Part shown: positions 1-64,000 of the stretch, in pieces
Position numbering within the stretch: the stretch's first letter is position 1
Layout of the letters: the number at the start of each line of letters is the position of its first letter
Origin: Caldisericota bacterium
Lineage (GTDB): Bacteria > Caldisericota > JANLFM01
Reading direction: 5' to 3'
Length of the DNA: 64,000 nucleotides
Assembly: GCA_024655865.1 (NCBI GenBank)
Contig: JANLFM010000004.1
Span: 19,040 to 83,039, forward strand
The notes under the pieces: model-generated
The model's database searches: none
The model's input: only the letters and a program-made list of their open reading frames with translations
What the model was told of the DNA's origin: nothing
Program-made: the position numbers and the translations under genes

Positions 1-61
1 CAATTAAAAACATAGAAATCGGGAAGGACTACTTTAAAATTTATCAACTGAGTGTGGCTTT

Positions 62-508
62 ATGGATAAGATCAGAACTTCTGTTTGTATAGCAACCTAT
101 AACGAGGCAAAATTCTTAAAAGAGCAGATAGAAAGCTTGCTCCATCAAACAATTTTACCGGACGAAATAGTCGTTTCTGACGATAGTTCTTCAGATGACA
201 CTCCACGGATATTGGAAGAATATCAAAATAGGCATCCGAGATTGTTTCGTATTTTCTTGCACAAGGACAACCTTGGTTTTGTTGGAAACTTCGAGCGATG
301 CCTAAAAGAGGCGCGGGGAGACTTTGTGGTCCTATGTGACCAAGATGACATCTGGCTTCCGGAAAAACTTGAAAAGCAAATAAGAATTTTTCAGCAATAC
401 CCTGAAGTGGGGATGGTATTTTGCGATCTTAAAGTCGTAAACTCTAACTTAGCTCTGGTTCGGAATTCTTTTTGGGACATCTTGGGCTTTCGCGAAGAGG
501 GTGACTAA
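62..508 (+). pseudogene. Truncated N-terminal fragment (148 aa) of a family-2 glycosyltransferase; likely a gene remnant
   Basis: The GT-A N-terminal motifs are present (CIATYNEA...VVSDDSSSDDT...DQDD), but the ORF stops after ~150 aa where a GT2 normally runs ~300 aa. The region is low-GC and an AT-rich non-coding stretch follows. Confidence 0.45.
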
Positions 509-736
509 GGCTTCTTCAATAATAAGAAAAATATTCTTCAGATGGCTTTTCCTTTCACTACTCCTTTCTTTCACGCAGTTCCTTAATTAACTTTTGCTAT
601 TATGCTTCCACAGAAACTGCCTTCTTGTTGATTTGGTTTATAAGTTAATCTACAGGGGATTAATGGTATTTTAGGCCGTAACGCGAATTTCTGTGCATAC
701 ACTATAGCTGTTTTCTGTTTCAGTTTTATCAAGCCA

Positions 737-1630
737 TTAATTAAAGTCATCGAACTCGCGTTTTCCTAACCGATTTAACATTCCGTCTTTTAAACCCTTA
801 AGTGTAGCATTAAGCTTTCGTTTCTTATCCGCTTCGCCGATGACAATCTTTATCAGCTCTTTGAACATCTGTACTGCCTCAAACCAGCACCAAGATGGAT
901 AAATATGCCAATAGAGTCTAATAAGATAAATTCGATTTCTGGCTATATAGTAACGTCTGATATATGAATGATTGGAGACCCAAAATTTTCTACCGAAGAT
1001 GGATTTTTGTTCCAAATTACCCAATCGGTGTAACAAGCAAGCTTCAGAAACATATTCTATCAAATAGCCCAAGTAATTGAGCCTGAGACAAAATTCATTA
1101 TCAACCGAGTCAATAAACAAATCCTCTTTAAAAAACCCAATATTAGGGATTAAAGATAAACGAATTAAACTCCCCGAGGTAATTCTAGTGAGGGGATTTT
1201 GTGGAATAGGAATTTTACTCCTGGAGTTTGGTGCATTTACCTCAATGATTTTAGGCGCCAGCATCGCCACGCGCCTCTGTTTATTCGGCGAAAGCTCAGC
1301 GTAGTGTTTTAGCATCTGGGGGACCATCCTTGGCATGGCTTGACTATCTTGATCCAGGGCAAGTAACCAATCAAAATTAGCATCAATGGCAAATCGCAAA
1401 CCCTGGTTGAGAGCAGCGGATACTCCCAAGTTCGATTGATTTAAAATTAGACTAACCCGGTTGCGATCAGCAGCTTGTAAATTTTGGATCAATGAAACAG
1501 TATCAGATTTAGAGCCATTATCAACAATTAGGACATGGTCTACCTGGTCTTTAATAGATTTAAGATTCTCCCGGATCTCTTCCTTTCCATTATATGTGAC
1601 TATAACTGCACAAACTGACTGTGAATTCAT
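737..1630 (-). CDS. Family-2 glycosyltransferase (rhamnosyltransferase-like)
   Basis: Carries VIVTYNGKE...VDNGSKSDT...LALDQD GT-A motifs. It heads the rfb operon on the minus strand. Confidence 0.8.
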   Translation of the reverse strand: MNSQSVCAVIVTYNGKEEIRENLKSIKDQVDHVLIVDNGSKSDTVSLIQNLQAADRNRVSLILNQSNLGVSAALNQGLRFAIDANFDWLLALDQDSQAMPRMVPQMLKHYAELSPNKQRRVAMLAPKIIEVNAPNSRSKIPIPQNPLTRITSGSLIRLSLIPNIGFFKEDLFIDSVDNEFCLRLNYLGYLIEYVSEACLLHRLGNLEQKSIFGRKFWVSNHSYIRRYYIARNRIYLIRLYWHIYPSWCWFEAVQMFKELIKIVIGEADKKRKLNATLKGLKDGMLNRLGKREFDDFN

Positions 1631-1640
1631 GAATTGACCT

Positions 1641-2543
1641 TTAAGCCTTCATAAATTTTGCAAGTTCTTCTTGCCATAAAGGCGCTGGCATAGTTAGAAA
1701 AAGAGTCGAGTAGGAGGGGCGTGGCGCAGGTCGAGATAATTGGAGAGTCTTAATGGGTTCAACCTTTTTAGAAATTTCAGCCAACTGTAAAATAGCCTGT
1801 GCAAATTCATACCAAGAAATCCCGTTCCCTGCATCATCGGTGTAATGGTGAATACCATACCAGCCAGTCTGAATTAAATCAGCGATTGCCCGGGAAAGGC
1901 TTTTGGTGTGCGTCGGAGAGCCTATCTGGTCGTCTACAACCTCCAGGCATTCCTTTTCCCTTGCCAATTTCAAGATCGTAGTGACGAAGTTTTTTCCATA
2001 TTTTCCATAAAGCCAACTTGTGCGCACGATGTAAAAACGGGAACAATGCCACTCTACGAATTTCTCCCCAGCGAGTTTGGTGTATCCGTACCAGTTTATG
2101 GGATTAGGTGGATCCAAGGGGCGGTAAGGGGTTTTCTTCGTGCCATCGAAGACGTAATCCGTGCTGATTTGAACCAGCTCACATTTTTTATCTTCACAGG
2201 CTAAAGCCAGGTTCTGCACTCCTAAGGCGTTAATTGCGTAAGCCAGGTCCCTCTCTACTTCAGCCTGATCCACGTTGGTGTAAGCGGCGCAGTTAATCAC
2301 AATTTGCGGATGAAAATGCTCAATGGCTTCAAAAACTGCCTTGCGGTCAGTAATATCAAGCTCCTGCCTGCCTAAAGGGATTACATCATGCCCCTGGTCC
2401 CTTAAAATTGGGACGAGGTCCTGCCCAAGCATCCCTTTGGCACCGGTGACCATTATCCTCATTATTTGCTCCAGAACCCCTTGCTCTCTTTTTGCAGTCG
2501 TTCCTTTAAGGGCTTCCACCAATGAGAATTGTTCATATACCAC
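1641..2543 (-). CDS. rfbD: dTDP-4-dehydrorhamnose reductase; probable true start at the internal MRIMVTGAKG (~2462), overlapping the rfbB stop
   Basis: Has the MVTGAKGMLG Rossmann motif and RmlD-like length and composition. It is adjacent to rfbB and rfbC. Confidence 0.85.
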   Translation of the reverse strand: MVYEQFSLVEALKGTTAKREQGVLEQIMRIMVTGAKGMLGQDLVPILRDQGHDVIPLGRQELDITDRKAVFEAIEHFHPQIVINCAAYTNVDQAEVERDLAYAINALGVQNLALACEDKKCELVQISTDYVFDGTKKTPYRPLDPPNPINWYGYTKLAGEKFVEWHCSRFYIVRTSWLYGKYGKNFVTTILKLAREKECLEVVDDQIGSPTHTKSLSRAIADLIQTGWYGIHHYTDDAGNGISWYEFAQAILQLAEISKKVEPIKTLQLSRPAPRPSYSTLFLTMPAPLWQEELAKFMKA

Positions 2544-3460
2544 TCCACCGTGCGCCGAATACCTTCCTCAAAGGAAGTAGCTGGGTTCCATCCCAGTTCA
2601 GATTCGATTTTGGTGTTGTCCAAAGCATAGCGAAAATCATGGCCTGGGCGATCGGGGACAAATTCAACCATTTCCTCGCTCTGCCCCATTATTTTCAGCA
2701 CCTCTCGAACAACCTCGATGTTGTGCTTCTCGCATTTCCCCCCTATATTGTAGGCCTCACCAGGCTTTCCTCTCTCCAGGATCAGGTCAATCGCTCGGCA
2801 ATTATCCTCCACGAAAAGCCAGTCCCGGACATTCAACCCCTGTCCATAAACGGGGACCTTCTTTCCCTCAATCAAATTTGTGATCATCAAGGGAATGAGC
2901 TTCTCCGGGAATTGATAAGGCCCATAATTATTCGAGGGTCGAGCAATGCACACTGGAAGCCCATAAGTGGTGAAATAGGATTGAACGAGAAGGTCCGCTG
3001 CTGCTTTGGAGGCGGAGTAGGGAGAACGAGGACGAAAGGGGTCGGTTTCCTTAAAAAGGCCCTCTTCACCCAATGCGCCATAGACCTCATCAGTGGAGAT
3101 ATGGACAAATTTTTTGATCCCGTGTTTCAGGGCTGAATTCAAGAGGACCTGGGTTCCCATAACGTTGGTTTTTATAAAAGGAGCTGCATCCAGAATGGAC
3201 CTATCCACGTGGCTTTCCGCCGCAAAGTGAACCACAGCCTCAACTCCCTCCAGGGCTTCTTCGAGCCTTTCTGCATCTTCCACCCTGCCGTGAACGAATC
3301 GGTATCGGGCCTCATTCTCAATGTCCTTCAGGTTCTCAATGTTCCCGGCGTAAGTCAGGGCATCAAGGTTTACGATTTCCACATCAGGGTGTTTATTTAG
3401 CATGTAGCGGATGAAATTTGATCCAATAAAACCATACCCTCCGGTTACCAGGATTTTCAT
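2462..3460 (-). CDS. rfbB: dTDP-glucose 4,6-dehydratase
   Basis: Begins MKILVTGGYGFIGSNF, carries YSASKAA (YxxxK) and is ~330 aa. Confidence 0.9.
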   Translation of the reverse strand: MKILVTGGYGFIGSNFIRYMLNKHPDVEIVNLDALTYAGNIENLKDIENEARYRFVHGRVEDAERLEEALEGVEAVVHFAAESHVDRSILDAAPFIKTNVMGTQVLLNSALKHGIKKFVHISTDEVYGALGEEGLFKETDPFRPRSPYSASKAAADLLVQSYFTTYGLPVCIARPSNNYGPYQFPEKLIPLMITNLIEGKKVPVYGQGLNVRDWLFVEDNCRAIDLILERGKPGEAYNIGGKCEKHNIEVVREVLKIMGQSEEMVEFVPDRPGHDFRYALDNTKIESELGWNPATSFEEGIRRTVEWYMNNSHWWKPLKERLQKESKGFWSK

Positions 3461-3957
3461 GGCATATCCTCCAATTTAAATTTGGAATGGGGATCGTTCT
3501 CGTGGCGCACCTCATCAACTGGTTCTTTTTTGCCACGCCCAGCGTAGAGGCGATTGGGAAAATTTAGCACCAGTCCATCTTTCCCCCCCACGTTTTTGTA
3601 TGCATGGACCACTCGAGGGGGCACAATCAGGCAAGCAGGCCGCGATTCCCCCAAAAGCAATTTAATATGGAGACCGTAAGATGTAGACTCCGGCCTGTTG
3701 TCCCAGAGATGCACCTCAAAATCAGAGGGCCCGAGGAAAGCGAAAAAATCGCTTTGCTCCAGGTGCTCGTGAGGGCCCCTGGCTATTCCGGGAAGGGTTA
3801 AGGAGATATAGGACATTACCGGGACATATTCCCTTAATCCTGCCTCTTCCAGAAAATCCAGGCGGAAGGTTTCCATAAGCCAACCTCGCTGATCCTGGAA
3901 TTTTGTAACGTCCCACATCACAACTCCTTCAATTTCCAGCTTCTGAATAGGAATCAT
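3457..3957 (-). CDS. rfbC: dTDP-4-dehydrorhamnose 3,5-epimerase
   Basis: Cupin protein of 166 aa, RmlC-like, positioned between rfbB and rfbA. Confidence 0.85.
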   Translation of the reverse strand: MIPIQKLEIEGVVMWDVTKFQDQRGWLMETFRLDFLEEAGLREYVPVMSYISLTLPGIARGPHEHLEQSDFFAFLGPSDFEVHLWDNRPESTSYGLHIKLLLGESRPACLIVPPRVVHAYKNVGGKDGLVLNFPNRLYAGRGKKEPVDEVRHENDPHSKFKLEDMP

Positions 3958-5042
3958 AGCTCCACCTCGCTGTAGTCTCCAACCATTAACCTCAAAGCCC
4001 GATGTTTGTCGTGTCCTTTGATCCTTGCCTGGCGGCCAACCACGCTGTCCTCAATACGCTCCACATTTTCCAGAAAGCTGTTTTCCAGAATTACTGAGTG
4101 TTCTATGTCCACGTGCTTCAAAGTGCACCCGTTACCAATCGAGGTGTAAGGGCCAATGAAGGAATTCTCTACTTGTGACCCTTCTCCGAGAATTGCCGGC
4201 CCTCTGATAGTGGAATCCCGAACTACAGCTCCTTTTTCAATCTGTACCCTCCCGCTTATTGAGGTGTTAATAACTTCTCCCTCAATTTGCCTTTTGGCGT
4301 AAGTATCCAAAACTATGGTGTTCGCTTCTAATAGGTCGTCCTTTTTTCCAGTATCGAGCCACCAGCCCTCCACAATTTTGGGGTAGATTTTGCCTCCGGA
4401 GTTCAAAAGCTCCTGAATGGCATCGGTAATCTCCAACTCTCCACGCCAGGAAGGTTTGATCTTCTCGATTGCTTTGTGGATCTTCGGGGAAAAAATGTAC
4501 ACCCCCACAAGCGCCAAGTTCGAAGGGGGCTCCTTGGGCTTTTCAATTAACCTTTGCACCTTGCCCTGTCCATCCAAAACTGCCACACCAAAAGCCCTAG
4601 GGTCCGGAACTTCTTTTAAGAAGATTACGGCATCGGCTTTCTCCCTCTTGAAAATCTCCATCCCCTCCTGGATGCCTTCCTGCAGTAAATTGTCGCCTAG
4701 ATACATCACAAAGGGGCAATCTCTAAGAAAGGGTTGGGCGATTTTCACGGCATGAGCGAGGCCCGCCGGCTTATCCTGATACACATAAGTAAGCTCCATC
4801 CCCCATTTTGAGCCATCTTTGAGAAAAGCCTTGACGTCCTCCCCTGTCTCCGGGGCGATGATGACCACGGTGTCTTTAATTCCACCCTCTCCCAGATGGC
4901 CGAAGACATAGGAAAGTATCGGCCGATTGGCCACCGGGATTAATTGTTTTGCGGTGGTAAAGGTAAGGGGTCGTAGGCGGGTTCCCTTCCCGCCGCTAAG
5001 AACTAAACCCTTAAATTGATCCATTTCTTCCAACAATGTCAC
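3954..5042 (-). CDS. Glucose-1-phosphate thymidylyltransferase, long form with a C-terminal left-handed beta-helix
   Basis: Has the LSGGKGTRLRPLT nucleotidyltransferase motif. The 362-aa length and C-terminal hexapeptide-repeat region match the archaeal/long type. Confidence 0.8.
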   Translation of the reverse strand: MTLLEEMDQFKGLVLSGGKGTRLRPLTFTTAKQLIPVANRPILSYVFGHLGEGGIKDTVVIIAPETGEDVKAFLKDGSKWGMELTYVYQDKPAGLAHAVKIAQPFLRDCPFVMYLGDNLLQEGIQEGMEIFKREKADAVIFLKEVPDPRAFGVAVLDGQGKVQRLIEKPKEPPSNLALVGVYIFSPKIHKAIEKIKPSWRGELEITDAIQELLNSGGKIYPKIVEGWWLDTGKKDDLLEANTIVLDTYAKRQIEGEVINTSISGRVQIEKGAVVRDSTIRGPAILGEGSQVENSFIGPYTSIGNGCTLKHVDIEHSVILENSFLENVERIEDSVVGRQARIKGHDKHRALRLMVGDYSEVEL

Positions 5043-5079
5043 TCCCTTTTAAATAGTTTAGTAAACTCCTCGGATACTT

Positions 5080-6105
5080 TCATTTTTTGGAAAAACAAAG
5101 CTGAAACCATTTCTGAAGAGTCGTTGTATATTTTTTTAAAATTTTTGCGTTTACAATTTCCTCCTGAGTAATGGAGCCTCTCTTCCCTCTTAAGGCGTGC
5201 CAGATTCCCAGGATGCGGGCAACGGTAATTTTAGGGTCCTCTTTGAACTCCCTTTTGAACAGTGAGGTTAAGAGGATAAAAAGAACTAAGCCTGTGCGAA
5301 GAAAAAGAGCGCACAAAAAATGCAATAATGAATAATTTCTTCTTGCGAAAATTAATGCGTTTCTCGTACCATAATACGTCAGCAGGTAAGAACTTTCAGC
5401 TAGCGTTATACTCCCTTTGTGCCAGACAATTGAATTTGGCTCATAATAAGTTAGCCAGCCCTTTTTTCGCCCCTGTACCATCCAATTAGTATCTTCCCAG
5501 TATAGGAAGTAACTTTCATCCATCAACCCAATTTGATTCAGCGCTTTTACTCGCACTAACAAACTCGCCCCGGTGACAAAGTCCACCGTTTTTCTTTTTG
5601 AGAATTCGTGTTGATCTTTCTGCCCAAAACCAATGTGGCGAGTAACTGCTTTCCAGGGATATACTTTCCCACCTGCATGTTGAATCAAGTCAGGTTGATC
5701 AAAGAAAAAAATTTTGCTTCCTACAAAAGCAGCTTTCTCCTCTTCTTGTGCACATTTTACGAGCATCTTCAGGGACTTAGGCGCAACGATTACATCGTTA
5801 TTAACAAGCCAGATAAATTCTGCACCTTCTTCTATTGCCATTTTTATCCCTACATTGTTTCCACCAGCGAATCCCAGGTTTTTGGGCAACTCTAAATATT
5901 TAATCTTTGAACATTTTAACTTTAAGGTCTCTATGAATTCCCTTAGTTTTTCTCTATCTGCAACATCAGAACTATTATCAATTATTAATATTTGGAAATT
6001 TTCATACTCAAGACCAAGCAAGGAATTAATGCATTGGATGCAATCCTCATGCCGATTAAAATTGAGAACAATTATCCAGGTTAACGGTTCAAATTGTGTA
6101 TTCAC
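5080..6105 (-). CDS. Family-2 glycosyltransferase with C-terminal membrane anchor
   Basis: Carries IIVLNFNRHED...IIDNSSD...NNDV GT-A motifs and a hydrophobic C-terminus. Confidence 0.75.
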   Translation of the reverse strand: MNTQFEPLTWIIVLNFNRHEDCIQCINSLLGLEYENFQILIIDNSSDVADREKLREFIETLKLKCSKIKYLELPKNLGFAGGNNVGIKMAIEEGAEFIWLVNNDVIVAPKSLKMLVKCAQEEEKAAFVGSKIFFFDQPDLIQHAGGKVYPWKAVTRHIGFGQKDQHEFSKRKTVDFVTGASLLVRVKALNQIGLMDESYFLYWEDTNWMVQGRKKGWLTYYEPNSIVWHKGSITLAESSYLLTYYGTRNALIFARRNYSLLHFLCALFLRTGLVLFILLTSLFKREFKEDPKITVARILGIWHALRGKRGSITQEEIVNAKILKKYTTTLQKWFQLCFSKK

Positions 6106-7214
6106 TTTAACCTCTCGTACTCCTTTAAAATACTACGAGCCGTATTTTCCCATGAAAACATTTTCCACCTTTGAAGCCCTTTTTCCTTTAAGGTCTGGCG
6201 GGATGAGGAGTTTAAAAGCAGGGACTTGACGCCCTCTCCCCAGGCATCCAGATTATCAGGTGGAAGGAGTAGGGCGGCATCTCCCAGAACCTCTGGCAGT
6301 GAGGTACAATTTGAGGCCACAACAGGGAGGCCGTAGGACATGGCTTCCAGGGGAGGAAGGCCAAAGCCCTCCGAGAGGGAGGGGAAGAGGAAAAGCAGGG
6401 CATTTTTATAAAGAATGCTCAGCTCCTCCGGACTCACATAACCCAACAAAAGCACCAGCTCAGGATCAGTCTTTGATAATTCCAGCTGGAATTCCTGGTA
6501 ATCAGGGTCCACTGCCCCAGCTATAACCAGCTTTAAGCTGGGAAAGGACTTCTGAAGTTCCCGAATCAAGCGCACGAGGAGAGCTACATCTTTGTGGAAG
6601 CGGACGTTTCCACAGTAGAGAAGGTAATCCCTTAAATTGTATTTTTCCAGGAAAGTGCGCTCCCTCTCCGGGGGAGCTTCAGGTGGAGGCTCCACCCCAT
6701 TATAAATAACTCTGATTTTTTCCCCGGGAATCCCCATTTCAATGAGGCTTTGAGCGGTGAACCGGGAAACCGCAAAGACCGCTTCAGCCCTTCTCGAAGC
6801 TCTCCTCACCATTATCTGGAAATAAGCTCTGGCCGCCGGGGAATACTGCTGAGGAAAGCGCAAGGGAGTTAGGTCATGGATGGTTACGATCAATTTTCCG
6901 CGCCAGAAAAAAGGAGCGTTGAAGTGGGGAACATGGAACAAGAAGATGTTCCTGTCCCGAAGCAGGCGGGGTATTTCCCAGTGCTCTTTCAGCCTCAGGG
7001 GCGGGGTTGAACATTCCAAAAATTGGAAGTTCTCTTTCTTGGGGAGGAACCTTTGAGCAAAAGGCGGACCAAAGATGGTGAATTTTAAGCTTGAAGGAAG
7101 TTCAACTTTAGAAAAACCAGTGAGCAGACCTTTAATATGTGCTCCAATACCACTGTATTTTTCCCTTAAGAAGCGGGCATCCAGAGCAATGTGAAACTCC
7201 CTCTCGCTACTCAT
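6102..7214 (-). CDS. Family-4 (GT-B) glycosyltransferase
   Basis: C-terminal EGFGLPPLEAMSYGLPVV motif. Confidence 0.8.
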   Translation of the reverse strand: MSSEREFHIALDARFLREKYSGIGAHIKGLLTGFSKVELPSSLKFTIFGPPFAQRFLPKKENFQFLECSTPPLRLKEHWEIPRLLRDRNIFLFHVPHFNAPFFWRGKLIVTIHDLTPLRFPQQYSPAARAYFQIMVRRASRRAEAVFAVSRFTAQSLIEMGIPGEKIRVIYNGVEPPPEAPPERERTFLEKYNLRDYLLYCGNVRFHKDVALLVRLIRELQKSFPSLKLVIAGAVDPDYQEFQLELSKTDPELVLLLGYVSPEELSILYKNALLFLFPSLSEGFGLPPLEAMSYGLPVVASNCTSLPEVLGDAALLLPPDNLDAWGEGVKSLLLNSSSRQTLKEKGLQRWKMFSWENTARSILKEYERLK

Positions 7215-8323
7215 AGGCTCTCGATCACGTCTTCCCAGCGGGAAAGAAAAACATCCTGAGAGAAGTCATTTACGATCCTCTCTCGAGCGAATGAGGAAAA
7301 TTCCTCCCTTCCCTGGCGGAATAAATCCATGATGGCCTTGGAAAGTTCCATTGCGTCCTTGGGGGAAATGATCAATCCCGTCTGGCCGTGCAAGTTATAG
7401 AAGCTCGTTCCCGTTCCAATTTCCGTGGTGATCACGGGAACCCCGCAAGCCATAGCCTCACAGGCCACAAGGCCAAAGGCTTCGCTCCGAGCGATGGAGG
7501 GCAGAACGAAGACGTCTGCTCCCCGGTAAACAGAAGGGAGCTCTTCGTCCTTCACGGGAGGGATAAAGACCACTCTCTCTTCCAAGTGAAGTTCTTTAAC
7601 CAGGGAAAGCAGTTTTGGCTTTCCCTCTCCGTCCCCCACGAGGACCACTCTGACATTCTGGGGAAGAGAGGGGACGGCCTTGATCAGGTATTCCAAACCC
7701 TTGTAGTAAGCGAATCTCCCCACGTAGAGAACGATGGAGAACCCTTCCTGCCGAATTTGGGAAAGGATGGGGTGCACAGGACCCTCAGGGGTGAAAAAAT
7801 CAGTATCCACGGCCAGGGGAATGATGCGCACCTTTTCCTTGAACTGGGAAAGGATGGGAGAAGTTTGGGCATAGTTGGGGGAGGTGGCGACGATGTATTT
7901 AGCCCTGGAAAGGAAAATCCGGGTTTCCAGGTCGTAGAAGGGTTTGAGGGCTTTCTGTCTCACCACATCGGAATGGTAGAGAACGATTTTGGGAGGGTTA
8001 GCGTTGACTATGAGTTCGGCCAGCTCCCCTGCGGGATCGGGAAAGTGGTGGATGATGAGGTCAGCTTCCCTGGAAAGCTTTTTGTAGAAGCTAGGAAAGG
8101 AGAAACTGAAGGGGGCGCTGGAGACATAAAAAGAAGTCTTCACTAATTGCAGGTGAACTCCATTTAATTCCTTTTCCTCTGTCTTCGGCCCACAGGCCAA
8201 AACGGTAATAGAATATCCTTCTTGCGCCAATCCCTCCCCTAACCTCTGGACGACCTTCTCCACCCCTCCGATGTGAGGGAAGTAGAGTTTATTCACCTGA
8301 AGGACGCGGGGTTTTTTGTCCAT
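7211..8323 (-). CDS. Family-4 (GT-B) glycosyltransferase
   Basis: Carries SEAFGLVACEAMACGVPVI and is translationally coupled to its neighbours. Confidence 0.8.
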   Translation of the reverse strand: MDKKPRVLQVNKLYFPHIGGVEKVVQRLGEGLAQEGYSITVLACGPKTEEKELNGVHLQLVKTSFYVSSAPFSFSFPSFYKKLSREADLIIHHFPDPAGELAELIVNANPPKIVLYHSDVVRQKALKPFYDLETRIFLSRAKYIVATSPNYAQTSPILSQFKEKVRIIPLAVDTDFFTPEGPVHPILSQIRQEGFSIVLYVGRFAYYKGLEYLIKAVPSLPQNVRVVLVGDGEGKPKLLSLVKELHLEERVVFIPPVKDEELPSVYRGADVFVLPSIARSEAFGLVACEAMACGVPVITTEIGTGTSFYNLHGQTGLIISPKDAMELSKAIMDLFRQGREEFSSFARERIVNDFSQDVFLSRWEDVIESL

Positions 8324-8339
8324 TATTCCGGGGCCGCGA

Positions 8340-9410
8340 TCAAGGTTTTCCCAGCCTCACTTCCGTCTCGTCCCCCACGTGCAGCCTCAAGCCAGGAATT
8401 CCATTTTCCTCCTGTACGATCGTCGCCCTGCGCCCCACGATGCTCGATTCCAGACGGGGAATGTTCACCACTTGGGCCTCCTTCATCAGGATGCTGAAGG
8501 CAATCCCAGAATTTTTAACCAGAGCGTCCTCCCCGATGCTGGTGAAGGGCTCAATCAGCGAATCTTCAATCCTGGCGTTTTTCCCGATGATCGCCGGGCC
8601 CCGGATCTCGCTTCTTTCCACCCTGGCCCCCTCCTCCACGGTCACCCTTCCCGTGATCTTGCTCTCTCTGATTTCTCCTTTGAGGGAAAAGCAAGCTTGA
8701 AGGTCAAGAAGCAGGCGGTTGGCCTCCAGGAGGTCTTCCTTCTTCCCCGTATCCAGCCAGAAGCCCTGGGCAATCCTGCCCTTCACCTGGAAGCCTTTTT
8801 CCACGAGGAACTGGATGGCGTCCGTGATCTCGTACTCGTTCCTTGAGGAAGGCTTGAGGGAATCGATGGCTTCCTGCACCGCACCTGAGAAAAAGTACAA
8901 GCCGATGATGGCGTAAGGTGAGGGAGGCTCCTGGGGCTTTTCGATCACTTTGAGGATTCTGCCCTTTTCGTCCATAAGGGCCACGCCAAACCTTCGGGGA
9001 TCGGGGACTTCCTTCAGGTAAATCAGGGCATCGAGGCCCAATTGGAGGAATTCCTGGGCGCCAGGGAGGAAATCCTCCTCCAGGAGGTTGTCGCCCAAGA
9101 AAAGCAGAAATGGGTCATCCTTAAGGAAGGGATGCGCCACCTTCACGGCGTGAGCGATGCCCAGGGGTTTCTCCTGATAGATGTATTGGAATTTGGGTCC
9201 GTAGCGCTCCTCGATCTCCTGCCCTGTTTCCGGGCTCAGGACGAAGCCGATTTCCTTGATCCCTGCTCTTTCCATTTTTTCCAGGGCGTAATCCAGGATG
9301 GGCTTGTTGGCCACAGGGATCAGATGCTTGGGCATGGAGTAGGTCAGGGGTCTTAATCTCGTTCCCTTCCCCGCACAGAGAATCAGAGCTTTCAAATTCT
9401 CGCCTTTCAT
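8340..9410 (-). CDS. Second long-form sugar-1-phosphate nucleotidyltransferase (paralogue of 3954-5042)
   Basis: Carries LCAGKGTRLRPLT and a C-terminal LbH domain. It aligns along its length with the other paralogue. Confidence 0.8.
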   Translation of the reverse strand: MKGENLKALILCAGKGTRLRPLTYSMPKHLIPVANKPILDYALEKMERAGIKEIGFVLSPETGQEIEERYGPKFQYIYQEKPLGIAHAVKVAHPFLKDDPFLLFLGDNLLEEDFLPGAQEFLQLGLDALIYLKEVPDPRRFGVALMDEKGRILKVIEKPQEPPSPYAIIGLYFFSGAVQEAIDSLKPSSRNEYEITDAIQFLVEKGFQVKGRIAQGFWLDTGKKEDLLEANRLLLDLQACFSLKGEIRESKITGRVTVEEGARVERSEIRGPAIIGKNARIEDSLIEPFTSIGEDALVKNSGIAFSILMKEAQVVNIPRLESSIVGRRATIVQEENGIPGLRLHVGDETEVRLGKP

Positions 9411-9614
9411 CGTTGATCCATTATAGCGAATCTGAAAACTCCCTGTGTATTAGTTCACTATATGCGATACGCCTTCCGTCTTCCTAAAACTTAAAAGGCA
9501 TTGGCCGAAGAATATTCCCAGGAGTTACCGATATGCTTATCTCATACGGATAATTGATTTTTTTATTCCTTATGATACAATTTTGCGTAGAAATTATATC
9601 ATAGAGGATATAAT

Positions 9615-10928
9615 ATGGACAAAGAGATTATAAAGCAAGTTATAGTCGAGTCTCAGGAATCCAAATTGCCTGAGATCGTCCCCAGGGATATTGAGATTCC
9701 TCTTTCTTCCCAAAAGATCATTACGATTACGGGGCCGAGAAGGGTTGGGAAAACATATCTTGTCTTCTATTCAATACGCAATCTTATCGAGCAAGGAATC
9801 CCAAGGGAAAGGATTATATACCTCAACTTTGATGACCCCAGGCTTTTGCCCTTTTCCGCAAAGGATGCGGAACTTATTCTTGAAGCCTATCAAGAACTCT
9901 ATCCTGAATATAGGGAAGAGACTAATTATATCTTCCTTGATGAAATCCAGAACGTGAAAGACTGGGAGATAGGGATAAGAAGGCTGTACGATACCAGAAG
10001 ATTTAGAATATTTCTCACGGGTTCTTCCTCGAAATTGTTGGGCAAGGAGATAGCAACTCAGTTAAGGGGAAGGGCATTAAGCTATGAACTCCTCCCCTTC
10101 TCTTTTAAAGAGATTCTCTGGGCAAAAGGAATAAAGGATTATAAAAGTCTTTTCTACTCTCAAGAAAGGTTCCGCATAAAGAAATATCTGGAAGAGTATT
10201 TAGAAATGGGAGGGTTTCCCGAGGTTGTCTTAGAGGATGCCTTAGACATAAAGATAAGGACATTGAGAGAATATGTGGAGACCATATTTTTTAGGGATTT
10301 AGTGGAACACTACAATATCAAAAACCAATTGCTATTAAGAGAGCTTATCAGATACCTTAGCACGAACACCGCTTCTATATTCTCCTTAAATTCTTTCTAC
10401 AAATGGATAAAAGAGATCTATCACATCACCCCGAGGACCCTATTGAACTATATTGGTCATCTTGAGGACATAGGGCTTTTCTTTTTCACAAGGAGGTTCT
10501 CCTTCTCTTTAAAGGAGCAGGCCAAAACTCTAAGAAAGTGCCATATTGTAGATAATGGCATAAGACTCGCCTATGGATTTAGGTTCAGCGAAGACAAAGG
10601 CAAAAATCTGGAAAACTCTGTCTTTTTGGAACTTGCCCATAGAAAAGTCCGGAATCCCTTTATGGAGATATTTTACTGGCAGGATTACAGAGGAAAAGAA
10701 GTAGACTTTGTAGTTACAGAAGGTAAAAGAGTGACATCCCTCATTCAGGCCTGCTTTAAAATTGAGGATATTAAAGCTAAAGAGAGGGAAATATCATCTC
10801 TTATTAAGGCTTCAGAGGAATTGAGATGCGCCAACCTTCTTGTAATAACCCTCGACTACGAGAAAGAAGAAGTAATTAATGATAAAAGACTAACCTTTAT
10901 GCCCTTCTGGAAGTGGGCTTTATTATGA
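9615..10928 (+). CDS. AAA+ ATPase of the AAA_14/DUF4143 (COG1373) family with a C-terminal PD-(D/E)xK-like domain
   Basis: Has the Walker A motif GPRRVGKTY and Walker B motif IFLDEIQ. The C-terminus carries ...YWQDYRGKEVDFVV...K, typical of the restriction-endonuclease-like DUF4143. GC is ~42% against ~56% in the flanks. Confidence 0.75.
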   Translation: MDKEIIKQVIVESQESKLPEIVPRDIEIPLSSQKIITITGPRRVGKTYLVFYSIRNLIEQGIPRERIIYLNFDDPRLLPFSAKDAELILEAYQELYPEYREETNYIFLDEIQNVKDWEIGIRRLYDTRRFRIFLTGSSSKLLGKEIATQLRGRALSYELLPFSFKEILWAKGIKDYKSLFYSQERFRIKKYLEEYLEMGGFPEVVLEDALDIKIRTLREYVETIFFRDLVEHYNIKNQLLLRELIRYLSTNTASIFSLNSFYKWIKEIYHITPRTLLNYIGHLEDIGLFFFTRRFSFSLKEQAKTLRKCHIVDNGIRLAYGFRFSEDKGKNLENSVFLELAHRKVRNPFMEIFYWQDYRGKEVDFVVTEGKRVTSLIQACFKIEDIKAKEREISSLIKASEELRCANLLVITLDYEKEEVINDKRLTFMPFWKWALL

Positions 10929-11080
10929 ATAAAACTCTGATGATGAGCGCTCTGCTTCGGCTGCCACTTGAAAAGGGCTCTGAAAGGGAATTCACCCCCT
11001 TACCTGTTTGATGTCCATTTTCGGAGGAAGGCTCCCTTTAGGCAAAGCTGGAAATTTAGCTTTAGACTTCTCTCCATGAA

Positions 11081-11146
11081 ATGGTATAATTTTGTTCAGT
11101 AGAGTGAACAAAAATGGTACGATTTTGTTCAGTAGAGTGAACAAAA
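11081..11146 (+). promoter_or_regulatory. Two tandem 33-bp units, each containing the palindrome TTGTTCAgtagagTGAACAA, immediately upstream of the second ATPase gene; also contains TATAAT
   Basis: Read directly: atggtataattttgttcagtagagtgaacaaaa followed by atggtacgattttgttcagtagagtgaacaaaa. Confidence 0.4.
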
Positions 11147-11156
11147 TTTAAACGAG

Positions 11157-12557
11157 GTGCCTATGATAGATTTAGAGCGATATAACCCATGGTGGATTAG
11201 GAGTGAGGGTATGGAGACCGATCCTCAATGGCGAGCCTTCAGGGATTCGCGCCTTCGTTGGCAGCCGAAAATCCTTCAGAAATTAGATTTACAAAAAGAA
11301 GGGGTTTATACTCTCCGTGGTCCCCGTCAGGTAGGGAAAACCACGCTGATTAAGATCTGGATCTCTCAACTCCTTGAAAATCACGTTGACCCCAGGGCAG
11401 TGTTTTATTACTCCTGTGATCTTTTAAACGACAAAAAGGAACTTTTTGCGGTTCTGGAACAATATCAAAACATCTCTCTTAATCGAGGGTTCAAGCATCG
11501 CTATATCTTTCTTGATGAGGTAACCCTCATTGAGGACTGGCAGCACGCTGTGAAGCAGGCAGTTGACCTGGGATGGATGCAAAATACCACAATCCTGGCA
11601 TCTGGTTCTTCGGCCATAGACCTGCGCAGGGGTGCTGAGAGGATGCCTGGGCGTCGTGGGCGAGCGGAAAAGTTAGACTGGGTGCTTATGCCTCTTTCCT
11701 TTGGAGAATTCTTAAAGTATTGCTATCCGGAGCTCCCAACATTAACCATCTCCCTTGATCTTCTTTGTAACGGGGTCCAAATTAAAAATCTCGTTTCCGA
11801 TTGGTTAAGCTTTGCTTTAAGGTTCCAGTTTGCTTTAGAAGAGTATCTCAAAACGGGCGGCTTTCCTCTGGCACTGGAGCGATACTTAAGACAGAGAGAG
11901 GTTGATGAGAGCCTCAGACAGGCCTATCTATCGGTTTTGCGCTCGGATGTGGAAAAATTGCGCCGGAACCGTGGAATCTTGAACAGTCTCCTGGCTCGAA
12001 TAGTGATTACAGAAGGCTCCCCTCAAAGCTGGCAAAACCTCAGTAAAGATGCGGGGATTGGCTCCCCGAACACAGCAATAGATTATGTAGAAATTTTAGG
12101 GGATTCCTTCTTACTTTTTGTTCTCCAGGCCCTGGATCGAAACAGGAAAGCAGCAGAACCAAAAAAGGACAAAAAAATTTATTTTTGCGACCCTCTGGTT
12201 CGAGATGCGATCTCGAAGGATTTGGGTTTACCTGGGCTTCCTCTGGAGCATAAAGTAGAGGCTGCTGTGGGGTTTCATCTAATCAGGCTTTTTGAGAAAA
12301 ACCCTGAGGAAGGGTTATCTCATTTAAACAAAGTTTATTACTGGCGCAATGTTAAGGGAAAAGAAGTAGACTTTGTTGCCCTTTATGAGAAAGGGGTTCT
12401 TCCTCTTGAAGTTAAGTTTCAAGAAAGTATCAACAAAGAAGATTATTCCCTTATTCAGCGCAGTTTCGGTTCAGGCGTAGTGGTCACCAAAAACGTTTTG
12501 GAGCGAAGGGAGGGTATCCTTTTTCTTCCTGCAGCCCTTTTCCTTCAAATGGAGTAA
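11157..12557 (+). CDS. AAA+ ATPase AAA_14/DUF4143 (COG1373) paralogue; likely ATG start at 11163
   Basis: Has the Walker A motif GPRQVGKTT and Walker B motif IFLDEVT. The C-terminus carries YYWRNVKGKEVDFVA...EVK. Confidence 0.75.
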   Translation: MPMIDLERYNPWWIRSEGMETDPQWRAFRDSRLRWQPKILQKLDLQKEGVYTLRGPRQVGKTTLIKIWISQLLENHVDPRAVFYYSCDLLNDKKELFAVLEQYQNISLNRGFKHRYIFLDEVTLIEDWQHAVKQAVDLGWMQNTTILASGSSAIDLRRGAERMPGRRGRAEKLDWVLMPLSFGEFLKYCYPELPTLTISLDLLCNGVQIKNLVSDWLSFALRFQFALEEYLKTGGFPLALERYLRQREVDESLRQAYLSVLRSDVEKLRRNRGILNSLLARIVITEGSPQSWQNLSKDAGIGSPNTAIDYVEILGDSFLLFVLQALDRNRKAAEPKKDKKIYFCDPLVRDAISKDLGLPGLPLEHKVEAAVGFHLIRLFEKNPEEGLSHLNKVYYWRNVKGKEVDFVALYEKGVLPLEVKFQESINKEDYSLIQRSFGSGVVVTKNVLERREGILFLPAALFLQME

Positions 12558-12629
12558 GCGCAGGGCCCGTCCCCAAAGTCAACCTTAAAGTTTATAATTG
12601 TGAGGAAAACAAAACTTAAGGAGAAGCCC

Positions 12630-13667
12630 ATGGTCAAGGTGGTTTTTCTGGCTGGAGGAAGCGGGGAACGCTTCTGGCCTAAAAGTCGAAAAGGGAAGCC
12701 CAAGCAGTTCCTGAAGCTTTTAGGAGAAAATTCCCTCCTCAGGGAGTCCTTCCTGCGCATCCAGGGGTTCGTCCCCGAGGAGGCGGTCTATCTCGTGACC
12801 TATTGGGAGCACAGGATGCTCGCAAGAAAGGAATTGCCCGAGATTCCCGAGGAAAACGTCATAGGGGAACCTATGGGGAGAAATACCGCCGCTGCCATCA
12901 TTCTGGCCTCTTTAATCCTGGACGAGGAAGACATTATGGTGGTCCTTCCCTCAGACCACTACATCCCGGAGGTGGAGAAGTTCCAGGAAACCCTGCGCAA
13001 GGCCATCGTCCTCGCAGAGAAAGGGTATCTTACCACCATTGGCATTCAGCCCTCGCGACCGGAAACGGGCTACGGATATATCGAGGTGGAGGAGGAAATT
13101 CCCGGAGGGTTTAGGGTGAGACGCTTCCGGGAGAAGCCCTCCCGGGAAGTGGCGGAGGAGTTCCTTTCCTCCGGGAGGCACTTTTGGAATTCCGGAATGT
13201 TCATCTGGCGCATCAGCACTTTCAGGGAAGCTGCGCGCAAATATCTCCCCCATACTTACAGTGTGCTCGAAGAAGCAAGCGAATCCTATCAGGACCTGGC
13301 TGCGCTCGCTCGGGCCTACGAACAAATAGAGAGCATCTCCGTGGATTACGCCATCATGGAGAAAGCGGAGAACGTGGCCATGGTGAAAGGGGACTTCCTC
13401 TGGTCGGACGTGGGAAGCTGGCTTTCCCTGGCTGAACTCTTAGGAAAAGGGGGAGCATATGCGGAAAACCCTCACCTGGTTACGGCCAGCGAGGCGGAAA
13501 AATACCTGATTTTGGGGAATACCAAGGAGGTAGCCATTCTGGGCTTGAAGGATGTGGGTTTTATTGAGACCGAGGACGCCATCTTGATCTTGAACCTGGA
13601 AAATGCCCAGGATGTGCGGAAGATCGTGGCCCAACTCAGGGAGAAAGGGAAGGAGCACCTCCTTTAA
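12630..13667 (+). CDS. manC: Mannose-1-phosphate guanylyltransferase (GDP-mannose pyrophosphorylase)
   Basis: Carries LAGGSGERFWP. The RBS AAGGAGAAG lies 5 nt upstream of ATG 12630, and the protein is ~345 aa. Confidence 0.8.
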   Translation: MVKVVFLAGGSGERFWPKSRKGKPKQFLKLLGENSLLRESFLRIQGFVPEEAVYLVTYWEHRMLARKELPEIPEENVIGEPMGRNTAAAIILASLILDEEDIMVVLPSDHYIPEVEKFQETLRKAIVLAEKGYLTTIGIQPSRPETGYGYIEVEEEIPGGFRVRRFREKPSREVAEEFLSSGRHFWNSGMFIWRISTFREAARKYLPHTYSVLEEASESYQDLAALARAYEQIESISVDYAIMEKAENVAMVKGDFLWSDVGSWLSLAELLGKGGAYAENPHLVTASEAEKYLILGNTKEVAILGLKDVGFIETEDAILILNLENAQDVRKIVAQLREKGKEHLL

Positions 13668-14599
13668 TGGCCACCTATCTCGTCACGGGAGGAGCAGGGT
13701 TCATCGGATCGCATCTCGTGGAGCTCCTCCTCGCTTCCGGCCACAGGGTGAAGGTCTTAGACGACCTTTCCACGGGCTCCCTGAAAAACCTTGAGGCTTT
13801 ACAGGACAAAATTGAGTTCTACAAGGGGGATATCCGCTATCCGGAGAAAGTGGCGGAGGCTTTCTCAGATTTAGACGGGGTCTTCCATTTGGCAGCCATC
13901 TCCTCTGTGGAGCGCTCCCTCTTGGAGCCAGAAATCACGCGCGAGGTGAACGTCAGGGGCACCCTCCAGGTGCTCCTCGCCTCCAAAAAGCACCGGGTGA
14001 AAAGGGTGGTCTTCATTTCTTCAGCTTCGGTTTACGGAAATCCGGAGACCTTTCCCATTTCGGAGGAGCAAGAACCGCGCCCCCTTTCCCCTTACGGAGC
14101 AACCAAAGTTGCAGGGGAGGCCCACACCAGTGCCTTTTTCAATTTGGGCTTCCTGGAGACGGTCTCGCTCCGGCTCTTTAACATCTATGGCCCGCGTCAG
14201 GACCCCGCCTCCCCCTATTCCGGGGTGATCAGCAAGTTCCTGGAAGCGGCGGTTTCCGGGAGGGAGCCCGTGCTTTTCGGGGACGGAAAGCAGACTCGGG
14301 ACTTCCTCTACGTGGAGGACGCCTGCCGGGCCATGCTCATTGCAATGGAAAAAGAAGAAGCAGCAGGCCAGGTCTTCAATATCGCCAGTGGGAAGGAAAC
14401 GAGTATTACGGACTTGGGAAAAATCATCTTTTCCCTTATGGGAAAAGATTTTGAGCCTGAGAAGAAGCCGGAAAGGCCTGGGGATATCCGGAGGTCCCTG
14501 GCTTCTATTGAAAAGGCCGAGAGAATCTTAGGATGGAGGCCCCAAGTCTCCCTCGAGGAAGGGCTCAAGAAAACCTTAGAGTGGGTAAAATCCCTCTAA
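13667..14599 (+). CDS. NAD-dependent nucleotide-sugar epimerase/dehydratase (UDP-hexose 4-epimerase-like)
   Basis: Has VTGGAGFIGSHLV and the YxxxK motif YGATKVAGE. Confidence 0.8.
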   Translation: MATYLVTGGAGFIGSHLVELLLASGHRVKVLDDLSTGSLKNLEALQDKIEFYKGDIRYPEKVAEAFSDLDGVFHLAAISSVERSLLEPEITREVNVRGTLQVLLASKKHRVKRVVFISSASVYGNPETFPISEEQEPRPLSPYGATKVAGEAHTSAFFNLGFLETVSLRLFNIYGPRQDPASPYSGVISKFLEAAVSGREPVLFGDGKQTRDFLYVEDACRAMLIAMEKEEAAGQVFNIASGKETSITDLGKIIFSLMGKDFEPEKKPERPGDIRRSLASIEKAERILGWRPQVSLEEGLKKTLEWVKSL

Positions 14600-16854
14600 G
14601 GCAGGGTTTTCAGCTTCTCTAAAATATCCTGGGCGTCCTTGTTCTGAGGATCGAAGCTCAAAAGCTTCTCCGCCAGCTCCTTGGACCTGTTCAGGTATTT
14701 GTTCGCTTCCTCTGTTTTCCCTTCCCCCTTAAGTTTGGCGCCGTAATTGAAGTTGGTCTGGGCTCCTAAAAGAAGGCTGTAATTGCGGTTCTCCGTGGGC
14801 TGGGCGTAGAGCACTCCCTTTTCTGCTTTCTCCACGGCTTTATCCGGTTCCCCAAGTTCGGTGTAGATGGAGGCGAGCTGGAAGTACAGGGGGTAGTCTC
14901 CGGGATCAGCCTGAACCCCTTTCTCGAAGTTCTCCGCGGCTTTCCTTAAGAGCTCCTGACGTTGGTCCGGCTTCTCGGTCGCTTCTTCCTGATAGGAGCG
15001 CCCCAGCATCATATAGACGTTCTCCAGATACATTGTGGTCTTCAAAGCCTCCTGCCACTCTTCCCTGGCCAGGGAGCGGTACTTTTCCTTCAGAGTGGGG
15101 TCCGTGATCCTGCGTGAAAGCTCGTAATAAAGGTTTCCCAGCCCGGAGGTGTGTCCCTCGGTGGCGGTGCGATATCCGGCCTCCCAGGGATTGAGCATCA
15201 CGGCCTGCGAGTAGTTATCTAAAGCCTCGGTCAAAAGCCTGTCCCCCTCCTTAAGTATGGAGTCCTTCTTCTGAGAATCGGTTTCCTTCTGCGCTTGCTG
15301 TTCTAAATATTGGGCGGTGCGCACGGCGGTTTCCCCTCGGCCATAAGCTAAATCGGCAGACATGAAGCGAATGGCCCAGTACCCGGAGGTAAAAAGGATC
15401 AGGGCGCAAACGATGTAAACCAGGTATTTTACCGGAGCGTGAAATTCCGGAAGGAGCTTTCTTGAAGGAGTTCTCGCCTCGTAGACGGGAATTCCCCCTG
15501 AGGGAGCAAGCTCCTTTTTCCCGGCTTTAACTTTGACCGGGGCGAGTTCCATCTGGGAGAGCGCCACGTTGAGCGCCATAAGCATCCAGAAATAGAGGAT
15601 AGTGGGAAGGACGCCGAAGGCCACGAGATTCTGACCCAAATACGCCAGAACGCCCACGGCGATCCCGGCAACCATGGCCTTCCAGTAAGGGTCCAGGGCA
15701 GACGTCCAGGTCTTGAAGGAGGTGACGAAGAAAGTCACGAGCATCCACATATAGACCAGAAAGCCAATTGCTCCCCGCATGATCAGCTCGTCCAGATACT
15801 GGTTGTGCATCCGGTCCGGATTGTTCATAGGTTCAATTAAGGAGTAGCGCAGGTCCTTGAAGGGCGGGGAGGCAATGCGTAGGACATCCGGGCCCACTCC
15901 TAAAATGGGGTAAGCGAGGAAAATAGAAAGGCCTCCCAGCCAGATGTAAAACCGGCTCTGGACCGTTCCTATTCTCAAGATGGAGGAGATGAGGTCGGTC
16001 TTCCACACAAGGTACACCAGGATAAGCACGAAAGCCGCCCCAAAAGCGATCAGCCAGTTCTTGTTCTCCCTGTAGGCCCTTTTGCTTATGAAGAATAAAA
16101 GGACAGGAAGGGAAATCACCAGGCCCACATAGGAGCCCCTGGTCTGAGCAACCACAACGTTGAAGGCAAGAAGGCCAATGTAAACCAGAAGGTAAAGCTT
16201 GAGCTCCAGTTTTGGGGCGTAAAGGAACTTCATCAGGGCAATGGGGAAAAGCATGATGAGAAAGTGAGGGAAGAAGTCCGGGTTCCCCAAAGTGGAGAAG
16301 GGCCTGCCCTTTGAGGCCCAGGAAATCCAGTCCAGGCCAAAGAACTGAAGCGTCCCATAAATTATGGTCACGAGGCCGGACCAGAGCATCACCTGGAGCA
16401 AGCGGTTCACCTGCTCCGTGGTCTTGTACGTGGAGGAGGCAATGAAGAAAAGGAGAATCATATTGGCGATGGTCCAGAAGCCCTCCTGCCTTAAGTAGTT
16501 GCCTAAAAAGCTCACCTCCGGCCTTAAAGAAAAAATGGAGGAAAGAAGCCAGGATAAAAGGACGGCCAGAACCGGCCAGGTCATGGGGGATTTAAGGCGG
16601 TAGAACTCCCTGGTCTCAAAGAGGCGGATCACCCAGGCCAGAGCCACCGGGATGGTCATAATGCGCAAAAATGTCAGCCGGGGAAGGTTAAAGATGTCCG
16701 CCCCCGTGGAAACGGTGAAGATCAGGGGGACGAAAAAGACAATTAAAATCAGGCCCGCTTCGATGACCTTATCGCACCAGTAAACTACTTTTTCCTTCGT
16801 TTCTGGAATGTGCTTCTTTCCGGATTTACCTTTGGCTTTCTTCATTCCCTCCAT
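14596..16854 (-). CDS. Polytopic O-antigen ligase/Wzy-like membrane protein fused to a C-terminal TPR-repeat domain
   Basis: About 12 predicted TM helices in the first ~430 aa, then a soluble TPR-like repeat region (YGRGETAVRTAQYL...). Confidence 0.7.
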   Translation of the reverse strand: MEGMKKAKGKSGKKHIPETKEKVVYWCDKVIEAGLILIVFFVPLIFTVSTGADIFNLPRLTFLRIMTIPVALAWVIRLFETREFYRLKSPMTWPVLAVLLSWLLSSIFSLRPEVSFLGNYLRQEGFWTIANMILLFFIASSTYKTTEQVNRLLQVMLWSGLVTIIYGTLQFFGLDWISWASKGRPFSTLGNPDFFPHFLIMLFPIALMKFLYAPKLELKLYLLVYIGLLAFNVVVAQTRGSYVGLVISLPVLLFFISKRAYRENKNWLIAFGAAFVLILVYLVWKTDLISSILRIGTVQSRFYIWLGGLSIFLAYPILGVGPDVLRIASPPFKDLRYSLIEPMNNPDRMHNQYLDELIMRGAIGFLVYMWMLVTFFVTSFKTWTSALDPYWKAMVAGIAVGVLAYLGQNLVAFGVLPTILYFWMLMALNVALSQMELAPVKVKAGKKELAPSGGIPVYEARTPSRKLLPEFHAPVKYLVYIVCALILFTSGYWAIRFMSADLAYGRGETAVRTAQYLEQQAQKETDSQKKDSILKEGDRLLTEALDNYSQAVMLNPWEAGYRTATEGHTSGLGNLYYELSRRITDPTLKEKYRSLAREEWQEALKTTMYLENVYMMLGRSYQEEATEKPDQRQELLRKAAENFEKGVQADPGDYPLYFQLASIYTELGEPDKAVEKAEKGVLYAQPTENRNYSLLLGAQTNFNYGAKLKGEGKTEEANKYLNRSKELAEKLLSFDPQNKDAQDILEKLKTLP

Positions 16855-16869
16855 ACCCTCCAGTTATTA

Positions 16870-18210
16870 TTATCTTGCTCCCTTTCTGCCCAGCATTAAT
16901 TTAAAGGTCAAAAAGAGCAGGCGCAAGTTAAGCAAAAACGATTGGTTGCGAATGTAGGCCAGATCATATCTCAGCTTGTTTGCCGGGCTGGTCTCGTAAG
17001 TGCCGTAGATCTGGGCCATCCCGGTCATTCCGGGCTTCACCAGAAAGCGCAGGGAGTAACCGGGGACTTCCTTTTCAAATTGTTCCACGAAGACCGGGCG
17101 CTCCGGCCTGGGACCCACCAGGCTCATCTCTCCCTTTAAGACGTTCAAGAACTGGGGAAACTCGTCTACGCGCAGGAGCCTGAGGAAGCGGCCGAAGGGG
17201 GTAATCCTGGGATCCTTCTCCTGAGCGAAGACCGGTCCAGTCTCCTTTTCTGCATCCGGCTTCATGGTGCGAAACTTGATCAAATTGAAAACCTTTCCTC
17301 CCAGCCCCACCCTTTCTTGCTTGAAAAAAATGGGACCGGGGGAAGTGAGCTTAATCCCCAAAGCTGCAAAAAGAAGGAGCGGAGAAAGGACAATTAAAAG
17401 GAGGAGAGCACCGAAAATATCCAGGGCGCGGATCAGGAAGCGATCCGTGGAGGAAACATCCCGCCAGAGTTCTACTATGGGGACGTTCCCTAAGCGGGAG
17501 AAGTTTGAGCTTCCCGTGAGCATTTCATAAAGGGAAGGCACCATAGAGATTTTGACCCCTTTTCTTCTGGCCTCAATTAAAAGGTCGAGAATCCGGGGCG
17601 CGATCTCCGGGGAGGAGAGGATTAAAATCTCCTCCGCTTTTGCTTCCTTTAAAAGTTGATCGCAGGGACCGGGAGGGAAGGCCTTAAGTCCTGGGACCTC
17701 CTCCTGATTCTCACTGATCCAGCCCACAACCTTCACGGAGTCCGTTTTTCCTTCCTCAAGGAAGCTCTGCACCTCATCCCTTTTTCCTAATAAGAGTGCC
17801 TTGGGTGGAGCCAGGGTGCGCTGGAGCAGATGGGAATCGAGCACGCGGAAGAGAGCAGTTAAAAACCAGAGGAACAAATAAGCGGAAATCAGGGTCAAAC
17901 GGGGAAAGGCAAATTCCCTCAGGAGGAAAAGCATCCCTAAGTGCACGACCACAAATACCCCCACGGCCGGCGCCAGCACTAAGAGATGGTCGAAGAAGCC
18001 AAAGTCCTTCTCCATCTCGTAAACTCCAAAGATTGCCAGGATCAGGATGTAGGTCAGGGTGAAAAGGGGAAAGTATCGCAAATAAGGAAGGAAATTGGCG
18101 TAGGGGATCTCCAGGCCGAAGCGCACTACATAGGCCAGGAGGAAGGAGGCGTTGAGAATTATCGCATCCCCCAGAATCAGAAAAAAAAGGCGGTTCTTGC
18201 TCCAGCTCAC
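16870..18210 (-). CDS. Polyprenyl-phosphate glycosyl-phosphotransferase (WbaP/EpsL-type priming sugar transferase)
   Basis: C-terminal bacterial sugar transferase motifs (KFRTM...DEFPQFLNVLKGEMSLVGPRPERP) follow an N-terminal TM bundle. Confidence 0.85.
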   Translation of the reverse strand: MSWSKNRLFFLILGDAIILNASFLLAYVVRFGLEIPYANFLPYLRYFPLFTLTYILILAIFGVYEMEKDFGFFDHLLVLAPAVGVFVVVHLGMLFLLREFAFPRLTLISAYLFLWFLTALFRVLDSHLLQRTLAPPKALLLGKRDEVQSFLEEGKTDSVKVVGWISENQEEVPGLKAFPPGPCDQLLKEAKAEEILILSSPEIAPRILDLLIEARRKGVKISMVPSLYEMLTGSSNFSRLGNVPIVELWRDVSSTDRFLIRALDIFGALLLLIVLSPLLLFAALGIKLTSPGPIFFKQERVGLGGKVFNLIKFRTMKPDAEKETGPVFAQEKDPRITPFGRFLRLLRVDEFPQFLNVLKGEMSLVGPRPERPVFVEQFEKEVPGYSLRFLVKPGMTGMAQIYGTYETSPANKLRYDLAYIRNQSFLLNLRLLFLTFKLMLGRKGAR

Positions 18211-18263
18211 CTCAGCGCAACATCCTTTCGGACTATTCTCCTAAAGCTTAAAATTGAACTTCT

Positions 18264-20804
18264 TTATTTTACACCGATCCAGGAGCTGATTTCTTTTAAG
18301 TAAAGTTCCACGAGCCTCCTTGCCACTTCCTCCGTATCCGCTTCCGCATTTATATGAAGCAGGGGGCGGTCCTTATCGGGCAGGACCAGCACCCAGGAGT
18401 TATCGAAGTAGATCTTCACGCCGTCCAGGGCCACGATCTTGTTCCTGGCGTTCTCCTCTAAAAGTCTCCGAATTACGGTTCCCTTCATCTCCCAGGGGCA
18501 GGCCAGGTGTTCCCGCACCATGGCTCTGGGCTTAATCAACGAGGAGACCTCCCTCAGGATGGCCTTCTCCAGGGAAAGGAGCTCCAGAATTTTAGCCAGG
18601 GCAAACATTCCGTCCGTGAAGGGCTGGAACTCCGGGAAGATGTACCCGTTTTTCACCTCTCCCACAAAAACGGCCTCTTTCTTCTTAGCCTCTAACATCA
18701 TGGCGCTGCTTGAGGTCTTGGTGTAGATTACCCTTCCTTCAAATGACCTGGCGATCTCTTCCAGGGTAGAGGAAGCGGTAACCGGAACGGCGATTGTTTT
18801 CCCCGGTTGAGCCTTGAGCACAAGATAGGCGATGCAGGCCAGGCTCTCATCGCCGGAAAGTATCCTACCCCGATCGTCCACCAGAAAGAGCTTCTCTGCT
18901 CCGGCATCCAGCATGAAGCCGGCGTTGCATTTTAAGGAAACGACAATCTCGGCCAGGGTTTTTAGGGCTTCCTCGTACTCTTCCTCCGACTTGGTAATCT
19001 TCCTTTCGTCCAGATAGGCGTTGAGGGCCACTACCTCCACCCCCATCTTTCCAAAGAGCATGGGGAGGACAGTGGAAGCAGTGCCGAAACCATAATCCAC
19101 CACGACCTTAAACCGCGCATCCCTCAAAGCATCAAGGTTTAGGGCGTGAAGGAATGATTCCTGATAGTACTCCAGGATCCTCGAGGGGAAGGAAATTGTC
19201 CCCACTTCTTCGGGGCTCACCCTCAGGAACTCCTCCCGGAAGTAAGAGTTTTCAATAGCTTTTTCCCTCACCGGAGGCAGGTCCAGACCAGTCTCGTCGA
19301 AAAACTTGATATCTATTACCTGGGGGTTAAAGGGAGATTTGCGCACGTGAACCCCTCCCGCTGCCTCCAGGCTGACGATAGCCTGTCTGGCAACAGGAAT
19401 GGCCACCTGTCCCAAATCGTAGACGTTAATGCCCGTTGAAAGGAGGCCGGCCATCAGCGAGCGGTGAATCAAGCGAGATGCCCTGTGCCCATCGTAAGAG
19501 GATATGACCGCCTGACCCTTTTTCAAGAGGGTGCCGTAAGCTGCCCCCACTTTAGCCGCGAACTCCGGGGTGATTTCCTGGTTGGCCAGGCCGGTGATGC
19601 CGTAATTGCCAAAGAGGTTCCTCGTCCAGCGATCCCCCCAGATCAGGCTTCCGGTGAGGTAAGCACCTCCCTCCACGTGTTTGTAGGGCCAAACCCTCAC
19701 ACCACTCGATACGGTGGCTTTGTTTCCGATCAAGCAACCGTCGGCGATTACGCTTCCTTCCTGGATGGAAGCTATGGACCCGACCTTCACCCCGTATCCC
19801 AAAATCGCCTTCTTGATGCGCGCATCTTTGCCGATCTCGCAATTGCTCCAGATAACGGAATCAGTAATCTGTGCACCTTCCCAGATCACCGTTCGGGGTC
19901 CGATCACGGAATCATGGAGGTAAGCGCCCTCCCCCACCTGCGAGCCTTCCCCTAAAATCACCGTTCCCCTGAGCCTTGCCCGGGGATGGATTTTCACTCC
20001 TTCTCCCACCCAAACGTCCATTCCCACACGGTTTATCCTGGTTCCTTCCACCTTCAAATTCACTTCCCCGTGGAGGACGTCCATGTGCGCCAGGCGGTAG
20101 TCTTCGAGGTTGCCGATATCCCTCCAGTATCCTGGTGCAATCAATCCATGAAGGGAGAATCCCTCTTTGAGAAGAATGGGAAAGAGGTCTTTGGAAAAGT
20201 CAAAGGGATAATCAGGGGGGATTTTCTCTAAGACTTCTGGTTCCAGAACGTATATTCCAGTATTTACCGTGTCTGAGAAGACCTCTCCCCATGTGGGTTT
20301 TTCTAAGAAAGAGAGAACCCTGCCGTCCTCTCCGGTGATCACGATGCCGTAAGCCCGGGGGTCTTTGACCCTGGTCAGGAGAATGGTAGCGGAGGATTTC
20401 TTCTCTTTATGGAAACGGAGGGCGGCTTCAAGGTCGAAATCCGTGAGCACGTCCGCGGAAATTACAAGGAAAGTGTCCTCCAGGTAGGGCTGAGCTTTCT
20501 TTACGCTGCCTGCGGTGCCAAAATCCGCCTCAGGTTTAATGTAATCAATCCTCAGGCCCCATCTTTTCCCATCCTGGAAATAGTTCTGGATGGCTTCCGG
20601 TTGGAAGTAGAGGAGCACAATCAACTCCTTGAAACCGTGGTTTTTCAAAAGCTCCACCACGTGTTCCATGATGGGGCGATTAATTACCGGGACCATGGGT
20701 TTGGGGATGTTCATAGTTAAAGGACGGAGGCGCGTGCCGAAACCTCCCGCCATAATCACTGCTTTCATGTGCGCACCCCCTTTCTTTCGCTCATGCCATC
20801 TCAC
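18264..20804 (-). CDS. Bifunctional sugar-1-phosphate nucleotidyltransferase / phosphohexomutase (GDP-mannose pyrophosphorylase-PMM fusion type)
   Basis: N-terminus carries MAGGFGTRLRPLT plus LbH repeats. The C-terminal ~450 aa have the phosphoglucomutase/phosphomannomutase fold. Confidence 0.8.
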   Translation of the reverse strand: MRWHERKKGGAHMKAVIMAGGFGTRLRPLTMNIPKPMVPVINRPIMEHVVELLKNHGFKELIVLLYFQPEAIQNYFQDGKRWGLRIDYIKPEADFGTAGSVKKAQPYLEDTFLVISADVLTDFDLEAALRFHKEKKSSATILLTRVKDPRAYGIVITGEDGRVLSFLEKPTWGEVFSDTVNTGIYVLEPEVLEKIPPDYPFDFSKDLFPILLKEGFSLHGLIAPGYWRDIGNLEDYRLAHMDVLHGEVNLKVEGTRINRVGMDVWVGEGVKIHPRARLRGTVILGEGSQVGEGAYLHDSVIGPRTVIWEGAQITDSVIWSNCEIGKDARIKKAILGYGVKVGSIASIQEGSVIADGCLIGNKATVSSGVRVWPYKHVEGGAYLTGSLIWGDRWTRNLFGNYGITGLANQEITPEFAAKVGAAYGTLLKKGQAVISSYDGHRASRLIHRSLMAGLLSTGINVYDLGQVAIPVARQAIVSLEAAGGVHVRKSPFNPQVIDIKFFDETGLDLPPVREKAIENSYFREEFLRVSPEEVGTISFPSRILEYYQESFLHALNLDALRDARFKVVVDYGFGTASTVLPMLFGKMGVEVVALNAYLDERKITKSEEEYEEALKTLAEIVVSLKCNAGFMLDAGAEKLFLVDDRGRILSGDESLACIAYLVLKAQPGKTIAVPVTASSTLEEIARSFEGRVIYTKTSSSAMMLEAKKKEAVFVGEVKNGYIFPEFQPFTDGMFALAKILELLSLEKAILREVSSLIKPRAMVREHLACPWEMKGTVIRRLLEENARNKIVALDGVKIYFDNSWVLVLPDKDRPLLHINAEADTEEVARRLVELYLKEISSWIGVK

Positions 20805-20815
20805 TTATTTTACTC

Positions 20816-20922
20816 AAAAATGGGGACTGTCCCTATATTTTTTATGCGGGATGGGGAGCCGCTTTCCGGCCTCATTTTTCCAATTTTTGCGAATAAAAAA
20901 TGGGGACAGTCCCTATTTTTCA
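20816..20922. promoter_or_regulatory. Two copies of a ~26-bp palindrome AAAAATGGGGAC(T/A)GTCCCTAT(A)TTTTT in the promoter region of the NTase/PMM gene
   Basis: Read directly at 20816-20843 and 20896-20922. The same core recurs at 24830 and 25000. Confidence 0.35.
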
Positions 20923-21567
20923 AATCGGCTTCGCCGTAAAGAGGTCCTCCACCTCCCGCCGGTCGTCCCCGGTCTTCGCCTTCAGCTCCCGAGCCTCCTT
21001 CAGGTACTTGGGAGCCATCACCAAAAGCATCAGCAAACCAAAGAGGAGGGTAATCCACTGGGGATTGGCAAAATACAAAAAGGCGGAGGCGCCAGCAACC
21101 CCTCCCAAAATCCCCAGGGCCATACGGCGCACAAAAATGAGCAGGGAAAGGCAAACGGCTGCGAATACAAGAAGAGCAAACCAGTTCAACCCCAAAAGTC
21201 CGCCCACCCAGGCCGCCACCCCTTTTCCTCCCTTAAAGTGCAAAAAGGGAGACCAGTTGTGACCGGCGACGCAGGAAACAGTGCAAAGGTAAGGGGCCCA
21301 GGAAGAGTCCCCCAGATGAATTCCCATAAGGCAAGCGCCCAACCCCTTTCCACCGTCTAAAAGCGCTCCTAAAATACCGGCTCCTCTGTTGACGTTGAAC
21401 ATCAAATTCCAGGCACCGGGGTTTCTGTCCCCTGTCTGAAGCAAGTCCTTTCCCTTTAGCCGTCCCAGAATATAGGAAAAGGGAATTCCACCCAATATGT
21501 ACGAAATAAAAATCAGGCCCAAATCCTTGTAAGGCATTTTTCCCTCCTTTCTCAATACACCCTTCAA
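20920..21567 (-). CDS. plsY: Glycerol-3-phosphate acyltransferase PlsY-like membrane protein
   Basis: GDRNPGAWN resembles the PlsY SGNPGATN motif. The protein is ~200 aa with five TM segments. Confidence 0.6.
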   Translation of the reverse strand: MKGVLRKEGKMPYKDLGLIFISYILGGIPFSYILGRLKGKDLLQTGDRNPGAWNLMFNVNRGAGILGALLDGGKGLGACLMGIHLGDSSWAPYLCTVSCVAGHNWSPFLHFKGGKGVAAWVGGLLGLNWFALLVFAAVCLSLLIFVRRMALGILGGVAGASAFLYFANPQWITLLFGLLMLLVMAPKYLKEARELKAKTGDDRREVEDLFTAKPI

Positions 21568-21592
21568 TCAAGCTTTCTCGGTACACCTTCAA

Positions 21593-22813
21593 TCAAGAGT
21601 AGTGGAGAGGGACCCTGCTCTCCTCCTCTTCCTCAGAATCCAGCCAGGGTTCCTCGCTGGCTTTTGTCCTGTACTTCCTGCCCTTCCATATTACCCCTAT
21701 GCCGCTTAGGTGGAGAAAGACAGAAAAGAGGGCGATTAAGTTGATATGAATCACGGAGAGTGGATGAAGAAGGGCATCCCCACGTGATTGGAAGCGGAAG
21801 GATTGGTAAAATCTCAGTCCGATGATCACCGCCACCTGAACCGAGATCATTAAATTTGCCGGGGCAGGATAACCTGCTCCCAGAAGCATTCTGAGCAAAT
21901 AGAAGAATGGGGTGAGGAACAGGGCGTCGAAGATGGCCATCACCAGAATAAGGGGTAGGAGGCGAAATTGAAAGACAGCAAACAGGAATTTGGAGAAGCC
22001 CAGCCAGACCTCCTTCAAGCTCCGGTACATTCTGCAGAAAACCAGGGAATTCCCGTCCAGGAAAAGGGGGGCCAGGCCAAATTCCTTTATCCTCCGGGCG
22101 AGCATTATGTCCTCCACTACTTCCCCTTTTACCGAGGCATGGCCTCCGATTGCGCGGTAAGCCGTCCTCCTGAATATCATAAACTGCCCCACAGCCATGG
22201 AGATCAGAGGGTTAGGGCTGTTGCGGATTAAATTAAAGGGAAGAAAGCACATGGGGGCGAAGTGCATGAAGGGGACGATCATCCTCTCCCAGATGGTGCC
22301 GGTAACCTCTGTAGGAAAGAGGCTTAAAAAATCGCTTCCGGTCTCTTGAAGAGCGGCAAGGCCAGCCCTGACGGCACCAGGGGAGAGCCAGGTATCGGCA
22401 TCCATAAAAAGCAGAATTTCTCCTTCGGCCTCCTGGGCAAGCTGATGGCAGGCGTAGTTTTTCCCCACCCACCCTTTAGGGAGGGCCTTGCCCTCTATGA
22501 TTTTTAGCCGCTTTTCCGGATATTGCTTTTTCAGCTCTTCCAAAATCTCCCTGGTTTTGTCCGTGGATTGGTCGTCCAGAACGATGATTTCCAAATTTTC
22601 GTAGTCCTGAGAAAGGATGCTCTGGATTGAGCGGCGGATATTCCTTTCCTCGTTCCTTGCAGGAACAAGCACTGAGACCAGGGGTTTGCTTAAGAGAAGG
22701 CAATTTCCAAAATCGCGCAAGAACAAAAGGTCCTTCAGGTTCCTGCGGAAATTCCAGAGGACCCAGAGTAAACCAGTAGTAACCAGTCCCTGATAAAGAA
22801 TAAATAAAGCCAA
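21593..22813 (-). CDS. Membrane-embedded family-2 glycosyltransferase (possible glycolipid/processive synthase)
   Basis: Carries VLVPARNEE...LDDQSTDKT...MDADT GT-A motifs flanked by N- and C-terminal TM helices. It sits next to a plsY-like gene. Confidence 0.7.
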   Translation of the reverse strand: MALFILYQGLVTTGLLWVLWNFRRNLKDLLFLRDFGNCLLLSKPLVSVLVPARNEERNIRRSIQSILSQDYENLEIIVLDDQSTDKTREILEELKKQYPEKRLKIIEGKALPKGWVGKNYACHQLAQEAEGEILLFMDADTWLSPGAVRAGLAALQETGSDFLSLFPTEVTGTIWERMIVPFMHFAPMCFLPFNLIRNSPNPLISMAVGQFMIFRRTAYRAIGGHASVKGEVVEDIMLARRIKEFGLAPLFLDGNSLVFCRMYRSLKEVWLGFSKFLFAVFQFRLLPLILVMAIFDALFLTPFFYLLRMLLGAGYPAPANLMISVQVAVIIGLRFYQSFRFQSRGDALLHPLSVIHINLIALFSVFLHLSGIGVIWKGRKYRTKASEEPWLDSEEEEESRVPLHYS

Positions 22814-22923
22814 ACTAATCCCTTTTAATAGATCCCTTAAGCCATTCTAAGCTGAAGGAATCTACTTTGTCTATAAAATATTAGACGTTTTTGTTTATGA
22901 ATATTAGACATTTTGAGCCCCCT

Positions 22924-24783
22924 TTACTTCCTCCTGGTTAAAATTTGCACCCGATTCCTTTCCTCTTTAAGGGGAAGGATGAAAAAGATTGACGTTCCCT
23001 GGTAAAACTTCTCCAGGCCAGCTCCAGAACTGGAGATGGTGAAAATCGGTTGCGCGCGGAAAAGGACTTCCTGGGAGAACTCAAAATGAAGCCCCAGGCC
23101 AGGGAAGGGTACAAAAAGGGACCTTCCTCTTTCTTCGGCCAGTTTCCAGTCCTTAAGACAGGACAGGTTGAGCTCGATCATGTAATAGGGCTTTCTCTTT
23201 TCCACCTCCAGGTTCAGGAGAAGCTCGTTCTCCCTGATGGTGAACTCCTTTAAAGGAATCCCCTCTCCTTTAAAGCTCAAGGTAAAAGGAGAGGCGGCCT
23301 CCACCTGATAGAGGAAAAAATTAGGCAGACTGCGCTCCCACTCCTCAGGGGAATCGAGGAAATGGTCAAGGAAGTTCTCTTTAACGTAGCGGTCGAACAC
23401 CGGCTCATTTTGGGTCCCGGAGGAAGAGGAGCCACTTCCAGAGTTTGCGCCCTGTCCTTTCTCTATATGATAGGTCTCAAGGTAGCGGGTCATGACATTG
23501 GTCAGGTTAGTAAAGGAGGGTCGGTCATCCCACTCTAAGACCCTGCCCCCTTTCCTGTGAAAGAAGAGATTGAAGGTCTTCCCCAGATAGACCCATTCCT
23601 CCAGGCCATCCTTATCGAAATCCAGCCTCGAGAAGTTCTCGGGGACAGGAAGCTCCGTTTCTGCCTTGAGGAACTCCCGGTACACGGCATCCCTCAAGAA
23701 GGGGAAGTACAGACCGCCGAAAACTCCGTGCCAGTAAGCGCAGTTGCACTGTCCGCGTAGGTAGTGTCGGAATGGCTTTCCCCTCTCACCCCTGAGCCTG
23801 TCACGGAGAAAAAGCATGCGCTTGTGCATTTTGTTGGACTCGGTGTACTTGGAAAGGAAATTTTGAAAGTAACCGCTCGAGAGAAAGCGCCTGGATTTCT
23901 GATCCATTGACGCCTTTATTCTTTTGAGCTCTAACTGTGTCCTGGGAGGAAGGGACCATTCTTCCATCTCCTCGTAGGAGGAAGGGGGAATGTACACCCT
24001 ACCTTTTGGGGGAAGGGAGCTTAAAACTTCAGAGGGAAAGACCGTCTCCACTTCTTTTTCATTCGAAAGAAGGTCCAGGAAGCGCTTCAGCCAACCATCC
24101 CGGTAAAGGCGATCGCGGGTCCCAGGCCAGAGGCCGAACTTTTCCCCGTCGTCCCCATAAACCAATACTGCATCCTGATCAGGGAAATTTTTGATATACT
24201 GGATTACCTCCTCTGGACTGCTGGCAGGGATCAGGTATCTTAAGCGTTTGGAAATGGGGAAGAGCTTCAAAGTGAATCCCTCATCCTCGGTAATAAAATA
24301 CCCGCCCAGCTCTTCCTCCTTAAGCCCCAGCTTATAGAAACCGTTATCGTCGATCAAAGTATATTCCATTCCTGCGCGGGTCAATGGTTTGATCAAGCTT
24401 GTCTCCCAGACCCTTTCTGCAAGCCAGAGTCCGTGGGATTGATAATTGAAGGTTTGTTTCAGGAACTCATTCATGAGCTCAACCTGGGCCACGATGTCCT
24501 CTTCCGGGATCATGGGCAGGATGGGCTCGTAGAAGCCCCCGCTCAAAAGCTCTAACTGTCCCCTCCCCAAGAGCTCCCGGATTAGGTCCAGGTAATGGTG
24601 CTGGTTTTTCTCGAGCAGGTATTCGTAAATCGGGCCAGAAATGTGTAGGGCTACCTTGATGGTGGGAAATTCCTTCAGGGTCTGAAGGAAGGGAAGGTAA
24701 GCCTCCTTTAAGGCCTTCTCGAAGACCTCGGTGAAGTTTCCCACCGGTTGATGGTTGTGCACGCAAAAAACGAACTTTTTCAT
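22924..24783 (-). CDS. Glycoside hydrolase family 57 enzyme (likely alpha-glucan branching enzyme/alpha-amylase type)
   Basis: The N-terminal CVHNHQP motif and overall GH57 architecture are present. The gene is divergent from the glycogen synthase. Confidence 0.75.
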   Translation of the reverse strand: MKKFVFCVHNHQPVGNFTEVFEKALKEAYLPFLQTLKEFPTIKVALHISGPIYEYLLEKNQHHYLDLIRELLGRGQLELLSGGFYEPILPMIPEEDIVAQVELMNEFLKQTFNYQSHGLWLAERVWETSLIKPLTRAGMEYTLIDDNGFYKLGLKEEELGGYFITEDEGFTLKLFPISKRLRYLIPASSPEEVIQYIKNFPDQDAVLVYGDDGEKFGLWPGTRDRLYRDGWLKRFLDLLSNEKEVETVFPSEVLSSLPPKGRVYIPPSSYEEMEEWSLPPRTQLELKRIKASMDQKSRRFLSSGYFQNFLSKYTESNKMHKRMLFLRDRLRGERGKPFRHYLRGQCNCAYWHGVFGGLYFPFLRDAVYREFLKAETELPVPENFSRLDFDKDGLEEWVYLGKTFNLFFHRKGGRVLEWDDRPSFTNLTNVMTRYLETYHIEKGQGANSGSGSSSSGTQNEPVFDRYVKENFLDHFLDSPEEWERSLPNFFLYQVEAASPFTLSFKGEGIPLKEFTIRENELLLNLEVEKRKPYYMIELNLSCLKDWKLAEERGRSLFVPFPGLGLHFEFSQEVLFRAQPIFTISSSGAGLEKFYQGTSIFFILPLKEERNRVQILTRRK

Positions 24784-24829
24784 GGTGTCTCCTTTATGGT
24801 CTCAAACGCAGCGTGAGGACAGATGATCT

Positions 24830-25027
24830 AAATAGGGACTGTCCCCAATTATTTCGAGACTGAGAGAACTCAACAATTCCTGAGTTCCTGTCGCTCGCAT
24901 TAACAGATTAACGACTTTTATGAAAATGATACAATTTTCTTCTAAAAACTAAAAATAGCGTCTCCTAAACCAGATCAGAAAAGAGATAGCGGCCCCACAA
25001 AAAATGGGGACTGTCCCCAATTATTTG
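24830..25027. promoter_or_regulatory. Two further copies of the GGGACTGTCCCCAATTATTT palindrome in the divergent GH57 / glgA promoter region
   Basis: Read directly at 24830-24854 and 25000-25027. Confidence 0.35.
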
Positions 25028-25061
25028 ACAGGGGGTTCCTCTTTCTCTAATATCAAAAACT

Positions 25062-27500
25062 GTGAAAATAACATTCGTTACCGCAGAAGCTGCTCCATTT
25101 GCCAAGATCGGGGGCCTGGGTGATGTAGCCAGCTCCCTTCCCAAAGCGCTCGCCCAGAAAGGTCACGCTCTTTCCGTGATCATTCCCGGATATTCCCTGA
25201 TCCCCGGGATCAAGGAGATGGAGGAAATTGCTAACTTCTCCGTTCCCTGGCAGGGGGGTGAGGAGCGCGTTCTTCTGCGCAAAAAGAGCCTCTGGGACAT
25301 CGATTTTTACTTTTTGGAAAACCAGAGGTACTCGAGCCGGGAGAAGATTTATGGCTATCCGGACGACGCCCTGCGCTTCGCCTTTTTTTCCCGATCCACC
25401 CTGGAGTCCCTGAAGGTCATAGGATTCCCTGAGCTCCTCCACCTCCACGACTGGCACAGCTGTCCCATTTTCCTCTATCTGGGAACAGTTTACAAGGATA
25501 ACCCCGATTATTCCCGCCTGGCCACGGTTTTCACGATCCACAATTTGGCCTTTCAGGGTATCCAGGATCCGCACTTCCTGAATGAAGCGGGAATTCCGAT
25601 TTCCCCTCATGATGAGAGGGTGGAGTTTTACGGAAAGGTGAACCTCCTCAAAGCCGGGATCCTCTCCTCGGATATGGTGACTACGGTGAGCGAAACCTAC
25701 GCCCGGGAAATCCAGACCCCTGCTTTAGGCATGGGGCTGGAGGGAGTCCTCGCCCTGCGCAAAAAACAGCTCGTGGGCATTACAAACGGCATCGACACCG
25801 AGGAGTTTGACCCCGCGGAATTCGGATATAAATCGGGAGATCCTTCCTCCTTTAAGGTCAGAGCCAAGCAGGTTCTTCAGCAAAAGCTGGGCCTGGAGGT
25901 AAATGAGAAAATTCCACTTTTGGCCTTGGTTTCCCGCCTGACCGATCAGAAAGGCCTGGACCTTTTCCCTCCCATCCTGGACCAGCTCATGGCCAAAGAT
26001 GTGCAGCTTGTGATCCTGGGACAGGGCGAGGAGCGCTATCAAGCCTTTTTTAAGGAAGCGGCATCAAGGTACCCGGAGAGGATCTCCCTGAATTTGACCT
26101 TCGATCCGGAACTCGCCAAACTGATCTACGCTGGAGCGGACATCTTCCTCATGCCCTCTCGTTTCGAGCCCTGTGGCCTGGGGCAGATGATTGCCATGCG
26201 CTACGGAACGATTCCTGTGGTCAGGAAAACCGGAGGATTGGCGGACACCGTAATTCATTTCGACCGGGAGGGAGGAACTGGAAACGGTTTCCTCTTCAGC
26301 CAGTATGAACCCCGCTCTTTCTTAGAGGCTATAATAGAGTGCCTGGAAGTCTACCGTGACAGGAGCCTCTGGATACAGCTTGTGCGCAATGCCCTATCAA
26401 GCGATTTCTCCTGGGGAAAGACGGTTTTTAAGTACGAGGAGGTTTACCGCCGGGCCATTTACCTGCACGCCAAAAAAATAGGGACCGTGAATCCCCCGGA
26501 AATCCGCAAGGATCCGATTTTGGAGGAGTGGGCAATCATTGCCAAGGGGAGGACAAAAAGGCCCAGCGATTACAAGTCAAAAGAGGACGAGTATCAGAAG
26601 AACCAGCTGGAGAACTGCCCCTTCTGCCAGGGAAACGAAAAAATGACCCCGGATGAGCTTTATGCTTTTCGCCCCAACGGAGGGAAGCCCAACTCCCCCG
26701 GCTGGGAAGTGCGCGTTTTCGACAACAAATACCCGGCTTTGATGAAGGATGAGGACCCGGCACACGGGCACTCCTGGCTCTTCACGCACATCTCCGGCGT
26801 GGGAGCGCATGAGGTGATTGTGGAGACTCCGGACCATCATAGGGACCTTCCTGATCTTTCTGACGAACAATTGATTCATGTCCTCAGGGCATACCGGGAA
26901 AGGTATCGCGTTTTATCCCTGAACAAGGACCTGCGCTATATTTTGATTTTCCGCAACCACGGGCGTTCCGCAGGGGCATCCCTGTCCCACCCTCATTCCC
27001 AGTTAATTGCCACACCCATCGTTCCCAGGCGCATCAAGGAGGAACTGGATTCCGCCCACACTTTCTACGAGCATACCGGGGAATGCATTTTCTGCGCCTT
27101 AATCAGGGAGGAACTGGAACAAAAGCAACGGGTGATCTTAGAGAATCAGGATTTTCTGGCCTTCGCCCCCTACGCCTCGCGCTTCCCCTTTGAAATCACG
27201 GTCATCCCCAAAAGACACCAGGCGGCATTCTCCGATCTGGAAAACGGGGAGCTCCTTTCCCTGGCACAAATGCTCAAGGATGTCCTGGGCCGGTTGAAGA
27301 GAGGAGTTAATGACCCTCCTTACAATATGATGATTCACTCCGCACCCCTGGGCTTCCTTTACATCCCTTACTATCACTGGCATATCGAGATCATTCCCAG
27401 GCTGACAACGCCCGCTGGTTTCGAGTGGGGAACGGACTTTTATATCAACCCCACCCCCCCGGAGGAGGCGGCCCGATTCCTTAAAGAGGGAAAGATCTAA
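25062..27500 (+). CDS. glgA: Fusion protein: glycogen/starch synthase (GT5, ~aa 1-470) + GalT-like HIT-family hexose-1-phosphate nucleotidyltransferase/phosphorylase (~aa 500-812)
   Basis: The N-terminus carries KIGGLGDV and a GT-B fold. The C-terminus carries CPFCQGNE (zinc site), ...SHPHSQL (GalT His-Pro-His active site) and the HIT-like fold. Confidence 0.8.
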   Translation: MKITFVTAEAAPFAKIGGLGDVASSLPKALAQKGHALSVIIPGYSLIPGIKEMEEIANFSVPWQGGEERVLLRKKSLWDIDFYFLENQRYSSREKIYGYPDDALRFAFFSRSTLESLKVIGFPELLHLHDWHSCPIFLYLGTVYKDNPDYSRLATVFTIHNLAFQGIQDPHFLNEAGIPISPHDERVEFYGKVNLLKAGILSSDMVTTVSETYAREIQTPALGMGLEGVLALRKKQLVGITNGIDTEEFDPAEFGYKSGDPSSFKVRAKQVLQQKLGLEVNEKIPLLALVSRLTDQKGLDLFPPILDQLMAKDVQLVILGQGEERYQAFFKEAASRYPERISLNLTFDPELAKLIYAGADIFLMPSRFEPCGLGQMIAMRYGTIPVVRKTGGLADTVIHFDREGGTGNGFLFSQYEPRSFLEAIIECLEVYRDRSLWIQLVRNALSSDFSWGKTVFKYEEVYRRAIYLHAKKIGTVNPPEIRKDPILEEWAIIAKGRTKRPSDYKSKEDEYQKNQLENCPFCQGNEKMTPDELYAFRPNGGKPNSPGWEVRVFDNKYPALMKDEDPAHGHSWLFTHISGVGAHEVIVETPDHHRDLPDLSDEQLIHVLRAYRERYRVLSLNKDLRYILIFRNHGRSAGASLSHPHSQLIATPIVPRRIKEELDSAHTFYEHTGECIFCALIREELEQKQRVILENQDFLAFAPYASRFPFEITVIPKRHQAAFSDLENGELLSLAQMLKDVLGRLKRGVNDPPYNMMIHSAPLGFLYIPYYHWHIEIIPRLTTPAGFEWGTDFYINPTPPEEAARFLKEGKI

Positions 27501-27510
27501 CGGGGAAGAC

Positions 27511-29154
27511 TCAGTTCGACCTATTCGCTTTTCTGATGCGCTGAAGAACACCCATCAGCTTATCTCTTCCTCGTTTTAAATATCCCAGGTAGCGGTTCAC
27601 TTCCTCGATTTTCATGATCCAGGAAAGGAGGGCGTAGATGAGAACTCCCAATCCGCAGACTATGGCGAGTATGGTGAGTTTCACCCAGAAGTTTTGGGGG
27701 TGAAGCCAGGCCAGAGCTCCTTGCCAGAGGAAGTAAACCGCAGCCCCCATTAGCAAGGAGGCCGCAGTCATCTTAACAAGCTCCAGGAATGGTCCCTCAA
27801 GGATGCTCTGGCCCACTTTCTTCCTGAGGAGGACGAAAAGAAGAATGAAGTTCAAGAAGGCAGCGAGCGACGTGGCTAAGGCGATTCCTGATGCTCCCAT
27901 TACCCGGGAGAGCGCCAGGTTCAGGAGGATGTTTACCGCCACAACCAGAAACCCCAACTTCATGGGGGTCACGGTGTCGCGCAGACTAATGAAGGCGTTA
28001 CTCAAGAGAGCGTTCCCGCCGTGAGCGAAAAGACCCAGGGAATAAAAGGCTAAAGCTCCAGAAGTAAGCAGGGTGTCCTCGGCGGTAAAAGCCCCGTGCT
28101 GGTAAATAGCCGCAATTATCGGGCTGGAAAGAAAAATCAGGCCCGCTGTGCTGGGAAGAATAACGAACCAGAGGGCCTGAAGTCCCCGGGAGAGGGAACG
28201 TTTGAAATCCCCCATGGCGTTTTTGGCTACATGGAGGGAAAGGGTGGGGTAAATGGCCGTGGCCACGTTGGCGATGAACATTCCCTGGGGAATGCCCATG
28301 ATTTTGGAAGCGTAATTCAAGGCGGAAATTGAAGCCTCAGGAAGGCCGGAGGCGATTGCCCTATCCACAAGCAGGTTCAAAAGCCCCGCGGAACTGCCAA
28401 TAACGATAGGGATCACCATCTTAAAGACCAGGGAGAGGTTGGGATCGCGCCAGTTGAGGTTAATCTTCAAATAGGGCTTGCGGGCAAAAAGCCCTCCTCC
28501 CACGATCAGGAACTGGAAAATTACCGCCCCCAGGGAGCCGATGATTAGGCTGACAATTCCACTCTTAGAGGAGAGGAGAACCACTGCCAGAATCAGGAAG
28601 ACGTTATTCAAAAGGGCGGCGGCCGCCGGGAGGAGAAAATGCTGGTAGGCATTGAGCACCGCAGTGAATAGCCCCAGGAGCGTTCCTAAAAATATTGTGG
28701 GGATCATGTATTTTACCAGCCAGCTCGCTAACTCCTGCTCGCTGGGACCGAAGCCGGGAGCCATGATCCTGGTCACTGGTCCAGCAAAGAAATAGATTAA
28801 AAGGGAAATTAAAATTAAAAGCAGGGCCAAAAGGGAGAAAATCTTAGAAGTTAGCTCCCAGGCGGATTTTTCACCGCTCAATTCCTTCACGCGCACGAAG
28901 ACCGGGATGAAGGCGGAAATGATTGCTCCGGCGATGATCGTGCCGAAGACGTTGGGCAAAATCTGGGAGACAAAGAAAGCATCGGTAATCCTGGAGGCCC
29001 CGAAGAAGTCCGCAATCACGATCTCCCTCAAAAGCCCCAGGGGCTTTGAGATTATGGAGATAATCGTGAGAAGTAAAGCTGCCTGAGCCGCGGTTTGCTT
29101 CTTCAAAAATGACAGGATGTTTGCGCCTCTACTACCTGCCGCCTCGGTTTTCAA
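27511..29154 (-). CDS. murJ: Lipid II flippase MurJ/MviN
   Basis: About 14 TM helices with an MviN-like N-terminus (LLREIVIADFFGAS). Confidence 0.8.
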   Translation of the reverse strand: MKTEAAGSRGANILSFLKKQTAAQAALLLTIISIISKPLGLLREIVIADFFGASRITDAFFVSQILPNVFGTIIAGAIISAFIPVFVRVKELSGEKSAWELTSKIFSLLALLLILISLLIYFFAGPVTRIMAPGFGPSEQELASWLVKYMIPTIFLGTLLGLFTAVLNAYQHFLLPAAAALLNNVFLILAVVLLSSKSGIVSLIIGSLGAVIFQFLIVGGGLFARKPYLKINLNWRDPNLSLVFKMVIPIVIGSSAGLLNLLVDRAIASGLPEASISALNYASKIMGIPQGMFIANVATAIYPTLSLHVAKNAMGDFKRSLSRGLQALWFVILPSTAGLIFLSSPIIAAIYQHGAFTAEDTLLTSGALAFYSLGLFAHGGNALLSNAFISLRDTVTPMKLGFLVVAVNILLNLALSRVMGASGIALATSLAAFLNFILLFVLLRKKVGQSILEGPFLELVKMTAASLLMGAAVYFLWQGALAWLHPQNFWVKLTILAIVCGLGVLIYALLSWIMKIEEVNRYLGYLKRGRDKLMGVLQRIRKANRSN

Positions 29155-29160
29155 AGAAAC

Positions 29161-30504
29161 TTATCCTCGCTTTAAAAGTTCTAAAAGCTGTGATGTTTTT
29201 TTCTTCAAGAGTTCCTCGTTCAGCGCTTCCACGTTCAACCGCACCAGGGGTTCAGTCTGGGAAGGTCGAAGGTTGAAGCGCCACTCTGGATATTCTACTG
29301 AGACCCCATCCAGAAAGGATGCCTCCCCATCGGAAAATGCCTCCCGGACTTTTAAAAGGAGTTTTCCTGGATCCTCCACCCGGATGTTGATCTCTCCCGA
29401 GATGAAATATTTTGATTTTAAGGGTTGAACGAGCTGGGACATCTTCATTCCCCGGACGCTCAAAAGCTCCAGAATTAAAAGGGCGGGGATCATGCCGTTA
29501 TCCGCATAAAAGTTATCCCGGAAATAATAGTGCCCGGAGGCTTCTCCTCCAAAAATGGCGTTCTCCTGGCGCATTCTAGCTTTAATGAAGGAATGCCCTG
29601 CCCTATTTAAGAGGGGGATTCCCTTATTTTTCCTCGCTGTCTCCAGGTTTGCCCAGACCAGGCGATTGTCGAAAATCACCTTTTCTCCCGGATGCTTTCT
29701 CAAAATAGCTTCGATCAGCAAAGCTGTAACGTAATAGCCCTCCACAAATTCCCCTTGATCATCGATGAAGAAGCAGCGATCAGCGTCCCCGTCCCAGGCA
29801 ATACCTAAATCGGCCTTCTTTTCAAGCACCGCCTTAACGATCTCTTCCCGGTTTTCTGGAAGCAGGGGGTTGGGCTCGTGCGCGGGGAAGCGCCCATCGG
29901 GGGTAAAGTTCAAGGGGATGATCTCAATCTGGGGAAGGGAGGAAAAAATGTGTCGGGCCAAAACTCCCGCCACCCCACTTCCTGCGTCCATAACCACCTT
30001 CATAGGCCGGACGAGATCGGGTCCAATAAAGGAGAGCACGTGACTGGCATAATCCTGGTAAATGTCCCTTCTTTTTAATTCCGGGGGAGGATAAGGCTGA
30101 AATTCGATCTGGTCGTACAGGGAGCTGAGCTCAGGCAATCCGGAATCCCCGCTCAGGGGGATCACGTTCTCCTTGAGCAGCTTAAATCCGTTGTACTCTG
30201 CGGGATTATGGGAGGCGGTGACCATGCAGGCTCCCTGGTATCCGTAATAACCCAGGGCGAAATAGACCATATCGGTGGAGACCATCCCGGCGTGCGTAAC
30301 CTGGCAATTTTCCTTTAGGGCTCCAGCGGAGAAGGCCTCACTTAAAGAAGGGGAGGAGAGCCGGGCGTCGTGGCCGATGACCAGCTCCTTGAGGCCCAGC
30401 AGGCGAGCGAAGGCCCGGCCGATCCGGTAGGCTTTTTTCTCATCCAGCTCCTGAGGATAAACCCCCCTGATGTCATAGGCCTTGAAGATCCCCTCCATTT
30501 TCAC
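29161..30504 (-). CDS. Phosphomannomutase/phosphoglucomutase
   Basis: Carries the TASHNP active-site loop and GIFKAYDIRG. Confidence 0.85.
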   Translation of the reverse strand: MKMEGIFKAYDIRGVYPQELDEKKAYRIGRAFARLLGLKELVIGHDARLSSPSLSEAFSAGALKENCQVTHAGMVSTDMVYFALGYYGYQGACMVTASHNPAEYNGFKLLKENVIPLSGDSGLPELSSLYDQIEFQPYPPPELKRRDIYQDYASHVLSFIGPDLVRPMKVVMDAGSGVAGVLARHIFSSLPQIEIIPLNFTPDGRFPAHEPNPLLPENREEIVKAVLEKKADLGIAWDGDADRCFFIDDQGEFVEGYYVTALLIEAILRKHPGEKVIFDNRLVWANLETARKNKGIPLLNRAGHSFIKARMRQENAIFGGEASGHYYFRDNFYADNGMIPALLILELLSVRGMKMSQLVQPLKSKYFISGEINIRVEDPGKLLLKVREAFSDGEASFLDGVSVEYPEWRFNLRPSQTEPLVRLNVEALNEELLKKKTSQLLELLKRG

Positions 30505-31826
30505 AGCCTCCAGATATTCCCCTCGAGGCCGCGGAAAGCGTTCCTGGTATCCACGATCAGCTTGCTCTCCCTGGCGATTTCAGGATAGGGAAAGGCCCTG
30601 TGGGCAGTAAGGAGAAGGACACAGTCCGCATTTTTCCAGGGTTTCTCAGAAAGGGAAAGTGAGCTCATAGTTTGATCCTCTATCTCTAATGAAGGGACCA
30701 GGGGGTCACAGTATTTCACCTGTGCTTCCCGCTCCTTAAGCAAGGGGATAATCTTCAGGGCCGGGGATTCCCGCAAATCGCTGATATCCTGTTTGTAGGA
30801 GACCCCTAACACCAGGATCCTGCTCCCTTTAAGGGGCTTCCCTTCCTTATTCAAGGCTTCGGCCACCAGATCCACCACAAAGTAGGGCATAGAATCGTTG
30901 ATCTCCCCCGCGAGCTCCACGAACCTTAAATTAAAATCGTAGGCTCGGGCTTTCCAGGAAAGGTAGAAGGGGTCAATGGGGATACAATGTCCCCCCATTC
31001 CCGGGCCGGGGTAGAAAGGGGTGAAGCCGTAGGGCTTGGTGGAGGCTGCTTCGATCACTTCCCAGATGTTGACCTTCATCCTCCTTGAGAGCTGGGCCAG
31101 CTCGTTTACCAGAGAGATATTTACCACGCGGTAGGTGTTCTCCAAAAGTTTTGTCATCTCTGCCACTCGGGGAGAGGAAACGGGAACCACGCGCTCCACG
31201 ATGGTGCTCAAAAGATAGGCCGTAAGCTCGGTACAGGCAGGGGTTACCCCGCCCACCACCTTGGGCGTATTGCGTATGCCGTAGGCTTTATTCCCGGGAT
31301 CGACCCTCTCCGGAGAAAAAGCCAGGTAAAAATGCATCCCAACTTTCCTTCCTCCTTTTTGAAGGAGTGGTAAAAGAATCTCCTCTGTCGTCCCGGGATA
31401 TGTGGTTGAGACCAGAACCACAAGCTCCCCTAATTTCAGGTATCGGGCGACCGATTTGCCCGCGGCGATAACAAAGGAGAGGTCGGGTTCCCTATTTTGG
31501 GTAAGCGGGGTGGGGACACAGACGAAAACAGCATCGGCACCGGCAAGGGCTTCACTTTCCCTGGTCGTGGCGGTAAATTCCTTCTTTAGCGCGTGCTCTA
31601 CCTCCAGGGAAGGGATGTCGTCCACATAGCTTTTCCCTTCATTAAGAACCTTCACTTTCTTAAGATCTTTGTCCAGCCCGGAAACAGGGAAGCCCTCCTC
31701 GGCAAAGGCCAGGGCCAGGGGCAATCCCACGTATCCCAGACCGATCACCGCTATCCTGTACTCCCTTTTTTCAATTCTCCTTTTCAGCTCCGAGACGTTG
31801 TCCATTTTTTTCCTTTCACACATCAA
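30501..31826 (-). CDS. Nucleotide-sugar 6-dehydrogenase (UDP-glucose/UDP-ManNAc dehydrogenase family)
   Basis: Carries IAVIGLGYVGLPLA and the catalytic GGHCIP motif. Confidence 0.85.
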   Translation of the reverse strand: MMCERKKMDNVSELKRRIEKREYRIAVIGLGYVGLPLALAFAEEGFPVSGLDKDLKKVKVLNEGKSYVDDIPSLEVEHALKKEFTATTRESEALAGADAVFVCVPTPLTQNREPDLSFVIAAGKSVARYLKLGELVVLVSTTYPGTTEEILLPLLQKGGRKVGMHFYLAFSPERVDPGNKAYGIRNTPKVVGGVTPACTELTAYLLSTIVERVVPVSSPRVAEMTKLLENTYRVVNISLVNELAQLSRRMKVNIWEVIEAASTKPYGFTPFYPGPGMGGHCIPIDPFYLSWKARAYDFNLRFVELAGEINDSMPYFVVDLVAEALNKEGKPLKGSRILVLGVSYKQDISDLRESPALKIIPLLKEREAQVKYCDPLVPSLEIEDQTMSSLSLSEKPWKNADCVLLLTAHRAFPYPEIARESKLIVDTRNAFRGLEGNIWRL

Positions 31827-32250
31827 AAATTACTCGTATTTTCCAGAACCGCCCTTCCTTAAAGATTTTAAGGTTGTAATAAGTAGCGGCCTTAATAGGA
31901 ATTCCAGGTGTATGTCTCTTTAAGGAAAAACGCTCCCCTAAAAGCTCCGCCTTGAGGCTCCTCTTCCCCAACTTCGAGATCCGGATCTCTCCTACAGCGA
32001 AGCGTTGAGCATCAAAGAGGAAGATAATCTCGTTGAGGAAATTCACAAACAGGGACTCCCGATCCGGTTCTTTGAGCTCCACAATTCTTTTAGAGAGGCG
32101 CCGCACCTTACCCCGCACCAGGAGCGAGGACACAGCTAAAGCTGAGGTTTGAAAGGCCTCCTTTAGCGTTCGGGCAGTAATTAAAAGCCCCATGTCCGCA
32201 GTATGGGGAATAATTTCTACTTTCATAATTCCAATTTTAGCAAATGGCAT
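31816..32250 (-). CDS. Archease (RtcB activator); likely start at MKVEIIPHTAD
   Basis: Has the HTADMG motif and is ~140 aa. Confidence 0.65.
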   Translation of the reverse strand: MPFAKIGIMKVEIIPHTADMGLLITARTLKEAFQTSALAVSSLLVRGKVRRLSKRIVELKEPDRESLFVNFLNEIIFLFDAQRFAVGEIRISKLGKRSLKAELLGERFSLKRHTPGIPIKAATYYNLKIFKEGRFWKIRVIFDV

Positions 32251-32310
32251 TAAAAAATACTCTGGGGCTCATGTGGTAAAATATAGCTGGCGGAAGGAGG
32301 AAAAATCCGG

Positions 32311-32946
32311 TTGAACAACGTGATTCAAGAAATGGAAAGTGCGCTTATGCGCATTAAATCTGTTTTGGGGGCCAAAATTGTCACGGACCAAAAAGGGGAG
32401 ATCGTGGAAGTTCACGTCCTGGCAACAGACCAGAGAAACCCAAAACAGGTGGTCAGGGATGTCGAGTCCACCCTGCTCGTGAAATTCGGAAGAAAAGTGG
32501 ATCACAAAAAAATCGGGGTTGTCCAGCAGAGCGAGAGGGAAGCGGAACATCCTCTGGAAGGAAGGCTGAAGTTTGTGGGGATTAGCACCATGCCCGGGGA
32601 GCAGAACTTCTTCGAAGTCATCCTTAGGGACCCCTCGGGAGTAGAGCATCCCGGACAGGCCTTCATCCGCGACCCCTTGCAGAGACTCCAGGCTATCGGG
32701 CAGGCCGCGATCACCGCCGTAAACCACTTCCTGAATCAGGAAAGGCTGCACCTCCAGGAGGTTTATGTGCTCAAGACCGTGGAACTGCCCTTCGTTGTTT
32801 CCTCGGTTCTTTACCGTGGAAAAAAGGGGAACCTGGTATTGGCCGGCGCGGCACCTGTCCGAGGAAGCGAGGAGGAAGCAGCAGTGAAGAGCGTTCTGAG
32901 CGCTATTAACCGCTTGCTCCCCAAGATCGTGGAGGGAGAAGTTTAA
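32311..32946 (+). CDS. Hypothetical protein with a two-fold internal repeat
   Basis: Long ORF with coding-like composition. I recognise no family. Confidence 0.4.
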   Translation: MNNVIQEMESALMRIKSVLGAKIVTDQKGEIVEVHVLATDQRNPKQVVRDVESTLLVKFGRKVDHKKIGVVQQSEREAEHPLEGRLKFVGISTMPGEQNFFEVILRDPSGVEHPGQAFIRDPLQRLQAIGQAAITAVNHFLNQERLHLQEVYVLKTVELPFVVSSVLYRGKKGNLVLAGAAPVRGSEEEAAVKSVLSAINRLLPKIVEGEV

Positions 32947-32997
32947 AATTTTTCGAAAAATTTACCCCTTGACCTGAATCCTCTATAATCTTTTTTC

Positions 32998-33201
32998 GGA
33001 CGGCGCATTCTGAAGCGGGAAACTCCCTTGAGCGGAGCGCTTGTTTGGAGAACAAATGAGTGCGAAAGGGGGTATCCCCATGAGACGCTGGTTAACGAGA
33101 GCTCTGTGGTTTGTAGCCACCATCGCTTCCTTGATCCTGGCATCCGGAGCGGACGTAAAGTGGGGCGGCAGGTAGCGAACGCCTGAGGGGAGTGCGCCGT
33201 C
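32998..33201 (+). ncRNA. ~205-nt structured leader closed by a perfect 9-bp long-range helix (GACGGCGCA...UGCGCCGUC) downstream of a TTTACC-17-TATAAT promoter; class unknown
   Basis: Read directly: the -10 TATAAT sits at 32984-32989. The stem halves are at 32999-33007 and 33193-33201, extendable to ~15 bp with one mismatch. Confidence 0.3.
33080..33175 (+). CDS. Candidate 31-aa single-TM micro-protein (MRRWLTRALWFVATIASLILASGADVKWGGR) inside the leader
   Basis: The RBS AAAGGGGG lies 7 nt upstream of the ATG. The core is hydrophobic and the ORF is fully enclosed by the long-range stem. Confidence 0.3.
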   Translation: MRRWLTRALWFVATIASLILASGADVKWGGR

Positions 33202-33211
33202 TAATAAAAGG

Positions 33212-34453
33212 ATGAAAAAAGAATTTCCAAAAGGCCTAAAGGTCTATCTGGCGCTGATCATCACAGGGGGTTCTGCTGCCCTCTATCTTACTTTCCCTTA
33301 CTGGCACGCAACTCTTATCTGGGATTATCTAATCTTTGCCCTCATCAGCTATTTTGCCTATATTCTTCTCGTCAAACTTCCAAAGCTCAACGCATACCTT
33401 TCCGTGGCCTCCCACATGAACTTCGCAGCACTTTTCCTCTTCGGTCCCTTCGCCATCTGGATCCCTGCTCTAACCGGGGCTCTCCCGGATAGCCTCCCCT
33501 TAAAGAAACCCTACATTTACCTCTTCAACGGAGCTCAGTTCGCCCTCTCCTACGGCCTGGCGGCCCTGACTTATTACGGCGCCGGAGGAACTGCCCTCTC
33601 TTTATCTTTTGCGGTTCCCATAAAAACCATCCTCCCCGCTCTCCTGAGCGGATTAGTTTATTCCTTAGTCAATGTCGGCCTGACTGCAGGAGCGATCTCC
33701 TTTGACCAGGGGCCTTTTGTTAAGGTTTTCTGGAACGTCATCAAGTGGGAATTCCCCAACATGCTGATCGCCGTCCCCTTCGCCCTCTTTCTGGCCTACA
33801 TCTTCACCCAGTTAGGCTATCTGGGACTGGCGATCCTCTTTTTCCCCCTGCTCGCCTCCCGCTATATCTTCCAGGCCTACATTCGTATTCAGGAAACCTA
33901 TTCCGAGACCGTCCGTGCCCTGATGGCCACGGTGGACAAAAAGTTCGGGCAGCCCGGCCGCAACCAGAAGGTCTACCAGTACGCGCTCCAGGTTAGCCAG
34001 AGTCTGGGTCTTTCCCCGGAGGAAGCTGAAATTTTAGGATATGCCAGCTACTTACGCCACATTGGATTAATAGGGATTGAAAACAGCATGCTGGAGTTCA
34101 CCCTTTCCCAGCCCATCTGGTCTTCGAGCCCCATAGTCGTTAATGCCTTACTTGCTGGCTCTCAGATCTTGGAGCGGACCGAGACTTTGAAAAGGGCCGC
34201 CCCCTTCATCCGGCTACACCATGAAAAATGGGATGGAACTGGCCCCTGGGGTTTGAAGGAGGAGCAAATTCCTCTCGGGGCGCGCATTATCTCCGCCTGT
34301 GAATTCCTGGAGGAATTAGAATACCGTGGAAGTAAAAGGGAGGAAATTTTGAAACACTTGAGGGAAAGGAGCGGAAAGCATTATGATCCCCGCGTGGTGC
34401 AGGCTCTTATTTCCCTTCTGGAAAAGGAGAGAGATGAACAGAAAACTTCTTAA
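33212..34453 (+). CDS. 7TM-receptor-fused HD-GYP-like domain protein (degenerate: HHEKWDGTGPW)
   Basis: An N-terminal polytopic domain is followed by a C-terminal HD-type domain with the LRHIG...HHEKWDG motif. Confidence 0.7.
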   Translation: MKKEFPKGLKVYLALIITGGSAALYLTFPYWHATLIWDYLIFALISYFAYILLVKLPKLNAYLSVASHMNFAALFLFGPFAIWIPALTGALPDSLPLKKPYIYLFNGAQFALSYGLAALTYYGAGGTALSLSFAVPIKTILPALLSGLVYSLVNVGLTAGAISFDQGPFVKVFWNVIKWEFPNMLIAVPFALFLAYIFTQLGYLGLAILFFPLLASRYIFQAYIRIQETYSETVRALMATVDKKFGQPGRNQKVYQYALQVSQSLGLSPEEAEILGYASYLRHIGLIGIENSMLEFTLSQPIWSSSPIVVNALLAGSQILERTETLKRAAPFIRLHHEKWDGTGPWGLKEEQIPLGARIISACEFLEELEYRGSKREEILKHLRERSGKHYDPRVVQALISLLEKERDEQKTS

Positions 34454-35705
34454 TTACCTTTTAATTCTCTCCCCGGCACTTTTAATCTCCGGGTGGTACG
34501 CATTTTCTCTTGACCCGGGCTCTTTTTTGGGGGTCGTGCCCTTAGCGGTTTTGGCTTTCCTTTTGCGTTCTCTGGAAGTCTCCTATTTTGGGGAAGTGAT
34601 TTCCCCCGCAAGCGCCGTCACCCTAACTTCCCTTTTTCTTTTCCCCGCTCCCCAGGCCCTTGTGGTTCTCTTTGCCTCTCTTCTTGGAGGCCTTGCTTTT
34701 CTCCGCTTTTCTCACATCCAAGAGGACGGTTTCCTGAAATCCATAGCCTCCGAACTGGGCGGTTTCCTTGGGGCTTTGCTCCTCTATCGCCTATATTTCT
34801 CATCCCAGTTAATTGGCATCTCGTTAAGCACGTATTCGCCATCTCTTCTCTTGGCCCTGGGGGCCGTCTTTGGGGGATATGCTCTTACCTCCAGTATCCT
34901 TTCTCTCATTAGCTCATTTGTCCTCCGCACCAACTTAAGGGATACCCTGAGAGTGCAGCTTTCTCCTTTCTATTTCGGCCTCTATTTCGTTCTGGGAGTG
35001 AGCCTGCTCCTCCTCGTCCCCACATATTCCGCCTTTGGCGTTTTGGGTTTCCTTTTGGGCTTGATTCCCCTGTGCGTATTTTTCTTCGCCTCCAAGCTCT
35101 ACTTTCACACTCAGGAGGTTTACCGTCAGTCCCTGCGCTCGCTGGTGGGAGTGATCGAAGCTATGGACCCCTACACGCACGGCCATTCCGACCGGGTGGC
35201 CCTCATCTCCCTGGAAATTGGGAAGAGGATGCCTTTATCCCAGTCAAGGTTGCAGCTTTTGGAATACGCCGCCTACTTGCACGACATGGGCAAGGTCTCC
35301 ATCGATCCCGCCATCCTGCGCAAACCGGAGGCCCTTTCCGAGGAGGAGTGGAAAATAATCAGATCCCACCCTGAGGATGGGGTAGAGATCCTGCGAAACG
35401 TGAAATTCCTCAAGCCCATCCTGCCCTGGATCGAGCATCATCATGAGAAGGCCAACGGTACCGGTTACCCCTCGGCTCTCCCCTTAAAGAAAATTCCCCT
35501 GGAAGCCCGAATTATCACCCTGGCCGATGCCTTTGACGCCATGATCTCCAATCGCCCTTATCGCCCTGCCCTGACGGTGGAGGAGGCGAAAAGGGAGATC
35601 GAGAGGAACACGGGTTCCCAGTTCGACCCCATCCTGGTGAAAAAGTTCCAGCGCCTCATAAAGAAAAAGGACTTTGTTCGGACGCTGGGCTTCCCCAAGC
35701 GGTGA
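34434..35705 (+). CDS. 7TM-receptor-fused HD-GYP c-di-GMP phosphodiesterase
   Basis: Carries HGHSDRV...YLHDMGK...HHEKANGTGYP, the canonical HD-GYP motif. The N-terminal ~250 aa are polytopic. Confidence 0.8.
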   Translation: MNRKLLNYLLILSPALLISGWYAFSLDPGSFLGVVPLAVLAFLLRSLEVSYFGEVISPASAVTLTSLFLFPAPQALVVLFASLLGGLAFLRFSHIQEDGFLKSIASELGGFLGALLLYRLYFSSQLIGISLSTYSPSLLLALGAVFGGYALTSSILSLISSFVLRTNLRDTLRVQLSPFYFGLYFVLGVSLLLLVPTYSAFGVLGFLLGLIPLCVFFFASKLYFHTQEVYRQSLRSLVGVIEAMDPYTHGHSDRVALISLEIGKRMPLSQSRLQLLEYAAYLHDMGKVSIDPAILRKPEALSEEEWKIIRSHPEDGVEILRNVKFLKPILPWIEHHHEKANGTGYPSALPLKKIPLEARIITLADAFDAMISNRPYRPALTVEEAKREIERNTGSQFDPILVKKFQRLIKKKDFVRTLGFPKR

Positions 35706-35833
35706 CAACATTCTGGGGCTTGCAAAATTGAGCTAAAGGATTAAAATACGAAAAATTTACCCTTATGGAGGTGAAAATAACTTGGGCCAGAAGAAAAAAT
35801 GCGGCCGCCTTCAGGGGGGTAATATTTCCTTAC

Positions 35834-35857
35834 GAGCCTCTCGAGGCTCTTTTTTTA
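35834..35857 (+). terminator. GC hairpin GAGCCTctcgAGGCTC plus T7 in the leader of the pyr operon (possible attenuator)
   Basis: Read directly. It lies 37 nt upstream of the pyrK start. Confidence 0.4.
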
Positions 35858-35894
35858 TGCCCTCGGGCTTCAGGGTGAACCCCGGAGGTGAGCT

Positions 35895-36665
35895 TTGAAC
35901 TCCGTAATTCAGGCGCGGATCGTAAAAAAAGATAACCTCTCTGGGGAGATTTTCCATATGGTTTTGGAAACCGAGATTCCCCTTCAGAGTTTGCCCGGCC
36001 AATTCCTCAGGCTTTCTCTGCCCGGAATCCTCGATCCCTTCATTCCACGCCCCTTTCTCATTTTCAGGGAGCACGGTCCTGTTGTAGAAATAGTCTTTAA
36101 CATGCGCGGAAAGTTCACCCGGATGCTTTCTCAAATGGAACCCGGGCAACCTCTGGAATTACATGGCCCTCTGGGAAAGCCATTTTTCCTTCCAGATGCC
36201 GAAAGCTATCTTTTAGTGGGAGGAGGGACAGGAGCAGTTTTCTTCTCCCGCTACCTCCAGGACCTTCAGGAAAAACGGCACCTTTTCCTCCTCGGTTCTC
36301 GGAACAGTTCCACTAACTGGTTCTCCCTTTTCTATCCAGCCGAGAACGTCCTCCTTGTAACTGAGGACGCCTCCGCCGGTTTAAAGGGGACAATTCTGGA
36401 CTACCTTCCGAAAACAGTGAGGGATTTTAAACCTGCTCTTATTCTGGCAAGCGGCCCCCTTTCCCTGCTTAAGGGAATCGCCTCTCTCCTTGAGGACGAC
36501 CATACTCCTCTGTGGATAGTTTTAGAGGAGATGATGGGGTGCGGAGTAGGAATTTGCTTGAGCTGCGCCATTACTTTACGCGGGGAAGAGGGCCTGCGTA
36601 AGGCTTGCCTCTGCCGCGAAGGCCTGGTCTGGAAGGCAAAGGAGGTGATCCTTCCTGAACCTTGA
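35895..36665 (+). CDS. pyrK: Dihydroorotate dehydrogenase electron-transfer subunit
   Basis: FAD/NAD-binding fold with the C-terminal CGVGICLSC...C 2Fe-2S motif. A TTG start follows the GGAGGTG RBS. Confidence 0.85.
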   Translation: MNSVIQARIVKKDNLSGEIFHMVLETEIPLQSLPGQFLRLSLPGILDPFIPRPFLIFREHGPVVEIVFNMRGKFTRMLSQMEPGQPLELHGPLGKPFFLPDAESYLLVGGGTGAVFFSRYLQDLQEKRHLFLLGSRNSSTNWFSLFYPAENVLLVTEDASAGLKGTILDYLPKTVRDFKPALILASGPLSLLKGIASLLEDDHTPLWIVLEEMMGCGVGICLSCAITLRGEEGLRKACLCREGLVWKAKEVILPEP

Positions 36666-36687
36666 AACTCGCCTGGGAAAATTAATT

Positions 36688-37563
36688 TTGCCTAATCCGG
36701 TGATGGTGGCCTCGGGCACATACGGCTGGGGGGAAGAGGCAGCTCTGCTATTAGACCTCGACCAGCTTGGTGCCTTCGTCACGAAGACCGTCACTTTAAA
36801 GCCCCGCCTGGGAAACCCGCCCCCTCGTATCTGGGAGACCCCTGCCGGGCTGCTCAACTCCATTGGCCTCCAGAACGAGGGCTTGAAGGTTTTTTTAAAA
36901 AAAGCGCTCCCTATTTTTGAGCGCTTTCGGGTTCCTTTGATTGTGAGTATCGCCGGGGAAAGCGTGGAGGAGTACCTGGCCCTCGCGGAGGCCCTGGAGG
37001 ACGAGCATAGAGTAAATGCTTTGGAGATCAATGTCTCCTGTCCCAACGTGAAGGAGGGAATGCTTTTTGGAACAAGCCCGCGCTTGACCGCGGAATTGGT
37101 GAGAAACTTGCGCCGAGCCACCTCTAAAACCCTGATCGTGAAACTCACCCCGAATACGGGAGAAATTAAAGAGGTAGCGCAGGCCGCAGAAAACGAAGGG
37201 GCAGACGCCCTCTCTTTAGTGAACACCTTCTTGGGGATGGCCATTGATCTTCGAACCAGGCGCTCCCGTCTCTCCACCCTTTTTGGGGGCCTCTCGGGGC
37301 CAGCTATCAAGCCCCTAGCCCTGCGCTATGTTTTTGAAGTCTATCGAGCGGTAAAGGTCCCGATCATCGGCATGGGAGGGATTACGAGCGGCGAGGATGC
37401 CCTGGAATTCATCATTGCCGGGGCCTCGGCGATAGCCGTGGGGAGCGCTTCCTTCCGGAGGCCTGATGCCCCACTCCAAGTATTGAGGGAGTTAACCTCG
37501 CTTTTTGAGGAATTGGGAGTTAAAAGCCTCAAAGAAATAAAAGGGAGTTTCCAGTATGAGTGA
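36688..37563 (+). CDS. pyrD: Dihydroorotate dehydrogenase 1B catalytic subunit (true start probably a few codons upstream)
   Basis: Carries NPVMVASG...IGMGGI. Confidence 0.85.
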   Translation: MPNPVMVASGTYGWGEEAALLLDLDQLGAFVTKTVTLKPRLGNPPPRIWETPAGLLNSIGLQNEGLKVFLKKALPIFERFRVPLIVSIAGESVEEYLALAEALEDEHRVNALEINVSCPNVKEGMLFGTSPRLTAELVRNLRRATSKTLIVKLTPNTGEIKEVAQAAENEGADALSLVNTFLGMAIDLRTRRSRLSTLFGGLSGPAIKPLALRYVFEVYRAVKVPIIGMGGITSGEDALEFIIAGASAIAVGSASFRRPDAPLQVLRELTSLFEELGVKSLKEIKGSFQYE

Positions 37564-38449
37564 GAACTTCGCGGATTTCTTGCTTGATTCTATAAGAAAG
37601 AAGGGCTCTGTCCTCTGTCTCGGAATGGATCCAGTCCTGGAGCATTTTCCCCCCGATCTTTCGGGCCTTCCCCCAAAACGGGCCCTTTATAGCTTCGTCA
37701 TGGAAATTATGGAGAGCGTCCAGGACTTGACCCCGGTAATCAAATTTCAGATTGCCTGCTTTGAGCGCTACGGAAGTGAAGGAATAAGGATTCTGGAAGA
37801 GGCATTGAGGAAAGCCCAAAAGAGCGGGATCATCACGATCCTCGATGGCAAACGAGGGGACATTGGCTCCACTTCGGAACAGTATGCCCTGGCCTACTTC
37901 TCTCAGCAAGCACCCCTGCCCGCGGATGCAGTCACTTTGAACCCGTATCTGGGCCGGGATTCACTGGAGCCCTTCTTCCCCTTCTTCAAATTAAGAAAGG
38001 GAGCCTTTGTGCTCCTGCGCACCTCCAATCCCTCCGCCCGCGAAGTTCAGGATTTAAAGGTTGAAAGCGGCCCTCTTTATTTGGAAGTGGCCAAACTGGT
38101 TAAGGAATGGGGGAAACCGTTCCTCGGGAAATTTGGCTACAGCTCCCTGGGAGCTGTAGTGGGCGCCACTTACCCGGAAGAGCTTTCTCTACTTCGAGGC
38201 CTCTTTCCGGAAATGTTTTTCCTCGTTCCTGGATATGGAGCGCAAGGAGCAACGGAGAAGGAAGTGGCCTCAGCTTTTGACACTCGTGGGGAAGGAGCGA
38301 TTGTGAACTCCTCCCGCCAGTTAATCTACGCTTACAAGCGCTCCCCTTATTGTGAAATGGGGGTAAAATTCGGGGAGGCAGCGCGCCTGGCATACCTTGA
38401 TGCTCGAGAAAAATTAAATTTGGCCATTAAAGAAAGGGTGAAAAAATGA
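37556..38449 (+). CDS. pyrF: Orotidine-5'-phosphate decarboxylase (type 2)
   Basis: Carries LCLGMDP and DGKRGDIG. Confidence 0.85.
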   Translation: MSENFADFLLDSIRKKGSVLCLGMDPVLEHFPPDLSGLPPKRALYSFVMEIMESVQDLTPVIKFQIACFERYGSEGIRILEEALRKAQKSGIITILDGKRGDIGSTSEQYALAYFSQQAPLPADAVTLNPYLGRDSLEPFFPFFKLRKGAFVLLRTSNPSAREVQDLKVESGPLYLEVAKLVKEWGKPFLGKFGYSSLGAVVGATYPEELSLLRGLFPEMFFLVPGYGAQGATEKEVASAFDTRGEGAIVNSSRQLIYAYKRSPYCEMGVKFGEAARLAYLDAREKLNLAIKERVKK

Positions 38450-39030
38450 ATAAGGATGAACTTTTAGAAACGCTCTATCGCACAGGGGCACTGCAACAGG
38501 GGCACTTTTTGCTTTCCTCTGGATTGCATTCCGATCGCTACGTGCAGTGTGCCCTGCTCCTCCAGTATCCCGGCATTTCCTCCAGGGTAGGGGAAGAGCT
38601 GGCAGAACTTTTTTCTGACCTCCAGGTAGAGACGGTCATTGGACCGGCAATGGGTGGAATTATTATCGTTTACGAGGTGGCCAGGCACCTGAAGAAAAGG
38701 GCGATCTTCACCGAAAGGGAGCAGGGGAAGATGGTCTTGAGAAGAGGGTTCTCTCTGGAGCCCGAGGAACCGGTGCTCGTGATTGAGGACGTAATCACCA
38801 CTGGCGGATCGGTTCTCGAGGTGATTGACGTCTGCCACGCTTTCCGGGCAAAAGTTATGGGGGTCGGTTCCATTATCGACCGCAGCATTAAATCATTGGA
38901 TCTGGGAGTGCCCCTGAAATCGCTTTTAAGGCTGGAAATCCAGACCTGGAAAAGGGAAGAGTGCCCCTTATGCCAGCAGGGGATTAAGCTGGTGAAACCA
39001 GGAAGTCGGGAAATCCCTCTTTCCTTCTGA
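38446..39030 (+). CDS. pyrE: Orotate phosphoribosyltransferase
   Basis: Carries GHFLLSSGLHSDRY and the PRPP-binding motif VLVIEDVITTGGS. Confidence 0.85.
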   Translation: MNKDELLETLYRTGALQQGHFLLSSGLHSDRYVQCALLLQYPGISSRVGEELAELFSDLQVETVIGPAMGGIIIVYEVARHLKKRAIFTEREQGKMVLRRGFSLEPEEPVLVIEDVITTGGSVLEVIDVCHAFRAKVMGVGSIIDRSIKSLDLGVPLKSLLRLEIQTWKREECPLCQQGIKLVKPGSREIPLSF

Positions 39031-39151
39031 GCCCTTCAGGACTATCTCTTCCCGGAAGGGAAATCGTTCACCTTATCCGGGGGACGGAGCTTGATAATGA
39101 AGGCAGCATCCTTGCTCCTTCTTAAAAGCGGAGGGGCGTGTTAATATTTAA

Positions 39152-39535
39152 ATGATGAGAGCAAGGGCTTTCCAGAATATTTTTGCTCTTTTTATCCTGG
39201 CTGGAGCTCTGGTTTTTGGCTTCCTGCCAAGAAGCGATTTGTTTCCTATCAAGGTGGACATTTACATTCAGGGTGACACTTTCACCTTCCGAGAGATCGA
39301 GAGCGATTTCGAGGAGGGGGTCCGTGCCCTGGACATCGTTGTGGACAACAGCTTTTCGGCCTCGGCCTTTTACGGGGATCTGCTCCTCACGCCAGGCCAA
39401 CACTACCTCGTCTTTCATTACAAGTACCGGGGGGAACTTCTGGATAGCCGTGATTTGAACTTAGAGCCTTCCGGACATAGCGCCATCAGGGTTGACCTCA
39501 ACCGCACGAGCATTCTCAACGTGGAGGCGAAATAG
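39152..39535 (+). CDS. Small secreted/membrane-anchored hypothetical protein
   Basis: An N-terminal signal/TM segment (FALFILAGALVF) is present. I recognise no family. Confidence 0.4.
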   Translation: MMRARAFQNIFALFILAGALVFGFLPRSDLFPIKVDIYIQGDTFTFREIESDFEEGVRALDIVVDNSFSASAFYGDLLLTPGQHYLVFHYKYRGELLDSRDLNLEPSGHSAIRVDLNRTSILNVEAK

Positions 39536-40205
39536 CATGGTGCTTCCCATCTATGATTTAAACAGAAGAAGGTCCTTTCCCTTTATCACTCTGACGCTGA
39601 TTGCCTCTTGCATAATAGTTTTTATCTACCAGCTCACCCTGGGGCTCTCTTCTGAGGAGGGCAACCGTTTTGTGACGCTCTACGGGGCGGTCCCCGCATT
39701 GATCCTTCAGGGACAGAACATCTCCTCCATCTTCAGCTCCATGTTCCTGCACGGTGGCTGGCTCCATCTGATCGGAAATATGTTTTTCCTCTGGGTTTTT
39801 GGCGACAACGTGGAAGATTTCCTGGGACCTGTGCGCTACACCCTTTTCTACTTGCTCTCTGGAGTTGCTGCAGCCTACAGCTACGTTCTCTTCTCAGGGA
39901 ACTACCCCTATACACCCATGATTGGAGCCTCTGGGGCGATATCCGGGGTCATGGGAGCTTACATTTATTTCTTCCCCAGAGCACCGATAATCACGCTGAT
40001 TCCCCTGGGAATTTTCTCAAGGGTGATCCCCCTTCCTGCCTGGATCTACCTCTTAATCTGGTTCGGCTCGCAGTTCCTGATCGCTCCTTCGGAAGGCGTT
40101 GCGGTTCAGGCCCACATTGGAGGTTTCCTGGCCGGAATTGCTCTGGCGATCATCTTTAGCTTAGGTAAACGCCCCACCCCATCCGGGGGTCAGGTCTTGC
40201 AATAA
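39492..40205 (+). CDS. Rhomboid-family intramembrane serine protease (start likely ~39537); last codons read into the REP repeat
   Basis: Carries GASGAISG (GxSG) and the AHIGGFLAG catalytic His, with six TM segments. Confidence 0.75.
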   Translation: MTSTARAFSTWRRNSMVLPIYDLNRRRSFPFITLTLIASCIIVFIYQLTLGLSSEEGNRFVTLYGAVPALILQGQNISSIFSSMFLHGGWLHLIGNMFFLWVFGDNVEDFLGPVRYTLFYLLSGVAAAYSYVLFSGNYPYTPMIGASGAISGVMGAYIYFFPRAPIITLIPLGIFSRVIPLPAWIYLLIWFGSQFLIAPSEGVAVQAHIGGFLAGIALAIIFSLGKRPTPSGGQVLQ

Positions 40206-40462
40206 CACATTTGCTTTTTTCGGCATTCTATGCGCTCTGGGGAGATGCCTTCGGGTGCTTTTAATACTGCCGTAGCGGCCCTCTTTCACCTCTTTTTCAA
40301 TGGAAATTTCCATAAACCTCTATGGCCTGCCCTTTGAGCCTGAAATAGAAGGCAGAAGCTCATGAGCCATTAAACCAATATTTGAAACATAGCCCCTTTT
40401 TAGCCTGAAAACGAAGCAGAAGCCCGTCGAAATTAAAATGTTGGATTGCAAGACCTGACCCC
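40186..40462 (+). mobile_element. 277-bp MITE/REPIN-like element bounded by inverted copies of the 26-bp REP GGGGTCAGGTCTTGCAATCCAACAAT (copy A)
   Basis: Terminal inverted repeats read directly. The interior is ~90% identical to copy B. Confidence 0.7.
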
Positions 40463-40523
40463 GGAGCTTGACAGTGGCACTCGATAAACCTATGCTATTT
40501 TTGCACTTCAAAAAAGGGGGTAA

Positions 40524-41882
40524 GTGGAACAAATGAGAGGGAAGTGGAAAGTTTTACTGGTTTTGGTTTCTCTCCTCGCTATTACAGCTATGATCGCCAG
40601 TTGTGCTGCTCCTACGCCAAGCCCTACACCCACCGCGACTTCTCCTACGCCCACACCGACTTCTCCACCGCCAGAAGTTAATGCGCTTACGGTCTATCAC
40701 TGGTGGACCTCGGGCGGAGAGAAAGCGGCAATTGATGCCCTTGTTAAAGTTTTCGCCACAAAGTATCCCGATGTAGCAATTATGCAGACTCCTGTAACAG
40801 GGGGCGCAGGCTTTACCATGATGGGCATCATTAAGACCCTGGTCTTAGCAGGGGATGCTCCAGATGCCTTTCAGATGCATGCTGGATACGAGGGCAAGCC
40901 CTATTTCGACGCCGGCCTTCTTGACCCCATAGATGATCTCTGGAAAGAAGAGGGCCTGGAAGCCGTAATACCTGAAGTGGTCAGGCACATGTGCCAGTTC
41001 GATGGGCATTATTACTCTGTGCCCGTGAACATTCACAGGGTAAACGTCGTCTGGTACAACAAATCCCTTCTGGATAAAAACGGGATTGACCCCACCACTT
41101 TAACCACCTGGGACGCCTTCTTTGCTGCCTGCGACAAGCTAAAAGCTGCAGGCGTCCAGTATCCCATTCAAATGGGTGAAGCCTGGACGGCCGCTCACGC
41201 TTTTGAACAAATTGTGGCCAGCATGGGCATAGACTTCTATCAGGATTGGATCAACGGCAAGATAACCGCTGCGGATGATCCCAAGCTGACGCAGGCTCTG
41301 GAAATCTTCAAAAAGTACCTGAGCTACGTTAACCCCGATCATGCTGCTTTAACCTGGGATGACGCCACAAAGAGGATCATCACCGGGGAAGGCGCCTTCA
41401 ACATTATGGGTGACTGGGCCAACGGAGAATTTTACGTTGCCAAGATGACGTACGGCGAAGATTACGGAACATTCGCGGTGCCCGGAACTGAGGGGATGTA
41501 CGGCCTCTGCATCGATGTTTTCCAGCATCCCAAGGGGGTAAAGCACCCCACCAACTCCCTGCGATGGCTTAAGGTGGTAGCCTCCAAGGAGGGGCAGGAC
41601 GCCTTTAACCCTATCAAGGGTTCCATCGCTGCCCGGACAGATGCCGATATCTCTAAGTACGGTCCTTACCAGCAATCCGCTATTGCGGACTTCAAAGTAG
41701 CCAAATACATGTTCCCCAGCGTGGTCCACGGGAGCGGAGCCCCAGAGTCCTTCAAGGTTAAGCTGTCCGACATCATCTCTGGGTTTACCACCGACTTAGA
41801 CGTGAATAAGGCAGCACAGGCCCTGACCAGCTATACCAAGGAGATCTCCGGCGAATACACCATTCAGTGGTCAATTAAATAG
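40524..41882 (+). CDS. ABC transporter solute-binding lipoprotein (sugar, family 1) with Pro/Thr-rich linker
   Basis: A lipobox (LAITAMIASC) is followed by a PTPSPTPTATSPTPT linker and an SBP fold. Confidence 0.85.
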   Translation: MEQMRGKWKVLLVLVSLLAITAMIASCAAPTPSPTPTATSPTPTPTSPPPEVNALTVYHWWTSGGEKAAIDALVKVFATKYPDVAIMQTPVTGGAGFTMMGIIKTLVLAGDAPDAFQMHAGYEGKPYFDAGLLDPIDDLWKEEGLEAVIPEVVRHMCQFDGHYYSVPVNIHRVNVVWYNKSLLDKNGIDPTTLTTWDAFFAACDKLKAAGVQYPIQMGEAWTAAHAFEQIVASMGIDFYQDWINGKITAADDPKLTQALEIFKKYLSYVNPDHAALTWDDATKRIITGEGAFNIMGDWANGEFYVAKMTYGEDYGTFAVPGTEGMYGLCIDVFQHPKGVKHPTNSLRWLKVVASKEGQDAFNPIKGSIAARTDADISKYGPYQQSAIADFKVAKYMFPSVVHGSGAPESFKVKLSDIISGFTTDLDVNKAAQALTSYTKEISGEYTIQWSIK

Positions 41883-41934
41883 GTGAAGGTTTCCAAAGGA
41901 GGGGGGAGTACTCCCCCCTCCTTTTTTTCTAAAG

Positions 41935-42825
41935 ATGACGGTTTCCTGGAAGGCTTTCAAAGATAGAATATTAACGATAACCCTTTTCCTGCCCGCCCTA
42001 GTCCTTGTAGGGTATTTTGTCTACTTCAGTATAGGCTGGAATATAGTTGTTTCTCTTTCAGACTGGAAGGGCCTTGTCCCCAGTTATCGCATTGTAGGTT
42101 TTTCTCAATACCTCAAGCTTATAAGTGACCCAGTATTTCTCATCTCGCTGAAGAATAACCTGATTTTAATGGCCCTTTTTGTCCCCGGAAGCCTGGCTCT
42201 GGGACTGTTCCTGGCCATTCTTCTCGATCAAAAGGTAAGGTTTGAGGCGAGCTTCAGGGCCATTTACTTGCTTCCTTTCACCCTCTCCTTCGTGATTACC
42301 GGTTATCTCTGGCGCTGGATGTACAACCCGACCATAGGGGTGATCAATACAATTCTGGATAAAACCGGGCTGGGTTTTTTAAAGAGCGGGTGGATCACCG
42401 ACCCCAACATCGCACTTTATTGCGTAGTTCTCGCTCTGATCTGGCAATTCGCGGGATATACGATGCTCATTTTTCTCGCAGGGATCCGGTCCATTCCTGA
42501 ATCGCACATTATGGCTGCCCAAGTTGACGGGGCCTCGGGATTTTACCTATATAGAAGAATCATCATCCCTCAAATTAAATTTTCCTTCTTCACGGCTTTC
42601 GTAATCCTTATGGTTTTTGCCCTGAAAGCCTTTGACTTCATTTATATTCTTACTTCCGGTGGTCCCGGCTATGCCACGGAAATTCTCCCCCTGACTATGT
42701 ACAAGGAAAGCTTCGCTATGACGCACTTTGCCTACGGATCGGCCATCGCCTCCCTCTTGTTCTTTCTGGTGATGATGATCGTGGTCCCTTACCTTTTGCG
42801 CACCTATTGGAGGCAAGAGAAATGA
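41935..42825 (+). CDS. Sugar ABC transporter permease (MalF/UgpA-like)
   Basis: Six TM segments with the EAA-loop motif (DGASGFYLYRRIIIP). Confidence 0.85.
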   Translation: MTVSWKAFKDRILTITLFLPALVLVGYFVYFSIGWNIVVSLSDWKGLVPSYRIVGFSQYLKLISDPVFLISLKNNLILMALFVPGSLALGLFLAILLDQKVRFEASFRAIYLLPFTLSFVITGYLWRWMYNPTIGVINTILDKTGLGFLKSGWITDPNIALYCVVLALIWQFAGYTMLIFLAGIRSIPESHIMAAQVDGASGFYLYRRIIIPQIKFSFFTAFVILMVFALKAFDFIYILTSGGPGYATEILPLTMYKESFAMTHFAYGSAIASLLFFLVMMIVVPYLLRTYWRQEK

Positions 42826-43646
42826 CTCGCCCCCGGGTCAGTCGCTTTTTCCTGTACCTGATTCTGATTTTCTTCGTCATCCTCTTCCTTCTCCCCCTGT
42901 GGAGCGCCCTGGTGACCGCCCTGAAAACCGAGCAGGACCTGATCTATACCACTCCTATAGAACCGCCTAAAGATCCCACCCTGGAGCCCCTGAAAACCAC
43001 ACTGTCCATAATGGGTCGTCCCCTTTTAAACAGCTTGACCTTCACTTTGGGAGCAACTCTCCTTTCTTGCCTTTTTGGTTCTATTGCAGGATACGTTTTG
43101 ACCAAAATCAGGTTCCCGGGTTCCGGTATTATTTTTGCTTTGATCATTCTGGGCATTTTTATCCCCTATCAGGCAGTCCTCGTGCCTTTAGTGTTGACTA
43201 TGGTCAGGCTCGGCCTCTACAACACCATATGGGGACTGATTTTGACCCATACAGCCTACGGGATACCAATTTGCACCCTGCTTTTCCGGTCCTTTTATGA
43301 GGATATTCCCGACAGCCTGGTTCGAGCCGCACAAATAGACGGGGCCGGCACCTGGACTATATACAGGCGAGTGATACTTCCCCTATCCTGGCTTCCTTTC
43401 GCAGTGGCTGCGGTCTTCCAATTCACCTCTATCTGGAACGACCTGTTAATTGGCCTGGTCCTTTCCCGGGGGATTGAGGCTATGCCTGCATCTGTGGCTT
43501 TAGCGAATCTCAAGGGTGGCTTTGTCGCTCTCTGGAATTTACAGATGGCAGGCACGCTCTGGTATGCTCTACCCGCTTTGATTATTTATTTCGTTTTAGG
43601 AAAATATTTGATAAAGGGATATATGGCTGGAGCGATCAAGGGCTAA
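42807..43646 (+). CDS. Sugar ABC transporter permease (MalG/UgpE-like)
   Basis: Has the EAA loop (AAQIDGAGTWTIYRRVILP). Confidence 0.85.
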   Translation: MEAREMTRPRVSRFFLYLILIFFVILFLLPLWSALVTALKTEQDLIYTTPIEPPKDPTLEPLKTTLSIMGRPLLNSLTFTLGATLLSCLFGSIAGYVLTKIRFPGSGIIFALIILGIFIPYQAVLVPLVLTMVRLGLYNTIWGLILTHTAYGIPICTLLFRSFYEDIPDSLVRAAQIDGAGTWTIYRRVILPLSWLPFAVAAVFQFTSIWNDLLIGLVLSRGIEAMPASVALANLKGGFVALWNLQMAGTLWYALPALIIYFVLGKYLIKGYMAGAIKG

Positions 43647-43647
43647 T

Positions 43648-43673
43648 GGGGTCAGGTCTTGCAATCCAACAAT
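43648..43673 (+). repeat. Solo REP copy between the permease and ATPase genes
   Basis: Exact 26-mer read directly. Confidence 0.7.
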
Positions 43674-43704
43674 TTCAGAGGACTGGAGCGATTAAGAGTT
43701 AAAA

Positions 43705-44820
43705 ATGGCGAGCGTAATCATTAAGAACCTGAAAAAAAGATACGGCAAATCCGAGGCCGTGGACAATTTAAACCTGGAAATCAGGGATGGAGAGTTTTTT
43801 GTCCTTCTTGGTCCGTCTGGTTGTGGCAAGACGACAACCCTGCTTTCTATCGCCGGGTTGATTACTCCTGACGAAGGGGAAATCTGGTTAGGAGAAGAGC
43901 TGGTAACCTCAAAAGAAAAGAGGAGTTTCCTTCGTCCTCAGGAACGTGATGTGGCCATGGTTTTCCAGGATTACGCTATCTACCCCCACCTGACCGTTTT
44001 TAGAAATATTTCTTTTCCTCTGGAAGTGAGAGGGATGAGCAAAGAGATAATAGAGAAAAAGGTCAGGGAAGTGGCCGAAAGCCTGGGCATTGCAAGCCTG
44101 CTTTCCCGAAAACCGGCACAGCTCTCAGGTGGTCAAAGGCAAAGGGTGGCCCTGGCCCGGGCCATCGTGAGGGAGCCCAAAGTTTTCCTCATGGATGAGC
44201 CGCTGTCTAATCTTGACGCCAAGCTTAGAGTGTCTGCCAGGGCTGAATTAAAAAAATTACACGAGAGAATTAAAACAACGATCATCTACGTCACCCATGA
44301 TCAGGTAGAAGCTATGTCCATTGGGGACCGTATTGCTATTTTAAACAATGGGCGCCTTGAGCAGGTGGGAACCCCTCGGGAAGTCTATGACCGCCCCGCC
44401 AATATTTTTGTGGCCTCATTCATCGGCAGCCCGCCCATGAATTTCTTTGAGGGCCTCATCCGGGGGCAAGACGAGAAGATTGTGCTGGATTTAGGTTTTA
44501 CCTCCATAGAGCTTCCCGAAAGAATCAAGAAGGCCATAAGAGAGAACGGGCTTTCTCAGGTAACGGTTGGCATCCGACCGGAACACGTAGAAATCGTAAA
44601 AGAAAGGGGAGCCAAAGGCTTAATTGAAGCCAAAATTGACGTCATAGAGCTCGTGGGAAAAGAGTTTATAGTGCACCTGGACCTTGACAGATGGTCCATA
44701 GTTTCCGTAACCAGTGCCAACCTGGATCTGGTTGCGGGGGAAAAGGTGGGGCTTTTCCTGGACATAAACAGGATGCACTTTTTTGAGAGTCAAACCGGAA
44801 AGGCCCTTTCCACTTCTTAA
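43705..44820 (+). CDS. Sugar ABC transporter ATP-binding protein (MalK/UgpC-like with C-terminal TOBE domain)
   Basis: Has Walker A GPSGCGKTT, the ABC signature LSGGQRQR and Walker B FLMDEPLSNLD. Confidence 0.9.
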   Translation: MASVIIKNLKKRYGKSEAVDNLNLEIRDGEFFVLLGPSGCGKTTTLLSIAGLITPDEGEIWLGEELVTSKEKRSFLRPQERDVAMVFQDYAIYPHLTVFRNISFPLEVRGMSKEIIEKKVREVAESLGIASLLSRKPAQLSGGQRQRVALARAIVREPKVFLMDEPLSNLDAKLRVSARAELKKLHERIKTTIIYVTHDQVEAMSIGDRIAILNNGRLEQVGTPREVYDRPANIFVASFIGSPPMNFFEGLIRGQDEKIVLDLGFTSIELPERIKKAIRENGLSQVTVGIRPEHVEIVKERGAKGLIEAKIDVIELVGKEFIVHLDLDRWSIVSVTSANLDLVAGEKVGLFLDINRMHFFESQTGKALSTS

Positions 44821-44841
44821 ACCACTGAAAAAGTGAACCTC

Positions 44842-45118
44842 GGGGTCAGGTCTTGCAATCACACATTTGCTTTTTTCGGCATTCTATGCGTCCTGGGAAT
44901 GTACCTTCAAATACCTTTAATACTGTCATAGCGGGCCTCTTCTTTTTATCAATTGAAAATTTCAATGAGATTCTCCACAGCCAGCCCTTTGTAGACCGAA
45001 ATAGAAGGCAGAAACTCATGAGCCATTAAACTAATATTTGAAACATAGCCCCCTTTTAGCCTGAAAACGAAGCAGAAGCCGGTCGAAATTAAATTGTTGG
45101 ATTGCAAGACCTGACCCC
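44842..45118 (+). mobile_element. 277-bp MITE/REPIN-like element (copy B), in the same orientation as copy A
   Basis: Bounded by inverted REPs. The two copies directly repeat across the ABC operon. Confidence 0.7.
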
Positions 45119-45188
45119 GGAAACTACTTTACCTCATCCTCTTAAACTGCTAAATTTACTCCAACTTCCTTTAAACTGAGGAGCGAAG

Positions 45189-46628
45189 ATGGCAGAGGAA
45201 TTTGTTACCGAAATCACAAAAAAATCAGAGGATTTTTCCGAATGGTACGTTCAAATAGTGCGGCGCGCCGAGCTCGCAGATTATAGCCCCTTGAAAGGCT
45301 GCATGGTGATCCGCCCCTATGGCTACACCATCTGGGAGAACATCCAGGACGCTCTGGACAGGCGCCTTAAGGAGACGGGGCACGTCAACGCTTACTTCCC
45401 CCTCTTCATCCCGGAAAGCTTCCTGGCCAAAGAGGCGGAACACGTCAAAGGCTTTGCCCCCCAGGTAGCCTGGGTTACCCAAGGCGGGGACGAAATCCTG
45501 GAAGAACGCTGGGCGGTGAGACCTACTTCCGAGGCCATTATCGGCTATATGTATTCCAAATGGGTGCGCTCCTGGAGGGATCTTCCCATCCTGATCAACC
45601 AGTGGTGCAACATCGTGCGCTGGGAAAAGGTCACGAGACTGTTCTTGCGTACTACCGAGTTCCTCTGGCAGGAGGGGCACACTCTGCATCGCACCCACGA
45701 GGATGCCCTGGAGGAAGTGCTTCGGATTTTGGAGATTTACCGGGATCTCGTAGAAAATGATCTCGCCATCCCGGTGATTACCGGAAAGAAATCTCCCTCT
45801 GAAAAGTTCGCTGGCGCTCTGGATACCTACACCCTTGAGGCGCTGATGCCCGATGGCAAAGCATTGCAGTGTGGCACCTCCCACGATCTCGGTCAGAATT
45901 TCTCCAGGGCTTTTGAAATCACCTTCCTGGATTCTGACGGCCAGGAAAAGCATGCCTGGTCAACTTCCTGGGGGGTATCCACGCGTCTGATCGGTGGTCT
46001 AATCATGGTTCACGGGGATGATTCCGGACTGATCATCCCTCCAAAGATTGCCCCTTATCAGGTGGTGATCGTGCCCATCTTCTACGGTGAAGAGCAAAGC
46101 GCGGTGATTGCCAAGGCCCATGAGCTTAAAGAGATGCTCAAAAAATCCGGAATTCGAGTCAAGGTGGATGACCGGGACGAGTACACCCCTGGTTGGAAAT
46201 TTTCCGAGTGGGAGCTTCGGGGAGTGCCTCTGCGCCTGGAGATTGGGCCCAGAGATCTGGCTTCCAGCGAGGCCGTGCTTGTCCGCCGGGACACTCGGGA
46301 AAAGGTCAAAACTTCCTGGAACGCTCTTCCCCAGCAAACCTCAGAGCTTTTGGAAAGCTTGCATCGCTCGCTCTTTGAAAGGGCGAAAAGTTACAGGGAA
46401 GCAAACACGCATGAGAGCGAAAACTTCGAGGAGTTCAAGGGCATAATTGAAGAGAAGAGAGGGTTTATCCTTTCCCCCTGGTGTGGCAGCGAGGCCTGCG
46501 AAGAGGAAGTGAAAAACCAAACTACAGCAACGATCCGCTGTCTGAAAGAGGAAGGGCCGGAAGGAAAAAAGTGCCTGGTCTGCGGCCAAAAGGCAAAATA
46601 TTTAGCCTATTTTGCCAAATCCTATTAA
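45189..46628 (+). CDS. proS: Prolyl-tRNA synthetase, archaeal/eukaryal type
   Basis: Class II motifs are present and there is no editing insertion. A C-terminal zinc-binding tail is present and the protein is 479 aa. Confidence 0.9.
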   Translation: MAEEFVTEITKKSEDFSEWYVQIVRRAELADYSPLKGCMVIRPYGYTIWENIQDALDRRLKETGHVNAYFPLFIPESFLAKEAEHVKGFAPQVAWVTQGGDEILEERWAVRPTSEAIIGYMYSKWVRSWRDLPILINQWCNIVRWEKVTRLFLRTTEFLWQEGHTLHRTHEDALEEVLRILEIYRDLVENDLAIPVITGKKSPSEKFAGALDTYTLEALMPDGKALQCGTSHDLGQNFSRAFEITFLDSDGQEKHAWSTSWGVSTRLIGGLIMVHGDDSGLIIPPKIAPYQVVIVPIFYGEEQSAVIAKAHELKEMLKKSGIRVKVDDRDEYTPGWKFSEWELRGVPLRLEIGPRDLASSEAVLVRRDTREKVKTSWNALPQQTSELLESLHRSLFERAKSYREANTHESENFEEFKGIIEEKRGFILSPWCGSEACEEEVKNQTTATIRCLKEEGPEGKKCLVCGQKAKYLAYFAKSY

Positions 46629-46906
46629 TCCGGTTTTTCCCCTAAAAGGTTCAAAATCTGGGTTGCGGCTACCGCACCCAAGATCATCCAGAAGAGCAGG
46701 CTGAGGTTGTAAAGCACGGGCAGGTCGATATAGAGCTTGAAGATCACAGCGCAGACGAAGTCCAAAAGGAATGCTCCCAAAATCCCCACAAAGGCAAAAA
46801 GCCAGACTCCTCCTGTGACCCTTTTCACTGAGAGAAACCCGGTGATGATCCCTATCAGGCCACCAACAATGATTATCGCCAGCCAGTGCCAGAAACTGGT
46901 AATCAT
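46625..46906 (-). CDS. Small membrane protein (GlsB/YeaQ/YmgE-like)
   Basis: A 93-aa ORF with three glycine-zipper TM helices. Confidence 0.45.
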   Translation of the reverse strand: MITSFWHWLAIIIVGGLIGIITGFLSVKRVTGGVWLFAFVGILGAFLLDFVCAVIFKLYIDLPVLYNLSLLFWMILGAVAATQILNLLGEKPD

Positions 46907-48361
46907 CTATCCCTTTATCACCCCTAAGGGTTTCATTTTAGCCACCTTACGGGAAATTCCTGCGCCGGCTACTGCCTCCACTACCTGGGTAACGTCCTTG
47001 TAGGCGTCCGGGGCTTCCTCCACCAGGGTCTCTCTGCTCGCTGCCTGAACCAGAATTCCTCTTTTTTGGAGTTCAGCCACCAGTTCCTGCGGCTTGATCT
47101 CTCTTTTTGCCTCACTGCGGCTCTTCACCCTTCCGGCCCCGTGGCAGGTGGATCCAAAAGTCTCCTTCATGGCCAGATCCGTCCCTACAAGCACATAGGA
47201 GCACCTTCCCATATCGCCCGGTATCAGGACGGGTTGCCCCACTTTCCTGTAGCGCTCTGGAAGTTCAGGGTGTCCTGCGGGAAAAGCCCTGGTTGCTCCT
47301 TTGCGATGCACGCAGAGAGTCATCCTCTTCCCATCCACTTCGTGATCTTCGATTTTGGCCACGTTGTGTGCCACATCGTACACTACCTGGAGGCCCAGCT
47401 CGCGCTCGCTCAGCTTGAAGACAGAGGTCACCGCCTCCCTCACCCAGTGGGTGATCAACTGCCGGTTAGCCCAGGCAAAGTTTGTGGCCGCCCTCATAGC
47501 CTGGAGGTACGCCTGACCCTCGTCCGATTTCACAGGGGCACAGGCCAGTTGCCTATCTGGCAAAGATATGCCATATTTCTGCACCGCCTTCTGCATCACC
47601 TCGATGTAATCGGAACACACCTGGTGGCCCAATCCCCTGGAACCCGTATGGATCAAGATGGTGATCTGACCGACCTCCTTGATCCCGAACGCCTCAGCCA
47701 CTGATTGATCGTAGATTTCCACGACTTCCTGAACCTCAAGGAAGTGATTCCCGGCCCCTAAACTGCCGACCTGGGAATAGCCCCTTTCTTTGGCGCGATT
47801 GGAAACCCTTCCCGGGTCGGCTCCCTTCATTTCCCCGTAGGATTCAATCGCCTCCAGGTCCTCCTTATGGCCGTAACCCTTCTCCACTGCCCAGCGGGCG
47901 CCGTGGCGCAGAAGGTCGTCTATTTCTGCACGGGAAACCCTAATTTTACCCTCAGACCCAACTCCTGAGGGAACGTTTGAGGCGATCTTGGGCACCAGGC
48001 TCTCCAGCTTATTCAAAAGGTCCTTTTTATGCAAGGTAGTGGTGAGTAGACGCACACCACAGTTGATATCGTACCCCACCCCTCCCGGGGAGATCACCCC
48101 TTCCTCAACGTTGAAAGCTGCCACGCCTCCGATGGGAAAACCGTAACCCCAGTGAATGTCGGGCATGGCCAGCGAAGCCTTCACTATTCCCGGGAGGCAG
48201 GCCACATTAGCCACTTGCTCCGGTGCATCTTCGGAGAGGATATCGGGGAGCAGCGCCTCAGAAGCGTATATGATGCCGTCGACTCGCATCCCGGGCTTGT
48301 ATCCTTGTGGAATGCGGTACTTGTACTGATCTAATTTTTCTAGCTTTCCTTTCCAAGCCAT
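46907..48361 (-). CDS. rtcB: RNA-splicing ligase RtcB
   Basis: Has conserved His/Cys metal ligands, GAGR...H motifs and is 484 aa. Confidence 0.9.
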   Translation of the reverse strand: MAWKGKLEKLDQYKYRIPQGYKPGMRVDGIIYASEALLPDILSEDAPEQVANVACLPGIVKASLAMPDIHWGYGFPIGGVAAFNVEEGVISPGGVGYDINCGVRLLTTTLHKKDLLNKLESLVPKIASNVPSGVGSEGKIRVSRAEIDDLLRHGARWAVEKGYGHKEDLEAIESYGEMKGADPGRVSNRAKERGYSQVGSLGAGNHFLEVQEVVEIYDQSVAEAFGIKEVGQITILIHTGSRGLGHQVCSDYIEVMQKAVQKYGISLPDRQLACAPVKSDEGQAYLQAMRAATNFAWANRQLITHWVREAVTSVFKLSERELGLQVVYDVAHNVAKIEDHEVDGKRMTLCVHRKGATRAFPAGHPELPERYRKVGQPVLIPGDMGRCSYVLVGTDLAMKETFGSTCHGAGRVKSRSEAKREIKPQELVAELQKRGILVQAASRETLVEEAPDAYKDVTQVVEAVAGAGISRKVAKMKPLGVIKG

Positions 48362-48420
48362 TCAGATCTCCTCCCTTTATTCTAATGATAACCAATGCGA
48401 AAAAAAGTTAAAATATCCCC

Positions 48421-49734
48421 ATGGATCGGCGCAAGGTCCCGATAATAATTTTAGCGTCGCTTACCATAGTAGCGATCGGCGTCGCCTTTGTTCTCAGTTT
48501 CTGGGGCATAGGGTACGGCCTTCAACCCTTCCCTCTTCCCTCCCACGCAAAGGTGCTCTTTATCCTCCCCCACCCCGATGACGAGGTCATCACGGCAGGA
48601 GGGGTGATCTCTGAGCTGGCGAAGATGGACTGTGAATTGACTTTCGTGTATCTCACGAACGGCGAGAACTTTGAGTGGGCGGCGGAAGAAGAAGCCGATA
48701 CCCTCCTCCTCAGGCCTCAGGAATACCTGAAATTTGGCTACGAAAGACAAGTGGAAACGGAGAGGGCGCTCGAGGACCTGGGTTTGACCAACCCAAAATT
48801 AATTTTTTTGGGCTATCCGGACCGCAACCTGACCGCCCTTTTAAGGGAATACTGGTCCTCTCACAATCCCCTCTACAGCAAGCAGCTTAAAACAAATAAA
48901 ACCCCTTTTTTCAACTCCTTTAATCCCCAGGCTGTCTTTTCTGGAGAATGCTTGCTTCAGGACTTAAAAAGGGTGCTCGCGCAGGAACCCTGGGATGTGA
49001 TTTTCCTTCCCTCTCCCTACGATTCCCATCCGGATCACCGGGCGGCAGCGGCTTTTTCCCGGATGGCTCTCGAGGAAACGAGGGAGAATTCGGGGAACTC
49101 ACCCACCCTGGTCTCTTACCTCGTGCACCGCGGGAACTGGCCCGGTCAGAACGGCAAATCCCGATTCCCCCTTCTTCCCCCAAGCTCCATGAGAAATCAA
49201 GAGGAGCTCTGGACGAGTTTCCATCTTACCCCAGAAGCCCTGGTCAGAAAAGAAAGGGCTCTAAATCAGTACAAAAGTCAGCTCAGAATCTTATCAGGGT
49301 ACCTTTTTTCCTTCCTCCGGCCCAACGAGCTTTTCTCCCTGGATACCCCCTTGGTTCTCCAGAACGAGGTGACGGTGTGGGAACCAGCCGCGGATACTTT
49401 CTGGCGCACCGTCTTTAAAGGAGCGGACTTCAAATCCCTTTCCTTTTCCTGGGAGAATGGATTAAAGCTTAAAATTGAGACCTCGGGTTCTTTTCCCAAG
49501 ACCTTCGATCTGGAAATACACGTTCTTTCTCTTAAAAATGGTGCCTGGAGCCCGGTGTTCGTCAAAGATGCCTTCCGCAATTTGAAAGAGTTGAAGGGAA
49601 CGATAGAACGGTCAGGCAAAACGATAGAGGCCTTTATTCCCATGGAAAGGCCGCAGGCTTTTGTCCTGGCGCTCTCCTCAAGATATTGGGTGAATATCGA
49701 CCGCAGTGCTTACTGGCTGATCAAGCTCCCTTAG
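48421..49734 (+). CDS. Membrane-anchored PIG-L/LmbE-family deacetylase with a C-terminal domain of unknown function
   Basis: An N-terminal TM segment is followed by the LFILPHPDDEVI motif. Confidence 0.7.
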   Translation: MDRRKVPIIILASLTIVAIGVAFVLSFWGIGYGLQPFPLPSHAKVLFILPHPDDEVITAGGVISELAKMDCELTFVYLTNGENFEWAAEEEADTLLLRPQEYLKFGYERQVETERALEDLGLTNPKLIFLGYPDRNLTALLREYWSSHNPLYSKQLKTNKTPFFNSFNPQAVFSGECLLQDLKRVLAQEPWDVIFLPSPYDSHPDHRAAAAFSRMALEETRENSGNSPTLVSYLVHRGNWPGQNGKSRFPLLPPSSMRNQEELWTSFHLTPEALVRKERALNQYKSQLRILSGYLFSFLRPNELFSLDTPLVLQNEVTVWEPAADTFWRTVFKGADFKSLSFSWENGLKLKIETSGSFPKTFDLEIHVLSLKNGAWSPVFVKDAFRNLKELKGTIERSGKTIEAFIPMERPQAFVLALSSRYWVNIDRSAYWLIKLP

Positions 49735-50626
49735 CGCCGTGCCTTCTTGCCCAGGAGGGAAGCACTCCGGTTTCATCCTCCAGGAAACAGGCAAAGCCCA
49801 AAAGGCCAGGACCGGTATGAGTGCTGAGTACTGGTCCCAGGCCAGAAATGAAGGCCTCCTCCGGTTTGAGCTTTTGCCTTAAATTTTCTAAGACCTCCCT
49901 GGCCTCCTCCAGAGCCTCCGTCTGGTGGATGGCTATTCTCATCCTGGCTTGCGGATATTCATTTCTGATTTCCTCGAGAATGGCGATCATCCTCGCTCGG
50001 GCTGCAGCTTGAGTGCGCACCTTTTCCAAAACCTCGATTTTCCCCTCTTCTAAAAAGAGAATTGGTTTGATTTTGAGCAAAGTGCCGAGCAGTGCTTGCG
50101 CGCCGCCGATCCTTCCTCCTTTGTGTAAGTACTCCAGGGTGTCCACGACGAAGATCACCGTTATCCCCTCCCGCACTGCATTTACTCGAGCCAGCACCTC
50201 CTCTTTGCTCGCCCCTCCTCTGACCGCCTTCAGGGCTTCCAGCACCATAAAGCCCAGGCCCATCCCCGTAAAGAGGGAGTCTACAACTTCAATTTCCCCT
50301 CCTACAATTTTCGCCGCCTGCTGAGCTGAGTCTACAGTGCCCGAAAGCTTAGAGGAAATATGAAGGGAAATTATTGCGGAGCCCTCCTCGACGAGGGGTC
50401 TATAGACTTCCAGAAAATCCCCCACAGAGGGCTGGGAGGAGGTGGGTAGCGTCTTAGATTTTTTCAGCATGGAGAAAAAATCCTCTGTCTTAAGGTTCAC
50501 CCCTTCCCGATAACTTTTTTCCCCGAAGCTCACGTAAAGGGGAACAATGACCAGCTCTGGATACTCCTGGAGTACCTCCGGAGGCAGGTAGCAGGTTGAA
50601 TCGGTAACTATTCTTATTTTGCTCAT
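49721..50626 (-). CDS. DegV-family fatty-acid-binding protein
   Basis: Carries IRIVTDSTCYLP and a DegV fold, ~300 aa. Confidence 0.8.
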   Translation of the reverse strand: MSKIRIVTDSTCYLPPEVLQEYPELVIVPLYVSFGEKSYREGVNLKTEDFFSMLKKSKTLPTSSQPSVGDFLEVYRPLVEEGSAIISLHISSKLSGTVDSAQQAAKIVGGEIEVVDSLFTGMGLGFMVLEALKAVRGGASKEEVLARVNAVREGITVIFVVDTLEYLHKGGRIGGAQALLGTLLKIKPILFLEEGKIEVLEKVRTQAAARARMIAILEEIRNEYPQARMRIAIHQTEALEEAREVLENLRQKLKPEEAFISGLGPVLSTHTGPGLLGFACFLEDETGVLPSWARRHGAKGA

Positions 50627-51674
50627 CCTTCATCCCTCTTTCTTCCCCCTCATGGGGTCAGGTCTTGCAATCCAACAATTCTTAAATGTATTAATATTAA
50701 ATGCTAAAAGAGTTTTAAATTTGACGACGGGAAAAATAACAAAGTTCCTGGTGGCTCTTTGGGATAAGGTGAAAAAGTTTAAATTACGAACTCAGGAGTA
50801 TTTCGTCATTATTGGGGGCGTGTTAATTCTGGCCCTCATCCTCTACTTTGTTTTCCACTCTCGCTCTTCTCCCCTTCGGGGCTTTGATTTAAGCCAGGTA
50901 ATTGGCGCCGGGCATTTGAAAAATTCTTCAAGCCCAACCTCGAGCTCCCCACCCCCTACCTTTTCCTCTTCCAGGCCGGAGGCTCCATTAATAGCTTTGG
51001 TGCTCGACGACAACGGCTACAACCTGGAGCAATCGCGAACCTTCATCGCCCTCCCCGTTCCCCTCACGCTTTCCGTCCTGCCCTCCCTCAAGTATTCCAG
51101 GGAAGTGGCACAGGAAGCTCTTGCTAAGGGTAAAGAAGTTATTTTGCATTGTCCCATGGAGTCTCATAAGGGAAACAACTGGTTGGGTCCGGGAGCGATT
51201 TTCACCACAATGAGCGATGAGGAAATTAAAAAACAGATCGAGGCCGACCTTTACGATGTTCCCGGGGCCACGGGAGTTAATAATCACATGGGCACAAAGG
51301 CTACCGAGGACTCGAGGGTGATGAGGGCGCTCCTCTCATATCTCAAAGAGAGAGGGCTTTTTTTCCTGGACTCCAGGGTGACTTCTGGCTCAAAAGCGCG
51401 GGAAATCGGCCTGGAACTGGGAGTTCCCGTTCTGGAAAATGACCTTTCATTAGATCACGATCCAGACCCCCAGGCGATCAGGGAAAAGATGAAAAGGCTG
51501 GGAGAGATCGCCCGGAAAAGAGGGGTAGCCATCGGCATAGCCCACGTCTATACCCGGGACATCCTCCCCCTTCTTTCGGAAGGAATAGGTTACTGGGAAG
51601 AGGAGGGCTTTCAGATGGTGCGCCTTTCCGAAATTATCCCCTATTGGGCGCCTTCACCGGGAGGGAAGCCTTGA
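50619..51674 (+). CDS. Divergent polysaccharide deacetylase family protein (YibQ-like) with N-terminal TM anchor; start probably ~50730
   Basis: Core region GATGVNNHMGTKATED...LFFLDSRVT. Confidence 0.65.
   Translation: MLILHPSFFPLMGSGLAIQQFLNVLILNAKRVLNLTTGKITKFLVALWDKVKKFKLRTQEYFVIIGGVLILALILYFVFHSRSSPLRGFDLSQVIGAGHLKNSSSPTSSSPPPTFSSSRPEAPLIALVLDDNGYNLEQSRTFIALPVPLTLSVLPSLKYSREVAQEALAKGKEVILHCPMESHKGNNWLGPGAIFTTMSDEEIKKQIEADLYDVPGATGVNNHMGTKATEDSRVMRALLSYLKERGLFFLDSRVTSGSKAREIGLELGVPVLENDLSLDHDPDPQAIREKMKRLGEIARKRGVAIGIAHVYTRDILPLLSEGIGYWEEEGFQMVRLSEIIPYWAPSPGGKP
50644..50669 (+). repeat. Solo REP copy
   Basis: Exact 26-mer read directly. It lies inside the annotated 5' end of ORF 50619, so that ORF's true start is probably downstream. 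Confidence 0.7.
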
Positions 51675-52276
51675 ACGATCCCACGCTTCTCATTGAGGAG
51701 CTCCTAAAGAAGATCCGTTCCTGTCGCGCCTGCCAAGAAAAGGGGTATATTCCGGAAGCCAGACCCGTCTTCTCCCCGGTCTACCCCTCTTCCTGGATGC
51801 TCATCGGACAGGCCCCGGGGAAGGTGGAGCAGGAATCCGGGCTTCCCTTTATGGGACGGGCGGGAAGAAATCTTTTCCGCTGGTTCAAAGAGATCGGATG
51901 GGAGGAAAGGGGCTTTCGGAGGTCCGTTTACATGACCTCGGTCACAAGGTGCTGGCCGGGGAAGCAAGCGCGAACGAGTGGAGACAGGGCGCCTTCCCGA
52001 AAGGAGATCGACCTCTGCCTCCCGTTCCTCATGGAGGAAATAGAACTGGTCTCACCCAGAGTGGTGATCCTTGTGGGGAAGCTGGCCGTGAAAGTGTTCC
52101 TGAATATTGATAAACTGGAAGATGCGGTGGGGAAAAAATTCCAGCAAAAGGGCAGGATCTGGATTCCTCTTCCCCACCCTTCCGGGGCGAGCAGGTGGTT
52201 GAATCCCGAGGAAAATAAGGCCCGACTCCGGGAGGCTTTGAGAATTATAAAGGAGCTCAGGGATGCTGGAAATTGA
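51644..52276 (+). CDS. Uracil-DNA glycosylase superfamily protein (family 4/5-like)
   Basis: Carries GQAPG...GLPFMGRAGRNL and the C-terminal HPS motif. Confidence 0.7.
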   Translation: MGAFTGREALNDPTLLIEELLKKIRSCRACQEKGYIPEARPVFSPVYPSSWMLIGQAPGKVEQESGLPFMGRAGRNLFRWFKEIGWEERGFRRSVYMTSVTRCWPGKQARTSGDRAPSRKEIDLCLPFLMEEIELVSPRVVILVGKLAVKVFLNIDKLEDAVGKKFQQKGRIWIPLPHPSGASRWLNPEENKARLREALRIIKELRDAGN

Positions 52277-52805
52277 TGATTCCGGATGGGGTTGCCCCGT
52301 GGGCGGGGTTTTGATCGGAGTGCTCCGCAGGGAAACCGAGGAATACCTGACAGGCATCATTCCTGTCTCTTACTTCCAGGAGGAGTTCAAGAAGGGATCA
52401 TACCTTCTGAAGGCTCGTAGCCTTACTAAAAACCTGATGGGGATGCTTAAGGTCGGGCCGAGGGAGCAGATTATCGTTTGCCCCGGCCCCCTTTTCCGGG
52501 AGTTTCGGACCTTCCTTTATGAAAAGGGATTCAACTTCCAGGTGCGCACGATCGGGGACCCCTTGCAGTCTCTCCTTCAAAAATCCTTTGCCCAATATCT
52601 GAATAGCCTGGGAGTTCCTCCCGAAGTTCTCGCACAGGGATCCACTCATCCCTCAAAAAGGTTCCGCGCGCTACTTAAATGGGTAGCGGAAAACTACAAT
52701 GAGCGTATCAGGCTCTGCAAAACTGGATGGTCCTCCTGGGAAAAATGGGAGGAGCTCATCCTTAAGGAGATCCACTCCTCAAACGAGGAGTCCTATTTCA
52801 CATGA
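52263..52805 (+). CDS. Hypothetical protein, possibly DUF99/UPF0215-like (endonuclease-V-related fold)
   Basis: The N-terminal IDDSG...GGVLIGVL resembles DUF99. Assignment is weak. Confidence 0.3.
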   Translation: MLEIDDSGWGCPVGGVLIGVLRRETEEYLTGIIPVSYFQEEFKKGSYLLKARSLTKNLMGMLKVGPREQIIVCPGPLFREFRTFLYEKGFNFQVRTIGDPLQSLLQKSFAQYLNSLGVPPEVLAQGSTHPSKRFRALLKWVAENYNERIRLCKTGWSSWEKWEELILKEIHSSNEESYFT

Positions 52806-53064
52806 CCATGCAGGTCATGGTGGCAACCACGCCCTCAATCTGGTGAATCTTGGAGGTAATCAAATTGGACATCACCGAGGGATCCTCTGTCTCCACCACC
52901 GCAATCACATCGTAGGGACCGGTCACCACATCAGCCACTTTCACCTCGGGCAGGGCCAGAAGCTCCTTCTGCACATGAGGAATAGAACCCACTTCCGCAT
53001 CAATAAGAACGTATGCCTTCATTTCTTTCCCTCCTTTTCCTCTATTGTAAAGGCAAGGAAGCAA
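52798..53064 (-). CDS. Stand-alone Lrp/AsnC C-terminal (RAM) ligand-binding domain protein
   Basis: About 75 aa, with the MKAYVLI...YDVIAVVE pattern. Confidence 0.55.
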   Translation of the reverse strand: MLPCLYNRGKGGKEMKAYVLIDAEVGSIPHVQKELLALPEVKVADVVTGPYDVIAVVETEDPSVMSNLITSKIHQIEGVVATMTCMVM

Positions 53065-53074
53065 TTCCTACAAG

Positions 53075-54367
53075 TCAAGGGGTCAAACGATTTATATCAC
53101 GGGGAAAGAGGCAGGCTTGCCTGATGTTTTCGAGATCCAGAAGCCTTGCTGTAATTCGTTCCGCACCGATAGCCAGCCCACCGTGGGGAGGCATTCCGTA
53201 CTTGAAGGGTTCCAGGTAAAAATCAAAGCTCTCCGGATCGAGTCCAAATTTTTTGATATTCTGGACGAGCAGTCCGTAGTCATGAATTCGCTGGCCTCCA
53301 GTGGTGACCTCCATTCCCCGAAAGAGGAGGTCAAAGCTCCTCGTGATTGAGGGATTATCCTTATCGGGCATGGCGTACATTGGGCGCAAGGAGACCGGGT
53401 AACTGGTGACGAAGAGGAACTCGGAGTTCAGCTCCGACAGGGCGAACTCGCTGAGTAACTTTTCCGCTTCTGGATCGAGGTCGTCCTCTTCCTCCAGGTG
53501 CTTCCCGTATTTTTTCCTCAAGACCTCCTTGGCCTCAGAGAGGGTGAGCTGGGGGATGCTCTCCTGCGGCTCGGGAATCTTCGCTTGGAGCAGTCTAATC
53601 TCCCGGGAGCAGTTTTCCCTGATTCGGGAAAGAGCGTAAGCCAGAAGACGCATCTCCAATTCCATGACGTCCTGCTCGTCCTTGATGAAACCCATCTCGT
53701 AATCTAAACTAAGGTACTCGTTGATGTGTCGGGAGGTAGCGTGAGGTTCCGCCCTGTAAACGTGACCCACCTCGAAAACTCGTCCAAAAACCCCAACCAT
53801 CATTTGTTTGTAAAATTGCGGGCTCTGAGCCAGATAGGCTTTTTTCCCCATGTAATCGATGGGGAAAAGGGAGGCTCCTCCCTCAGTACCGGTGGCCACA
53901 ATCTTGGGGGAGAAGATCTCAGTGAAGCCCTCCCCGCGCAGGAAGTCACGGAAGGAACTCACGAATTCAGCCTCTATTCTGAAAATGGCCCTTTGTCTGG
54001 GATGGCGCAAGCTGAGGGGGCGATGATCAAGGATCAAACTCAAGCTGACCTCCAGTTCCTTCTTGTTCAGCTCGAAGGGCGGCAATTCCAGGGCTTTTGA
54101 GAGCAATTCCACTGATTGGGCGTGGACCTCAAGGCCCAAGGGAGCCCTAGGCTCGCTTACCACCTGTCCCTGGATGCGCACCGCGCTCTCTACGGGAAGG
54201 TCCCTCACGGTTTCCGCTTCGGGGATAACGACCTGCACGACGTCCCAGGGGTCACGCAGGAGAAGGAAAGCGAATGCGCCCATATCCCTGATCCTGTGCA
54301 CCCACCCCGTAAGGATCACTGTCTCTCCGACGAATTTTTCCAGGTAGCGGGAGTCCGCCTGCTTCAT
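53075..54367 (-). CDS. aspS: Aspartyl-tRNA synthetase, archaeal/eukaryal type
   Basis: An OB-fold N-terminus plus class II core, 430 aa. Confidence 0.85.
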
Positions 54368-55560
54368 AGACCTCTTACCTCTTTCAGGAGCTCATCCACC
54401 CTGTCAGTTCGTTCCCAAGGGAAAAGCACGTCCTGCCGACCAAAGTGTCCGTATGCGGCGGTTTTCCGGTAAATAGGTTTCAAAAGGTCCAGTTGATCAA
54501 TAATCGCTTTGGGGCGGAGGTCAAAGACCTTGAGGATCGCTTTCTGAATTTTATCCTCAGGGACCTTTGCCGTGCCGAAGCTATCGGTGAACACCGAGAC
54601 CGGCCTGGCCACGCCAATGGCGTAAGAGACCTGGATTTCAAAGACGTCCGCCAGACCCGCGGCAACCACATTTTTAGCAATGTAGCGGGCCATATAGGCT
54701 CCAGAGCGATCGACCTTTGTGGGGTCCTTTCCCGAGAAGCACCCTCCTCCGTGAGCCCCCTTTCCGCCATAGGTATCCTGGATAATTTTTCTCCCCGTGA
54801 GCCCCACATCGGCCACAGGCCCTCCAGTTACAAATCTTCCCGTGGGGTTGACATAAATTATCGTTTGCTCATCTAACAGCTCCGGAGGAATTACGCGCTT
54901 AATCACCTTTTCCCTTATATCTTCGTCTATGCGTTCTCGAGTGATCTCCTCGTTGTGTTGTGTGGATACGATGATTGTGTGCACTCTATAAGGGACATTT
55001 TTTCTGTATTCCACAGTCACCTGGGTCTTTCCGTCAGGCCTCAAGTAGGGAAGCCTGCCGCTTTTTCTTTCCTCAGCAAGGGCGAAGGAAAGGCGATGTG
55101 CCAGGAATATAGGCATGGGCATTAGTGCCGGGGTTTCATTGCAGGCATAGCCCACCACCATCCCGGAATCCCCGGCCCCGATCTCGTCATAATGGTCCTG
55201 AGCGATCCCCAGTCTCACTTCCTGAGATTTGTCCACCCCCATAGCGATGTCGGGGGATTGTTTGTCCAGGGAAATCAAGACGGCGCAGGTGGAGGCATCA
55301 AAACCCAGGTCCGGGGAATTATACCCAATCTCTCTGACCGTTCTCCTGACTACTTCAGGGTAATCCACCATGGCCGTGGTCGTAATTTCCCCGGCTACAA
55401 ACACTAAACCGGTAGAAACCATGACCTCACAGGCGACCCTGGCTTTAGGGTCCTGAATCAATATCTCGTCCAGAATAGCGTCGGAAATCTGGTCCGCTAT
55501 CTTATCTGGATGTCCCTCAGTCACAGATTCGGAGGTAAACAAATATTTCTCCTGATTCAT
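54364..55560 (-). CDS. metK: S-adenosylmethionine synthetase
   Basis: Carries [13 protein letters not shown] and GGGAFSGKD. Confidence 0.95.
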
Positions 55561-55635
55561 ACTTGGCCTCCTTAAAAGATTCCCATAAATTAGCGCAAAA
55601 TTGTCGCTATGACAAGGGGGAAGCGCCCAATCCTG

Positions 55636-56277
55636 TCAGATGGAGATCCGTCCCCAGATCCTGTTCAAGCTGTCCAGAGTAGCTTTGACTACAGCTTCCA
55701 GATAGTTGTTCTTCACAAAGGCCGAACCGGTCAGGGTTTGCTCTCCGTATGAGGAACAGACGCTAACGCAGACCACAATCAACGCTCTATCCTGTATGGT
55801 GAGTTCCTGGCACCCTAAGAGGGAAAGGCTGAATGATTCCTTGAGAAAGCCCTCTAAGGCCCTCAGCGTGGCCTGGGAAATGAGCATGCGCACGAAGGCT
55901 GCCGTGTTTGGGCCCGAGGCCTCTCCCCAAAAATGATCGCCTCTCCAGGAAAGACAAACCCTCACCTGGGCGTGATCTGCAGAGGTCTCAAAAGAAACTT
56001 TGTCCACCTTGGGCCTACCCCAGCTCTGAGCGAGGTCTCGGGAATTCCAAACGGCGATGTTAATTACTGCGGGATCAAGGTCGTCACCCATGAGTTCTGA
56101 TACGAGCTGAGAGATCTCTCTCCTCCATTGAGAATAATTGCGGGAATTATCTACGATGAGGTTCAGCGCCTCAAGCTTGTTTTCTGTTCCAAATTTGGAG
56201 GATACGGCCAGGATTCCTTCGATGCTCCTCAGCTTTTCCTCCAAGATTTGCTTTATTTCCATGCTTTCCCGGCCCAT
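55636..56277 (-). CDS. Hypothetical protein
   Basis: Long ORF. I recognise no family. Confidence 0.4.
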   Translation of the reverse strand: MGRESMEIKQILEEKLRSIEGILAVSSKFGTENKLEALNLIVDNSRNYSQWRREISQLVSELMGDDLDPAVINIAVWNSRDLAQSWGRPKVDKVSFETSADHAQVRVCLSWRGDHFWGEASGPNTAAFVRMLISQATLRALEGFLKESFSLSLLGCQELTIQDRALIVVCVSVCSSYGEQTLTGSAFVKNNYLEAVVKATLDSLNRIWGRISI

Positions 56278-56367
56278 AATTTTAAATATTATACCATAAA
56301 TCCCACCCCCTCTGAGCTCTGAGGGTCAGGTCTTGCAATCCAACAATGAAGAGGATAAACTTTAACC

Positions 56368-57210
56368 ATGGCCAGACCACTGAGAATCGAATATCCCGGA
56401 GCTGTATACCACGTCACCTCTCGGGGTAACGCCCGCCAGGATATATTCCTGGACTCAAAGGATCGAGAACTTTTCCTCAAAACGCTCGCCGAGGTTGTCG
56501 ATGAGTTTAACTGGCTCTGTCACGCCTATTGCCTCATGGATAACCACTACCATCTCCTTCTGGAAACTCCGGACGCCAATCTCTCCCGGGGCATGCGCCA
56601 GTTGAACGGGGTTTACACTCAAATATTCAACCGCAGGCATAATACTTTTGGCCATCTCTTTCAGGGCCGCTACAAGGCAATCCTGGTAGAAAAGGAACGC
56701 TACCTCCTGGCGCTCTGTCGGTACATTGTCCTCAACCCCGTGCGCTCCGGAAAAGCGAAAGAGGTTCAAGATTGGGCCTGGAGCAGCTATCAAGCCACGG
56801 CCGGCCTCGCTCCGCCCCCTCCATTCCTTGTTACCGATTGGATTTTGGGGCAATTTGCACCCGAGAAGAATAAGGCCCAGGCACTCTATCGCCAGTTTGT
56901 AAATTCCTGGCCGGGCACCTCTCCCTGGGATGATCTCCGCGGACAGATTTATTTGGGGAGCGAGAGGTTCATTAAGGATCTTGCCAATGGGAATGCCCTT
57001 GCCAAAGGAAATGCCCTTACTGAGGTTCCCCGCTTCCAGAGGAACGTGAACCGGCTCGGGCTCGAGGAAATTTTTGCAGGACGACCCCAGGAGGAGGCGA
57101 TTGCCCTGGCTTATCGGGAACATGGCTACACGATGAAGGAGATCGCCGCATACTTGGGAGTTCATTACGCTACTGTCAGCAGGCGCTTACGGCGCTCCCG
57201 CCCCCTGTAG
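56368..57210 (+). CDS. tnpA: RAYT / IS200-like Y1 HuH transposase with C-terminal HTH
   Basis: Carries the HuH motif NHYHLLLE, the catalytic Tyr motif RYIVLNP, an N-terminal YHVTSRGN and the C-terminal HTH EIAAYLGVHYATVSRRL. Confidence 0.8.
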   Translation: MARPLRIEYPGAVYHVTSRGNARQDIFLDSKDRELFLKTLAEVVDEFNWLCHAYCLMDNHYHLLLETPDANLSRGMRQLNGVYTQIFNRRHNTFGHLFQGRYKAILVEKERYLLALCRYIVLNPVRSGKAKEVQDWAWSSYQATAGLAPPPPFLVTDWILGQFAPEKNKAQALYRQFVNSWPGTSPWDDLRGQIYLGSERFIKDLANGNALAKGNALTEVPRFQRNVNRLGLEEIFAGRPQEEAIALAYREHGYTMKEIAAYLGVHYATVSRRLRRSRPL

Positions 57211-57239
57211 GATATTGGATTTTCGATACAGTTCTTATC

Positions 57240-57540
57240 CTGACTGCCTTTAAAGAGGAGGGACCGAAGGGAACACGACTTTGTAAGCGGTATGGGCGCC
57301 TCTGTCAGGAGCGACTTTGTAAACGAAATGGCTCGACTTTGTCGGTGGCGTGACTCGCTTTTGTAAGCAGCACGGGCACCCTTTTTCGGTGTAATGACCC
57401 CCCTTTGTCGGTGGCGTGACTCGCTTTTGTAAGTGGCACGGGCGCCTCTGTCAGGGAAAACGCTCGGCCTTCTCGTCTCTGTCAGTGGCATGACCCCCTT
57501 ATCAGCGGCCTGACCGGCGAAGAGAGGCTTATGGAGAGCC
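57240..57540. repeat. Complex tandem repeats (units ~45-65 bp; CTTTGTCGGTGGCGTGACTCGCTTTTGTAAG x2, TTTGTAAGnGGCACGGGCGCCTCTGTCAG x3)
   Basis: Read directly. Overlapping minus-strand ORFs translate as repeated peptides (SESRHRQ) and are likely spurious. Confidence 0.6.
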
Positions 57541-57639
57541 AATCCTAGCCTTCTCTTCCTATCCCACAGTTTCCTCAGGCGGCTGATTTTGGGCCGGTTC
57601 TGGTTATATCCACCTGGCCTGTTCGGCTCCTTGCAGAAA

Positions 57640-57790
57640 GGGGCCCTTGGCAAAAGACCCTGAGGTGCGAGGCTGAAATTTGATCCGCAGAGGATCCCCG
57701 CTTCCGCAGAAGCTCCTTGCATCCGCGAAGAGCCCTTGCATCCGCAGAAGCTCCCTGCACTCGCAGAGGATCCCCCGCGGTGCACCATCT
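57640..57790. repeat. Short tandem/inverted repeats (GCATCCGCAGAAGCTCC units flanked by CCGCAGAGGATCCCC palindromic arms)
   Basis: Read directly. Confidence 0.5.
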
Positions 57791-57929
57791 AAAGGGAAAT
57801 CCAAAAATGTATGATTGCAAGACCTGACCCTACTGGCTGGCCCTATTGGAATTCTGGAATTGTTGGATTGCAAGACCTGACCCCGTTACATGGCGTTGAC
57901 AGCCAGCCAATTATTTGCTAAAAAGGCCC

Positions 57930-58150
57930 CAAAGCGAAGAAGGGAGAGGAGTAAGCCTCGTCGCTTGCCTCAGAGAGGGGAAGTAAGGTGCGAGTTCCCT
58001 GGCAGGCAGAAGCTGAAGTCGCTCTCTGAGCTGGATGCTGAAATTAAAAGTAGGCTTTCCCGCTGGCTGCGTTAAAACCAAGAGAGCCCATTATGGGAAT
58101 TAAGGTGGTACCGCGGACCTCCGTCCTTGACGGAGGTTTTTCTTTTTAAA
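57930..58150 (+). promoter_or_regulatory. T-box riboswitch leader (Val specifier likely) with intrinsic terminator, preceded by a TTGACA-17-TAAAAA promoter at 57895-57923
   Basis: The T-box sequence AAGGTGGTACCGCGG at 58102-58116 overlaps the terminator hairpin ACCTCCGTCcttgACGGAGGT plus a T-run, which ends 18 nt before the valS ATG. The stem I arms CTCAGAGAGG and CTCTCTGAG pair. Confidence 0.75.
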
Positions 58151-58167
58151 GATGGAGGAAGGAGAAT

Positions 58168-60795
58168 ATGGAGATATCCACGGCTTACGAGCCTAAGGCA
58201 GTAGAAAAAAGGATATACCGGTTCTGGCTGGACGGAAATTATTTCCGTGCCGAAATCGATTACCACAAAAAACCGGCTGTAATTTCTATGCCCCCTCCCA
58301 ACGTTTACGGCTCCCTGCATATGGGACATGGCTTCAATAACACCCTTCAGGACCTGATCATCCGCTTTTGGAGAATGAGCGGGCTGAACGCTCTCTGGGT
58401 TCCCGGACTGGATCACGCTGGTTTAGCTTTCCAGAACGCAGTAGAAAAGGAGCTTCGCAAGGAGGGCCTCTCCCGTTTCGATTTGGGGAGAGAGGAGTTT
58501 TTAAAGAGGTGTTTTAAGTGGAAGGAGGAACAGGCTGCCTACGTGGTGGAACAGCTTCAGACAATGGGGGCTTCAGCGGATTGGTCCCGTTTGCGCTTCA
58601 CGATGGACGAGGCTTACCAGAAAGCTGTGCGCCGCCAATTCGTGCAACTTTTCCAGGATGGATTGATCTACAGGGGAACCCGGATCATAAACTGGTGCCC
58701 TACCTGTCTCACGGCACTTTCGGATATCGAGGTGGAGTACGAGGAGGAGCAAGCCTTCCTCTATTATGTGCGCTATCCCCTGGAGGGAGGGGAGGGCTTC
58801 ATCACGGTGGCCACAACCAGGCCGGAAACGATGCTCGGAGACACAGGAGTAGCAGTACACCCGGAGGATTTAAGATACCGTTCCTTAATCGGTAAAACAG
58901 CCATCCTCCCCATTATGAATCGCAAAATTCCCATTGTGGCCGATGAGGCTGTTGACCCCACCTTTGGTACAGGAGCGGTAAAGATCACCCCGGCTCATGA
59001 TCCGGTGGACTACGAGGTTGGTCAGAGGCACAATCTTCCCCCCATCTCCGTGATCGGCGAAAAGGGGAAGATGACCTCTGATGCCGGAAAGTACGCGGGA
59101 AAAGATCGCCTGGAAGCGCGAAAGGAAATCGTAGAGGAACTTAAAAGAGAAGGGCTTCTTCTGAAAGTGGAGCCCTACACTCACGCCTTGGGCAAGTGCT
59201 ACCGCTGCCACCAGCCCATAGAGCCCTTGATTTCCACACAGTGGTTCGTGAAAATGAAACCCCTGGCCATACCGGCGATGGAGGTCGTGGAAAGAGGAGA
59301 AATTAAGTTTTACCCTGAGCGATGGAAAAAGGTATATATGGACTGGATGGAGAATATAAAGGACTGGTGCATCTCGCGCCAGATCTGGTGGGGGCACCGG
59401 ATTCCTGTCTGGTACTGTCAGTCCTGCGGGGAAGTTTTCGCCAGCGAGGATGATCCGGAAAGGTGCCCCCACTGTGGTTCTCCTGATTTAAAGCAGGATC
59501 CTGACGCCCTGGACACCTGGTTTTCCTCTAATTTATGGCCCTTCGCCATCTTAGGCTGGCCTGAGGACACCCCCGACCTCCGCTATTTTTTCCCCACCAC
59601 GGTGCTCTCTACGGGATACGACATCATCTTCTTCTGGGTGGCACGCATGATTATGGCTTCCCTCTATTTCACGAAGAAGATCCCCTTCAGCAAGGTGTAC
59701 ATTCACGGGCTAATCAGGGATGGAAAAGGAAGAAAGATGTCCCGCTCCTTGGGCAACGTGATAGACCCCTTAGAGAAAATGGAGCAATACGGCACCGACG
59801 CTTTTCGATTCGCCATGGCGGCCTCAGCCACTCTTGGAGGCCAGGACATTCCTATGGGTGAAGAGCGCTTCGAGCGGGGGCGAAATTTCACGAACAAGCT
59901 CTGGAACGCCTCCCGCTTCCTTTTAATCAACCTCGAGGGGTACGACCCTCAAGCTCGACCCGCCGACTCCCTCCCTCACAGATATATTCGCTCTCGCCTG
60001 AACAAAGTAATTGAGGAAGTTACCAGGGACCTTGAGGAGTTCAATTTTGCTGATTGTACGCACACTCTGGAGGAATTCTTCTGGGGAGAGTTCTGCGACT
60101 GGTATATCGAGATGTGCAAAACCGACCTTGCCCGTGGTGGTGAGGCCAAGAAAGGGGCACAGGTGGTTCTCCACGACACCCTTGAGACCATCCTCAGGCT
60201 CCTACATCCCATTTGCCCCTTCATCACCGAGGAGCTCTGGCAGAAGCTACCGGGTAAAAAGGGGCCTGCCTTGATCGTTGCTCCCTGGCCCAAGCCCGAG
60301 AAAAGCCTTTACGATGAGGATGCGGAAGAGAGGATGGAGTGTCTTAAGGCCTTCGTGCGCACTGTACGCAATTTGCGCGCCGAAGGGGGCCTTCCTCCAT
60401 CGAACTTCATCAAGGCTCTGGTGATTACCGATTCCCAGACTCAAAAAACTATCCAGGAGTCCCTGGAATACATTCTTCCCCTGGCCCGCCTGAGCGAGGT
60501 GGAGTTCCTGGAGGAGAAAAGAAGGCCTAAAGGGTCCCTTGGCGGGATTGCTCAGGGCATGGAGATCTTTCTGCCCCTTACCATTCAGGAAAAAGAAAGC
60601 CTGCTTGCCCGGATGAGGAAGGATTCGGAGAAATTGAAAGCGGACTACGAGCGCGTCCTTCTTCGGATATCTAACCCCGAGTTTCACAAAAAGGCTCCTC
60701 CCGAGGTTTTGGAAAAACAAAAAAGAAGCCTTGAGGATTTGAAGTTTCGCCTGGAGCGAGTGCAAAAAATCATCGAAGAGCTGGAGGAAGAATGA
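58168..60795 (+). CDS. valS: Valyl-tRNA synthetase
   Basis: Class I motifs HMGH and KMSRS are present, with a C-terminal coiled coil, 875 aa. Confidence 0.95.
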   Translation: MEISTAYEPKAVEKRIYRFWLDGNYFRAEIDYHKKPAVISMPPPNVYGSLHMGHGFNNTLQDLIIRFWRMSGLNALWVPGLDHAGLAFQNAVEKELRKEGLSRFDLGREEFLKRCFKWKEEQAAYVVEQLQTMGASADWSRLRFTMDEAYQKAVRRQFVQLFQDGLIYRGTRIINWCPTCLTALSDIEVEYEEEQAFLYYVRYPLEGGEGFITVATTRPETMLGDTGVAVHPEDLRYRSLIGKTAILPIMNRKIPIVADEAVDPTFGTGAVKITPAHDPVDYEVGQRHNLPPISVIGEKGKMTSDAGKYAGKDRLEARKEIVEELKREGLLLKVEPYTHALGKCYRCHQPIEPLISTQWFVKMKPLAIPAMEVVERGEIKFYPERWKKVYMDWMENIKDWCISRQIWWGHRIPVWYCQSCGEVFASEDDPERCPHCGSPDLKQDPDALDTWFSSNLWPFAILGWPEDTPDLRYFFPTTVLSTGYDIIFFWVARMIMASLYFTKKIPFSKVYIHGLIRDGKGRKMSRSLGNVIDPLEKMEQYGTDAFRFAMAASATLGGQDIPMGEERFERGRNFTNKLWNASRFLLINLEGYDPQARPADSLPHRYIRSRLNKVIEEVTRDLEEFNFADCTHTLEEFFWGEFCDWYIEMCKTDLARGGEAKKGAQVVLHDTLETILRLLHPICPFITEELWQKLPGKKGPALIVAPWPKPEKSLYDEDAEERMECLKAFVRTVRNLRAEGGLPPSNFIKALVITDSQTQKTIQESLEYILPLARLSEVEFLEEKRRPKGSLGGIAQGMEIFLPLTIQEKESLLARMRKDSEKLKADYERVLLRISNPEFHKKAPPEVLEKQKRSLEDLKFRLERVQKIIEELEEE

Positions 60796-62084
60796 ACTAT
60801 AAGGAGGCTCTGGAGTTTCTGGAATCCCCCTCCCGTTTCTCCCCGAAGTTAGGGTTGGAAAGGATCAGGGTATTTTTATCGGAGCTGGGTTCCCCTCAGG
60901 ATTGCTTTCCCTCCGTTCTGATCGCGGGGACCTCGGGCAAGGGGTCCAGTTGCAAGATGATAGAGAGCGTCCTCACGGCATCTGGGTACAAAGTGGGGCT
61001 CTTCACCAAGCCACACCTCCAGTCATACCGGGAGCGCGTTGCCCTTGGAGATGAATTGATTTCCCCAGAGGACCTTACGAGGCTTGTAGAAAAAATGGTT
61101 CCCTTGGCGGGGAAAATCGGCAGTACACCCCTGGGCTTCCCCACTTATTTCGAAATGGGAGTAGCTCTGGCCTTTCAGTACTTTGCCCTGAATAAGGTGG
61201 ATATCGCCATAGTGGAAGTGGGTATGGGAGGAAGGCTTGACGCCACAAACATCCTAATGCCCATCGTATGCGGAATCACTGAGATCGGTTTCGATCACGA
61301 GAAGTATTTGGGGAGCACCCTTTCTCAGATTGCAGGAGAGAAGGCGGGAATTATCAAGCCCGGGGTGCCGGTTGTGGTCTCCCGTCAGGAACCAGAGGCC
61401 ATGGCAGTCATCACAAGAGTGGCCCGGGAACTTAGAGCGCCCATTTTTGATAGCGATAATAGGGGCGATGGTCCTCTCTCGTTCAGCTTAGAGGGGCAGA
61501 CCTTTAATCTCCGGGGAAGGGATAACCTTTACAGGGAACTCTTCATCCCTCTTTTAGGTGAGCATCAGATCAGGAACGCTGCCTTGGCCCTCACGGTCCT
61601 CGAGGTCCTTCGTGATCTGGGGTTTTCCTGGAACGAGGATCATTTGCGCAGAGGCTTCGCGGAGCTTAAATGGCCAGGGCGTCTGGAGGTTCTTTCCCAA
61701 TCGCCCCTCGTGGTCATAGATGGAGCGCACAACCCGTGCAAGGCCCAGGCTTTAGCACAGGCAGTGGCGGAATACCTGCTCTTTAAGCGCCTGATATTGG
61801 TTCTGGGGGTCTCCAGGGATAAGGACTTTCTCGGCATCCTGGAAAAATTCCTCCCCATGAATCCTCTGGTGATAGCTACCGCTGCCAGTTCCGGAAGGGC
61901 CTTATCTCCTCCTGAAATTAAGCAAGCCTGCCAGAACCTGGGCATTCCCTGCGAGGATTTTCCCAGCGTAAGGACTGCCCTGAAAAGAGCCATTGAGGTT
62001 GCAGAAGCGGAGGATTTGATCCTGGTATCCGGTTCTATATACGTTGCCGGGGAGGCGCGAGATCTTTACTTTCAAGTGGGGTGA
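60792..62084 (+). CDS. folC: Folylpolyglutamate synthase / dihydrofolate synthase
   Basis: Mur-ligase fold with GTSGKGSS. Confidence 0.85.
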   Translation: MNYKEALEFLESPSRFSPKLGLERIRVFLSELGSPQDCFPSVLIAGTSGKGSSCKMIESVLTASGYKVGLFTKPHLQSYRERVALGDELISPEDLTRLVEKMVPLAGKIGSTPLGFPTYFEMGVALAFQYFALNKVDIAIVEVGMGGRLDATNILMPIVCGITEIGFDHEKYLGSTLSQIAGEKAGIIKPGVPVVVSRQEPEAMAVITRVARELRAPIFDSDNRGDGPLSFSLEGQTFNLRGRDNLYRELFIPLLGEHQIRNAALALTVLEVLRDLGFSWNEDHLRRGFAELKWPGRLEVLSQSPLVVIDGAHNPCKAQALAQAVAEYLLFKRLILVLGVSRDKDFLGILEKFLPMNPLVIATAASSGRALSPPEIKQACQNLGIPCEDFPSVRTALKRAIEVAEAEDLILVSGSIYVAGEARDLYFQVG

Positions 62085-62674
62085 TCGCCGTATAGACGCA
62101 TCAGCTTTTCCCGGGAAAGCCAGATGCGTCGCGATACCAGGGCTTTTTTCTTTTTTTTCTCAAACCCCTCCTCAAGGTACTTTCGCAAAAAGAAGTACTG
62201 TACCCTTGTCTCCCATACCTCTTTAGTTTTGGTTTCCATGGGAAACACCTCAAAGCCCAGCCGCTTTGCTCCTTCATGAAGCAGGGTGGTCCCCCGGAAA
62301 GCCTTCACCTTAAGCAGGCGGGGATCCGAATTGGCCATCTTTGCCAGCTCCCTTAAAGAGAGTCTCGTCCTTCTCAAAACTTCTACGTAAAAGGACACCG
62401 GGTCCTGAATTTCCTTCCTTAGTTCCCTGATCATTTTATTATCGGTATGAAGTTCGCCCACCACTTCCCCTTTTTTGATTTTGATTCCCCCCTCGAGTGT
62501 GATTCCCGGACCCCGATAGTGGGTCAAACCCCAGCGGAGGGTCCCTTCCCCTGGAGGGCCTACTGGTTTTATGCGAAAAAGCCACTCGTAGAAACGCTCA
62601 TAAAAATCCCAGAATTTCTCGCTTAACGACCCGAAAGCCGGCATCCATGATCGCTTTTTGAAGCTCATCGTCAA
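62072..62674 (-). CDS. Hypothetical protein (C-terminus overlaps a hairpin and T-run; end uncertain)
   Basis: ORF with coding-like composition but no recognised family. It overlaps folC by 12 nt and the ydjC-like gene by 77 nt. Confidence 0.35.
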   Translation of the reverse strand: MTMSFKKRSWMPAFGSLSEKFWDFYERFYEWLFRIKPVGPPGEGTLRWGLTHYRGPGITLEGGIKIKKGEVVGELHTDNKMIRELRKEIQDPVSFYVEVLRRTRLSLRELAKMANSDPRLLKVKAFRGTTLLHEGAKRLGFEVFPMETKTKEVWETRVQYFFLRKYLEEGFEKKKKKALVSRRIWLSREKLMRLYGDHPT

Positions 62675-63425
62675 CTAAAACCTCCATTTCTCCTCTGTGT
62701 CCCGGGTGGACCATGACCTCAGTAAAACCGGAATCCAGGCGCCTCAACATCCCTAAGACACTGCTTAAGGAAAAGTTCGGTTCCTGCTCCAGGATTCCCG
62801 CAAAGTATTCGCTGGTTATAAAGTCGTCATTTTTTAAATAGTCATAAAGGGAGCCCGCCCATAGGGATAAAAAAAGAATCTCCAGGGCCCTTCCTATCCG
62901 GGGCAGAGCTCGAAAAAGGTTCACTTTCTTTTCCCTGGGGCAACGTATATATCTAAAACCGTATTCCTTAACGGTCTGGCGCAAAATAGGAAAAACGCCC
63001 GGCATAACATGCGTGTGGTTATGGCTATCGAACCTGTTTGGCTGAAACCCGAAGGAGAGGAATTTTTCAATCTGAGCGCGGCACTCCTTTTTTAAGTCCT
63101 CCGGGTCGATCAAACCCTGGCGCATCCTGAGCAGAAATTTGGCCGGGGGGTAAAACAGGCCCTCTTTGTCCACAAGGGAAGGAGCCTTTGAAAGAGGTGA
63201 ACCCTCAGTAACGTTAAAATGAAGGCCAACCGGGAGACCTGCCTCTTTTGCTTTCTGGGCCCCCTCTTCCGTGGCCATCCCCATGTTCACGATCAAGGAA
63301 GCGCCACCCACGGGACCCTTCTTAAAGGAGGCAATAATCCTCTGGTTCGTTGCCGAATCGAATCCTAAATCATCAGCCTGAAAGAGCACAAGTTTATCTT
63401 TGGGCACCTTCTTCATCCGTAACAA
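62598..63425 (-). CDS. YdjC/ChbG-family carbohydrate deacetylase
   Basis: Carries LVLFQADDLGFDSATN and HTHV. Confidence 0.7.
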   Translation of the reverse strand: MLRMKKVPKDKLVLFQADDLGFDSATNQRIIASFKKGPVGGASLIVNMGMATEEGAQKAKEAGLPVGLHFNVTEGSPLSKAPSLVDKEGLFYPPAKFLLRMRQGLIDPEDLKKECRAQIEKFLSFGFQPNRFDSHNHTHVMPGVFPILRQTVKEYGFRYIRCPREKKVNLFRALPRIGRALEILFLSLWAGSLYDYLKNDDFITSEYFAGILEQEPNFSLSSVLGMLRRLDSGFTEVMVHPGHRGEMEVLVDDELQKAIMDAGFRVVKREILGFL

Positions 63426-63495
63426 AAGTTGACCGCCTTTGCTCTAAATATTAAAACAAATAAACAGCTTGATTCAGTATTTTAAGGAGGGGAAA

Positions 63496-64000
63496 ATGGA
63501 TTTTGACGCTATTGTCCTCGCCGGGCCAGGAAAGGAAGACTGGCTGGCTCAGGAAGGTGTGAGCAATAAAAGCCTTTTGCCCATTGATGGCAGACCAATG
63601 GTGGAATACGTGCTTCAAGCCCTTAAGGGCTCCCGATTTTTAAAAAACCTGATCCTCGTTGCCGACTTTCCCTTAAGCGAGGGCCTGAAACCTCTTGTAG
63701 ATAAATATGTGCCCGCCGGCGATACTATGGAGGAAAACATCGAAAGGGGTGTATTGGAAACCTCCAGTCCTCTCGTAGCCATCATGGGCTCGGACATCCC
63801 TTTTATTTCCAGCGAAACTATTGATCGGGTGATCTCCCTTTGCAGTTCCTACCCTGCCTCGCTTTACCTCCCGGTGATCAGGAGGGAGGACATCGAGAGG
63901 ATCTTTCCTGGGAGTCAGCGCACTTATGCTCGTTTAAAGGAAGGAGAGGTAAAGGCCGGGAATATCTTTTTATTCAAAAGGGAGAACTGGCACACGGTAG
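63496..64000 (+). CDS. MobA-like/GT-A nucleotidyltransferase (partial, runs off window end)
   Basis: The RBS AAGGAGG is followed by ATG 63496. The protein carries IVLAGPGKEDWL...LLPIDGRPM. Confidence 0.55.
   Translation, partial: MDFDAIVLAGPGKEDWLAQEGVSNKSLLPIDGRPMVEYVLQALKGSRFLKNLILVADFPLSEGLKPLVDKYVPAGDTMEENIERGVLETSSPLVAIMGSDIPFISSETIDRVISLCSSYPASLYLPVIRREDIERIFPGSQRTYARLKEGEVKAGNIFLFKRENWHTV

Follow-up and report, generated by a model that had tools for sequence, protein, structure and literature searches.

The gap between two divergent promoters in a surface-polysaccharide locus of a Caldisericota-like bacterium holds two genes, gene 1 and then gene 2, which raises the question of what these genes are, how they came to be there and what their products might do. 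The window analysed is a stretch of 64,000 nucleotides. Gene 1 (9615..10928, + strand) encodes a protein of 437 residues with an AAA_14 domain, a lid, a winged helix and a C-terminal domain with a predicted PD-(D/E)xK fold. Gene 2 (11163..12557, + strand) encodes an AAA_14 and a DUF4143 domain with the canonical motif E366...D403...E416-x-K418. Its open reading frame was called from 11157 or 11163 to 12557; the likely start is the ATG at 11163, giving 464 residues, upstream of which lies a GAGG ribosome-binding site, and the N-terminal NPWW motif is kept in homologues. The window contains no third copy of the family, and the 437-residue open reading frame at 48421–49734 is unrelated.

Both proteins score above the Pfam gathering thresholds for AAA_14 (PF13173, 27 bits) and DUF4143 (PF13635, 28.1 bits), with 137.2 bits for gene 1 and 89.9 bits for gene 2 in the former, and 64.1 bits (residues 227–373) and 60.3 bits (residues 264–421) respectively in the latter. 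This agrees with the assignment made in an earlier note on this DNA, as does the presence of Walker A (GPRRVGKT, residues 40–47 in gene 1; GPRQVGKT, residues 53–60 in gene 2) and of Walker B, which follows the pattern hhhhDE in both proteins (D109/E110 and D118/E119). The PADLOC profile for PDC-S01 (PDLC04787) is matched by gene 1 with 3.3e-106 (profile positions 20–407 of 412) and by gene 2 with 5.4e-37 (positions 16–406 of 412). An NCBIfam search returned no match, and a sequence search of the PDB no meaningful one. Judged by the profile matches, genes 1 and 2 are ordinary members of a known candidate family (COG1373; PF13173 with PF13635; PDC-S01), which in a COG1373/PDC-S01 search comprises 11,945 clusters at 50% identity. 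The pair had been described as uncharacterised; the family is in fact known. Searching the literature for DUF4143, COG1373, AAA_14 and PF13173 brought up no study of its function. The two had also been taken for tandem paralogues. They are indeed members of one family, but at only about 28% identity they are not the products of a tandem duplication. An obligate two-gene system is likewise ruled out, as each gene is found alone in relatives.

The full-length AlphaFold model of gene 1 (pLDDT 90.2, pTM 0.90) was compared with solved structures using Foldseek. The best match is 2qby_A, an archaeal Orc1/Cdc6 bound to origin DNA (E 2.7e-7, 377 columns), followed by ORC, Cdc6 and RFC, and then by NLR/STAND proteins including CED-4. 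In the model the chain consists, in order, of an Orc1/Cdc6-like AAA+ domain, a lid, a winged helix (approximately residues 238–311) and a McrC/Hjc-like PD-(D/E)xK fold (approximately residues 328–437). The likeness to Orc1/Cdc6 is, as modelled, one of architecture only and not of membership of the initiator family. Two residues of the predicted recognition helix, T275 and Y279, are invariant. The C-terminal domain is modelled with an α-β-β-β-α-β core, formed from a helix (328–346), three strands (350–356, 362–369 and 372–379), a second helix (386–403) and a final strand (408–412), and matches McrC (6ut7_G) with E 6.8e-4, a TM score of 0.51 and 14% identity. Its other Foldseek matches are McrC (6hz4 and 7vsr), Hjc, EndoMS and Card1. 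DUF4143 has been placed in the PD-(D/E)xK superfamily (PMC3424549), and for gene 2 we infer a nuclease fold from the Pfam match and alignment.

Catalysis in the PD-(D/E)xK superfamily relies on a D...(D/E)xK set carried by β-strands 2 and 3 and on an acidic residue in helix 1. The two proteins differ in their nuclease motifs. Gene 2 has E366...D403...E416-V-K418, of which E416 and K418 are at least 90% conserved in its clade. In gene 1 E333...D364 is present, and β-strand 3 reads LIQAC in place of ExK. The motif GKEVDFVV...K, and with it a C-terminal PD-(D/E)xK site, had been ascribed to both proteins; this stands for gene 2, and for gene 1 the fold is found in the model but the ExK is missing. 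The same holds throughout the gene 1 clade (51 sequences, 54–96% identity), which is without ExK and in which E333, N334, E362, D364, Q378, R391 and E392 vary hardly or not at all. A profile alignment of this clade with the canonical clade ends before β-strand 3 of the nuclease core. One large clade of the family, gene 1 included, is accordingly found without the canonical nuclease motif; on alignment its active site appears rearranged or lost, and its members may cut by means of Q378, R391 and E392 or may only bind DNA.

To the left of the two genes a polysaccharide operon runs leftwards (737–9410, − strand). Its first gene (8340..9410, − strand) encodes an NTP_transferase (PF00483, 4e-49) with 92% identity to a protein of the Caldisericota MAG A05DMB09, and provides the synteny anchor. 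To the right, a ManC-like NTP_transferase gene (12630..13667, + strand) has kept a TATAAT promoter of its own immediately beyond gene 2. Genes 1 and 2 had been described as opposite in direction to the flanking operon, which applies to the left flank but not to the right, where the ManC-like and epimerase genes (12600–14599) share their orientation. Gene 1 has a GC content of 0.39 and gene 2 of 0.45, and both their GC and GC3 are well under the flank values. The low GC noted previously for gene 1 is therefore genuine, although it is 0.39 and not approximately 42%, and the flanks lie at 0.52–0.54, reaching 0.56–0.57 only at their peaks. Two GT2 genes of the same polysaccharide locus (737–1630 and 5080–6105) have an equally low GC3 of 0.38. 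Rfam and tRNA scans of the region gave nothing beyond one chance-level match, which lends no support to an RNA gene or to integration at a tRNA.

Among relatives the same site is found in four states: empty, with gene 2 only (L013), with both genes (L010–L012), and with gene 1 followed by what is left of gene 2, a remnant of 29 codons (L134). The empty site, in the Caldisericota MAG L014, is a 199-bp gap from which both genes are absent, with the flanks intact. Same-site copies in relatives have 92–96% identity. Both genes are dispensable, gained and lost among close relatives, and the natural allele series at this one site, from empty through single and double to decayed, marks them as dispensable cargo. 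This comparison shows them to be foreign and variable, not syntenically conserved core genes, and upholds the view that they form an insert in a variable surface-polysaccharide locus. In L013 approximately 9 bp stand in place of a gene 1 cassette of 1431 bp (9505..10935, + strand; GC 0.384 against 0.52–0.54 in the flanks), with blastn junctions that align 8339–9504 of the window with 8601–9766 of L013, and 10936–13698 with 9773–12536. The insertion boundaries of gene 2 are not definable because the intergenic DNA of L014 is too diverged to place them. Homologues of gene 1 with 91% and 81% identity occur in low-GC genomes in unrelated contexts, one in a sugar-metabolism locus and the other, the 81%-identical one, between two Cmr (type III-B CRISPR) modules. 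That these are two single-gene cassettes, acquired separately and in succession, belongs to the explanation preferred below, which as a whole is a reading just on the likely side.

Both genes come with promoters of their own. A palindrome overlaps or follows each promoter and, from comparison with related DNA, moves and co-varies with the gene. The predicted gene 1 promoter (9554..9581, + strand; promoter scan) consists of a −35 element TTGATT, a 16-nt spacer and an extended −10 element TG-A-TACAAT. It moves with the gene, in that DNA homology to L001 and L003, from unrelated contexts, begins at 9551–9553. The −10 element lies inside the left arm of a candidate operator, the palindrome TATGATACAATTT-N7-AAATTATATCATA (9571..9603). 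This is the TATGATA-N19-TATCATA recognised previously, for which 0.00 matches are expected by chance and which forms the outer portion of a 13-nt inverted repeat (12/13 positions match) that overlaps the −10. In L134 its 12-nt arms are perfect, and in L001 and L003 they are imperfect. A second inverted repeat, ATTATATC-N6-GATATAAT (9593..9614), has 8-nt arms that are 100% complementary and spans the ribosome-binding site GAGGA before the ATG; it is kept in L001 and, with a single mismatch, in L003.

Gene 2 is preceded by a leader (10936..11078, + strand) that matches no Rfam family and no tRNA, and that is also upstream of gene 2 in L013, which is without gene 1. After the leader come two tandem 33-bp units (11079..11144, + strand; 11079–11111 and 11112–11144), 94% identical, each with a −10-like element, TGGTATAAT or TGGTACGAT, and then a palindrome. 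The promoter scan places the end of the TATAAT of the first unit at 11090, with an upstream TG present. The palindromes, TTTTGTTCA-GTAGAG-TGAACAAAA (11090..11113) and ATTTTGTTCA-GTAGAG-TGAACAAAAT (11122..11147; repeat search and relatives), are both candidate operators. The two units with TTGTTCA-N6-TGAACAA were again correctly described in the earlier note, and the window has 2 matches to this pattern against 0.01 expected. In relatives the arms of the first palindrome co-vary and its spacer is inverted. Both copies in L013 change their arms symmetrically from T/A to G/C, and L010 holds a one-arm intermediate of this change, the orientation of the spacer being free. The arms also recur twice, at 33-bp spacing, upstream of a 58%-identical homologue that lies in another context beside an IS110 fragment.

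In the family at large, 29/56 upstream regions (52%) have a perfect inverted repeat of 8 nt or more, in comparison to 11/99 for neighbouring genes (11%; Fisher p = 5e-8), and the controls give 1/56 inside coding sequence and an average of 4.6 in shuffles. The repeats are AT-rich, centred approximately 32 nt before the ATG and mostly without T-tails, for which reason terminators were rejected in favour of operators. For palindromes downstream of the −10 the alternative may be a hairpin formed by the 5′ leader RNA. That palindromes move and co-vary with the gene across the family suggests autorepression and a protein that binds DNA at specific sequences.

The PADLOC candidate PDC-S01 (COG1373) is reported to rank fourth in abundance among the 'defence' candidates of prokaryotes, with published counts of tens of thousands of systems. 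The prediction of a defence role came from members embedded in loci of BREX, DISARM or type I RM systems; the candidates are mostly single-gene 'solo' systems, and embedding is not needed for membership. Validation is pending for most of these PADLOC candidates, and a PDC-S01 representative picked at random failed to protect E. coli B against T4, T5 or T7 (bioRxiv 10.1101/2024.09.26.614923). The suggestion of a standalone defence module has in its favour the match to a candidate system, and against it the negative result for the representative tested. In the window genes 1 and 2 have no BREX, DISARM or RM embedding, and there is no defence island, the neighbours being polysaccharide and housekeeping genes. 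Across 137 homologue neighbours only about one in ten match defence or toxin-antitoxin models, with AbiE and other toxin-antitoxin genes near some homologues. Most homologues lie in unrelated contexts, and members of the family are found on 412 plasmids versus 23 phage records, the latter mostly unannotated metagenome fragments. Genes 1 and 2 are not regarded as phage genes because a search of viral contigs found no close relatives, only 40 distant ones, in addition to those 23 records.

Genes 1 and 2 would encode autoregulated, DNA-binding ATPase-nucleases with a probable role in defence. The best explanation of the locus, to which we give slightly better than even odds, is that two acquired COG1373/PDC-S01 cassettes encode autorepressed ATPase-nucleases that are triggered on DNA. 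Each protein is a single chain in which an Orc1/Cdc6-like AAA+ domain and a lid are followed by a DNA-binding winged helix and, at the C-terminus, a restriction-endonuclease fold. It would bind its own palindrome as a dimer via the winged helix and repress its own transcription, so that little of a potentially harmful nuclease would be made; such autorepression, if true, may explain the failed heterologous test. The trigger would probably be invading phage or plasmid DNA, and ATP-dependent assembly on DNA would turn on the nuclease domain, in a manner loosely comparable to the AAA+ motor that drives the McrC nuclease. Gene 2 would cut with its complete catalytic motif, and the gene 1 clade may use other residues or only bind DNA.

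Gene 1, and possibly both genes, might instead encode an ATP-dependent DNA-binding regulator or sensor on a dead nuclease fold, which we consider unlikely. The gene 1 clade is without (D/E)xK, its profile alignment to the canonical clade stops before β-strand 3, and the winged helix and cognate palindromes point to sequence-specific DNA binding. However, the near-invariance of the seven residues from E333 to E392 listed above across 51 sequences suggests a site kept by selection, active-site permutations such as the Cfr10I type are known in the PD-(D/E)xK superfamily, and gene 2 has the full motif. Slightly less probable again are selfish, self-mobilising cassettes in which the ATPase-nuclease and the palindromes serve the gene's own spread in a homing- or transposition-like manner. 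The insertion is tight (the gene, approximately 60–110 bp upstream and approximately 5 bp downstream), near-identical copies occur in genomes and contexts that are unrelated to one another, and in L134 the cassette lies between what may be the two copies of a 7-nt target duplication, G(T/C)GCTCT. In addition, 9/80 loci have a further, divergent member of the family in their flanks, and the family is very large and diverse. Against this, the insertion sites, in polysaccharide, sugar-metabolism and CRISPR loci, have no common target sequence, the junctions carry no terminal inverted repeats and the proteins no transposase or integrase domain, the target duplication is one case with one mismatch, and copies at the same site are apparently vertical after insertion. 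We hold it just as improbable that the cognate palindromes, present beside most family members, go beyond autoregulation and serve as recognition or insertion sites too, and that the family is a very large one of sequence-specific ATP-dependent endonucleases without a methyltransferase partner. If that were true the genes would be self-propagating single-gene elements or a new class of site-specific restriction factor, and the tight cassette edges, the possible duplication and the clustered divergent copies would all follow from what the protein itself does.

A toxin-antitoxin or addiction module stabilising the locus, as raised in the earlier note, is very improbable. Toxin-antitoxin modules typically have autoregulated promoters and may encode a toxic nuclease, and genes of such modules lie near some homologues, but no partner or antitoxin open reading frame is found, and the sole small open reading frames between genes 1 and 2 are unsupported. 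Each gene occurs alone in relatives, gene 2 is a remnant in L134, and L014 lacks both with its flanks intact; such natural loss and decay (L013, L014 and L134), together with the missing partner gene, contradicts the addiction reading. Barely credible is a role for the genes as host regulators or enzymes of the polysaccharide pathway. They lie inside the polysaccharide locus in the same direction as the ManC-like and epimerase genes, and some homologues lie beside glycosyltransferase genes (the 137 neighbours include four GT2 and two NTP_transferase), yet they are absent in close relatives with the same flanking genes, their homologues are mostly elsewhere in unrelated contexts, and ManC has its own promoter. 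A sugar-locus regulator was rejected on these latter grounds.

PDC-S01/COG1373 is among the most abundant candidate 'defence' families of bacteria and archaea, and the locus offers three handles on its function: the allele series, the high-confidence model of domain order and the co-varying upstream palindromes. Genes 1 and 2 have in common with PDC-S01 a near full-length match, the combination of ATPase and PD-(D/E)xK domains and the single-gene arrangement; cognate upstream palindromes and a clade without ExK are absent from the published description, as far as the literature checked shows. They resemble McrBC in the coupling of an AAA+ NTPase to a nuclease of restriction-endonuclease fold, and McrC chains are the top matches to the C-terminal domain of gene 1. 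This similarity is at the fold level only (TM 0.51, 14% identity). McrBC consists of two proteins, the GTPase AAA+ protein McrB and McrC, in contrast to the one chain here, and the ATPase here is Orc1/Cdc6-like, not McrB-like, lacks the McrB-type N-terminal DNA-binding domain and gives no McrB-type Pfam match. With the STAND/NLR (Avs-like) proteins they share an NTPase switch and a nuclease effector, and NLR proteins and CED-4 are among the structural matches; they differ in having no repeat-type sensor, in the C-terminal position of the nuclease and in a Pfam assignment to AAA_14 and not to NACHT or NB-ARC. In comparison to archaeal Orc1/Cdc6, the present proteins are bacterial, dispensable and horizontally moved, carry an extra C-terminal nuclease fold, and are encoded at a locus with no sign of a replication origin. 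The order of AAA+ domain, lid and winged helix is nevertheless the same, and the genes of Orc1/Cdc6 proteins lie beside dyad-symmetric sites that their products bind, much as the genes here lie beside their candidate operators.

The two genes lie in tandem on the forward strand and belong to one family. Gene 1 occupies positions 9615-10928 (437 aa) and gene 2 positions 11157-12557; the latter likely starts at the ATG at 11163, giving 464 aa, a start with a GAGG ribosome-binding site just 5' of it and an N-terminal NPWW motif that is kept in homologues. Both proteins exceed the Pfam thresholds for AAA_14 (PF13173; 137 bits for gene 1, 90 for gene 2) and DUF4143 (PF13635; 64 and 60 bits), as the earlier note had predicted, and both match the PADLOC profile PDC-S01 almost end to end (3e-106 and 5e-37). 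A search of NCBIfam gave no match, and one of PDB sequences nothing meaningful. The description of the pair as tandem paralogues holds for family and adjacency, but the two proteins share only ~28% identity. The pair had been called uncharacterised; its family is already catalogued, with validation pending. No third family copy was found in the 64-kb window. Of 80 metagenome loci, 9 (L141, L147, L153/L154, L156, L157, L164, L171, L191) likewise hold two family members no more than a few kb apart, often as a tandem pair, the second being quite divergent (27-39% identical to gene 1), so the clustering of unlike copies is not peculiar to the window.

To the left lies a glycosyltransferase, dTDP-rhamnose and nucleotidyltransferase operon (737-9410, reverse strand) and to the right a ManC-like gene with an epimerase (12600-14599, forward strand), so that the pair occupies the gap between two divergent operons. 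The genes thus run opposite to the left-hand operon, as had been noted, but in the same direction as the right-hand one. The ManC-like gene probably starts at the ATG at 12630 (MVKVVFLAGG) rather than at the GTG at 12600, and a TATAAT promoter that immediately follows the end of gene 2 is kept in the relative with an empty site. Beyond 14599 come a Wzy-type polymerase/ligase, then a priming sugar transferase and more sugar genes. The window also holds two long fusion ORFs: a nucleotidyltransferase joined to a phosphoglucomutase/phosphomannomutase (18264-20804, 846 aa) and a starch/glycogen-synthase-like glycosyltransferase joined to a GalT/HIT-type domain (25062-27500, 812 aa). Housekeeping genes fill 30-64 kb. 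The window neighbours checked, all polysaccharide or housekeeping genes, contain no defence island.

Both genes are poorer in GC than their flanks, although the values differ from the ~42% against ~56% first estimated for gene 1: GC is 0.39 in gene 1, 0.45 in gene 2 and 0.52-0.54 in the flanks, and GC3 is 0.45-0.46 in both genes versus 0.63-0.71 in the flanks. Two GT2 glycosyltransferase genes (737-1630 and 5080-6105) are equally low, with a GC3 of 0.38 versus 0.63-0.71 in their neighbours, and at their position two relatives (L010 and L013) hold other glycosyltransferase sets. The polysaccharide locus is therefore itself a horizontally exchanged mosaic.

Among relatives the same site is found in four states, so the pair is not a syntenically conserved core feature but, as proposed, an insert in a variable surface locus. 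The nearest genome, a Caldisericota MAG (L014; 92% identity in the flanking nucleotidyltransferase), lacks both genes; window positions 7395-9425 and 12611-18000 align, with 199 bp between. L013 carries gene 2 alone (87% identity), ~9 bp replacing window 9505-10935, and L010-L012 carry both genes. In L134 gene 1 is present (92% identity), and all that is left of gene 2 is 29 codons, in frame and joined from three parts of the former gene (L134:2111-2200, counterpart of window 11163-12557: MIDLERYNPWGISKVYYWRNPAALFLQLE). Presence and absence track the relatedness of the relatives compared, and fit an order in which gene 2 was gained first and gene 1 second, after which gene 2 decayed in a single branch.

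Homologues of gene 1 that are 91% and 81% identical occur in genomes of 36% and 29% GC. One close homologue lies between FBP aldolase and LacI regulator genes, and the 81%-identical one has a complete type III-B (Cmr) CRISPR-Cas module on either side and a Csx3 gene next to it (whole region L003:1587-21317). The DNA common to the window and these homologues is the gene with ~62 bp upstream and ~5 bp downstream. Given these unrelated contexts, the little that is shared beyond the gene, and the varied site states, both genes are mobile, dispensable single-gene cassettes. A heptamer of the uninterrupted site, G(T/C)GCTCT (L013:9767-9790), brackets the gene 1 cassette in L134 (L134:374-390 and L134:1925-1940) and could be a 7-nt target-site duplication; in the window and L010 a ~115-bp deletion has removed the left copy.

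Each gene has its own operator-like repeats, as the sequence had first suggested. Upstream of gene 1, TATGATA-N19-TATCATA (9571-9603; none expected by chance) is the outer portion of a 13-nt inverted repeat, the left arm of which includes the extended -10 of a predicted promoter (TTGATT, 16-nt spacer, TGATACAAT). L134 has perfect 12-nt arms, and two homologues in unrelated contexts (L001 and L003) have imperfect ones. Upstream of gene 2 are two 33-bp units (11079-11144), each with a -10-like element and a palindrome of 9-10-nt arms; L134 has a single unit. Both palindrome copies of L013 carry matching substitutions in their two arms (T to G on one side, A to C on the opposite side), and L010 holds a one-arm intermediate of this change. 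The 6-nt spacer (11099-11104 and 11132-11137) reads GTAGAG in the window and L010 and CTCTAC in L013 and L134. Throughout, the palindromy of the arms is kept despite this reverse-complementation, suggesting that the entire small palindrome was inverted or that template switching took place. A 58%-identical gene 2 homologue, found in another context beside an IS110 fragment, carries two copies of the same arms at a distance of 33 bp, their spacers being unrelated, and in homologues 45-49% identical a similar ATGGTA element is surrounded by other inverted repeats.

Such repeats extend across the family. Among 56 non-redundant 100-nt upstream regions from the metagenome scan, perfect inverted repeats with arms of at least 8, 9 and 10 nt occur in 29, 19 and 13, respectively, against means of 4.6, 1.5 and 0.4 in dinucleotide shuffles and 1, 0 and 0 inside coding sequence (n=56 each), and 11, 9 and 4 of 99 regions upstream of neighbouring genes (family versus neighbours at the 8-nt threshold, Fisher p = 5e-8). 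They are AT-rich (arm GC 0.23), with a median centre 32 nt before the ATG; terminators were considered and rejected, as only 5 of the 29 have a T-rich tail. Their sequences vary by subclade, a TTTCC/GGAAA core occurring in at least 10 loci (upstream regions compared: L138, L140, L147, L157, L169, L184, L185, L188, L197, L201, L212, many with TTTCC...GGAAA). Palindromes of other subclades read TTATCTCT...AGAGATAA or AGTACAAT...ATTGTACT. The pattern is that expected of proteins each recognizing its own operator, from which we infer that the family protein may be what binds.

The AlphaFold model of gene 1 (103 sequences; pLDDT 90.2, pTM 0.90) best matches, among solved structures, archaeal Orc1/Cdc6 on origin DNA (2qby_A, E 2.7e-7, 377 columns), followed by ORC, RFC and NLR/STAND proteins. 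These matches assign the N-terminal three quarters of the model to an AAA+ core, lid and winged helix. The C-terminal part, modelled separately (pLDDT 83 overall, >90 in the core), matches McrC, Hjc, EndoMS and Card1, and has the predicted αβββαβ order of restriction-endonuclease-like nucleases. This bears out the proposed PD-(D/E)xK fold and agrees with the placement of DUF4143 in that superfamily (PMC3424549). Walker A, Walker B, a GR pair, T275, Y279, K308, D313, E362 and D364 are invariant in both clades, T275 and Y279 falling in the predicted recognition helix. A C-terminal nuclease motif ending in lysine had been claimed for both proteins. Gene 2 and its clade do retain E366...D403...E416-x-K418, but the gene 1 clade has LIQ(A/V)(C/S/T) in place of ExK, with Q378, R391 and E392 invariant, and the profile-profile alignment of the clades ends before the ExK strand. 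Gene 1 may encode a nuclease that is dead or one that is active with its site rearranged.

What stands of the earlier interpretation is that both genes are variable inserts of foreign origin, each with control sites of its own; their family is a catalogued defence candidate. We infer a defence role for them, and regard as most likely, at a little better than even confidence, that each would encode an autorepressed, DNA-binding, ATP-driven nuclease targeting invading DNA. Confidence is much higher for the family assignment and the horizontal acquisition than for this model as a whole. One of its two main rivals, that gene 1 is a nuclease-dead DNA-binding protein, draws on the replaced ExK of that clade, set against the complete motif of gene 2. 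The other, a self-mobilizing selfish gene, is hinted at by the tight cassette boundaries and the one possible 7-nt target duplication. An addiction module, also proposed, is unlikely, since the genes have been lost naturally while the flanks stayed intact.

The prediction of PDC-S01 came from 'guilt by embedding', the surrounding loci being BREX, DISARM or type I RM (bioRxiv 10.1101/2024.01.29.577857). It is reportedly the fourth most common prokaryotic defence candidate, a fusion of an ATPase and a PD-(D/E)xK domain for which validation is pending (NAR 2026, gkag225). A single randomly picked representative left E. coli B unprotected against T4, T5 and T7 (bioRxiv 10.1101/2024.09.26.614923). 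The family comprises 11,945 50%-identity clusters (E <= 1e-3), with members on 412 of 72,556 plasmids and in only 23 of 50,697 phage records. Its neighbours are mixed and include several glycosyltransferases; about one in ten match defence or toxin-antitoxin models.

Follow-up and report, generated by a model that had tools for sequence, protein, structure and literature searches.

A glycogen synthase fused to an ADP-glucose-phosphorylase-like domain in a Caldisericota bacterium, and the corresponding gene pair in other bacterial phyla

A gene of an uncultured Caldisericota bacterium joins a glycogen synthase to a complete nucleotidyltransferase domain of the GalT/HIT type. The question raised by this locus is what the second domain does for the first. 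An earlier note on the 64-kb stretch of DNA analysed here (the window) placed the C-terminal domain in a clade that includes ADP-glucose phosphorylase and UDP-glucose:hexose-1-P uridylyltransferase, and suggested that it makes an NDP-glucose which passes directly into glycogen elongation, perhaps bypassing GlgC. The features of the locus are collected in Table 1.

Table 1 Features of the fusion gene and its surroundings (positions in the window)
Feature	Position	Strand	Basis or remark
GlgA/ADP-glucose-phosphorylase-like fusion gene	25062..27500 (stop included)	+	GTG start, 812 aa, single ORF
N-domain, GT5 (GT-B fold) ADP-glucose-type alpha-1,4-glucan synthase (predicted), residues 1-466	25062..26459	+	TIGR02095, 2qzs fold match
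Linker YLHAKKIGTVN, residues 467-477	26460..26492	+	AlphaFold2 model
C-domain, At5g18200-type class-I GalT/HIT nucleotidyltransferase (predicted), residues 478-812	26493..27497	+	PDB matches, fold, motifs
Promoter-like TTGACA-17 nt-TAATAT	25025..25053	+	Ends 8 nt 5' of GTG; 10/12 matches
Palindrome (A/G)GGGACTGTCCCC	24834..24846	.	51-63 bp upstream of GH57 start codon
Palindrome copy 2, GGGGACTGTCCCC then AATTATT	25006..25018	.	Near -35 hexamer of fusion gene
GH57 enzyme, alpha-amylase/4-alpha-glucanotransferase (AmyA) type, 619 aa	22924..24783	-	Pfam Glyco_hydro_57, AmyA-A_glucT_m, AmyA-gluTrfs_C
Sugar-1-phosphate nucleotidyltransferase (with LbH domain) fused to phosphogluco/phosphomannomutase	18264..20804	-	Likely true start ATG at 20768
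Stand-alone phosphomannomutase/phosphoglucomutase, 447 aa	29161..30504	-	Pfam PGM_PMM I-IV; NF007088 421 bits, below cut-off 618

The fusion gene and its two domains

The fusion gene is one unbroken frame in the ORF listing, with no stop or frameshift at the junction of the domains (residues 465-485, nt 26454-26516), as the earlier note had read it. The three motifs named there are all found: KIGGLGDV at residues 15-22 (nt 25104-25127), CPFCQGNE at 519-526 (nt 26616-26639) and SHPHSQL at 642-648 (nt 26985-27005). HMM, sequence and fold matches confirm that a single polypeptide carries both an intact GT5 synthase and an intact GalT-type HIT domain. The AlphaFold2 model of the 812-residue monomer has a mean pLDDT of 93.1 (above 90 for the N-domain) and a pTM of 0.78. 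It predicts that the last GlgA helix continues through the linker, which leads directly to the HIT domain at its first strand (helix 451-473, strand 480-483; pLDDT of this block 84-90). The linker is conserved among fusions of the same domain order.

From the -10 hexamer to the GTG, the fusion gene has no apparent purine-rich stretch resembling a Shine-Dalgarno sequence, and its mRNA may therefore be leaderless. In the closest relative (L089), the same TTGACA-17-TAATAT followed by GTG is kept. The fusion gene and the GH57 gene point away from each other, and the 278-bp spacer between them holds the palindrome GGGACTGTCCCC twice; there are four sites in the 64 kb, against 0.42 expected. The other two copies (20822-20834 and 20902-20914) are upstream of the nucleotidyltransferase-mutase gene, where they are also present in L089; the palindrome is absent from the promoter in L089 that is homologous to that of the fusion gene. 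The palindromes pointed out previously are thus real, but a role as operators of this gene pair is unproven, because they are missing at the promoter of the relative and recur upstream of another gene.

The N-domain matches Pfam Glyco_transf_5 (residues 2-230, E=7e-73) and Glycos_transf_1 (279-435). It scores 507.4 bits on the NCBIfam model TIGR02095 (glgA, 'ADP-glucose type'; residues 1-464), against a cut-off of 328.45. It misses the GlgA equivalog cut-offs of NCBIfam, the best being NF001898 (513.8 against 603), and would on this basis be classed as a divergent subfamily member, outside the GlgA groups that the equivalog models represent. Its identity to E. coli GlgA is 37%, and in Foldseek the modelled domain matches E. 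coli glycogen synthase (GS; PDB 2qzs) with a TM(target) of 0.90 and an rmsd of 2.3 Å; plant starch synthase SS4 (6GNE) has the same GT-B fold. The catalytic and donor-binding residues K15, D21, D137, H161, N162, R300, K305 and E377 of E. coli GS are all conserved, as K15 (in the K-x-G-G-L motif of GT5 synthases), D21, D130, H160, N161, R292, K297 and E369, while Y355 is replaced by F347. The N-domain is predicted to be a catalytically intact GT5 synthase of the ADP-glucose type. The fusion protein differs from classical GlgA in its extra 335-residue C-terminal HIT-family domain, and its gene differs from classical glg operons in having no adjoining glgC, glgB or glgP.

The C-domain contains Pfam GalP_UDP_transf (479-655, 1.5e-18) and GalP_UDP_tr_C (666-775). 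Compared with PDB sequences, it matches 1z84 (At5g18200) at E=4e-78 and 266 bits, and E. coli GalT at 1e-30 and 110 bits, with further matches to P. aerophilum GalT (167 bits) and human GALT (88 bits). At5g18200 of Arabidopsis thaliana is an ADP-glucose:phosphate adenylyltransferase, or ADP-glucose phosphorylase (EC 2.7.7.36; PDB 1Z84, 1ZWJ, 2H39), and a full-length homologue of the C-domain, and the modelled fold has a TM(target) of about 0.9 to 1z84/2h39. A predicted zinc site (C519, C522, H583, H643) and a predicted second metal site (C675, C678, H719, H772) both align with residues that we take to be the metal ligands of At5g18200, which has the same Cys2His2 zinc site, second Cys-x2-Cys/His site and H-x-H-x-Q motif. 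On careful alignment the His-x-His nucleophile is present, as S-H643-P-H645-S-Q647 with H645 the predicted nucleophile, and H166, H168 and Q170 (domain numbering) are invariant.

The class-I GalTs (E. coli 1HXP; human GALT 5IN3) belong to the same superfamily branch and have the same fold, nucleophilic histidine and zinc site. However, E. coli GalT is only 27% identical to the C-domain and has no cysteines at the second metal site in the alignment. It also lacks the DPPYN and N-x-[YF]-P-A-L motifs that are common to the C-domain and At5g18200, with a different motif, N-D-F-A-A-L, in a segment that presumably has a role in uridine binding. Sequence, fold and these clade-specific features agree in making the domain At5g18200-type and not a true GalT, which upholds the earlier placing. 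We regard the C-domain as a probably intact homologue of the plant ADP-glucose phosphorylase, for which the covalent His-AMP ping-pong chemistry of At5g18200 would also be expected. ADP would be the nucleotide of both domains, judging by the 40% identity of the C-domain to At5g18200 and its association with an ADP-glucose-type synthase. At5g18200 and the class-I GalTs are homodimers with active sites between the subunits (bioRxiv 10.64898/2026.09.13.751320). The plant protein is a stand-alone cytosolic enzyme of about 350 residues without an established physiological partner, whereas the C-domain is joined to a synthase in a GH57-type glycogen locus.

Recurrence of the fusion and of the gene pair

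Assemblies of JGI, NCBI, ENA and Logan yielded 53 sequences, in part fragmentary, that have the same fusion with the same junction; they form nine clusters at 90% identity and are 49-99% identical to the protein of the window. Named MAGs that carry it include some labelled Caldisericota or Coprothermobacterota, near-identical copies among them. As it is kept in nine clusters from independent datasets, the fusion is no artefact. The order is reversed, GalT-like then GlgA, in the 2.88-Mb complete genome of Phosphitispora sp. TUW77. A third and divergent GlgA-GalT-like lineage (P0017) is 36-38% identical, which is less similar than unfused homologues, and the GalT-like domain also occurs fused to a GH57 enzyme (P0268). 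Both fusion orders occur, with differing linkers, and the GlgA/GalT-like fusion has originated independently at least twice more.

Most GalT-like homologues are stand-alone proteins, and about two thirds of those sampled, mainly from Acidobacteriota, have no nearby glycogen gene. At 24 of the 80 GTDB species-representative loci (17 of the 58 with complete flanks), glgA adjoins the stand-alone GalT-like gene on the same strand, in either order and with a gap of 0-290 bp, mostly below 120 bp. These pairs carry roughly a dozen phylum-level labels, and the two genes are also adjacent in three metagenome loci (L001, L002, L004). We conclude that this predicted bifunctional protein is the fused form of a glgA/ADP-glucose-phosphorylase-like pair whose genes adjoin in many bacterial phyla. 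The independent re-fusions, together with the neighbouring positions of the unfused genes across many phyla, bear out the suggestion that the fusion implies functional coupling. Close to the fused or paired copy, Phosphitispora (606 bits; equivalog cut-off 603), L004 and L088 encode a second, ordinary GT5 synthase, as would suit a paired copy with a specialised role. Thermotoga presumably has such a pair in addition to GlgC and alpha-glucan phosphorylase; if so, the pair is no simple replacement of either.

Among the alpha-glucan neighbours of fused or paired genes are a cupin phosphoglucose isomerase and GH57 enzymes of the branching, AmyA and 720-aa types. In the 20-kb loci, which were searched for alpha-glucan genes only, the partners identified are glgA, GH57 or glgC. 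An AmyA-type GH57 gene is directly downstream of the fusion in L090, lies in the fusion operon after a GH57 branching-enzyme gene in L087, and adjoins stand-alone galT-like genes in L043, L045, L070 and L084. The nucleotidyltransferase-mutase, a possible supplier of NDP-glucose, has its gene on the same flank of the fusion in L089 and L090 as here. In L004 a homologue with 50% identity is placed between a GT5 gene and galT-like-glgA, co-operonic with glgA and the GalT-like gene. The stand-alone mutase could convert G1P to G6P and back.

Four sugar-1-phosphate nucleotidyltransferases other than GlgC are encoded in the window. It contains no canonical glgC by tblastn with the GlgC of E. coli and of L084, in agreement with the earlier note, and its best nucleotidyltransferase scores 135 bits on TIGR02091 (GlgC) against a cut-off of 425; 64 kb being a small part of the genome, this says little about the genome. 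The 24 adjacent pairs likewise have no glgC at a distance of up to 10 kb, and in them the GalT-like gene takes the position beside glgA that is often held by glgC. In L070 and L084 the operon of the GalT-like gene also contains a bona fide glgC (608 bits against an NCBIfam cut-off of 458), and in L043 a GlgC fragment heads a glgC-GH57-GH57-galT-like-glgA operon. No GT35 phosphorylase gene was found in the window or in the 91 loci examined (about 1.5 Mb in total).

Function of the C-domain

We hypothesise that the synthase carries in its C-domain a drain for ADP-glucose, driven by phosphate, which would brake synthesis and might reverse GlgA; we put the chances of this at about even, the direction being inferred. 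By analogy with the family, His645 would attack the alpha-phosphate of ADP-glucose, releasing G1P and leaving an AMP-enzyme, and the AMP would then pass to phosphate to give ADP (overall, ADP-Glc + Pi ⇌ ADP + G1P). The ADP-glucose/ADP pair would be common to both domains. As long as an ATP-driven nucleotidyltransferase supplies ADP-glucose, glycogen would be elongated; when the supply ends, the drain would deplete ADP-glucose and halt synthesis, with glucose recovered as G1P and the nucleotide as ADP. The drain may also pull the reversible GlgA backwards, giving G1P from glycogen and Pi with ADP as a recycled carrier, which would be a PLP-free phosphorolysis.

The 2006 characterisation of At5g18200 by McCoy and colleagues is said to have given an equilibrium constant of about 5, or about 40 with Mg2+, towards ADP + G1P. 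The GlgA equilibrium lies about 50-250 towards synthesis, that of phosphorylase is at a Pi/G1P ratio of about 3.6, and the cellular ratio is usually around 100. Since the equilibrium and the large excess of cellular Pi over G1P favour phosphorolysis, the C-domain is most likely a drain. The plant enzyme (AtADPGP) is described as phosphorolytic and as consuming ADP-glucose with a Km of about 7 µM; its targeting to plastids brought ADP-glucose down five-fold in vivo, and both it and EcASPP have been applied to lower the glucose donor (PMC4136846). The glgC genes that are co-operonic with a GalT-like gene (L070, L084, L043) also support this direction, as does the lack of a GT35 phosphorylase gene in the window and the 91 loci. 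Fused enzymes usually run consecutive steps, however, which favours a synthetic or full-reversal reading over a simple drain.

Other enzymes that destroy the activated glucose donor, and so influence glycogen or starch levels, are the ADP-sugar pyrophosphatase AspP/NudF of E. coli and animal GDPGP1. AspP, a Nudix hydrolase, releases AMP, so that the energy of the bond is lost, the substrate of GDPGP1 is GDP-glucose, and neither is fused to or encoded beside a synthase.

It is possible, though we are doubtful, that the two domains, and with them the widespread gene pair, form a hitherto unrecognised two-site, PLP-free alpha-glucan phosphorylase/synthase, in which the reversible GlgA reaction (glucan + ADP ⇌ ADP-glucose) is coupled to the HIT exchange. 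ADP would be a recycled carrier, comparable to the PLP phosphate in GT35 enzymes, and the direction would depend on a nucleotidyltransferase that does or does not pump ADP-glucose. The reaction of the PLP-dependent GT35 enzymes GlgP and MalP, glucan(n+1) + Pi ⇌ glucan(n) + G1P, is indeed the sum of the two domain reactions. GT35 and GT5 are both of GT-B fold, with weak Foldseek matches between GT35 and the fusion model, and there is no sequence relationship; no PLP takes part, and two active sites would be required, with ADP as diffusible or shuttled carrier. The likeness is one of a possible mode of working and not of family membership. If true, this reading would give many uncultured anaerobes a route of glycogen mobilisation, and at high G1P would possibly allow glycogen to be built without ATP.

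The proposal of the earlier note, in which the synthase is fed by the reverse reaction of the C-domain (ADP + G1P -> ADP-glucose + Pi), would require only catalytic ADP, save ATP and skip GlgC. The reactions are consecutive, with the nucleotide cycling between the sites, which suits a fusion in either order; the gene neighbourhoods fit as well, in that canonical glgC is absent from the window and the flanks of the 24 pairs and the GalT-like gene stands where glgC often does, and many of the hosts are energy-limited anaerobes. Summed, the two steps (G1P + glucan(n) = glucan(n+1) + Pi) nevertheless amount to a reversed glycogen phosphorylase reaction, which is endergonic once Pi/G1P exceeds about 3-4, and channelling cannot alter that equilibrium. 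This uphill reaction at cellular Pi/G1P, the co-operonic glgC in three lineages (a fragment in L043) and the consumption of ADP-glucose by the plant enzyme in vivo make the bypass weak, and the nucleotidyltransferase-mutase gene of the window, with its co-operonic homologue in L004, also speaks against it. The claim is not borne out, and we consider it unlikely; under ordinary conditions the fusion is probably no route to ADP-glucose without GlgC. Rather less likely still is that there is no kinetic coupling, the fusion serving co-expression, stoichiometry or co-localisation on the glycogen particle, with the C-domain as an independent ADP-glucose salvage enzyme. Its fusion to a GH57 enzyme, which is not a nucleotide user, would agree with this, as would the mostly stand-alone homologues and the occurrence of both orders with different linkers, from which no fixed geometry appears to be required. 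Repeated, independent fusion specifically to GlgA and tight adjacency across phyla point instead to a shared ligand, and in the present fusion a short linker of predicted order joins the domains (pTM 0.78).

Two further explanations have a much smaller probability. The C-domain might clear wrong or surplus NDP-sugars made by promiscuous nucleotidyltransferases and so spare the synthase their misuse. Several sugar-1-P nucleotidyltransferases of the window are of uncertain specificity, and a similar role has been proposed for the animal HIT-family GDP-D-glucose phosphorylase; a passage in PMC7041677, citing Adler et al. 2011, describes conversion of GDP-glucose to G1P by GDPGP1/mcp-1, with altered G1P and glycogen levels on its loss. 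Such quality control is improbable here: ADP-glucose is the correct donor of the synthase and no contaminant, no VTC2/GDPGP1-type match was seen for the C-domain, and At5g18200, to which it is much nearer, is the sole solved structure strongly matched. Public records name the fusion protein 'galactose-1-phosphate uridylyltransferase' or 'starch synthase', the first of which implies a Leloir GalT (EC 2.7.7.12) joined to GlgA by chance. The C-domain (residues 475-781) does pass TIGR00209 (galT_1; 139 bits against 102), a model expected to take in the At5g18200 clade too, but it is far below the cut-off of NF008724 (165 against 448). According to a passage in PMC6329318 reporting McCoy 2006, At5g18200 itself has no GalT activity. 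No galK, galE or galM was seen among the window ORFs scanned, so that the fusion has no Leloir genes near it, and the partners across phyla are glgA and GH57. With the match to At5g18200 and the features that E. coli GalT lacks, this leaves a Leloir enzyme hardly credible.

Implications for glycogen metabolism

Literature searches found nothing that links glgA to ADP-glucose phosphorylase, and the accessible part of a 2024 Chemical Reviews survey of prokaryotic alpha-glucan enzymes mentions neither GalT nor ADP-glucose phosphorylase; the gene pair is apparently undescribed. Both halves of the protein belong to well-known families, but their union and the conserved pair are outside the current picture of prokaryotic glycogen metabolism. 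To our knowledge, no physiological role has been assigned to ADP-glucose phosphorylase since its characterisation in 2006, and the recurrent bacterial fusion to glycogen synthase provides it with a concrete and testable partner. The public annotation is also corrected, as each of the two labels covers just half of the protein. The fusion probably controls or reverses glycogen synthesis and does not replace the usual ADP-glucose-making enzyme. If the two activities are coupled, there would be a new control point or a phosphorolytic route in the glycogen turnover of many poorly studied phyla, including Zixibacteria, Elusimicrobia, Nitrospirota, Nitrospinota, Thermodesulfobacteriota, Thermotogota and Caldisericota.

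The fused synthase and GalT-like protein

As proposed in the earlier note, a single ORF joins a GT5 glycogen synthase (GlgA) to a GalT-type domain of the HIT family, and the three motifs quoted there are all present (KIGGLGDV at residues 15-22, CPFCQGNE at 519-526 and SHPHSQL at 642-648). Pfam places Glyco_transf_5 and Glycos_transf_1 within residues 2-435, and both GalT halves within 479-775. NCBIfam assigns residues 1-464 to TIGR02095 ('glycogen/starch synthase, ADP-glucose type'; 507 bits against a cut-off of 328) and residues 475-781 to TIGR00209 (galT_1; 139 bits against 102).

A search of 5.8 billion proteins found the same fusion in nine 90%-identity clusters (approximately 811–815 aa, 97–100% query coverage, 49–99% identity). 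These clusters hold 53 member sequences, fragments among them, from JGI, NCBI, ENA and Logan assemblies. When the fusion-cluster proteins are aligned, the junction AIYLHAKKIGTVNPPEIRKDP runs through without a break. Since the ORF is unbroken and its junction is kept across independent datasets, an assembly or frameshift artefact is ruled out. Copies that are 99% identical come from MAGs labelled Caldisericota or Coprothermobacterota. The closest relative (L089) carries an 84%-identical copy on a 493-kb contig, and the 22 kb around it are syntenic with the window. Public databases name the protein either 'galactose-1-phosphate uridylyltransferase' or 'starch synthase', each of which describes half of it.

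The N-domain is 37% identical to E. coli GlgA and keeps its K15, D21, D137, H161, N162, R300, K305 and E377, with Y355 replaced by F. Among all PDB sequences, the best match to the C-domain is Arabidopsis At5g18200 (1Z84/2H39; E=4e-78, 266 bits, 40% identity), which puts it well above the GalTs of Pyrobaculum (167 bits) and E. coli (110) and above human GALT (88). In a ten-sequence alignment, a second Cys-x2-Cys metal site and the motifs N-x-[YF]-P-A-L, SAGAS-x-SH-x-HSQ and DPPYN are common to the C-domain and At5g18200 but not to E. coli GalT. According to McCoy et al. (2006), as cited in PMC6329318 and PMC4136846, At5g18200 is an ADP-glucose phosphorylase and not a GalT. Similarity, motifs and gene context together make a true GalT very unlikely.

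AlphaFold2, run with a 111-sequence alignment, gave a model with a mean pLDDT of 93.1 and a pTM of 0.78, in which the first HIT-domain strand is predicted to follow the last GlgA helix (451-473) almost without a break. In a Foldseek search, the modelled N-half superimposes on E. coli glycogen synthase with a TM of 0.90, and the C-half superimposes on At5g18200 with a TM of about 0.9; the search found no solved chain with both domains. Both active sites are intact, and the two partners are linked genetically and physically. We assign the identity of the protein with high confidence, and infer that it is specific for ADP.

Both domains belong to known families with known chemistry; the novelty lies in the architecture and in the conserved gene pair described below. 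In a 2024 review on the alpha-glucan enzymes of prokaryotes, the terms 'GalT' and 'ADP-glucose phosphorylase' are absent from the 300,000 characters searched (of 445,000), and literature searches found nothing on a link or fusion between glgA and ADP-glucose phosphorylase.

Recurrent fusion and pairing with glycogen enzymes

Fusion has arisen independently more than once and is not confined to one domain order. In the complete 2.88-Mb genome of Phosphitispora sp. TUW77, an 834-aa protein has the reverse order, GalT-like followed by GlgA. Another protein (P0017, 852 aa) has the order seen in the window, but its halves are only 36–38% identical to the window protein, below the unfused homologues (45–55%), and its HIT domain is without the first Cys-x2-Cys. 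When 1.84 billion cluster representatives were scanned exhaustively with HMMER, the C-domain had 8771 homologues among them. Nearly all of the best 150 of these 8771 are stand-alone proteins of about 330–350 aa. The remainder consists of the GlgA fusion, a fusion of a GH57 enzyme to a GalT-like domain (P0268), several GalT-like proteins with tandem units or repeats (P0241, P0242, P0354), and a small number of proteins extended at the N-terminus. P0268 (858 aa) joins a GH57 enzyme of roughly the 720-aa type to a GalT-like domain. Its GH57 part is 32% identical to the GH57 encoded after glgC in a Bdellovibrio-labelled MAG (L084), and its GalT-like part shares 44% identity with the C-domain of the window protein. 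Repeated fusion to glycogen enzymes, in both orders, is strong evidence for a functional link with alpha-glucan metabolism.

It is worth adding that the GalT-like unit may also be duplicated, either in tandem within one polypeptide (P0121/P0241, 599 aa; P0242, 871 aa) or as two adjacent genes in an Ozemobacteraceae-labelled MAG (L063). The first copy in P0121 is without Cys-x2-Cys and has a degenerate histidine motif.

The nearest unfused relatives of the two halves are located on the same contigs. In two loci (L001, L002) glgA (478 aa) is followed 4 bp on by a 337-aa GalT-like gene, and in L004 the order is GT5, nucleotidyltransferase-mutase, GalT-like, glgA, with a GH57 branching enzyme and a GH15 glucoamylase close by. 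GTDB, with one genome per species, was scanned with the C-domain profile; the matches listed comprise 80 loci with stand-alone homologues of about 50% identity, and the Caldisericota fusions are not among them. In 24 of these 80 listed loci (30%, an indicative value rather than an unbiased frequency), glgA lies directly beside the GalT-like gene on the same strand, 0–290 bp away; it is downstream in 20 of the 24 and upstream in four. Among listed loci with complete flanks, the adjacency is found in 17 of 58. The adjacent pairs carry the labels Zixibacteria, Ignavibacteria, Thermodesulfobacteriota/'Deltaproteobacteria', Verrucomicrobiota, Elusimicrobia, Nitrospinota, Nitrospirota, Acidobacteriota, WOR-3, Stahlbacteria, Dormiibacterota, 'Fervidifonticultor' and Fervidobacterium. 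The GalT-like gene of most Acidobacteriota loci instead lies beside housekeeping genes.

Gene neighbourhoods and promoter

The fusion gene is divergent from a GH57 gene, as the earlier note described. GH57 genes recur beside it: a locus with a 64%-identical fusion (L090) has the fusion, an AmyA-type GH57 and a cupin phosphoglucose isomerase, with GT2, PlsY and nucleotidyltransferase-mutase genes divergent from the fusion as in the window. A locus with a 49%-identical fusion (L087) has the fusion, a GH57 branching enzyme, an AmyA-type GH57 and a further GH57, and in L088 the order is GT5, GH57, GH57, fusion. A second GT5 synthase lies a few kb from the fused or paired GlgA in three loci, which hints at two specialised paralogues. 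One of these is the ordinary GlgA of Phosphitispora, 2.4 kb downstream of the fused gene (L086), which at 606 bits clears the GlgA equivalog cut-off of 603; the fused GlgA of the window, at 514 bits, falls below it.

The claim that the window has no glgC stands for canonical GlgC, but the window does contain four sugar-1-phosphate nucleotidyltransferases: two rmlA_long genes, a ManC-like gene and the nucleotidyltransferase-mutase fusion. The last of these, 4 kb from the glgA-GalT-like fusion gene, belongs to a large and widespread family whose members, about 830 aa long, are annotated as mannose-1-P guanylyltransferase/phosphomannomutase, and its nearest solved relative is a UTP-glucose-1-P uridylyltransferase. 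It adjoins exopolysaccharide genes in the window, flanks the fusion gene in three Caldisericota-like genomes, and has a homologue in L004 that is co-operonic with GT5, GalT-like and glgA. As a dedicated substitute for GlgC it is no more than a candidate.

Two stretches of the window are low in GC, 1-2000 (0.40) and 9615-12557 (0.42), against about 0.52 elsewhere. The latter holds two paralogous AAA_14/DUF4143 ATPase genes, inserted amid a surface-polysaccharide cluster (two rmlA_long paralogues, ManC-like, epimerase/dehydratase, Wzy_C, Bac_transf). Further on are two adjoining, slightly overlapping HD_5 (HD-GYP-like) genes, one with a MASE9 sensor domain, a layout conserved in L089.

The palindrome GGGGACnGTCCC(C/T), also GGGGAC-n-GTCCC(C/T), has an A-run on one side and a T-run on the other. 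It is present at four sites in the 64 kb against 0.42 expected, all upstream of the nucleotidyltransferase-mutase, GH57 or fusion genes. The palindromes reported between the divergent genes are therefore real, but their proposed role as operators is weakened: L089 has two, upstream of the nucleotidyltransferase-mutase gene only, with none at its fusion promoter, and the GGGGACnGTCCCC palindrome sites resemble short A-tract/hairpin/T-tract bidirectional terminators. An operator function is thus unproven: the palindrome may act as a shared operator or as a bidirectional terminator, or it may be a small palindromic mobile element.

A consensus-like promoter sequence, TTGACA and a TATAAT-like TAATAT spaced by 17 nt, has its end 8 nt ahead of the fusion GTG, with no Shine-Dalgarno-like purine-rich stretch apparent between them. 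As this arrangement is conserved in L089, it suggests a leaderless, GTG-initiated mRNA.

Coordinates of features in the window and in the fetched loci
Feature	Location	Strand	Remarks
glgA-GalT-like fusion ORF	window 25062..27500	+	uninterrupted, GTG start, 812 aa
Promoter-like sequence and GTG of fusion gene	window 25025-25064		
Promoter-like sequence and GTG of fusion gene	L089 9965-10003		
GH57 gene	window 22924..24783	-	
Sugar-1-phosphate nucleotidyltransferase (with LbH domain) + phosphogluco/phosphomannomutase fusion	window 18264-20804	-	846 aa; 834 aa from likely ATG 20768
Nucleotidyltransferase-mutase homologue	L089 3451-5955		
Nucleotidyltransferase-mutase homologue	L090 5290-7788		
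Nucleotidyltransferase-mutase homologue	L004 2103-4562		
Palindromes upstream of nucleotidyltransferase-mutase gene	window 20822-20834, 20902-20914		
Palindromes in GH57/fusion spacer	window 24834-24846, 25006-25018		
Palindromes upstream of nucleotidyltransferase-mutase gene	L089 6011, 6089		
Second GT5 synthase	L086 14948-16435		Phosphitispora
Second GT5 synthase	L004 820-2106		
Second GT5 synthase	L088 105-1010		
Gene after GalT-like gene	L070 10924-12444		506 aa
AAA_14/DUF4143 ATPase genes	window 9615-10928, 11157-12557		
HD_5 genes	window 33212-35705		
Duplicated GalT-like genes	L063 9992-12036		

Direction of the GalT-like reaction

By family, the C-domain would catalyse ADP-glucose + Pi <-> ADP + G1P, with His645 as the likely nucleophile; AMP would pass between glucose-1-P and phosphate by a ping-pong mechanism. 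Summed with the GlgA reaction this would give glucan(n) + G1P <-> glucan(n+1) + Pi, which is the glycogen phosphorylase equilibrium. That equilibrium lies at a Pi/G1P ratio of about 3.6 near neutral pH, and cellular Pi is far above G1P. McCoy et al. reportedly measured a Keq toward ADP + G1P of about 5, which Mg2+ raised to about 40. Pointing the same way, the Arabidopsis enzyme (AtADPGP) is described as phosphorolytic, with a Km of 7 uM for ADP-glucose, and when sent to plastids it lowered ADP-glucose five-fold (PMC4136846).

The earlier note proposed the opposite direction, in which the C-domain makes an NDP-glucose for the synthase and so bypasses GlgC. In its favour, no glgC is found within 10 kb of any of the 24 adjacent pairs in the GTDB loci listed, so that the GalT-like gene sits at the position frequently held by glgC. 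However, this direction requires unusual G1P/Pi ratios, and the fusion does not alter the thermodynamics. The three lineages in which GlgC shares an operon with the GalT-like gene also argue against a general bypass. In L070 (Nitrospirae) and L084 the order is glgC, GH57 (720 aa), AmyA-type GH57, GalT-like, and these glgC genes clear curated cut-offs (608 against 458; for TIGR02091, 473 against 425); in L043 (Nitrospinota) it is GlgC fragment, GH57, GH57, GalT-like, glgA. We consider the proposal unlikely. In L070 the spot where glgA might be expected is occupied by a protein with a weak class-II fructose-bisphosphate aldolase match (43 bits).

The GH57 fusion and the variable linkers would also fit a looser 'glycogen metabolon'. 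In an extension of the ADP-glucose drain that we favour below, the drain might pull the reversible GlgA backwards, so that glycogen would undergo a PLP-free phosphorolysis with ADP as shuttle. Four observations would agree with such a route. Searches with a PLP-site motif and with E. coli GlgP (tblastn) found no GT35 phosphorylase, either in the window or across the 91 loci (about 1.5 Mb of 10-kb neighbourhoods, not genomes); three lineages have a second, ordinary GT5 next to the paired one; genes for phosphoglucose isomerase and mutase are close by; and both fusion orders occur, which would suit nucleotide cycling between two sites. We nevertheless regard it as rather doubtful. Thermotoga has such a pair together with GlgC and a glucan phosphorylase, so that simple replacement of either enzyme is unlikely.

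Because the direction of the phosphorylase equilibrium and the co-operonic GlgC argue against a bypass, we favour, with moderate-to-low confidence, a physiological direction in which the C-domain is a drain for ADP-glucose, placed at the synthase. While an ATP-driven supplier is active, glycogen would grow; once the supply is gone, ADP-glucose would be pulled down, synthesis would halt, and glucose and nucleotide would be recovered as G1P and ADP.

What the first reader, a model, noticed from the sequence alone, without database searches (positions are those of the whole stretch)
32960..33215. Structured leader with long-range 9-15 bp helix enclosing a 31-codon TM micro-ORF upstream of tandem 7TM-HD-GYP genes
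Directly after a TTTACC-17-TATAAT promoter, GGACGGCGCAuuc pairs with gagUGCGCCGUC ~190 nt downstream, just before the RBS of the first HD-GYP gene. Inside the stem is a micro-ORF (MRRWLTRALWFVATIASLILASGADVKWGGR) with a good RBS (AAAGGGGG-7-ATG). This could be a riboswitch-like element, a translation-coupled leader-peptide attenuator, or a small membrane partner of the 7TM sensors. I matched no known riboswitch class by eye: a TPP-like segment is in the wrong order and GEMM motifs are absent.
Basis: seen in the sequence. Interest (0 to 1): 0.6.

Follow-up and report, generated by a model that had tools for sequence, protein, structure and literature searches.

The report
Conserved 31-residue membrane protein gene, structured leader
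The "micro-ORF" is a real, conserved gene for a 31-residue membrane peptide that sits next to membrane-embedded c-di-GMP phosphodiesterase sensors in two bacterial phyla. It lies inside a conserved folded leader RNA that matches no known RNA family.

Summary

I recovered 17 orthologous loci from Caldisericota-like metagenome genomes, all upstream of the same pair of 7TM HD-GYP genes.
- **ORF:** it shows a clear coding signature. Variable columns by codon position are 15/8/27 of 30 (p=4e-6), the stop codon varies (TAG/TAA/TGA) at a fixed place, and amino-acid changes are conservative.
- **Distant homologue:** a 48-residue protein with the same "SGAxxKWGG" C-terminus lies directly upstream of a 26%-identical 7TM HD-GYP in Acetothermia, as a separate transcription unit. 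The protein, not the RNA, is therefore the widely conserved element.
- **RNA:** the long-range helix is kept in every locus (99.6% of cells paired), and its strands are 94-97% identical against 64% at third codon positions. It has no compensatory double changes. The 5'UTR consistently folds so that a conserved anti-SD masks the micro-ORF's SD.
- **Known families:** there is no Rfam, Pfam or NCBIfam match.

Best reading: a new small membrane protein that partners the MASE9 HD-GYP sensors, expressed from a clade-specific structured leader that controls translation or stability. A riboswitch or a leader-peptide attenuator is not supported.

The parts
32961..32989 (+). Sigma-70-type promoter: TTTACC, 17 nt, TATAAT
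   Evidence: 10 of 12 matches. TATAAT is invariant in all leaders. It lies 8-9 nt (6 in L006) before GACGG, so the transcript should start at or 1-2 nt before the helix (inferred).
32998..33011 (+). 5' strand of long-range helix P1 (GGACGGCGCAUUCU)
   Evidence: 12 of 14 columns are invariant, with 97% mean pairwise identity.
33012..33016 (+). Invariant junction GAAGC between P1 and the 5'UTR arm
   Evidence: 5 of 5 columns invariant, 100% identity. Function unknown.
33017..33029 (+). Anti-SD strand GGGAAACUCCCUU. It can also form a small local hairpin, GGGA/UCCC.
   Evidence: In the MFE fold of 12 of the 13 distinct 5'UTR types it pairs with 33066-33078. L007 keeps the helix despite changed sequence; for L004 the pairing was checked by eye only. 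RNAalifold instead chose the local hairpin.
33030..33036 (+). Conserved internal-loop sequence GAGCGGA (GAGCGRA across loci)
   Evidence: 5 of 7 columns invariant. Unpaired in the fold.
33037..33063 (+). Variable hairpin P3 capping the 5'UTR arm
   Evidence: every sequence variant folds into a hairpin here, although this is the least conserved 5'UTR segment (73% identity). 3 pairs carry double changes.
33066..33078 (+). SD strand AAGGGGGUAUCCC; the micro-ORF SD GGGGG is 33068-33072
   Evidence: Predicted mean unpaired probability of the SD is 0.17-0.45 at 37-70 C.
33080..33175 (+). Small-protein gene: 31 codons plus stop (MRRWLTRALWFVATIASLILASGADVKWGGR)
   Evidence: Coding signature in 15 distinct orthologues. 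Called as a gene in some assemblies. Distant homologue in Acetothermia.
33176..33188 (+). Spacer between the stop codon and the P1 3' strand
   Evidence: Length is held at 12-14 nt in all loci; 83% identity.
33189..33202 (+). 3' strand of long-range helix P1 (GGAGUGCGCCGUCU)
   Evidence: 10 of 14 columns invariant, 94% identity. Its conserved core ...UGCGCCGUC ends 10-12 nt before the HD-GYP1 ATG in all loci.
33212..34453 (+). HD-GYP1: MASE9-type multi-pass membrane protein with degenerate HD-GYP motifs (RHIG and GPW in place of HDxGK and GYP)
   Evidence: Orthologues are 53-92% identical.
34383..35705 (+). HD-GYP2: multi-pass membrane protein with canonical HD-GYP motifs. The true start is probably the ATG at 34434, which overlaps the end of HD-GYP1.
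   Evidence: Present after HD-GYP1 in every locus.

Best explanation
The region is the start of a three-gene operon.

- **Small protein.** The first cistron (33080-33175) encodes a real 31-residue protein. It has a positively charged N-terminus, one 17-residue hydrophobic span, and a conserved extracytoplasmic tail (SGA-[DE]-[VL]-[KR]-W-G-G). It most likely inserts N-in/C-out and acts within or at the membrane with the two MASE9-type 7TM HD-GYP proteins encoded next to it. One of these is degenerate and one is catalytic. The small protein would thereby modulate c-di-GMP hydrolysis, as small membrane proteins such as MgrB modulate PhoQ.
- **Leader RNA.** The mRNA around it is a clade-specific structured module. 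The transcript's first nucleotides pair with a segment 13 nt after the micro-ORF stop (helix P1), which closes the small gene into a ~205-nt domain. Within that domain, a conserved anti-SD (ACUCCCUU) and GGGA pair with the micro-ORF's SD and with the UCCC just before its AUG.
- **Role of the RNA (inferred).** It limits or conditions translation of the small protein and protects the 5' end. The A-rich HD-GYP1 start region just 3' of P1 stays open.

Shown here: the coding status, the conservation of the helices, and the synteny. Inferred: membrane topology, interaction with the sensors, the transcription start site, and the regulatory role of the RNA.
For: **Coding status**
- In 15 distinct orthologues, variable columns by codon position are 15/8/27 of 30 (chi-square p=3.9e-6).
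- The stop codon is TAG, TAA or TGA at the same position.
- Substitutions are conservative (F/I, V/I/A, S/T, D/E, K/R). The other two frames are full of stops or are not conserved.

**Association with the sensors**
- All 17 loci keep the order leader, micro-ORF, HD-GYP1, HD-GYP2, although HD-GYP1 falls to 53-56% identity.
- In Acetothermia, a 7TM HD-GYP only 26% identical has a 48-residue ORF directly upstream that ends ...VLMSGATDKWGG*. The pairwise BLASTP E-value is 7e-6, and W4, R7, G23, A24 and W28 are invariant in the joint alignment.
- Galperin and Chou proposed that MASE9 binds its ligand within the membrane (bioRxiv 10.1101/2021.11.05.467447).

**RNA**
- P1 is in the MFE fold of 17 of 17 leaders. 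In the alignment 99.6% of cells pair, and five pairs vary on one side only, always keeping a pair.
- The three G-U pairs make the helix specific to the + strand.
- P1 strands are 94-97% identical and the junction 100%, against 64% at third codon positions.
- The SD-masking helix plus the P3 hairpin is the MFE of the 5'UTR in 12 of 13 sequence types.
- Predicted P1 pair probability is about 0.99 up to 70 C. The micro-ORF SD is mostly paired, and the HD-GYP1 start region is 0.6-1.0 unpaired.
- The geometry is fixed: -10 box to helix 8-9 nt, stop to helix 12-14 nt, helix to ATG 10-12 nt.
Against: - There is no experimental evidence that the peptide is made, is in the membrane, or touches the HD-GYP proteins.
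- The cross-phylum link rests on two lineages only.
- The RNA helices have no statistically supported covariation. P1 has 0 double changes. For the 5'UTR helices, the covariation score equals the shuffled mean. The structure therefore rests on conserved complementarity and thermodynamics.
- Near-invariance of both P1 strands is more than pairing alone would require. This hints at an unrecognised constraint, such as a bound factor or alternative pairings.
- RNAalifold preferred a small local hairpin (GGGA/UCCC) to the SD-masking helix.
- A permanently masked SD begs for an opening mechanism that I have not identified.
Confidence: 0.55

Rival explanations
1. **Secreted signalling pro-peptide.** The 31-residue product is a Sec signal peptide (MRRWLTR / hydrophobic core / A-S-G-A) that signal peptidase I cuts after SGA. 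This releases a 6-8-residue peptide ([DE][VL][KR]WGG[RKH]), which the adjacent 7TM HD-GYP receptors sense from outside. The result would be a peptide-to-c-di-GMP autocrine or quorum circuit.
For: - The S22-G23-A24 motif directly after a 14-17-residue hydrophobic core fits the -3/-1 small-residue rule (read from the sequence).
- SGA and K/R-W are the residues conserved between the two phyla.
- The gene lies immediately upstream of polytopic membrane receptor genes, as comC/comD and agrD/agrC do (from my own knowledge).
Against: - W4, R7 and W10 in the N-terminal and hydrophobic part are invariant within the clade, and W4 and R7 across phyla. That is unusual for a disposable signal peptide.
- The Acetothermia homologue has a 24-residue N-terminal extension before the hydrophobic span. 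This looks more like a cytoplasmic domain plus a membrane anchor.
- No exporter or processing gene is in the conserved neighbourhood.
- No signal-peptide predictor was available.
Confidence: 0.15
2. **New riboswitch or other ligand- or protein-binding leader.** The invariant 5'UTR, closed by P1, would be an aptamer. Its ligand (for example a c-di-GMP-related nucleotide) would toggle the anti-SD/SD pairing and so control the operon.
For: - P1 strands, the GAAGC junction and the GAGCGRA loop are nearly invariant, while neutral sites have diverged to 64% identity.
- The architecture has a closing helix, a conserved junction, a variable hairpin, and an anti-SD/SD pair with a competing local hairpin.
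- The element sits upstream of c-di-GMP phosphodiesterase genes.
Against: - No Rfam family matches at E<=10 in the window or E<=1 in homologues.
- Only one locus type was found by an exact 21-mer scan of metagenomes, and there is one copy per locus and none elsewhere in the 64-kb window. Riboswitch classes normally recur in front of several genes and in many lineages.
- No covariation above controls.
- P1 encloses a translated ORF, which would be very unusual for an aptamer.
- The HD-GYP1 start region is predicted to be open regardless.
- The element is absent from the Acetothermia locus, which keeps the protein.
Confidence: 0.12
3. **Leader-peptide, translation-coupled attenuator.** Translation or stalling on the micro-ORF would remodel the RNA to control HD-GYP1/2 expression. 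The peptide itself would have no function after release.
For: - The short ORF lies directly upstream of the regulated genes, with a fixed 36-38 nt stop-to-ATG distance.
- HD-GYP1 has a weak or absent SD in several relatives, for example CGGAUUGUUUCUAUG in L010 and L023. This could indicate dependence on upstream translation.
- The C-terminal W-G-G is invariant just before the stop codon in all 15 clade orthologues used in the codon alignment, though P0020 ends KWTGGR and P0023 ends KWT.
Against: - No terminator-like hairpin lies between the ORF and HD-GYP1.
- P1 begins 13 nt after the stop, which I infer is beyond the reach of a terminating ribosome. Its 5' strand is 68 nt upstream of the ORF, so translation cannot directly open it.
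- The substitution pattern preserves hydrophobicity along the whole peptide, as in a membrane segment, rather than a few regulatory codons.
- With only 31 residues the chain is still inside the ribosome at termination, so it cannot sense the membrane (my inference).
- In Acetothermia the homologue has its own promoter-like site and a terminator-like hairpin, followed by a separate promoter-like site for HD-GYP.
Confidence: 0.08
4. **Type I toxin-like module.** A small hydrophobic toxic peptide would have its mRNA locked by 5'-3' pairing and SD sequestration, as in hok or aapA1.
For: - The product is a ~30-residue hydrophobic peptide.
- A long-range helix joins the transcript's 5' end to a segment just past the ORF, and an upstream anti-SD masks the SD.
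- These are the hallmarks described for aapA1 mRNA (PMC5416894, PMC6733600).
Against: - No promoter-like site exists on the opposite strand in 15 of 16 leaders, even at a relaxed threshold.
- The locus is single-copy, strictly syntenic, and co-transcribed with downstream genes without a terminator.
- Strong purifying selection holds across relatives whose HD-GYP1 is only 53-56% identical.
- Type I toxins are typically stand-alone, multi-copy and poorly conserved (my own knowledge).
Confidence: 0.04

Closest known systems
Small membrane-protein regulators of membrane sensors (MgrB/PhoQ, SafA/PhoQ; PMC2789325, PMC8404706; review PMC12648545)
   Same: A protein under 50 residues with one hydrophobic span and a short conserved extracytoplasmic tail. 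It is genetically linked to a polytopic membrane signalling protein and is under purifying selection.
   Different: - No sequence relationship; no Pfam or NCBIfam match.
- The linked sensors are HD-GYP c-di-GMP phosphodiesterases, not histidine kinases. The 2025 review of small membrane proteins does not mention c-di-GMP enzymes at all.
- The gene is the first cistron of the sensor operon rather than a regulon member.
- No interaction has been shown.
KdpF-type first-cistron hydrophobic micro-subunits (kdpFABC; my own knowledge)
   Same: A ~30-residue single-span peptide encoded as the first gene of an operon for a membrane complex.
   Different: The complex partners here are signalling proteins. 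No evidence exists for a stable complex, and the mRNA architecture is unlike kdp.
Type I toxin mRNAs with 5'-3' fold-back and SD sequestration (hok; aapA1: PMC5416894, PMC6733600)
   Same: The RNA design is similar. The transcript's 5' end pairs with a segment just beyond a ~30-codon hydrophobic ORF, and an upstream anti-SD masks the SD.
   Different: No antisense promoter. The 3' strand is internal to a polycistronic mRNA rather than at a processed 3' end. The locus is single-copy, syntenic and strongly conserved.
Peptide-pheromone gene next to its polytopic receptor gene (comC-comD, agrD-agrC; my own knowledge)
   Same: A short pre-peptide gene lies immediately upstream of genes for 6-7TM membrane receptors. 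A possible signal-peptidase site would release a 6-8-residue C-terminal peptide.
   Different: The output domain is HD-GYP rather than a histidine kinase. No dedicated exporter or processing enzyme is nearby, and the N-terminal part is unusually conserved for a leader.
c-di-GMP riboswitches (GEMM-I RF01051, c-di-GMP-II RF01786)
   Same: A structured leader upstream of c-di-GMP turnover genes.
   Different: No match to any Rfam model. This leader encloses a translated ORF and is restricted to a single locus type.

Membership tests
Known riboswitch / Rfam cis-regulatory families (including GEMM-I/II, TPP, cobalamin) | Match to the family covariance model | tested here: not met
   No hit inside 32990-33210 at E<=10. 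The only gathering-level hit in the window is a T-box at 57928-58131. No hits at E<=1 in homologous loci L006, L007 and L022.
Riboswitch (generic) | Conserved structure supported by covariation | tested here: not met
   P1: 0 pairs with double changes. 5'UTR helices: the covariation score equals the shuffle mean, with 230 of 500 shuffles as high. The sequences may be too similar for the test to have power.
Riboswitch (generic) | Recurs upstream of several genes or across lineages | tested here: not met
   The 21-mer scan of metagenomes found only this locus type plus one chance hit in a sigma-factor gene. The covariance model found one copy per locus, none elsewhere in the window and none in the Acetothermia loci.
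Riboswitch (generic) | Direct ligand binding that switches the expression platform | not testable with these tools
   Needs in-line probing, SHAPE or ITC.
Leader-peptide attenuator | ORF overlaps or abuts alternative terminator/antiterminator or RBS-masking structures that the translating ribosome can remodel | tested here: not met
   No terminator-like site between the ORF and HD-GYP1. The P1 3' strand starts 12-14 nt after the stop. The HD-GYP1 start region is predicted to be unpaired.
Leader-peptide attenuator | Selection acts on regulatory codons or an arrest motif rather than on the peptide as a product | tested here: not met
   The whole peptide is conserved with hydrophobicity-preserving changes. 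The homologue in Acetothermia appears to be an independent transcription unit.
Small membrane proteins partnering membrane sensors (kind, not a sequence family) | Translated ORF of 50 residues or fewer under purifying selection | tested here: met
   Codon-position pattern 15/8/27, p=3.9e-6; stop-codon turnover at a fixed site. Translation itself has not been shown.
Small membrane proteins partnering membrane sensors (kind, not a sequence family) | Single hydrophobic membrane span | tested here: inconclusive
   There is a 17-residue uncharged core, ALWFVATIASLILASGA (mean Kyte-Doolittle 1.93), flanked by R7 and D25, and the N-terminus is positive. A transmembrane anchor could not be separated from a cleavable signal peptide.
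Small membrane proteins partnering membrane sensors (kind, not a sequence family) | Conserved genomic linkage to the sensor | tested here: met
   17 of 17 Caldisericota-like loci plus the Acetothermia loci L021 and L022.
Small membrane proteins partnering membrane sensors (kind, not a sequence family) | Physical and functional interaction with the sensor | not testable with these tools
   No multimer prediction or experiment was available.
Type I toxin-antitoxin | Antisense RNA antitoxin gene overlapping or adjacent to the toxin mRNA | tested here: not met
   No minus-strand promoter-like site in 32500-33700. None in 15 of 16 leaders at a relaxed 8-of-12 threshold. A trans-encoded antitoxin cannot be excluded.
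Type I toxin-antitoxin | 5'-3' long-range pairing and SD sequestration in the toxin mRNA | tested here: met
   Predicted only.
Pfam / NCBIfam protein families | Profile match of the small protein | tested here: not met
   0 families at E<=1 for both the 31-residue and the 48-residue proteins.

The most novel reading that the evidence does not exclude
The 31-residue product is a signal-peptidase-processed pro-peptide. Its released [DE]x[KR]WGG hexa- to octapeptide is the long-sought ligand of MASE9-type 7TM HD-GYP receptors. This would be a peptide-pheromone circuit wired directly to c-di-GMP degradation in deep-branching phyla (Caldisericota-like, Acetothermia). Expression of the pro-peptide would be gated by a dedicated SD-masking, 5'-3'-closed leader RNA.
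Probability: 0.12. Interest if true: 0.85.

Novelty: new variant of a known kind. Interest (0 to 1): 0.55.

Why it matters
- **An orphan sensor gets a candidate partner.** MASE9 and related 7TM sensor domains of HD-GYP phosphodiesterases have no known signal. Their describers proposed that the ligand binds within the membrane. A conserved single-span micro-protein encoded beside such sensors in two phyla is a concrete, testable candidate for that partner or ligand.
- **It would extend a known mechanism.** Small-membrane-protein control is known for histidine kinases. If the link holds, it would also apply to c-di-GMP signalling.
- **It shows a gap in annotation.** The 31-codon gene was missed by gene callers in several of the assemblies examined, yet comparative codon analysis recovers it.
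- **The leader RNA is unusual.** It combines 5'-3' closure of a micro-cistron with anti-SD masking. That design is otherwise described mainly for type I toxin mRNAs, but here it sits inside an ordinary operon.

Tried and rejected
- **Rfam.** I scanned the region at E<=10, the whole window at gathering thresholds, and three homologous loci at E<=1. Nothing matched in or near the leader.
- **Covariation tests.** I tested P1 and the SD-masking helix plus P3. Neither rose above the shuffled controls. RNAalifold's covariation term was only -1.14 kcal/mol.
- **Other conserved helices or pseudoknots.** A systematic search found only short, equivocal candidates. Examples are UCGCUUC/GGGGCGG inside the ORF, and GGGCGG/CCGUCU competing with P1.
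- **Covariance model of the 5'UTR.** Searched against the window and all 23 loci, it found no extra copies.
- **Small-protein homology searches.**
  - The word-indexed protein search returned one close relative.
  - The exhaustive HMMER search of 1.84 billion representatives returned one relative (P0020) and one spurious ankyrin hit.
  - The search with the Acetothermia 48-mer returned two close relatives.
  - The scan of viral contigs found nothing.
- **Antisense promoter search** (type I antitoxin): none found.
- **Other motifs, checked by eye and rejected.** These were a K-turn, a CsrA site (GGA in the P3 loop), a PyrR site and a Tat signal (RR). None is conserved across the alignment.
- **Upstream 211-residue protein.** There was no Pfam, NCBIfam or PDB sequence match. 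The single-sequence AF2 model had low confidence (pLDDT 61). Foldseek gave only generic ferredoxin-like matches with E>0.001.
Full report
**1. Observation**

- A sigma-70-type promoter, TTTACC-17-TATAAT, occupies 32961-32989.
- Nine nucleotides after the -10 box, GGACGGCGCAUUCU (32998-33011) begins. It is complementary over 14 consecutive pairs (11 Watson-Crick, 3 G-U) to GGAGUGCGCCGUCU (33189-33202), which ends 9 nt before the ATG of the first HD-GYP gene (33212).
- Between the two strands lies an ORF: ATG at 33080, stop at 33173-33175, product MRRWLTRALWFVATIASLILASGADVKWGGR. GGGGG lies 7 nt upstream of its ATG.
- The minimum-free-energy fold of 32990-33215 contains the helix (z = -2.7 against shuffles).
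- In a single sequence, a helix of this length is only moderately unusual: 11 of 500 dinucleotide shuffles had an uninterrupted helix of at least 14 pairs.

The case therefore rests on comparative data.

**2. Context and relatives**

The downstream genes are two multi-pass-membrane HD_5/HD-GYP proteins, the first with a MASE9 match. HD-GYP1 has degenerate catalytic motifs (RHIG, GPW) and HD-GYP2 has canonical ones (HDMGK, GYP).

The window is identical to a MAG annotated as a Caldiserica bacterium.

I obtained 17 orthologous leaders by three routes:
- a genome scan;
- exact-protein look-ups of HD-GYP1 homologues at 53-92% identity and of micro-protein hits;
- a metagenome scan for the 21-mer GACGGCGYATTCTGAAGCGGG.

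All 17 sit in the same synteny: PGM, UDP-glucose dehydrogenase and archease on the minus strand, then a 211-residue unknown protein, the leader with its micro-ORF, HD-GYP1, HD-GYP2 and the pyr genes. The only unrelated 21-mer hit was a chance match inside a sigma-factor gene.

**3. The micro-ORF is a real protein-coding gene**

- Across 15 distinct orthologues, 27 of 30 third codon positions vary, against 15 first and 8 second positions (chi-square p = 3.9e-6).
- The stop codon is TAG, TAA or TGA at the same site.
- Replacements are conservative: F/I, V/I/A, A/V, S/T, D/E, K/R/H.
- The other two frames contain stops or are not conserved.
- Length is 31-33 residues in all loci.
- The consensus is M-x-R-W-L-T-R-A-L-W-F-V-A-T-I-A-S-L-I-L-A-S-G-A-[DE]-[VL]-[KR]-W-G-G-[RKH].

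The sequence shows a positive N-terminus, a 17-residue uncharged core (mean hydropathy 1.93) and a short polar tail. This fits an N-in/C-out single-span protein. It also fits a Sec signal peptide with an S-G-A cleavage site. I could not separate the two.

**4. The protein, not the RNA, recurs in another phylum**

One of the few distant hits to HD-GYP1 is P0017 from Candidatus Acetothermia. It is 26% identical, has canonical HD-GYP motifs and a sub-threshold MASE9 match. Directly upstream of it is a called 48-residue ORF, MKWGEYNEAAVERVTGWLGKTVGPRVLYALIILSAFVLMSGATDKWGG*.
- Its C-terminal 24 residues align without gaps to the window peptide (10 of 24 identical, pairwise E = 7e-6).
- In the joint alignment W4, R7, G23, A24 and W28 are invariant.
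- Close relatives end ...SGANEKWGG and ...SGASDKWT.

In that locus the small gene has its own promoter-like site (TTGACA-17-TAAACT), an ordinary GGAGG SD and a terminator-like hairpin. A second promoter-like site precedes HD-GYP. My covariance model of the leader finds nothing there.

The gene pair "KWGG micro-protein plus 7TM HD-GYP" is therefore conserved across phyla, while the structured leader is specific to the Caldisericota-like clade. This argues for a function of the peptide in trans with the sensors. It argues against a pure cis-acting leader peptide.

The describers of MASE9 inferred that its ligand binds within the membrane (bioRxiv 10.1101/2021.11.05.467447). A recent review of bacterial small membrane proteins does not mention any c-di-GMP enzyme. 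Neither peptide matches Pfam or NCBIfam.

**5. The RNA**

*Helix P1.*
- It is present in the MFE fold of all 17 leaders.
- In the 16-sequence alignment, 99.6% of cells pair, against 29-63% for slid controls. Nine pairs never vary and five vary on one side only, always keeping a pair (C-G to U-G; U-G to and from U-A; G-U/G-C/A-U). There are no double changes.
- The G-U pairs make the helix specific to the + strand RNA.

*Conservation by segment.*

| Segment | Mean pairwise identity |
|---|---|
| P1 5' strand | 97% |
| GAAGC junction | 100% |
| P1 3' strand | 94% |
| P3 hairpin | 73% |
| Spacer before the HD-GYP1 ATG | 76% |
| ORF third positions | 64% |

*The 5'UTR.*
- After the P1 strand, its MFE in 12 of 13 sequence types is one extended arm. 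GGGA-A-ACUCCCUU (33017-33029) pairs with AAGGGGGU-A-UCCC (33066-33078). That segment is the micro-ORF's SD plus the bases before its AUG. The arm is capped by the variable P3 hairpin (33037-33063).
- L007 and L023 keep the arm as a continuous GGGUAUCCCC/GGGGGUAUUC helix despite a 3-nt deletion and CCC-to-UUC changes. L004's MFE is different, although by eye the same arm can still form.
- Statistically, however, covariation is no better than in shuffles. RNAalifold prefers the small local hairpin GGGA/UCCC. That hairpin could be a co-transcriptional intermediate or an alternative state.

*Partition-function predictions.*
- P1 pair probability is about 0.99 at 37-70 C.
- The micro-ORF SD is unpaired with probability 0.17-0.45.
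- The stretch between P1 and the HD-GYP1 AUG is unpaired with probability 0.6-1.0.

*Fixed geometry.*
- TATAAT to GACGG is 8-9 nt (6 in one locus).
- Stop codon to the P1 3' strand is 12-14 nt.
- P1 to the HD-GYP1 AUG is 10-12 nt.

**6. Mechanism (shown versus inferred)**

Shown here:
- a conserved small-protein gene;
- its conserved linkage to 7TM HD-GYP genes;
- a conserved long-range complementarity that starts at about +1 of the predicted transcript;
- a conserved anti-SD complementary to the micro-ORF SD;
- no terminator before HD-GYP1.

Inferred:
- Transcription starts at about 32996-32998, so P1 buries the 5' end. This would protect it against 5'-end-dependent decay.
- The anti-SD arm limits or conditions translation of the small protein.
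- HD-GYP1 initiates independently on the open A-rich region just 3' of P1.
- The peptide inserts in the membrane and modulates the degenerate/active HD-GYP pair.

P1 begins 13 nt after the stop codon and its 5' strand lies 68 nt upstream of the AUG. Translation of the micro-ORF should therefore not open it. This is my inference from ribosome footprint dimensions.

Both P1 strands are nearly invariant, beyond what pairing needs. This is unexplained. It may reflect alternative pairings, for example GGGCGG in the W-G-G codons with CCGUCU, or a bound factor.

**7. Rivals**

- **Riboswitch.** The invariant junctions are suggestive. Against it: no Rfam match, a single locus type, no covariation, and an enclosed translated ORF.
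- **Leader-peptide attenuator.** Disfavoured for the reasons given in sections 4 and 6.
- **Type I toxin-like module.** The RNA design resembles aapA1 and hok (PMC5416894, PMC6733600). However, no antisense promoter is present, and the locus is single-copy, syntenic and operonic.
- **Secreted pro-peptide.** Compatible with the SGA motif. Weakened by the invariant W4, R7 and W10 and by the long N-terminal extension in Acetothermia.

**8. Verdict**

The other two are not supported.

The small protein belongs to a previously undescribed family, and the leader matches no described RNA family. The kind is known: a small membrane protein encoded beside a membrane sensor, with an SD-masking leader. 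The target (c-di-GMP phosphodiesterases with MASE9-type sensors) and the 5'-3'-closed micro-cistron architecture are new variants of that kind.

Interest is moderate to high for people working on c-di-GMP signalling and on small proteins. It is limited by the uncultured hosts, by there being only two lineages, and by the lack of any functional data.

Noticed in passing
window 33212-34453 and 34383-35705: The two tandem 7TM HD-GYP genes are not equivalent. HD-GYP1 has degenerate motifs (YLRHIGLIG instead of HDxGK; HHEKWDGTGPWGL instead of ...GYP). HD-GYP2 is canonical (YLHDMGKV; HHEKANGTGYP). The tandem pair is present in all orthologous loci. P0014, a distant HD-GYP1 orthologue, also has the degenerate motifs. 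The arrangement suggests a regulatory plus catalytic heteromer.
   Followed up: partly
window 32311-32946 (+): A 211-residue ORF directly upstream of the promoter is conserved in synteny in the loci that extend far enough upstream. It has no Pfam, NCBIfam or PDB sequence match. A single-sequence AF2 model (pLDDT 61; N-terminal 70 residues confident) gave only generic ferredoxin-like fold matches (E>0.001).
   Followed up: partly
L021 2185-2500 (Acetothermia, Ga0484004_000035): The 48-residue KWGG protein gene has its own promoter-like site (2185-2213) and a terminator-like hairpin (2452-2473). That hairpin overlaps a second promoter-like site, TTGATC-17-TATAAT (2460-2488), only 12 nt before the HD-GYP ATG. 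This implies a very short or SD-less leader for the sensor gene. A DUF5317 membrane protein gene overlaps the HD-GYP 3' end.
   Followed up: partly
L004 6619-8521 (GCA_964614945.1): In this relative only, a radical SAM/SPASM gene and a DUF1464 gene are inserted between HD-GYP2 and pyrK. Radical SAM/SPASM enzymes often modify short peptides, and some act on Lys/Trp motifs. A link to the K-W-G-G peptide is pure speculation.
   Followed up: no
window 33203-33214 and equivalents in L010, L015, L018, L023: The HD-GYP1 start has a weak or absent SD in several relatives (UAAUAAAAAGAUG; CGGAUUGUUUCUAUG). It nevertheless lies at a fixed 10-12 nt from the end of P1. This suggests SD-independent initiation or dependence on the adjacent structure.
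   Followed up: partly
window 33158-33170 versus 33197-33202: The W-G-G codons (UGGGGCGG) resemble the P1 5' strand and can pair with CCGUCU of the P1 3' strand. That is 6 bp, kept in at least 85% of sequences, and is a possible competing local hairpin. Within the ORF, GCUCU/GGAGC (codons 8-9 with 23-24) shows a U-A to G-C double change in three GC-richer sequences.
   Followed up: partly
window 57928-58131 (+): A T-box leader scores 113 bits (gathering score 93). It is the only Rfam gathering-level hit in the 64-kb window.
   Followed up: no
window 33057-33079: An in-frame upstream ATG (33057, giving MSAKGGIPM...) exists in the window and some close relatives. It lies inside the P3 hairpin and is lost in others (ATA in L011, L016, L018 and L020; absent in L004 and L007). 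It is therefore not the conserved start.
   Followed up: yes
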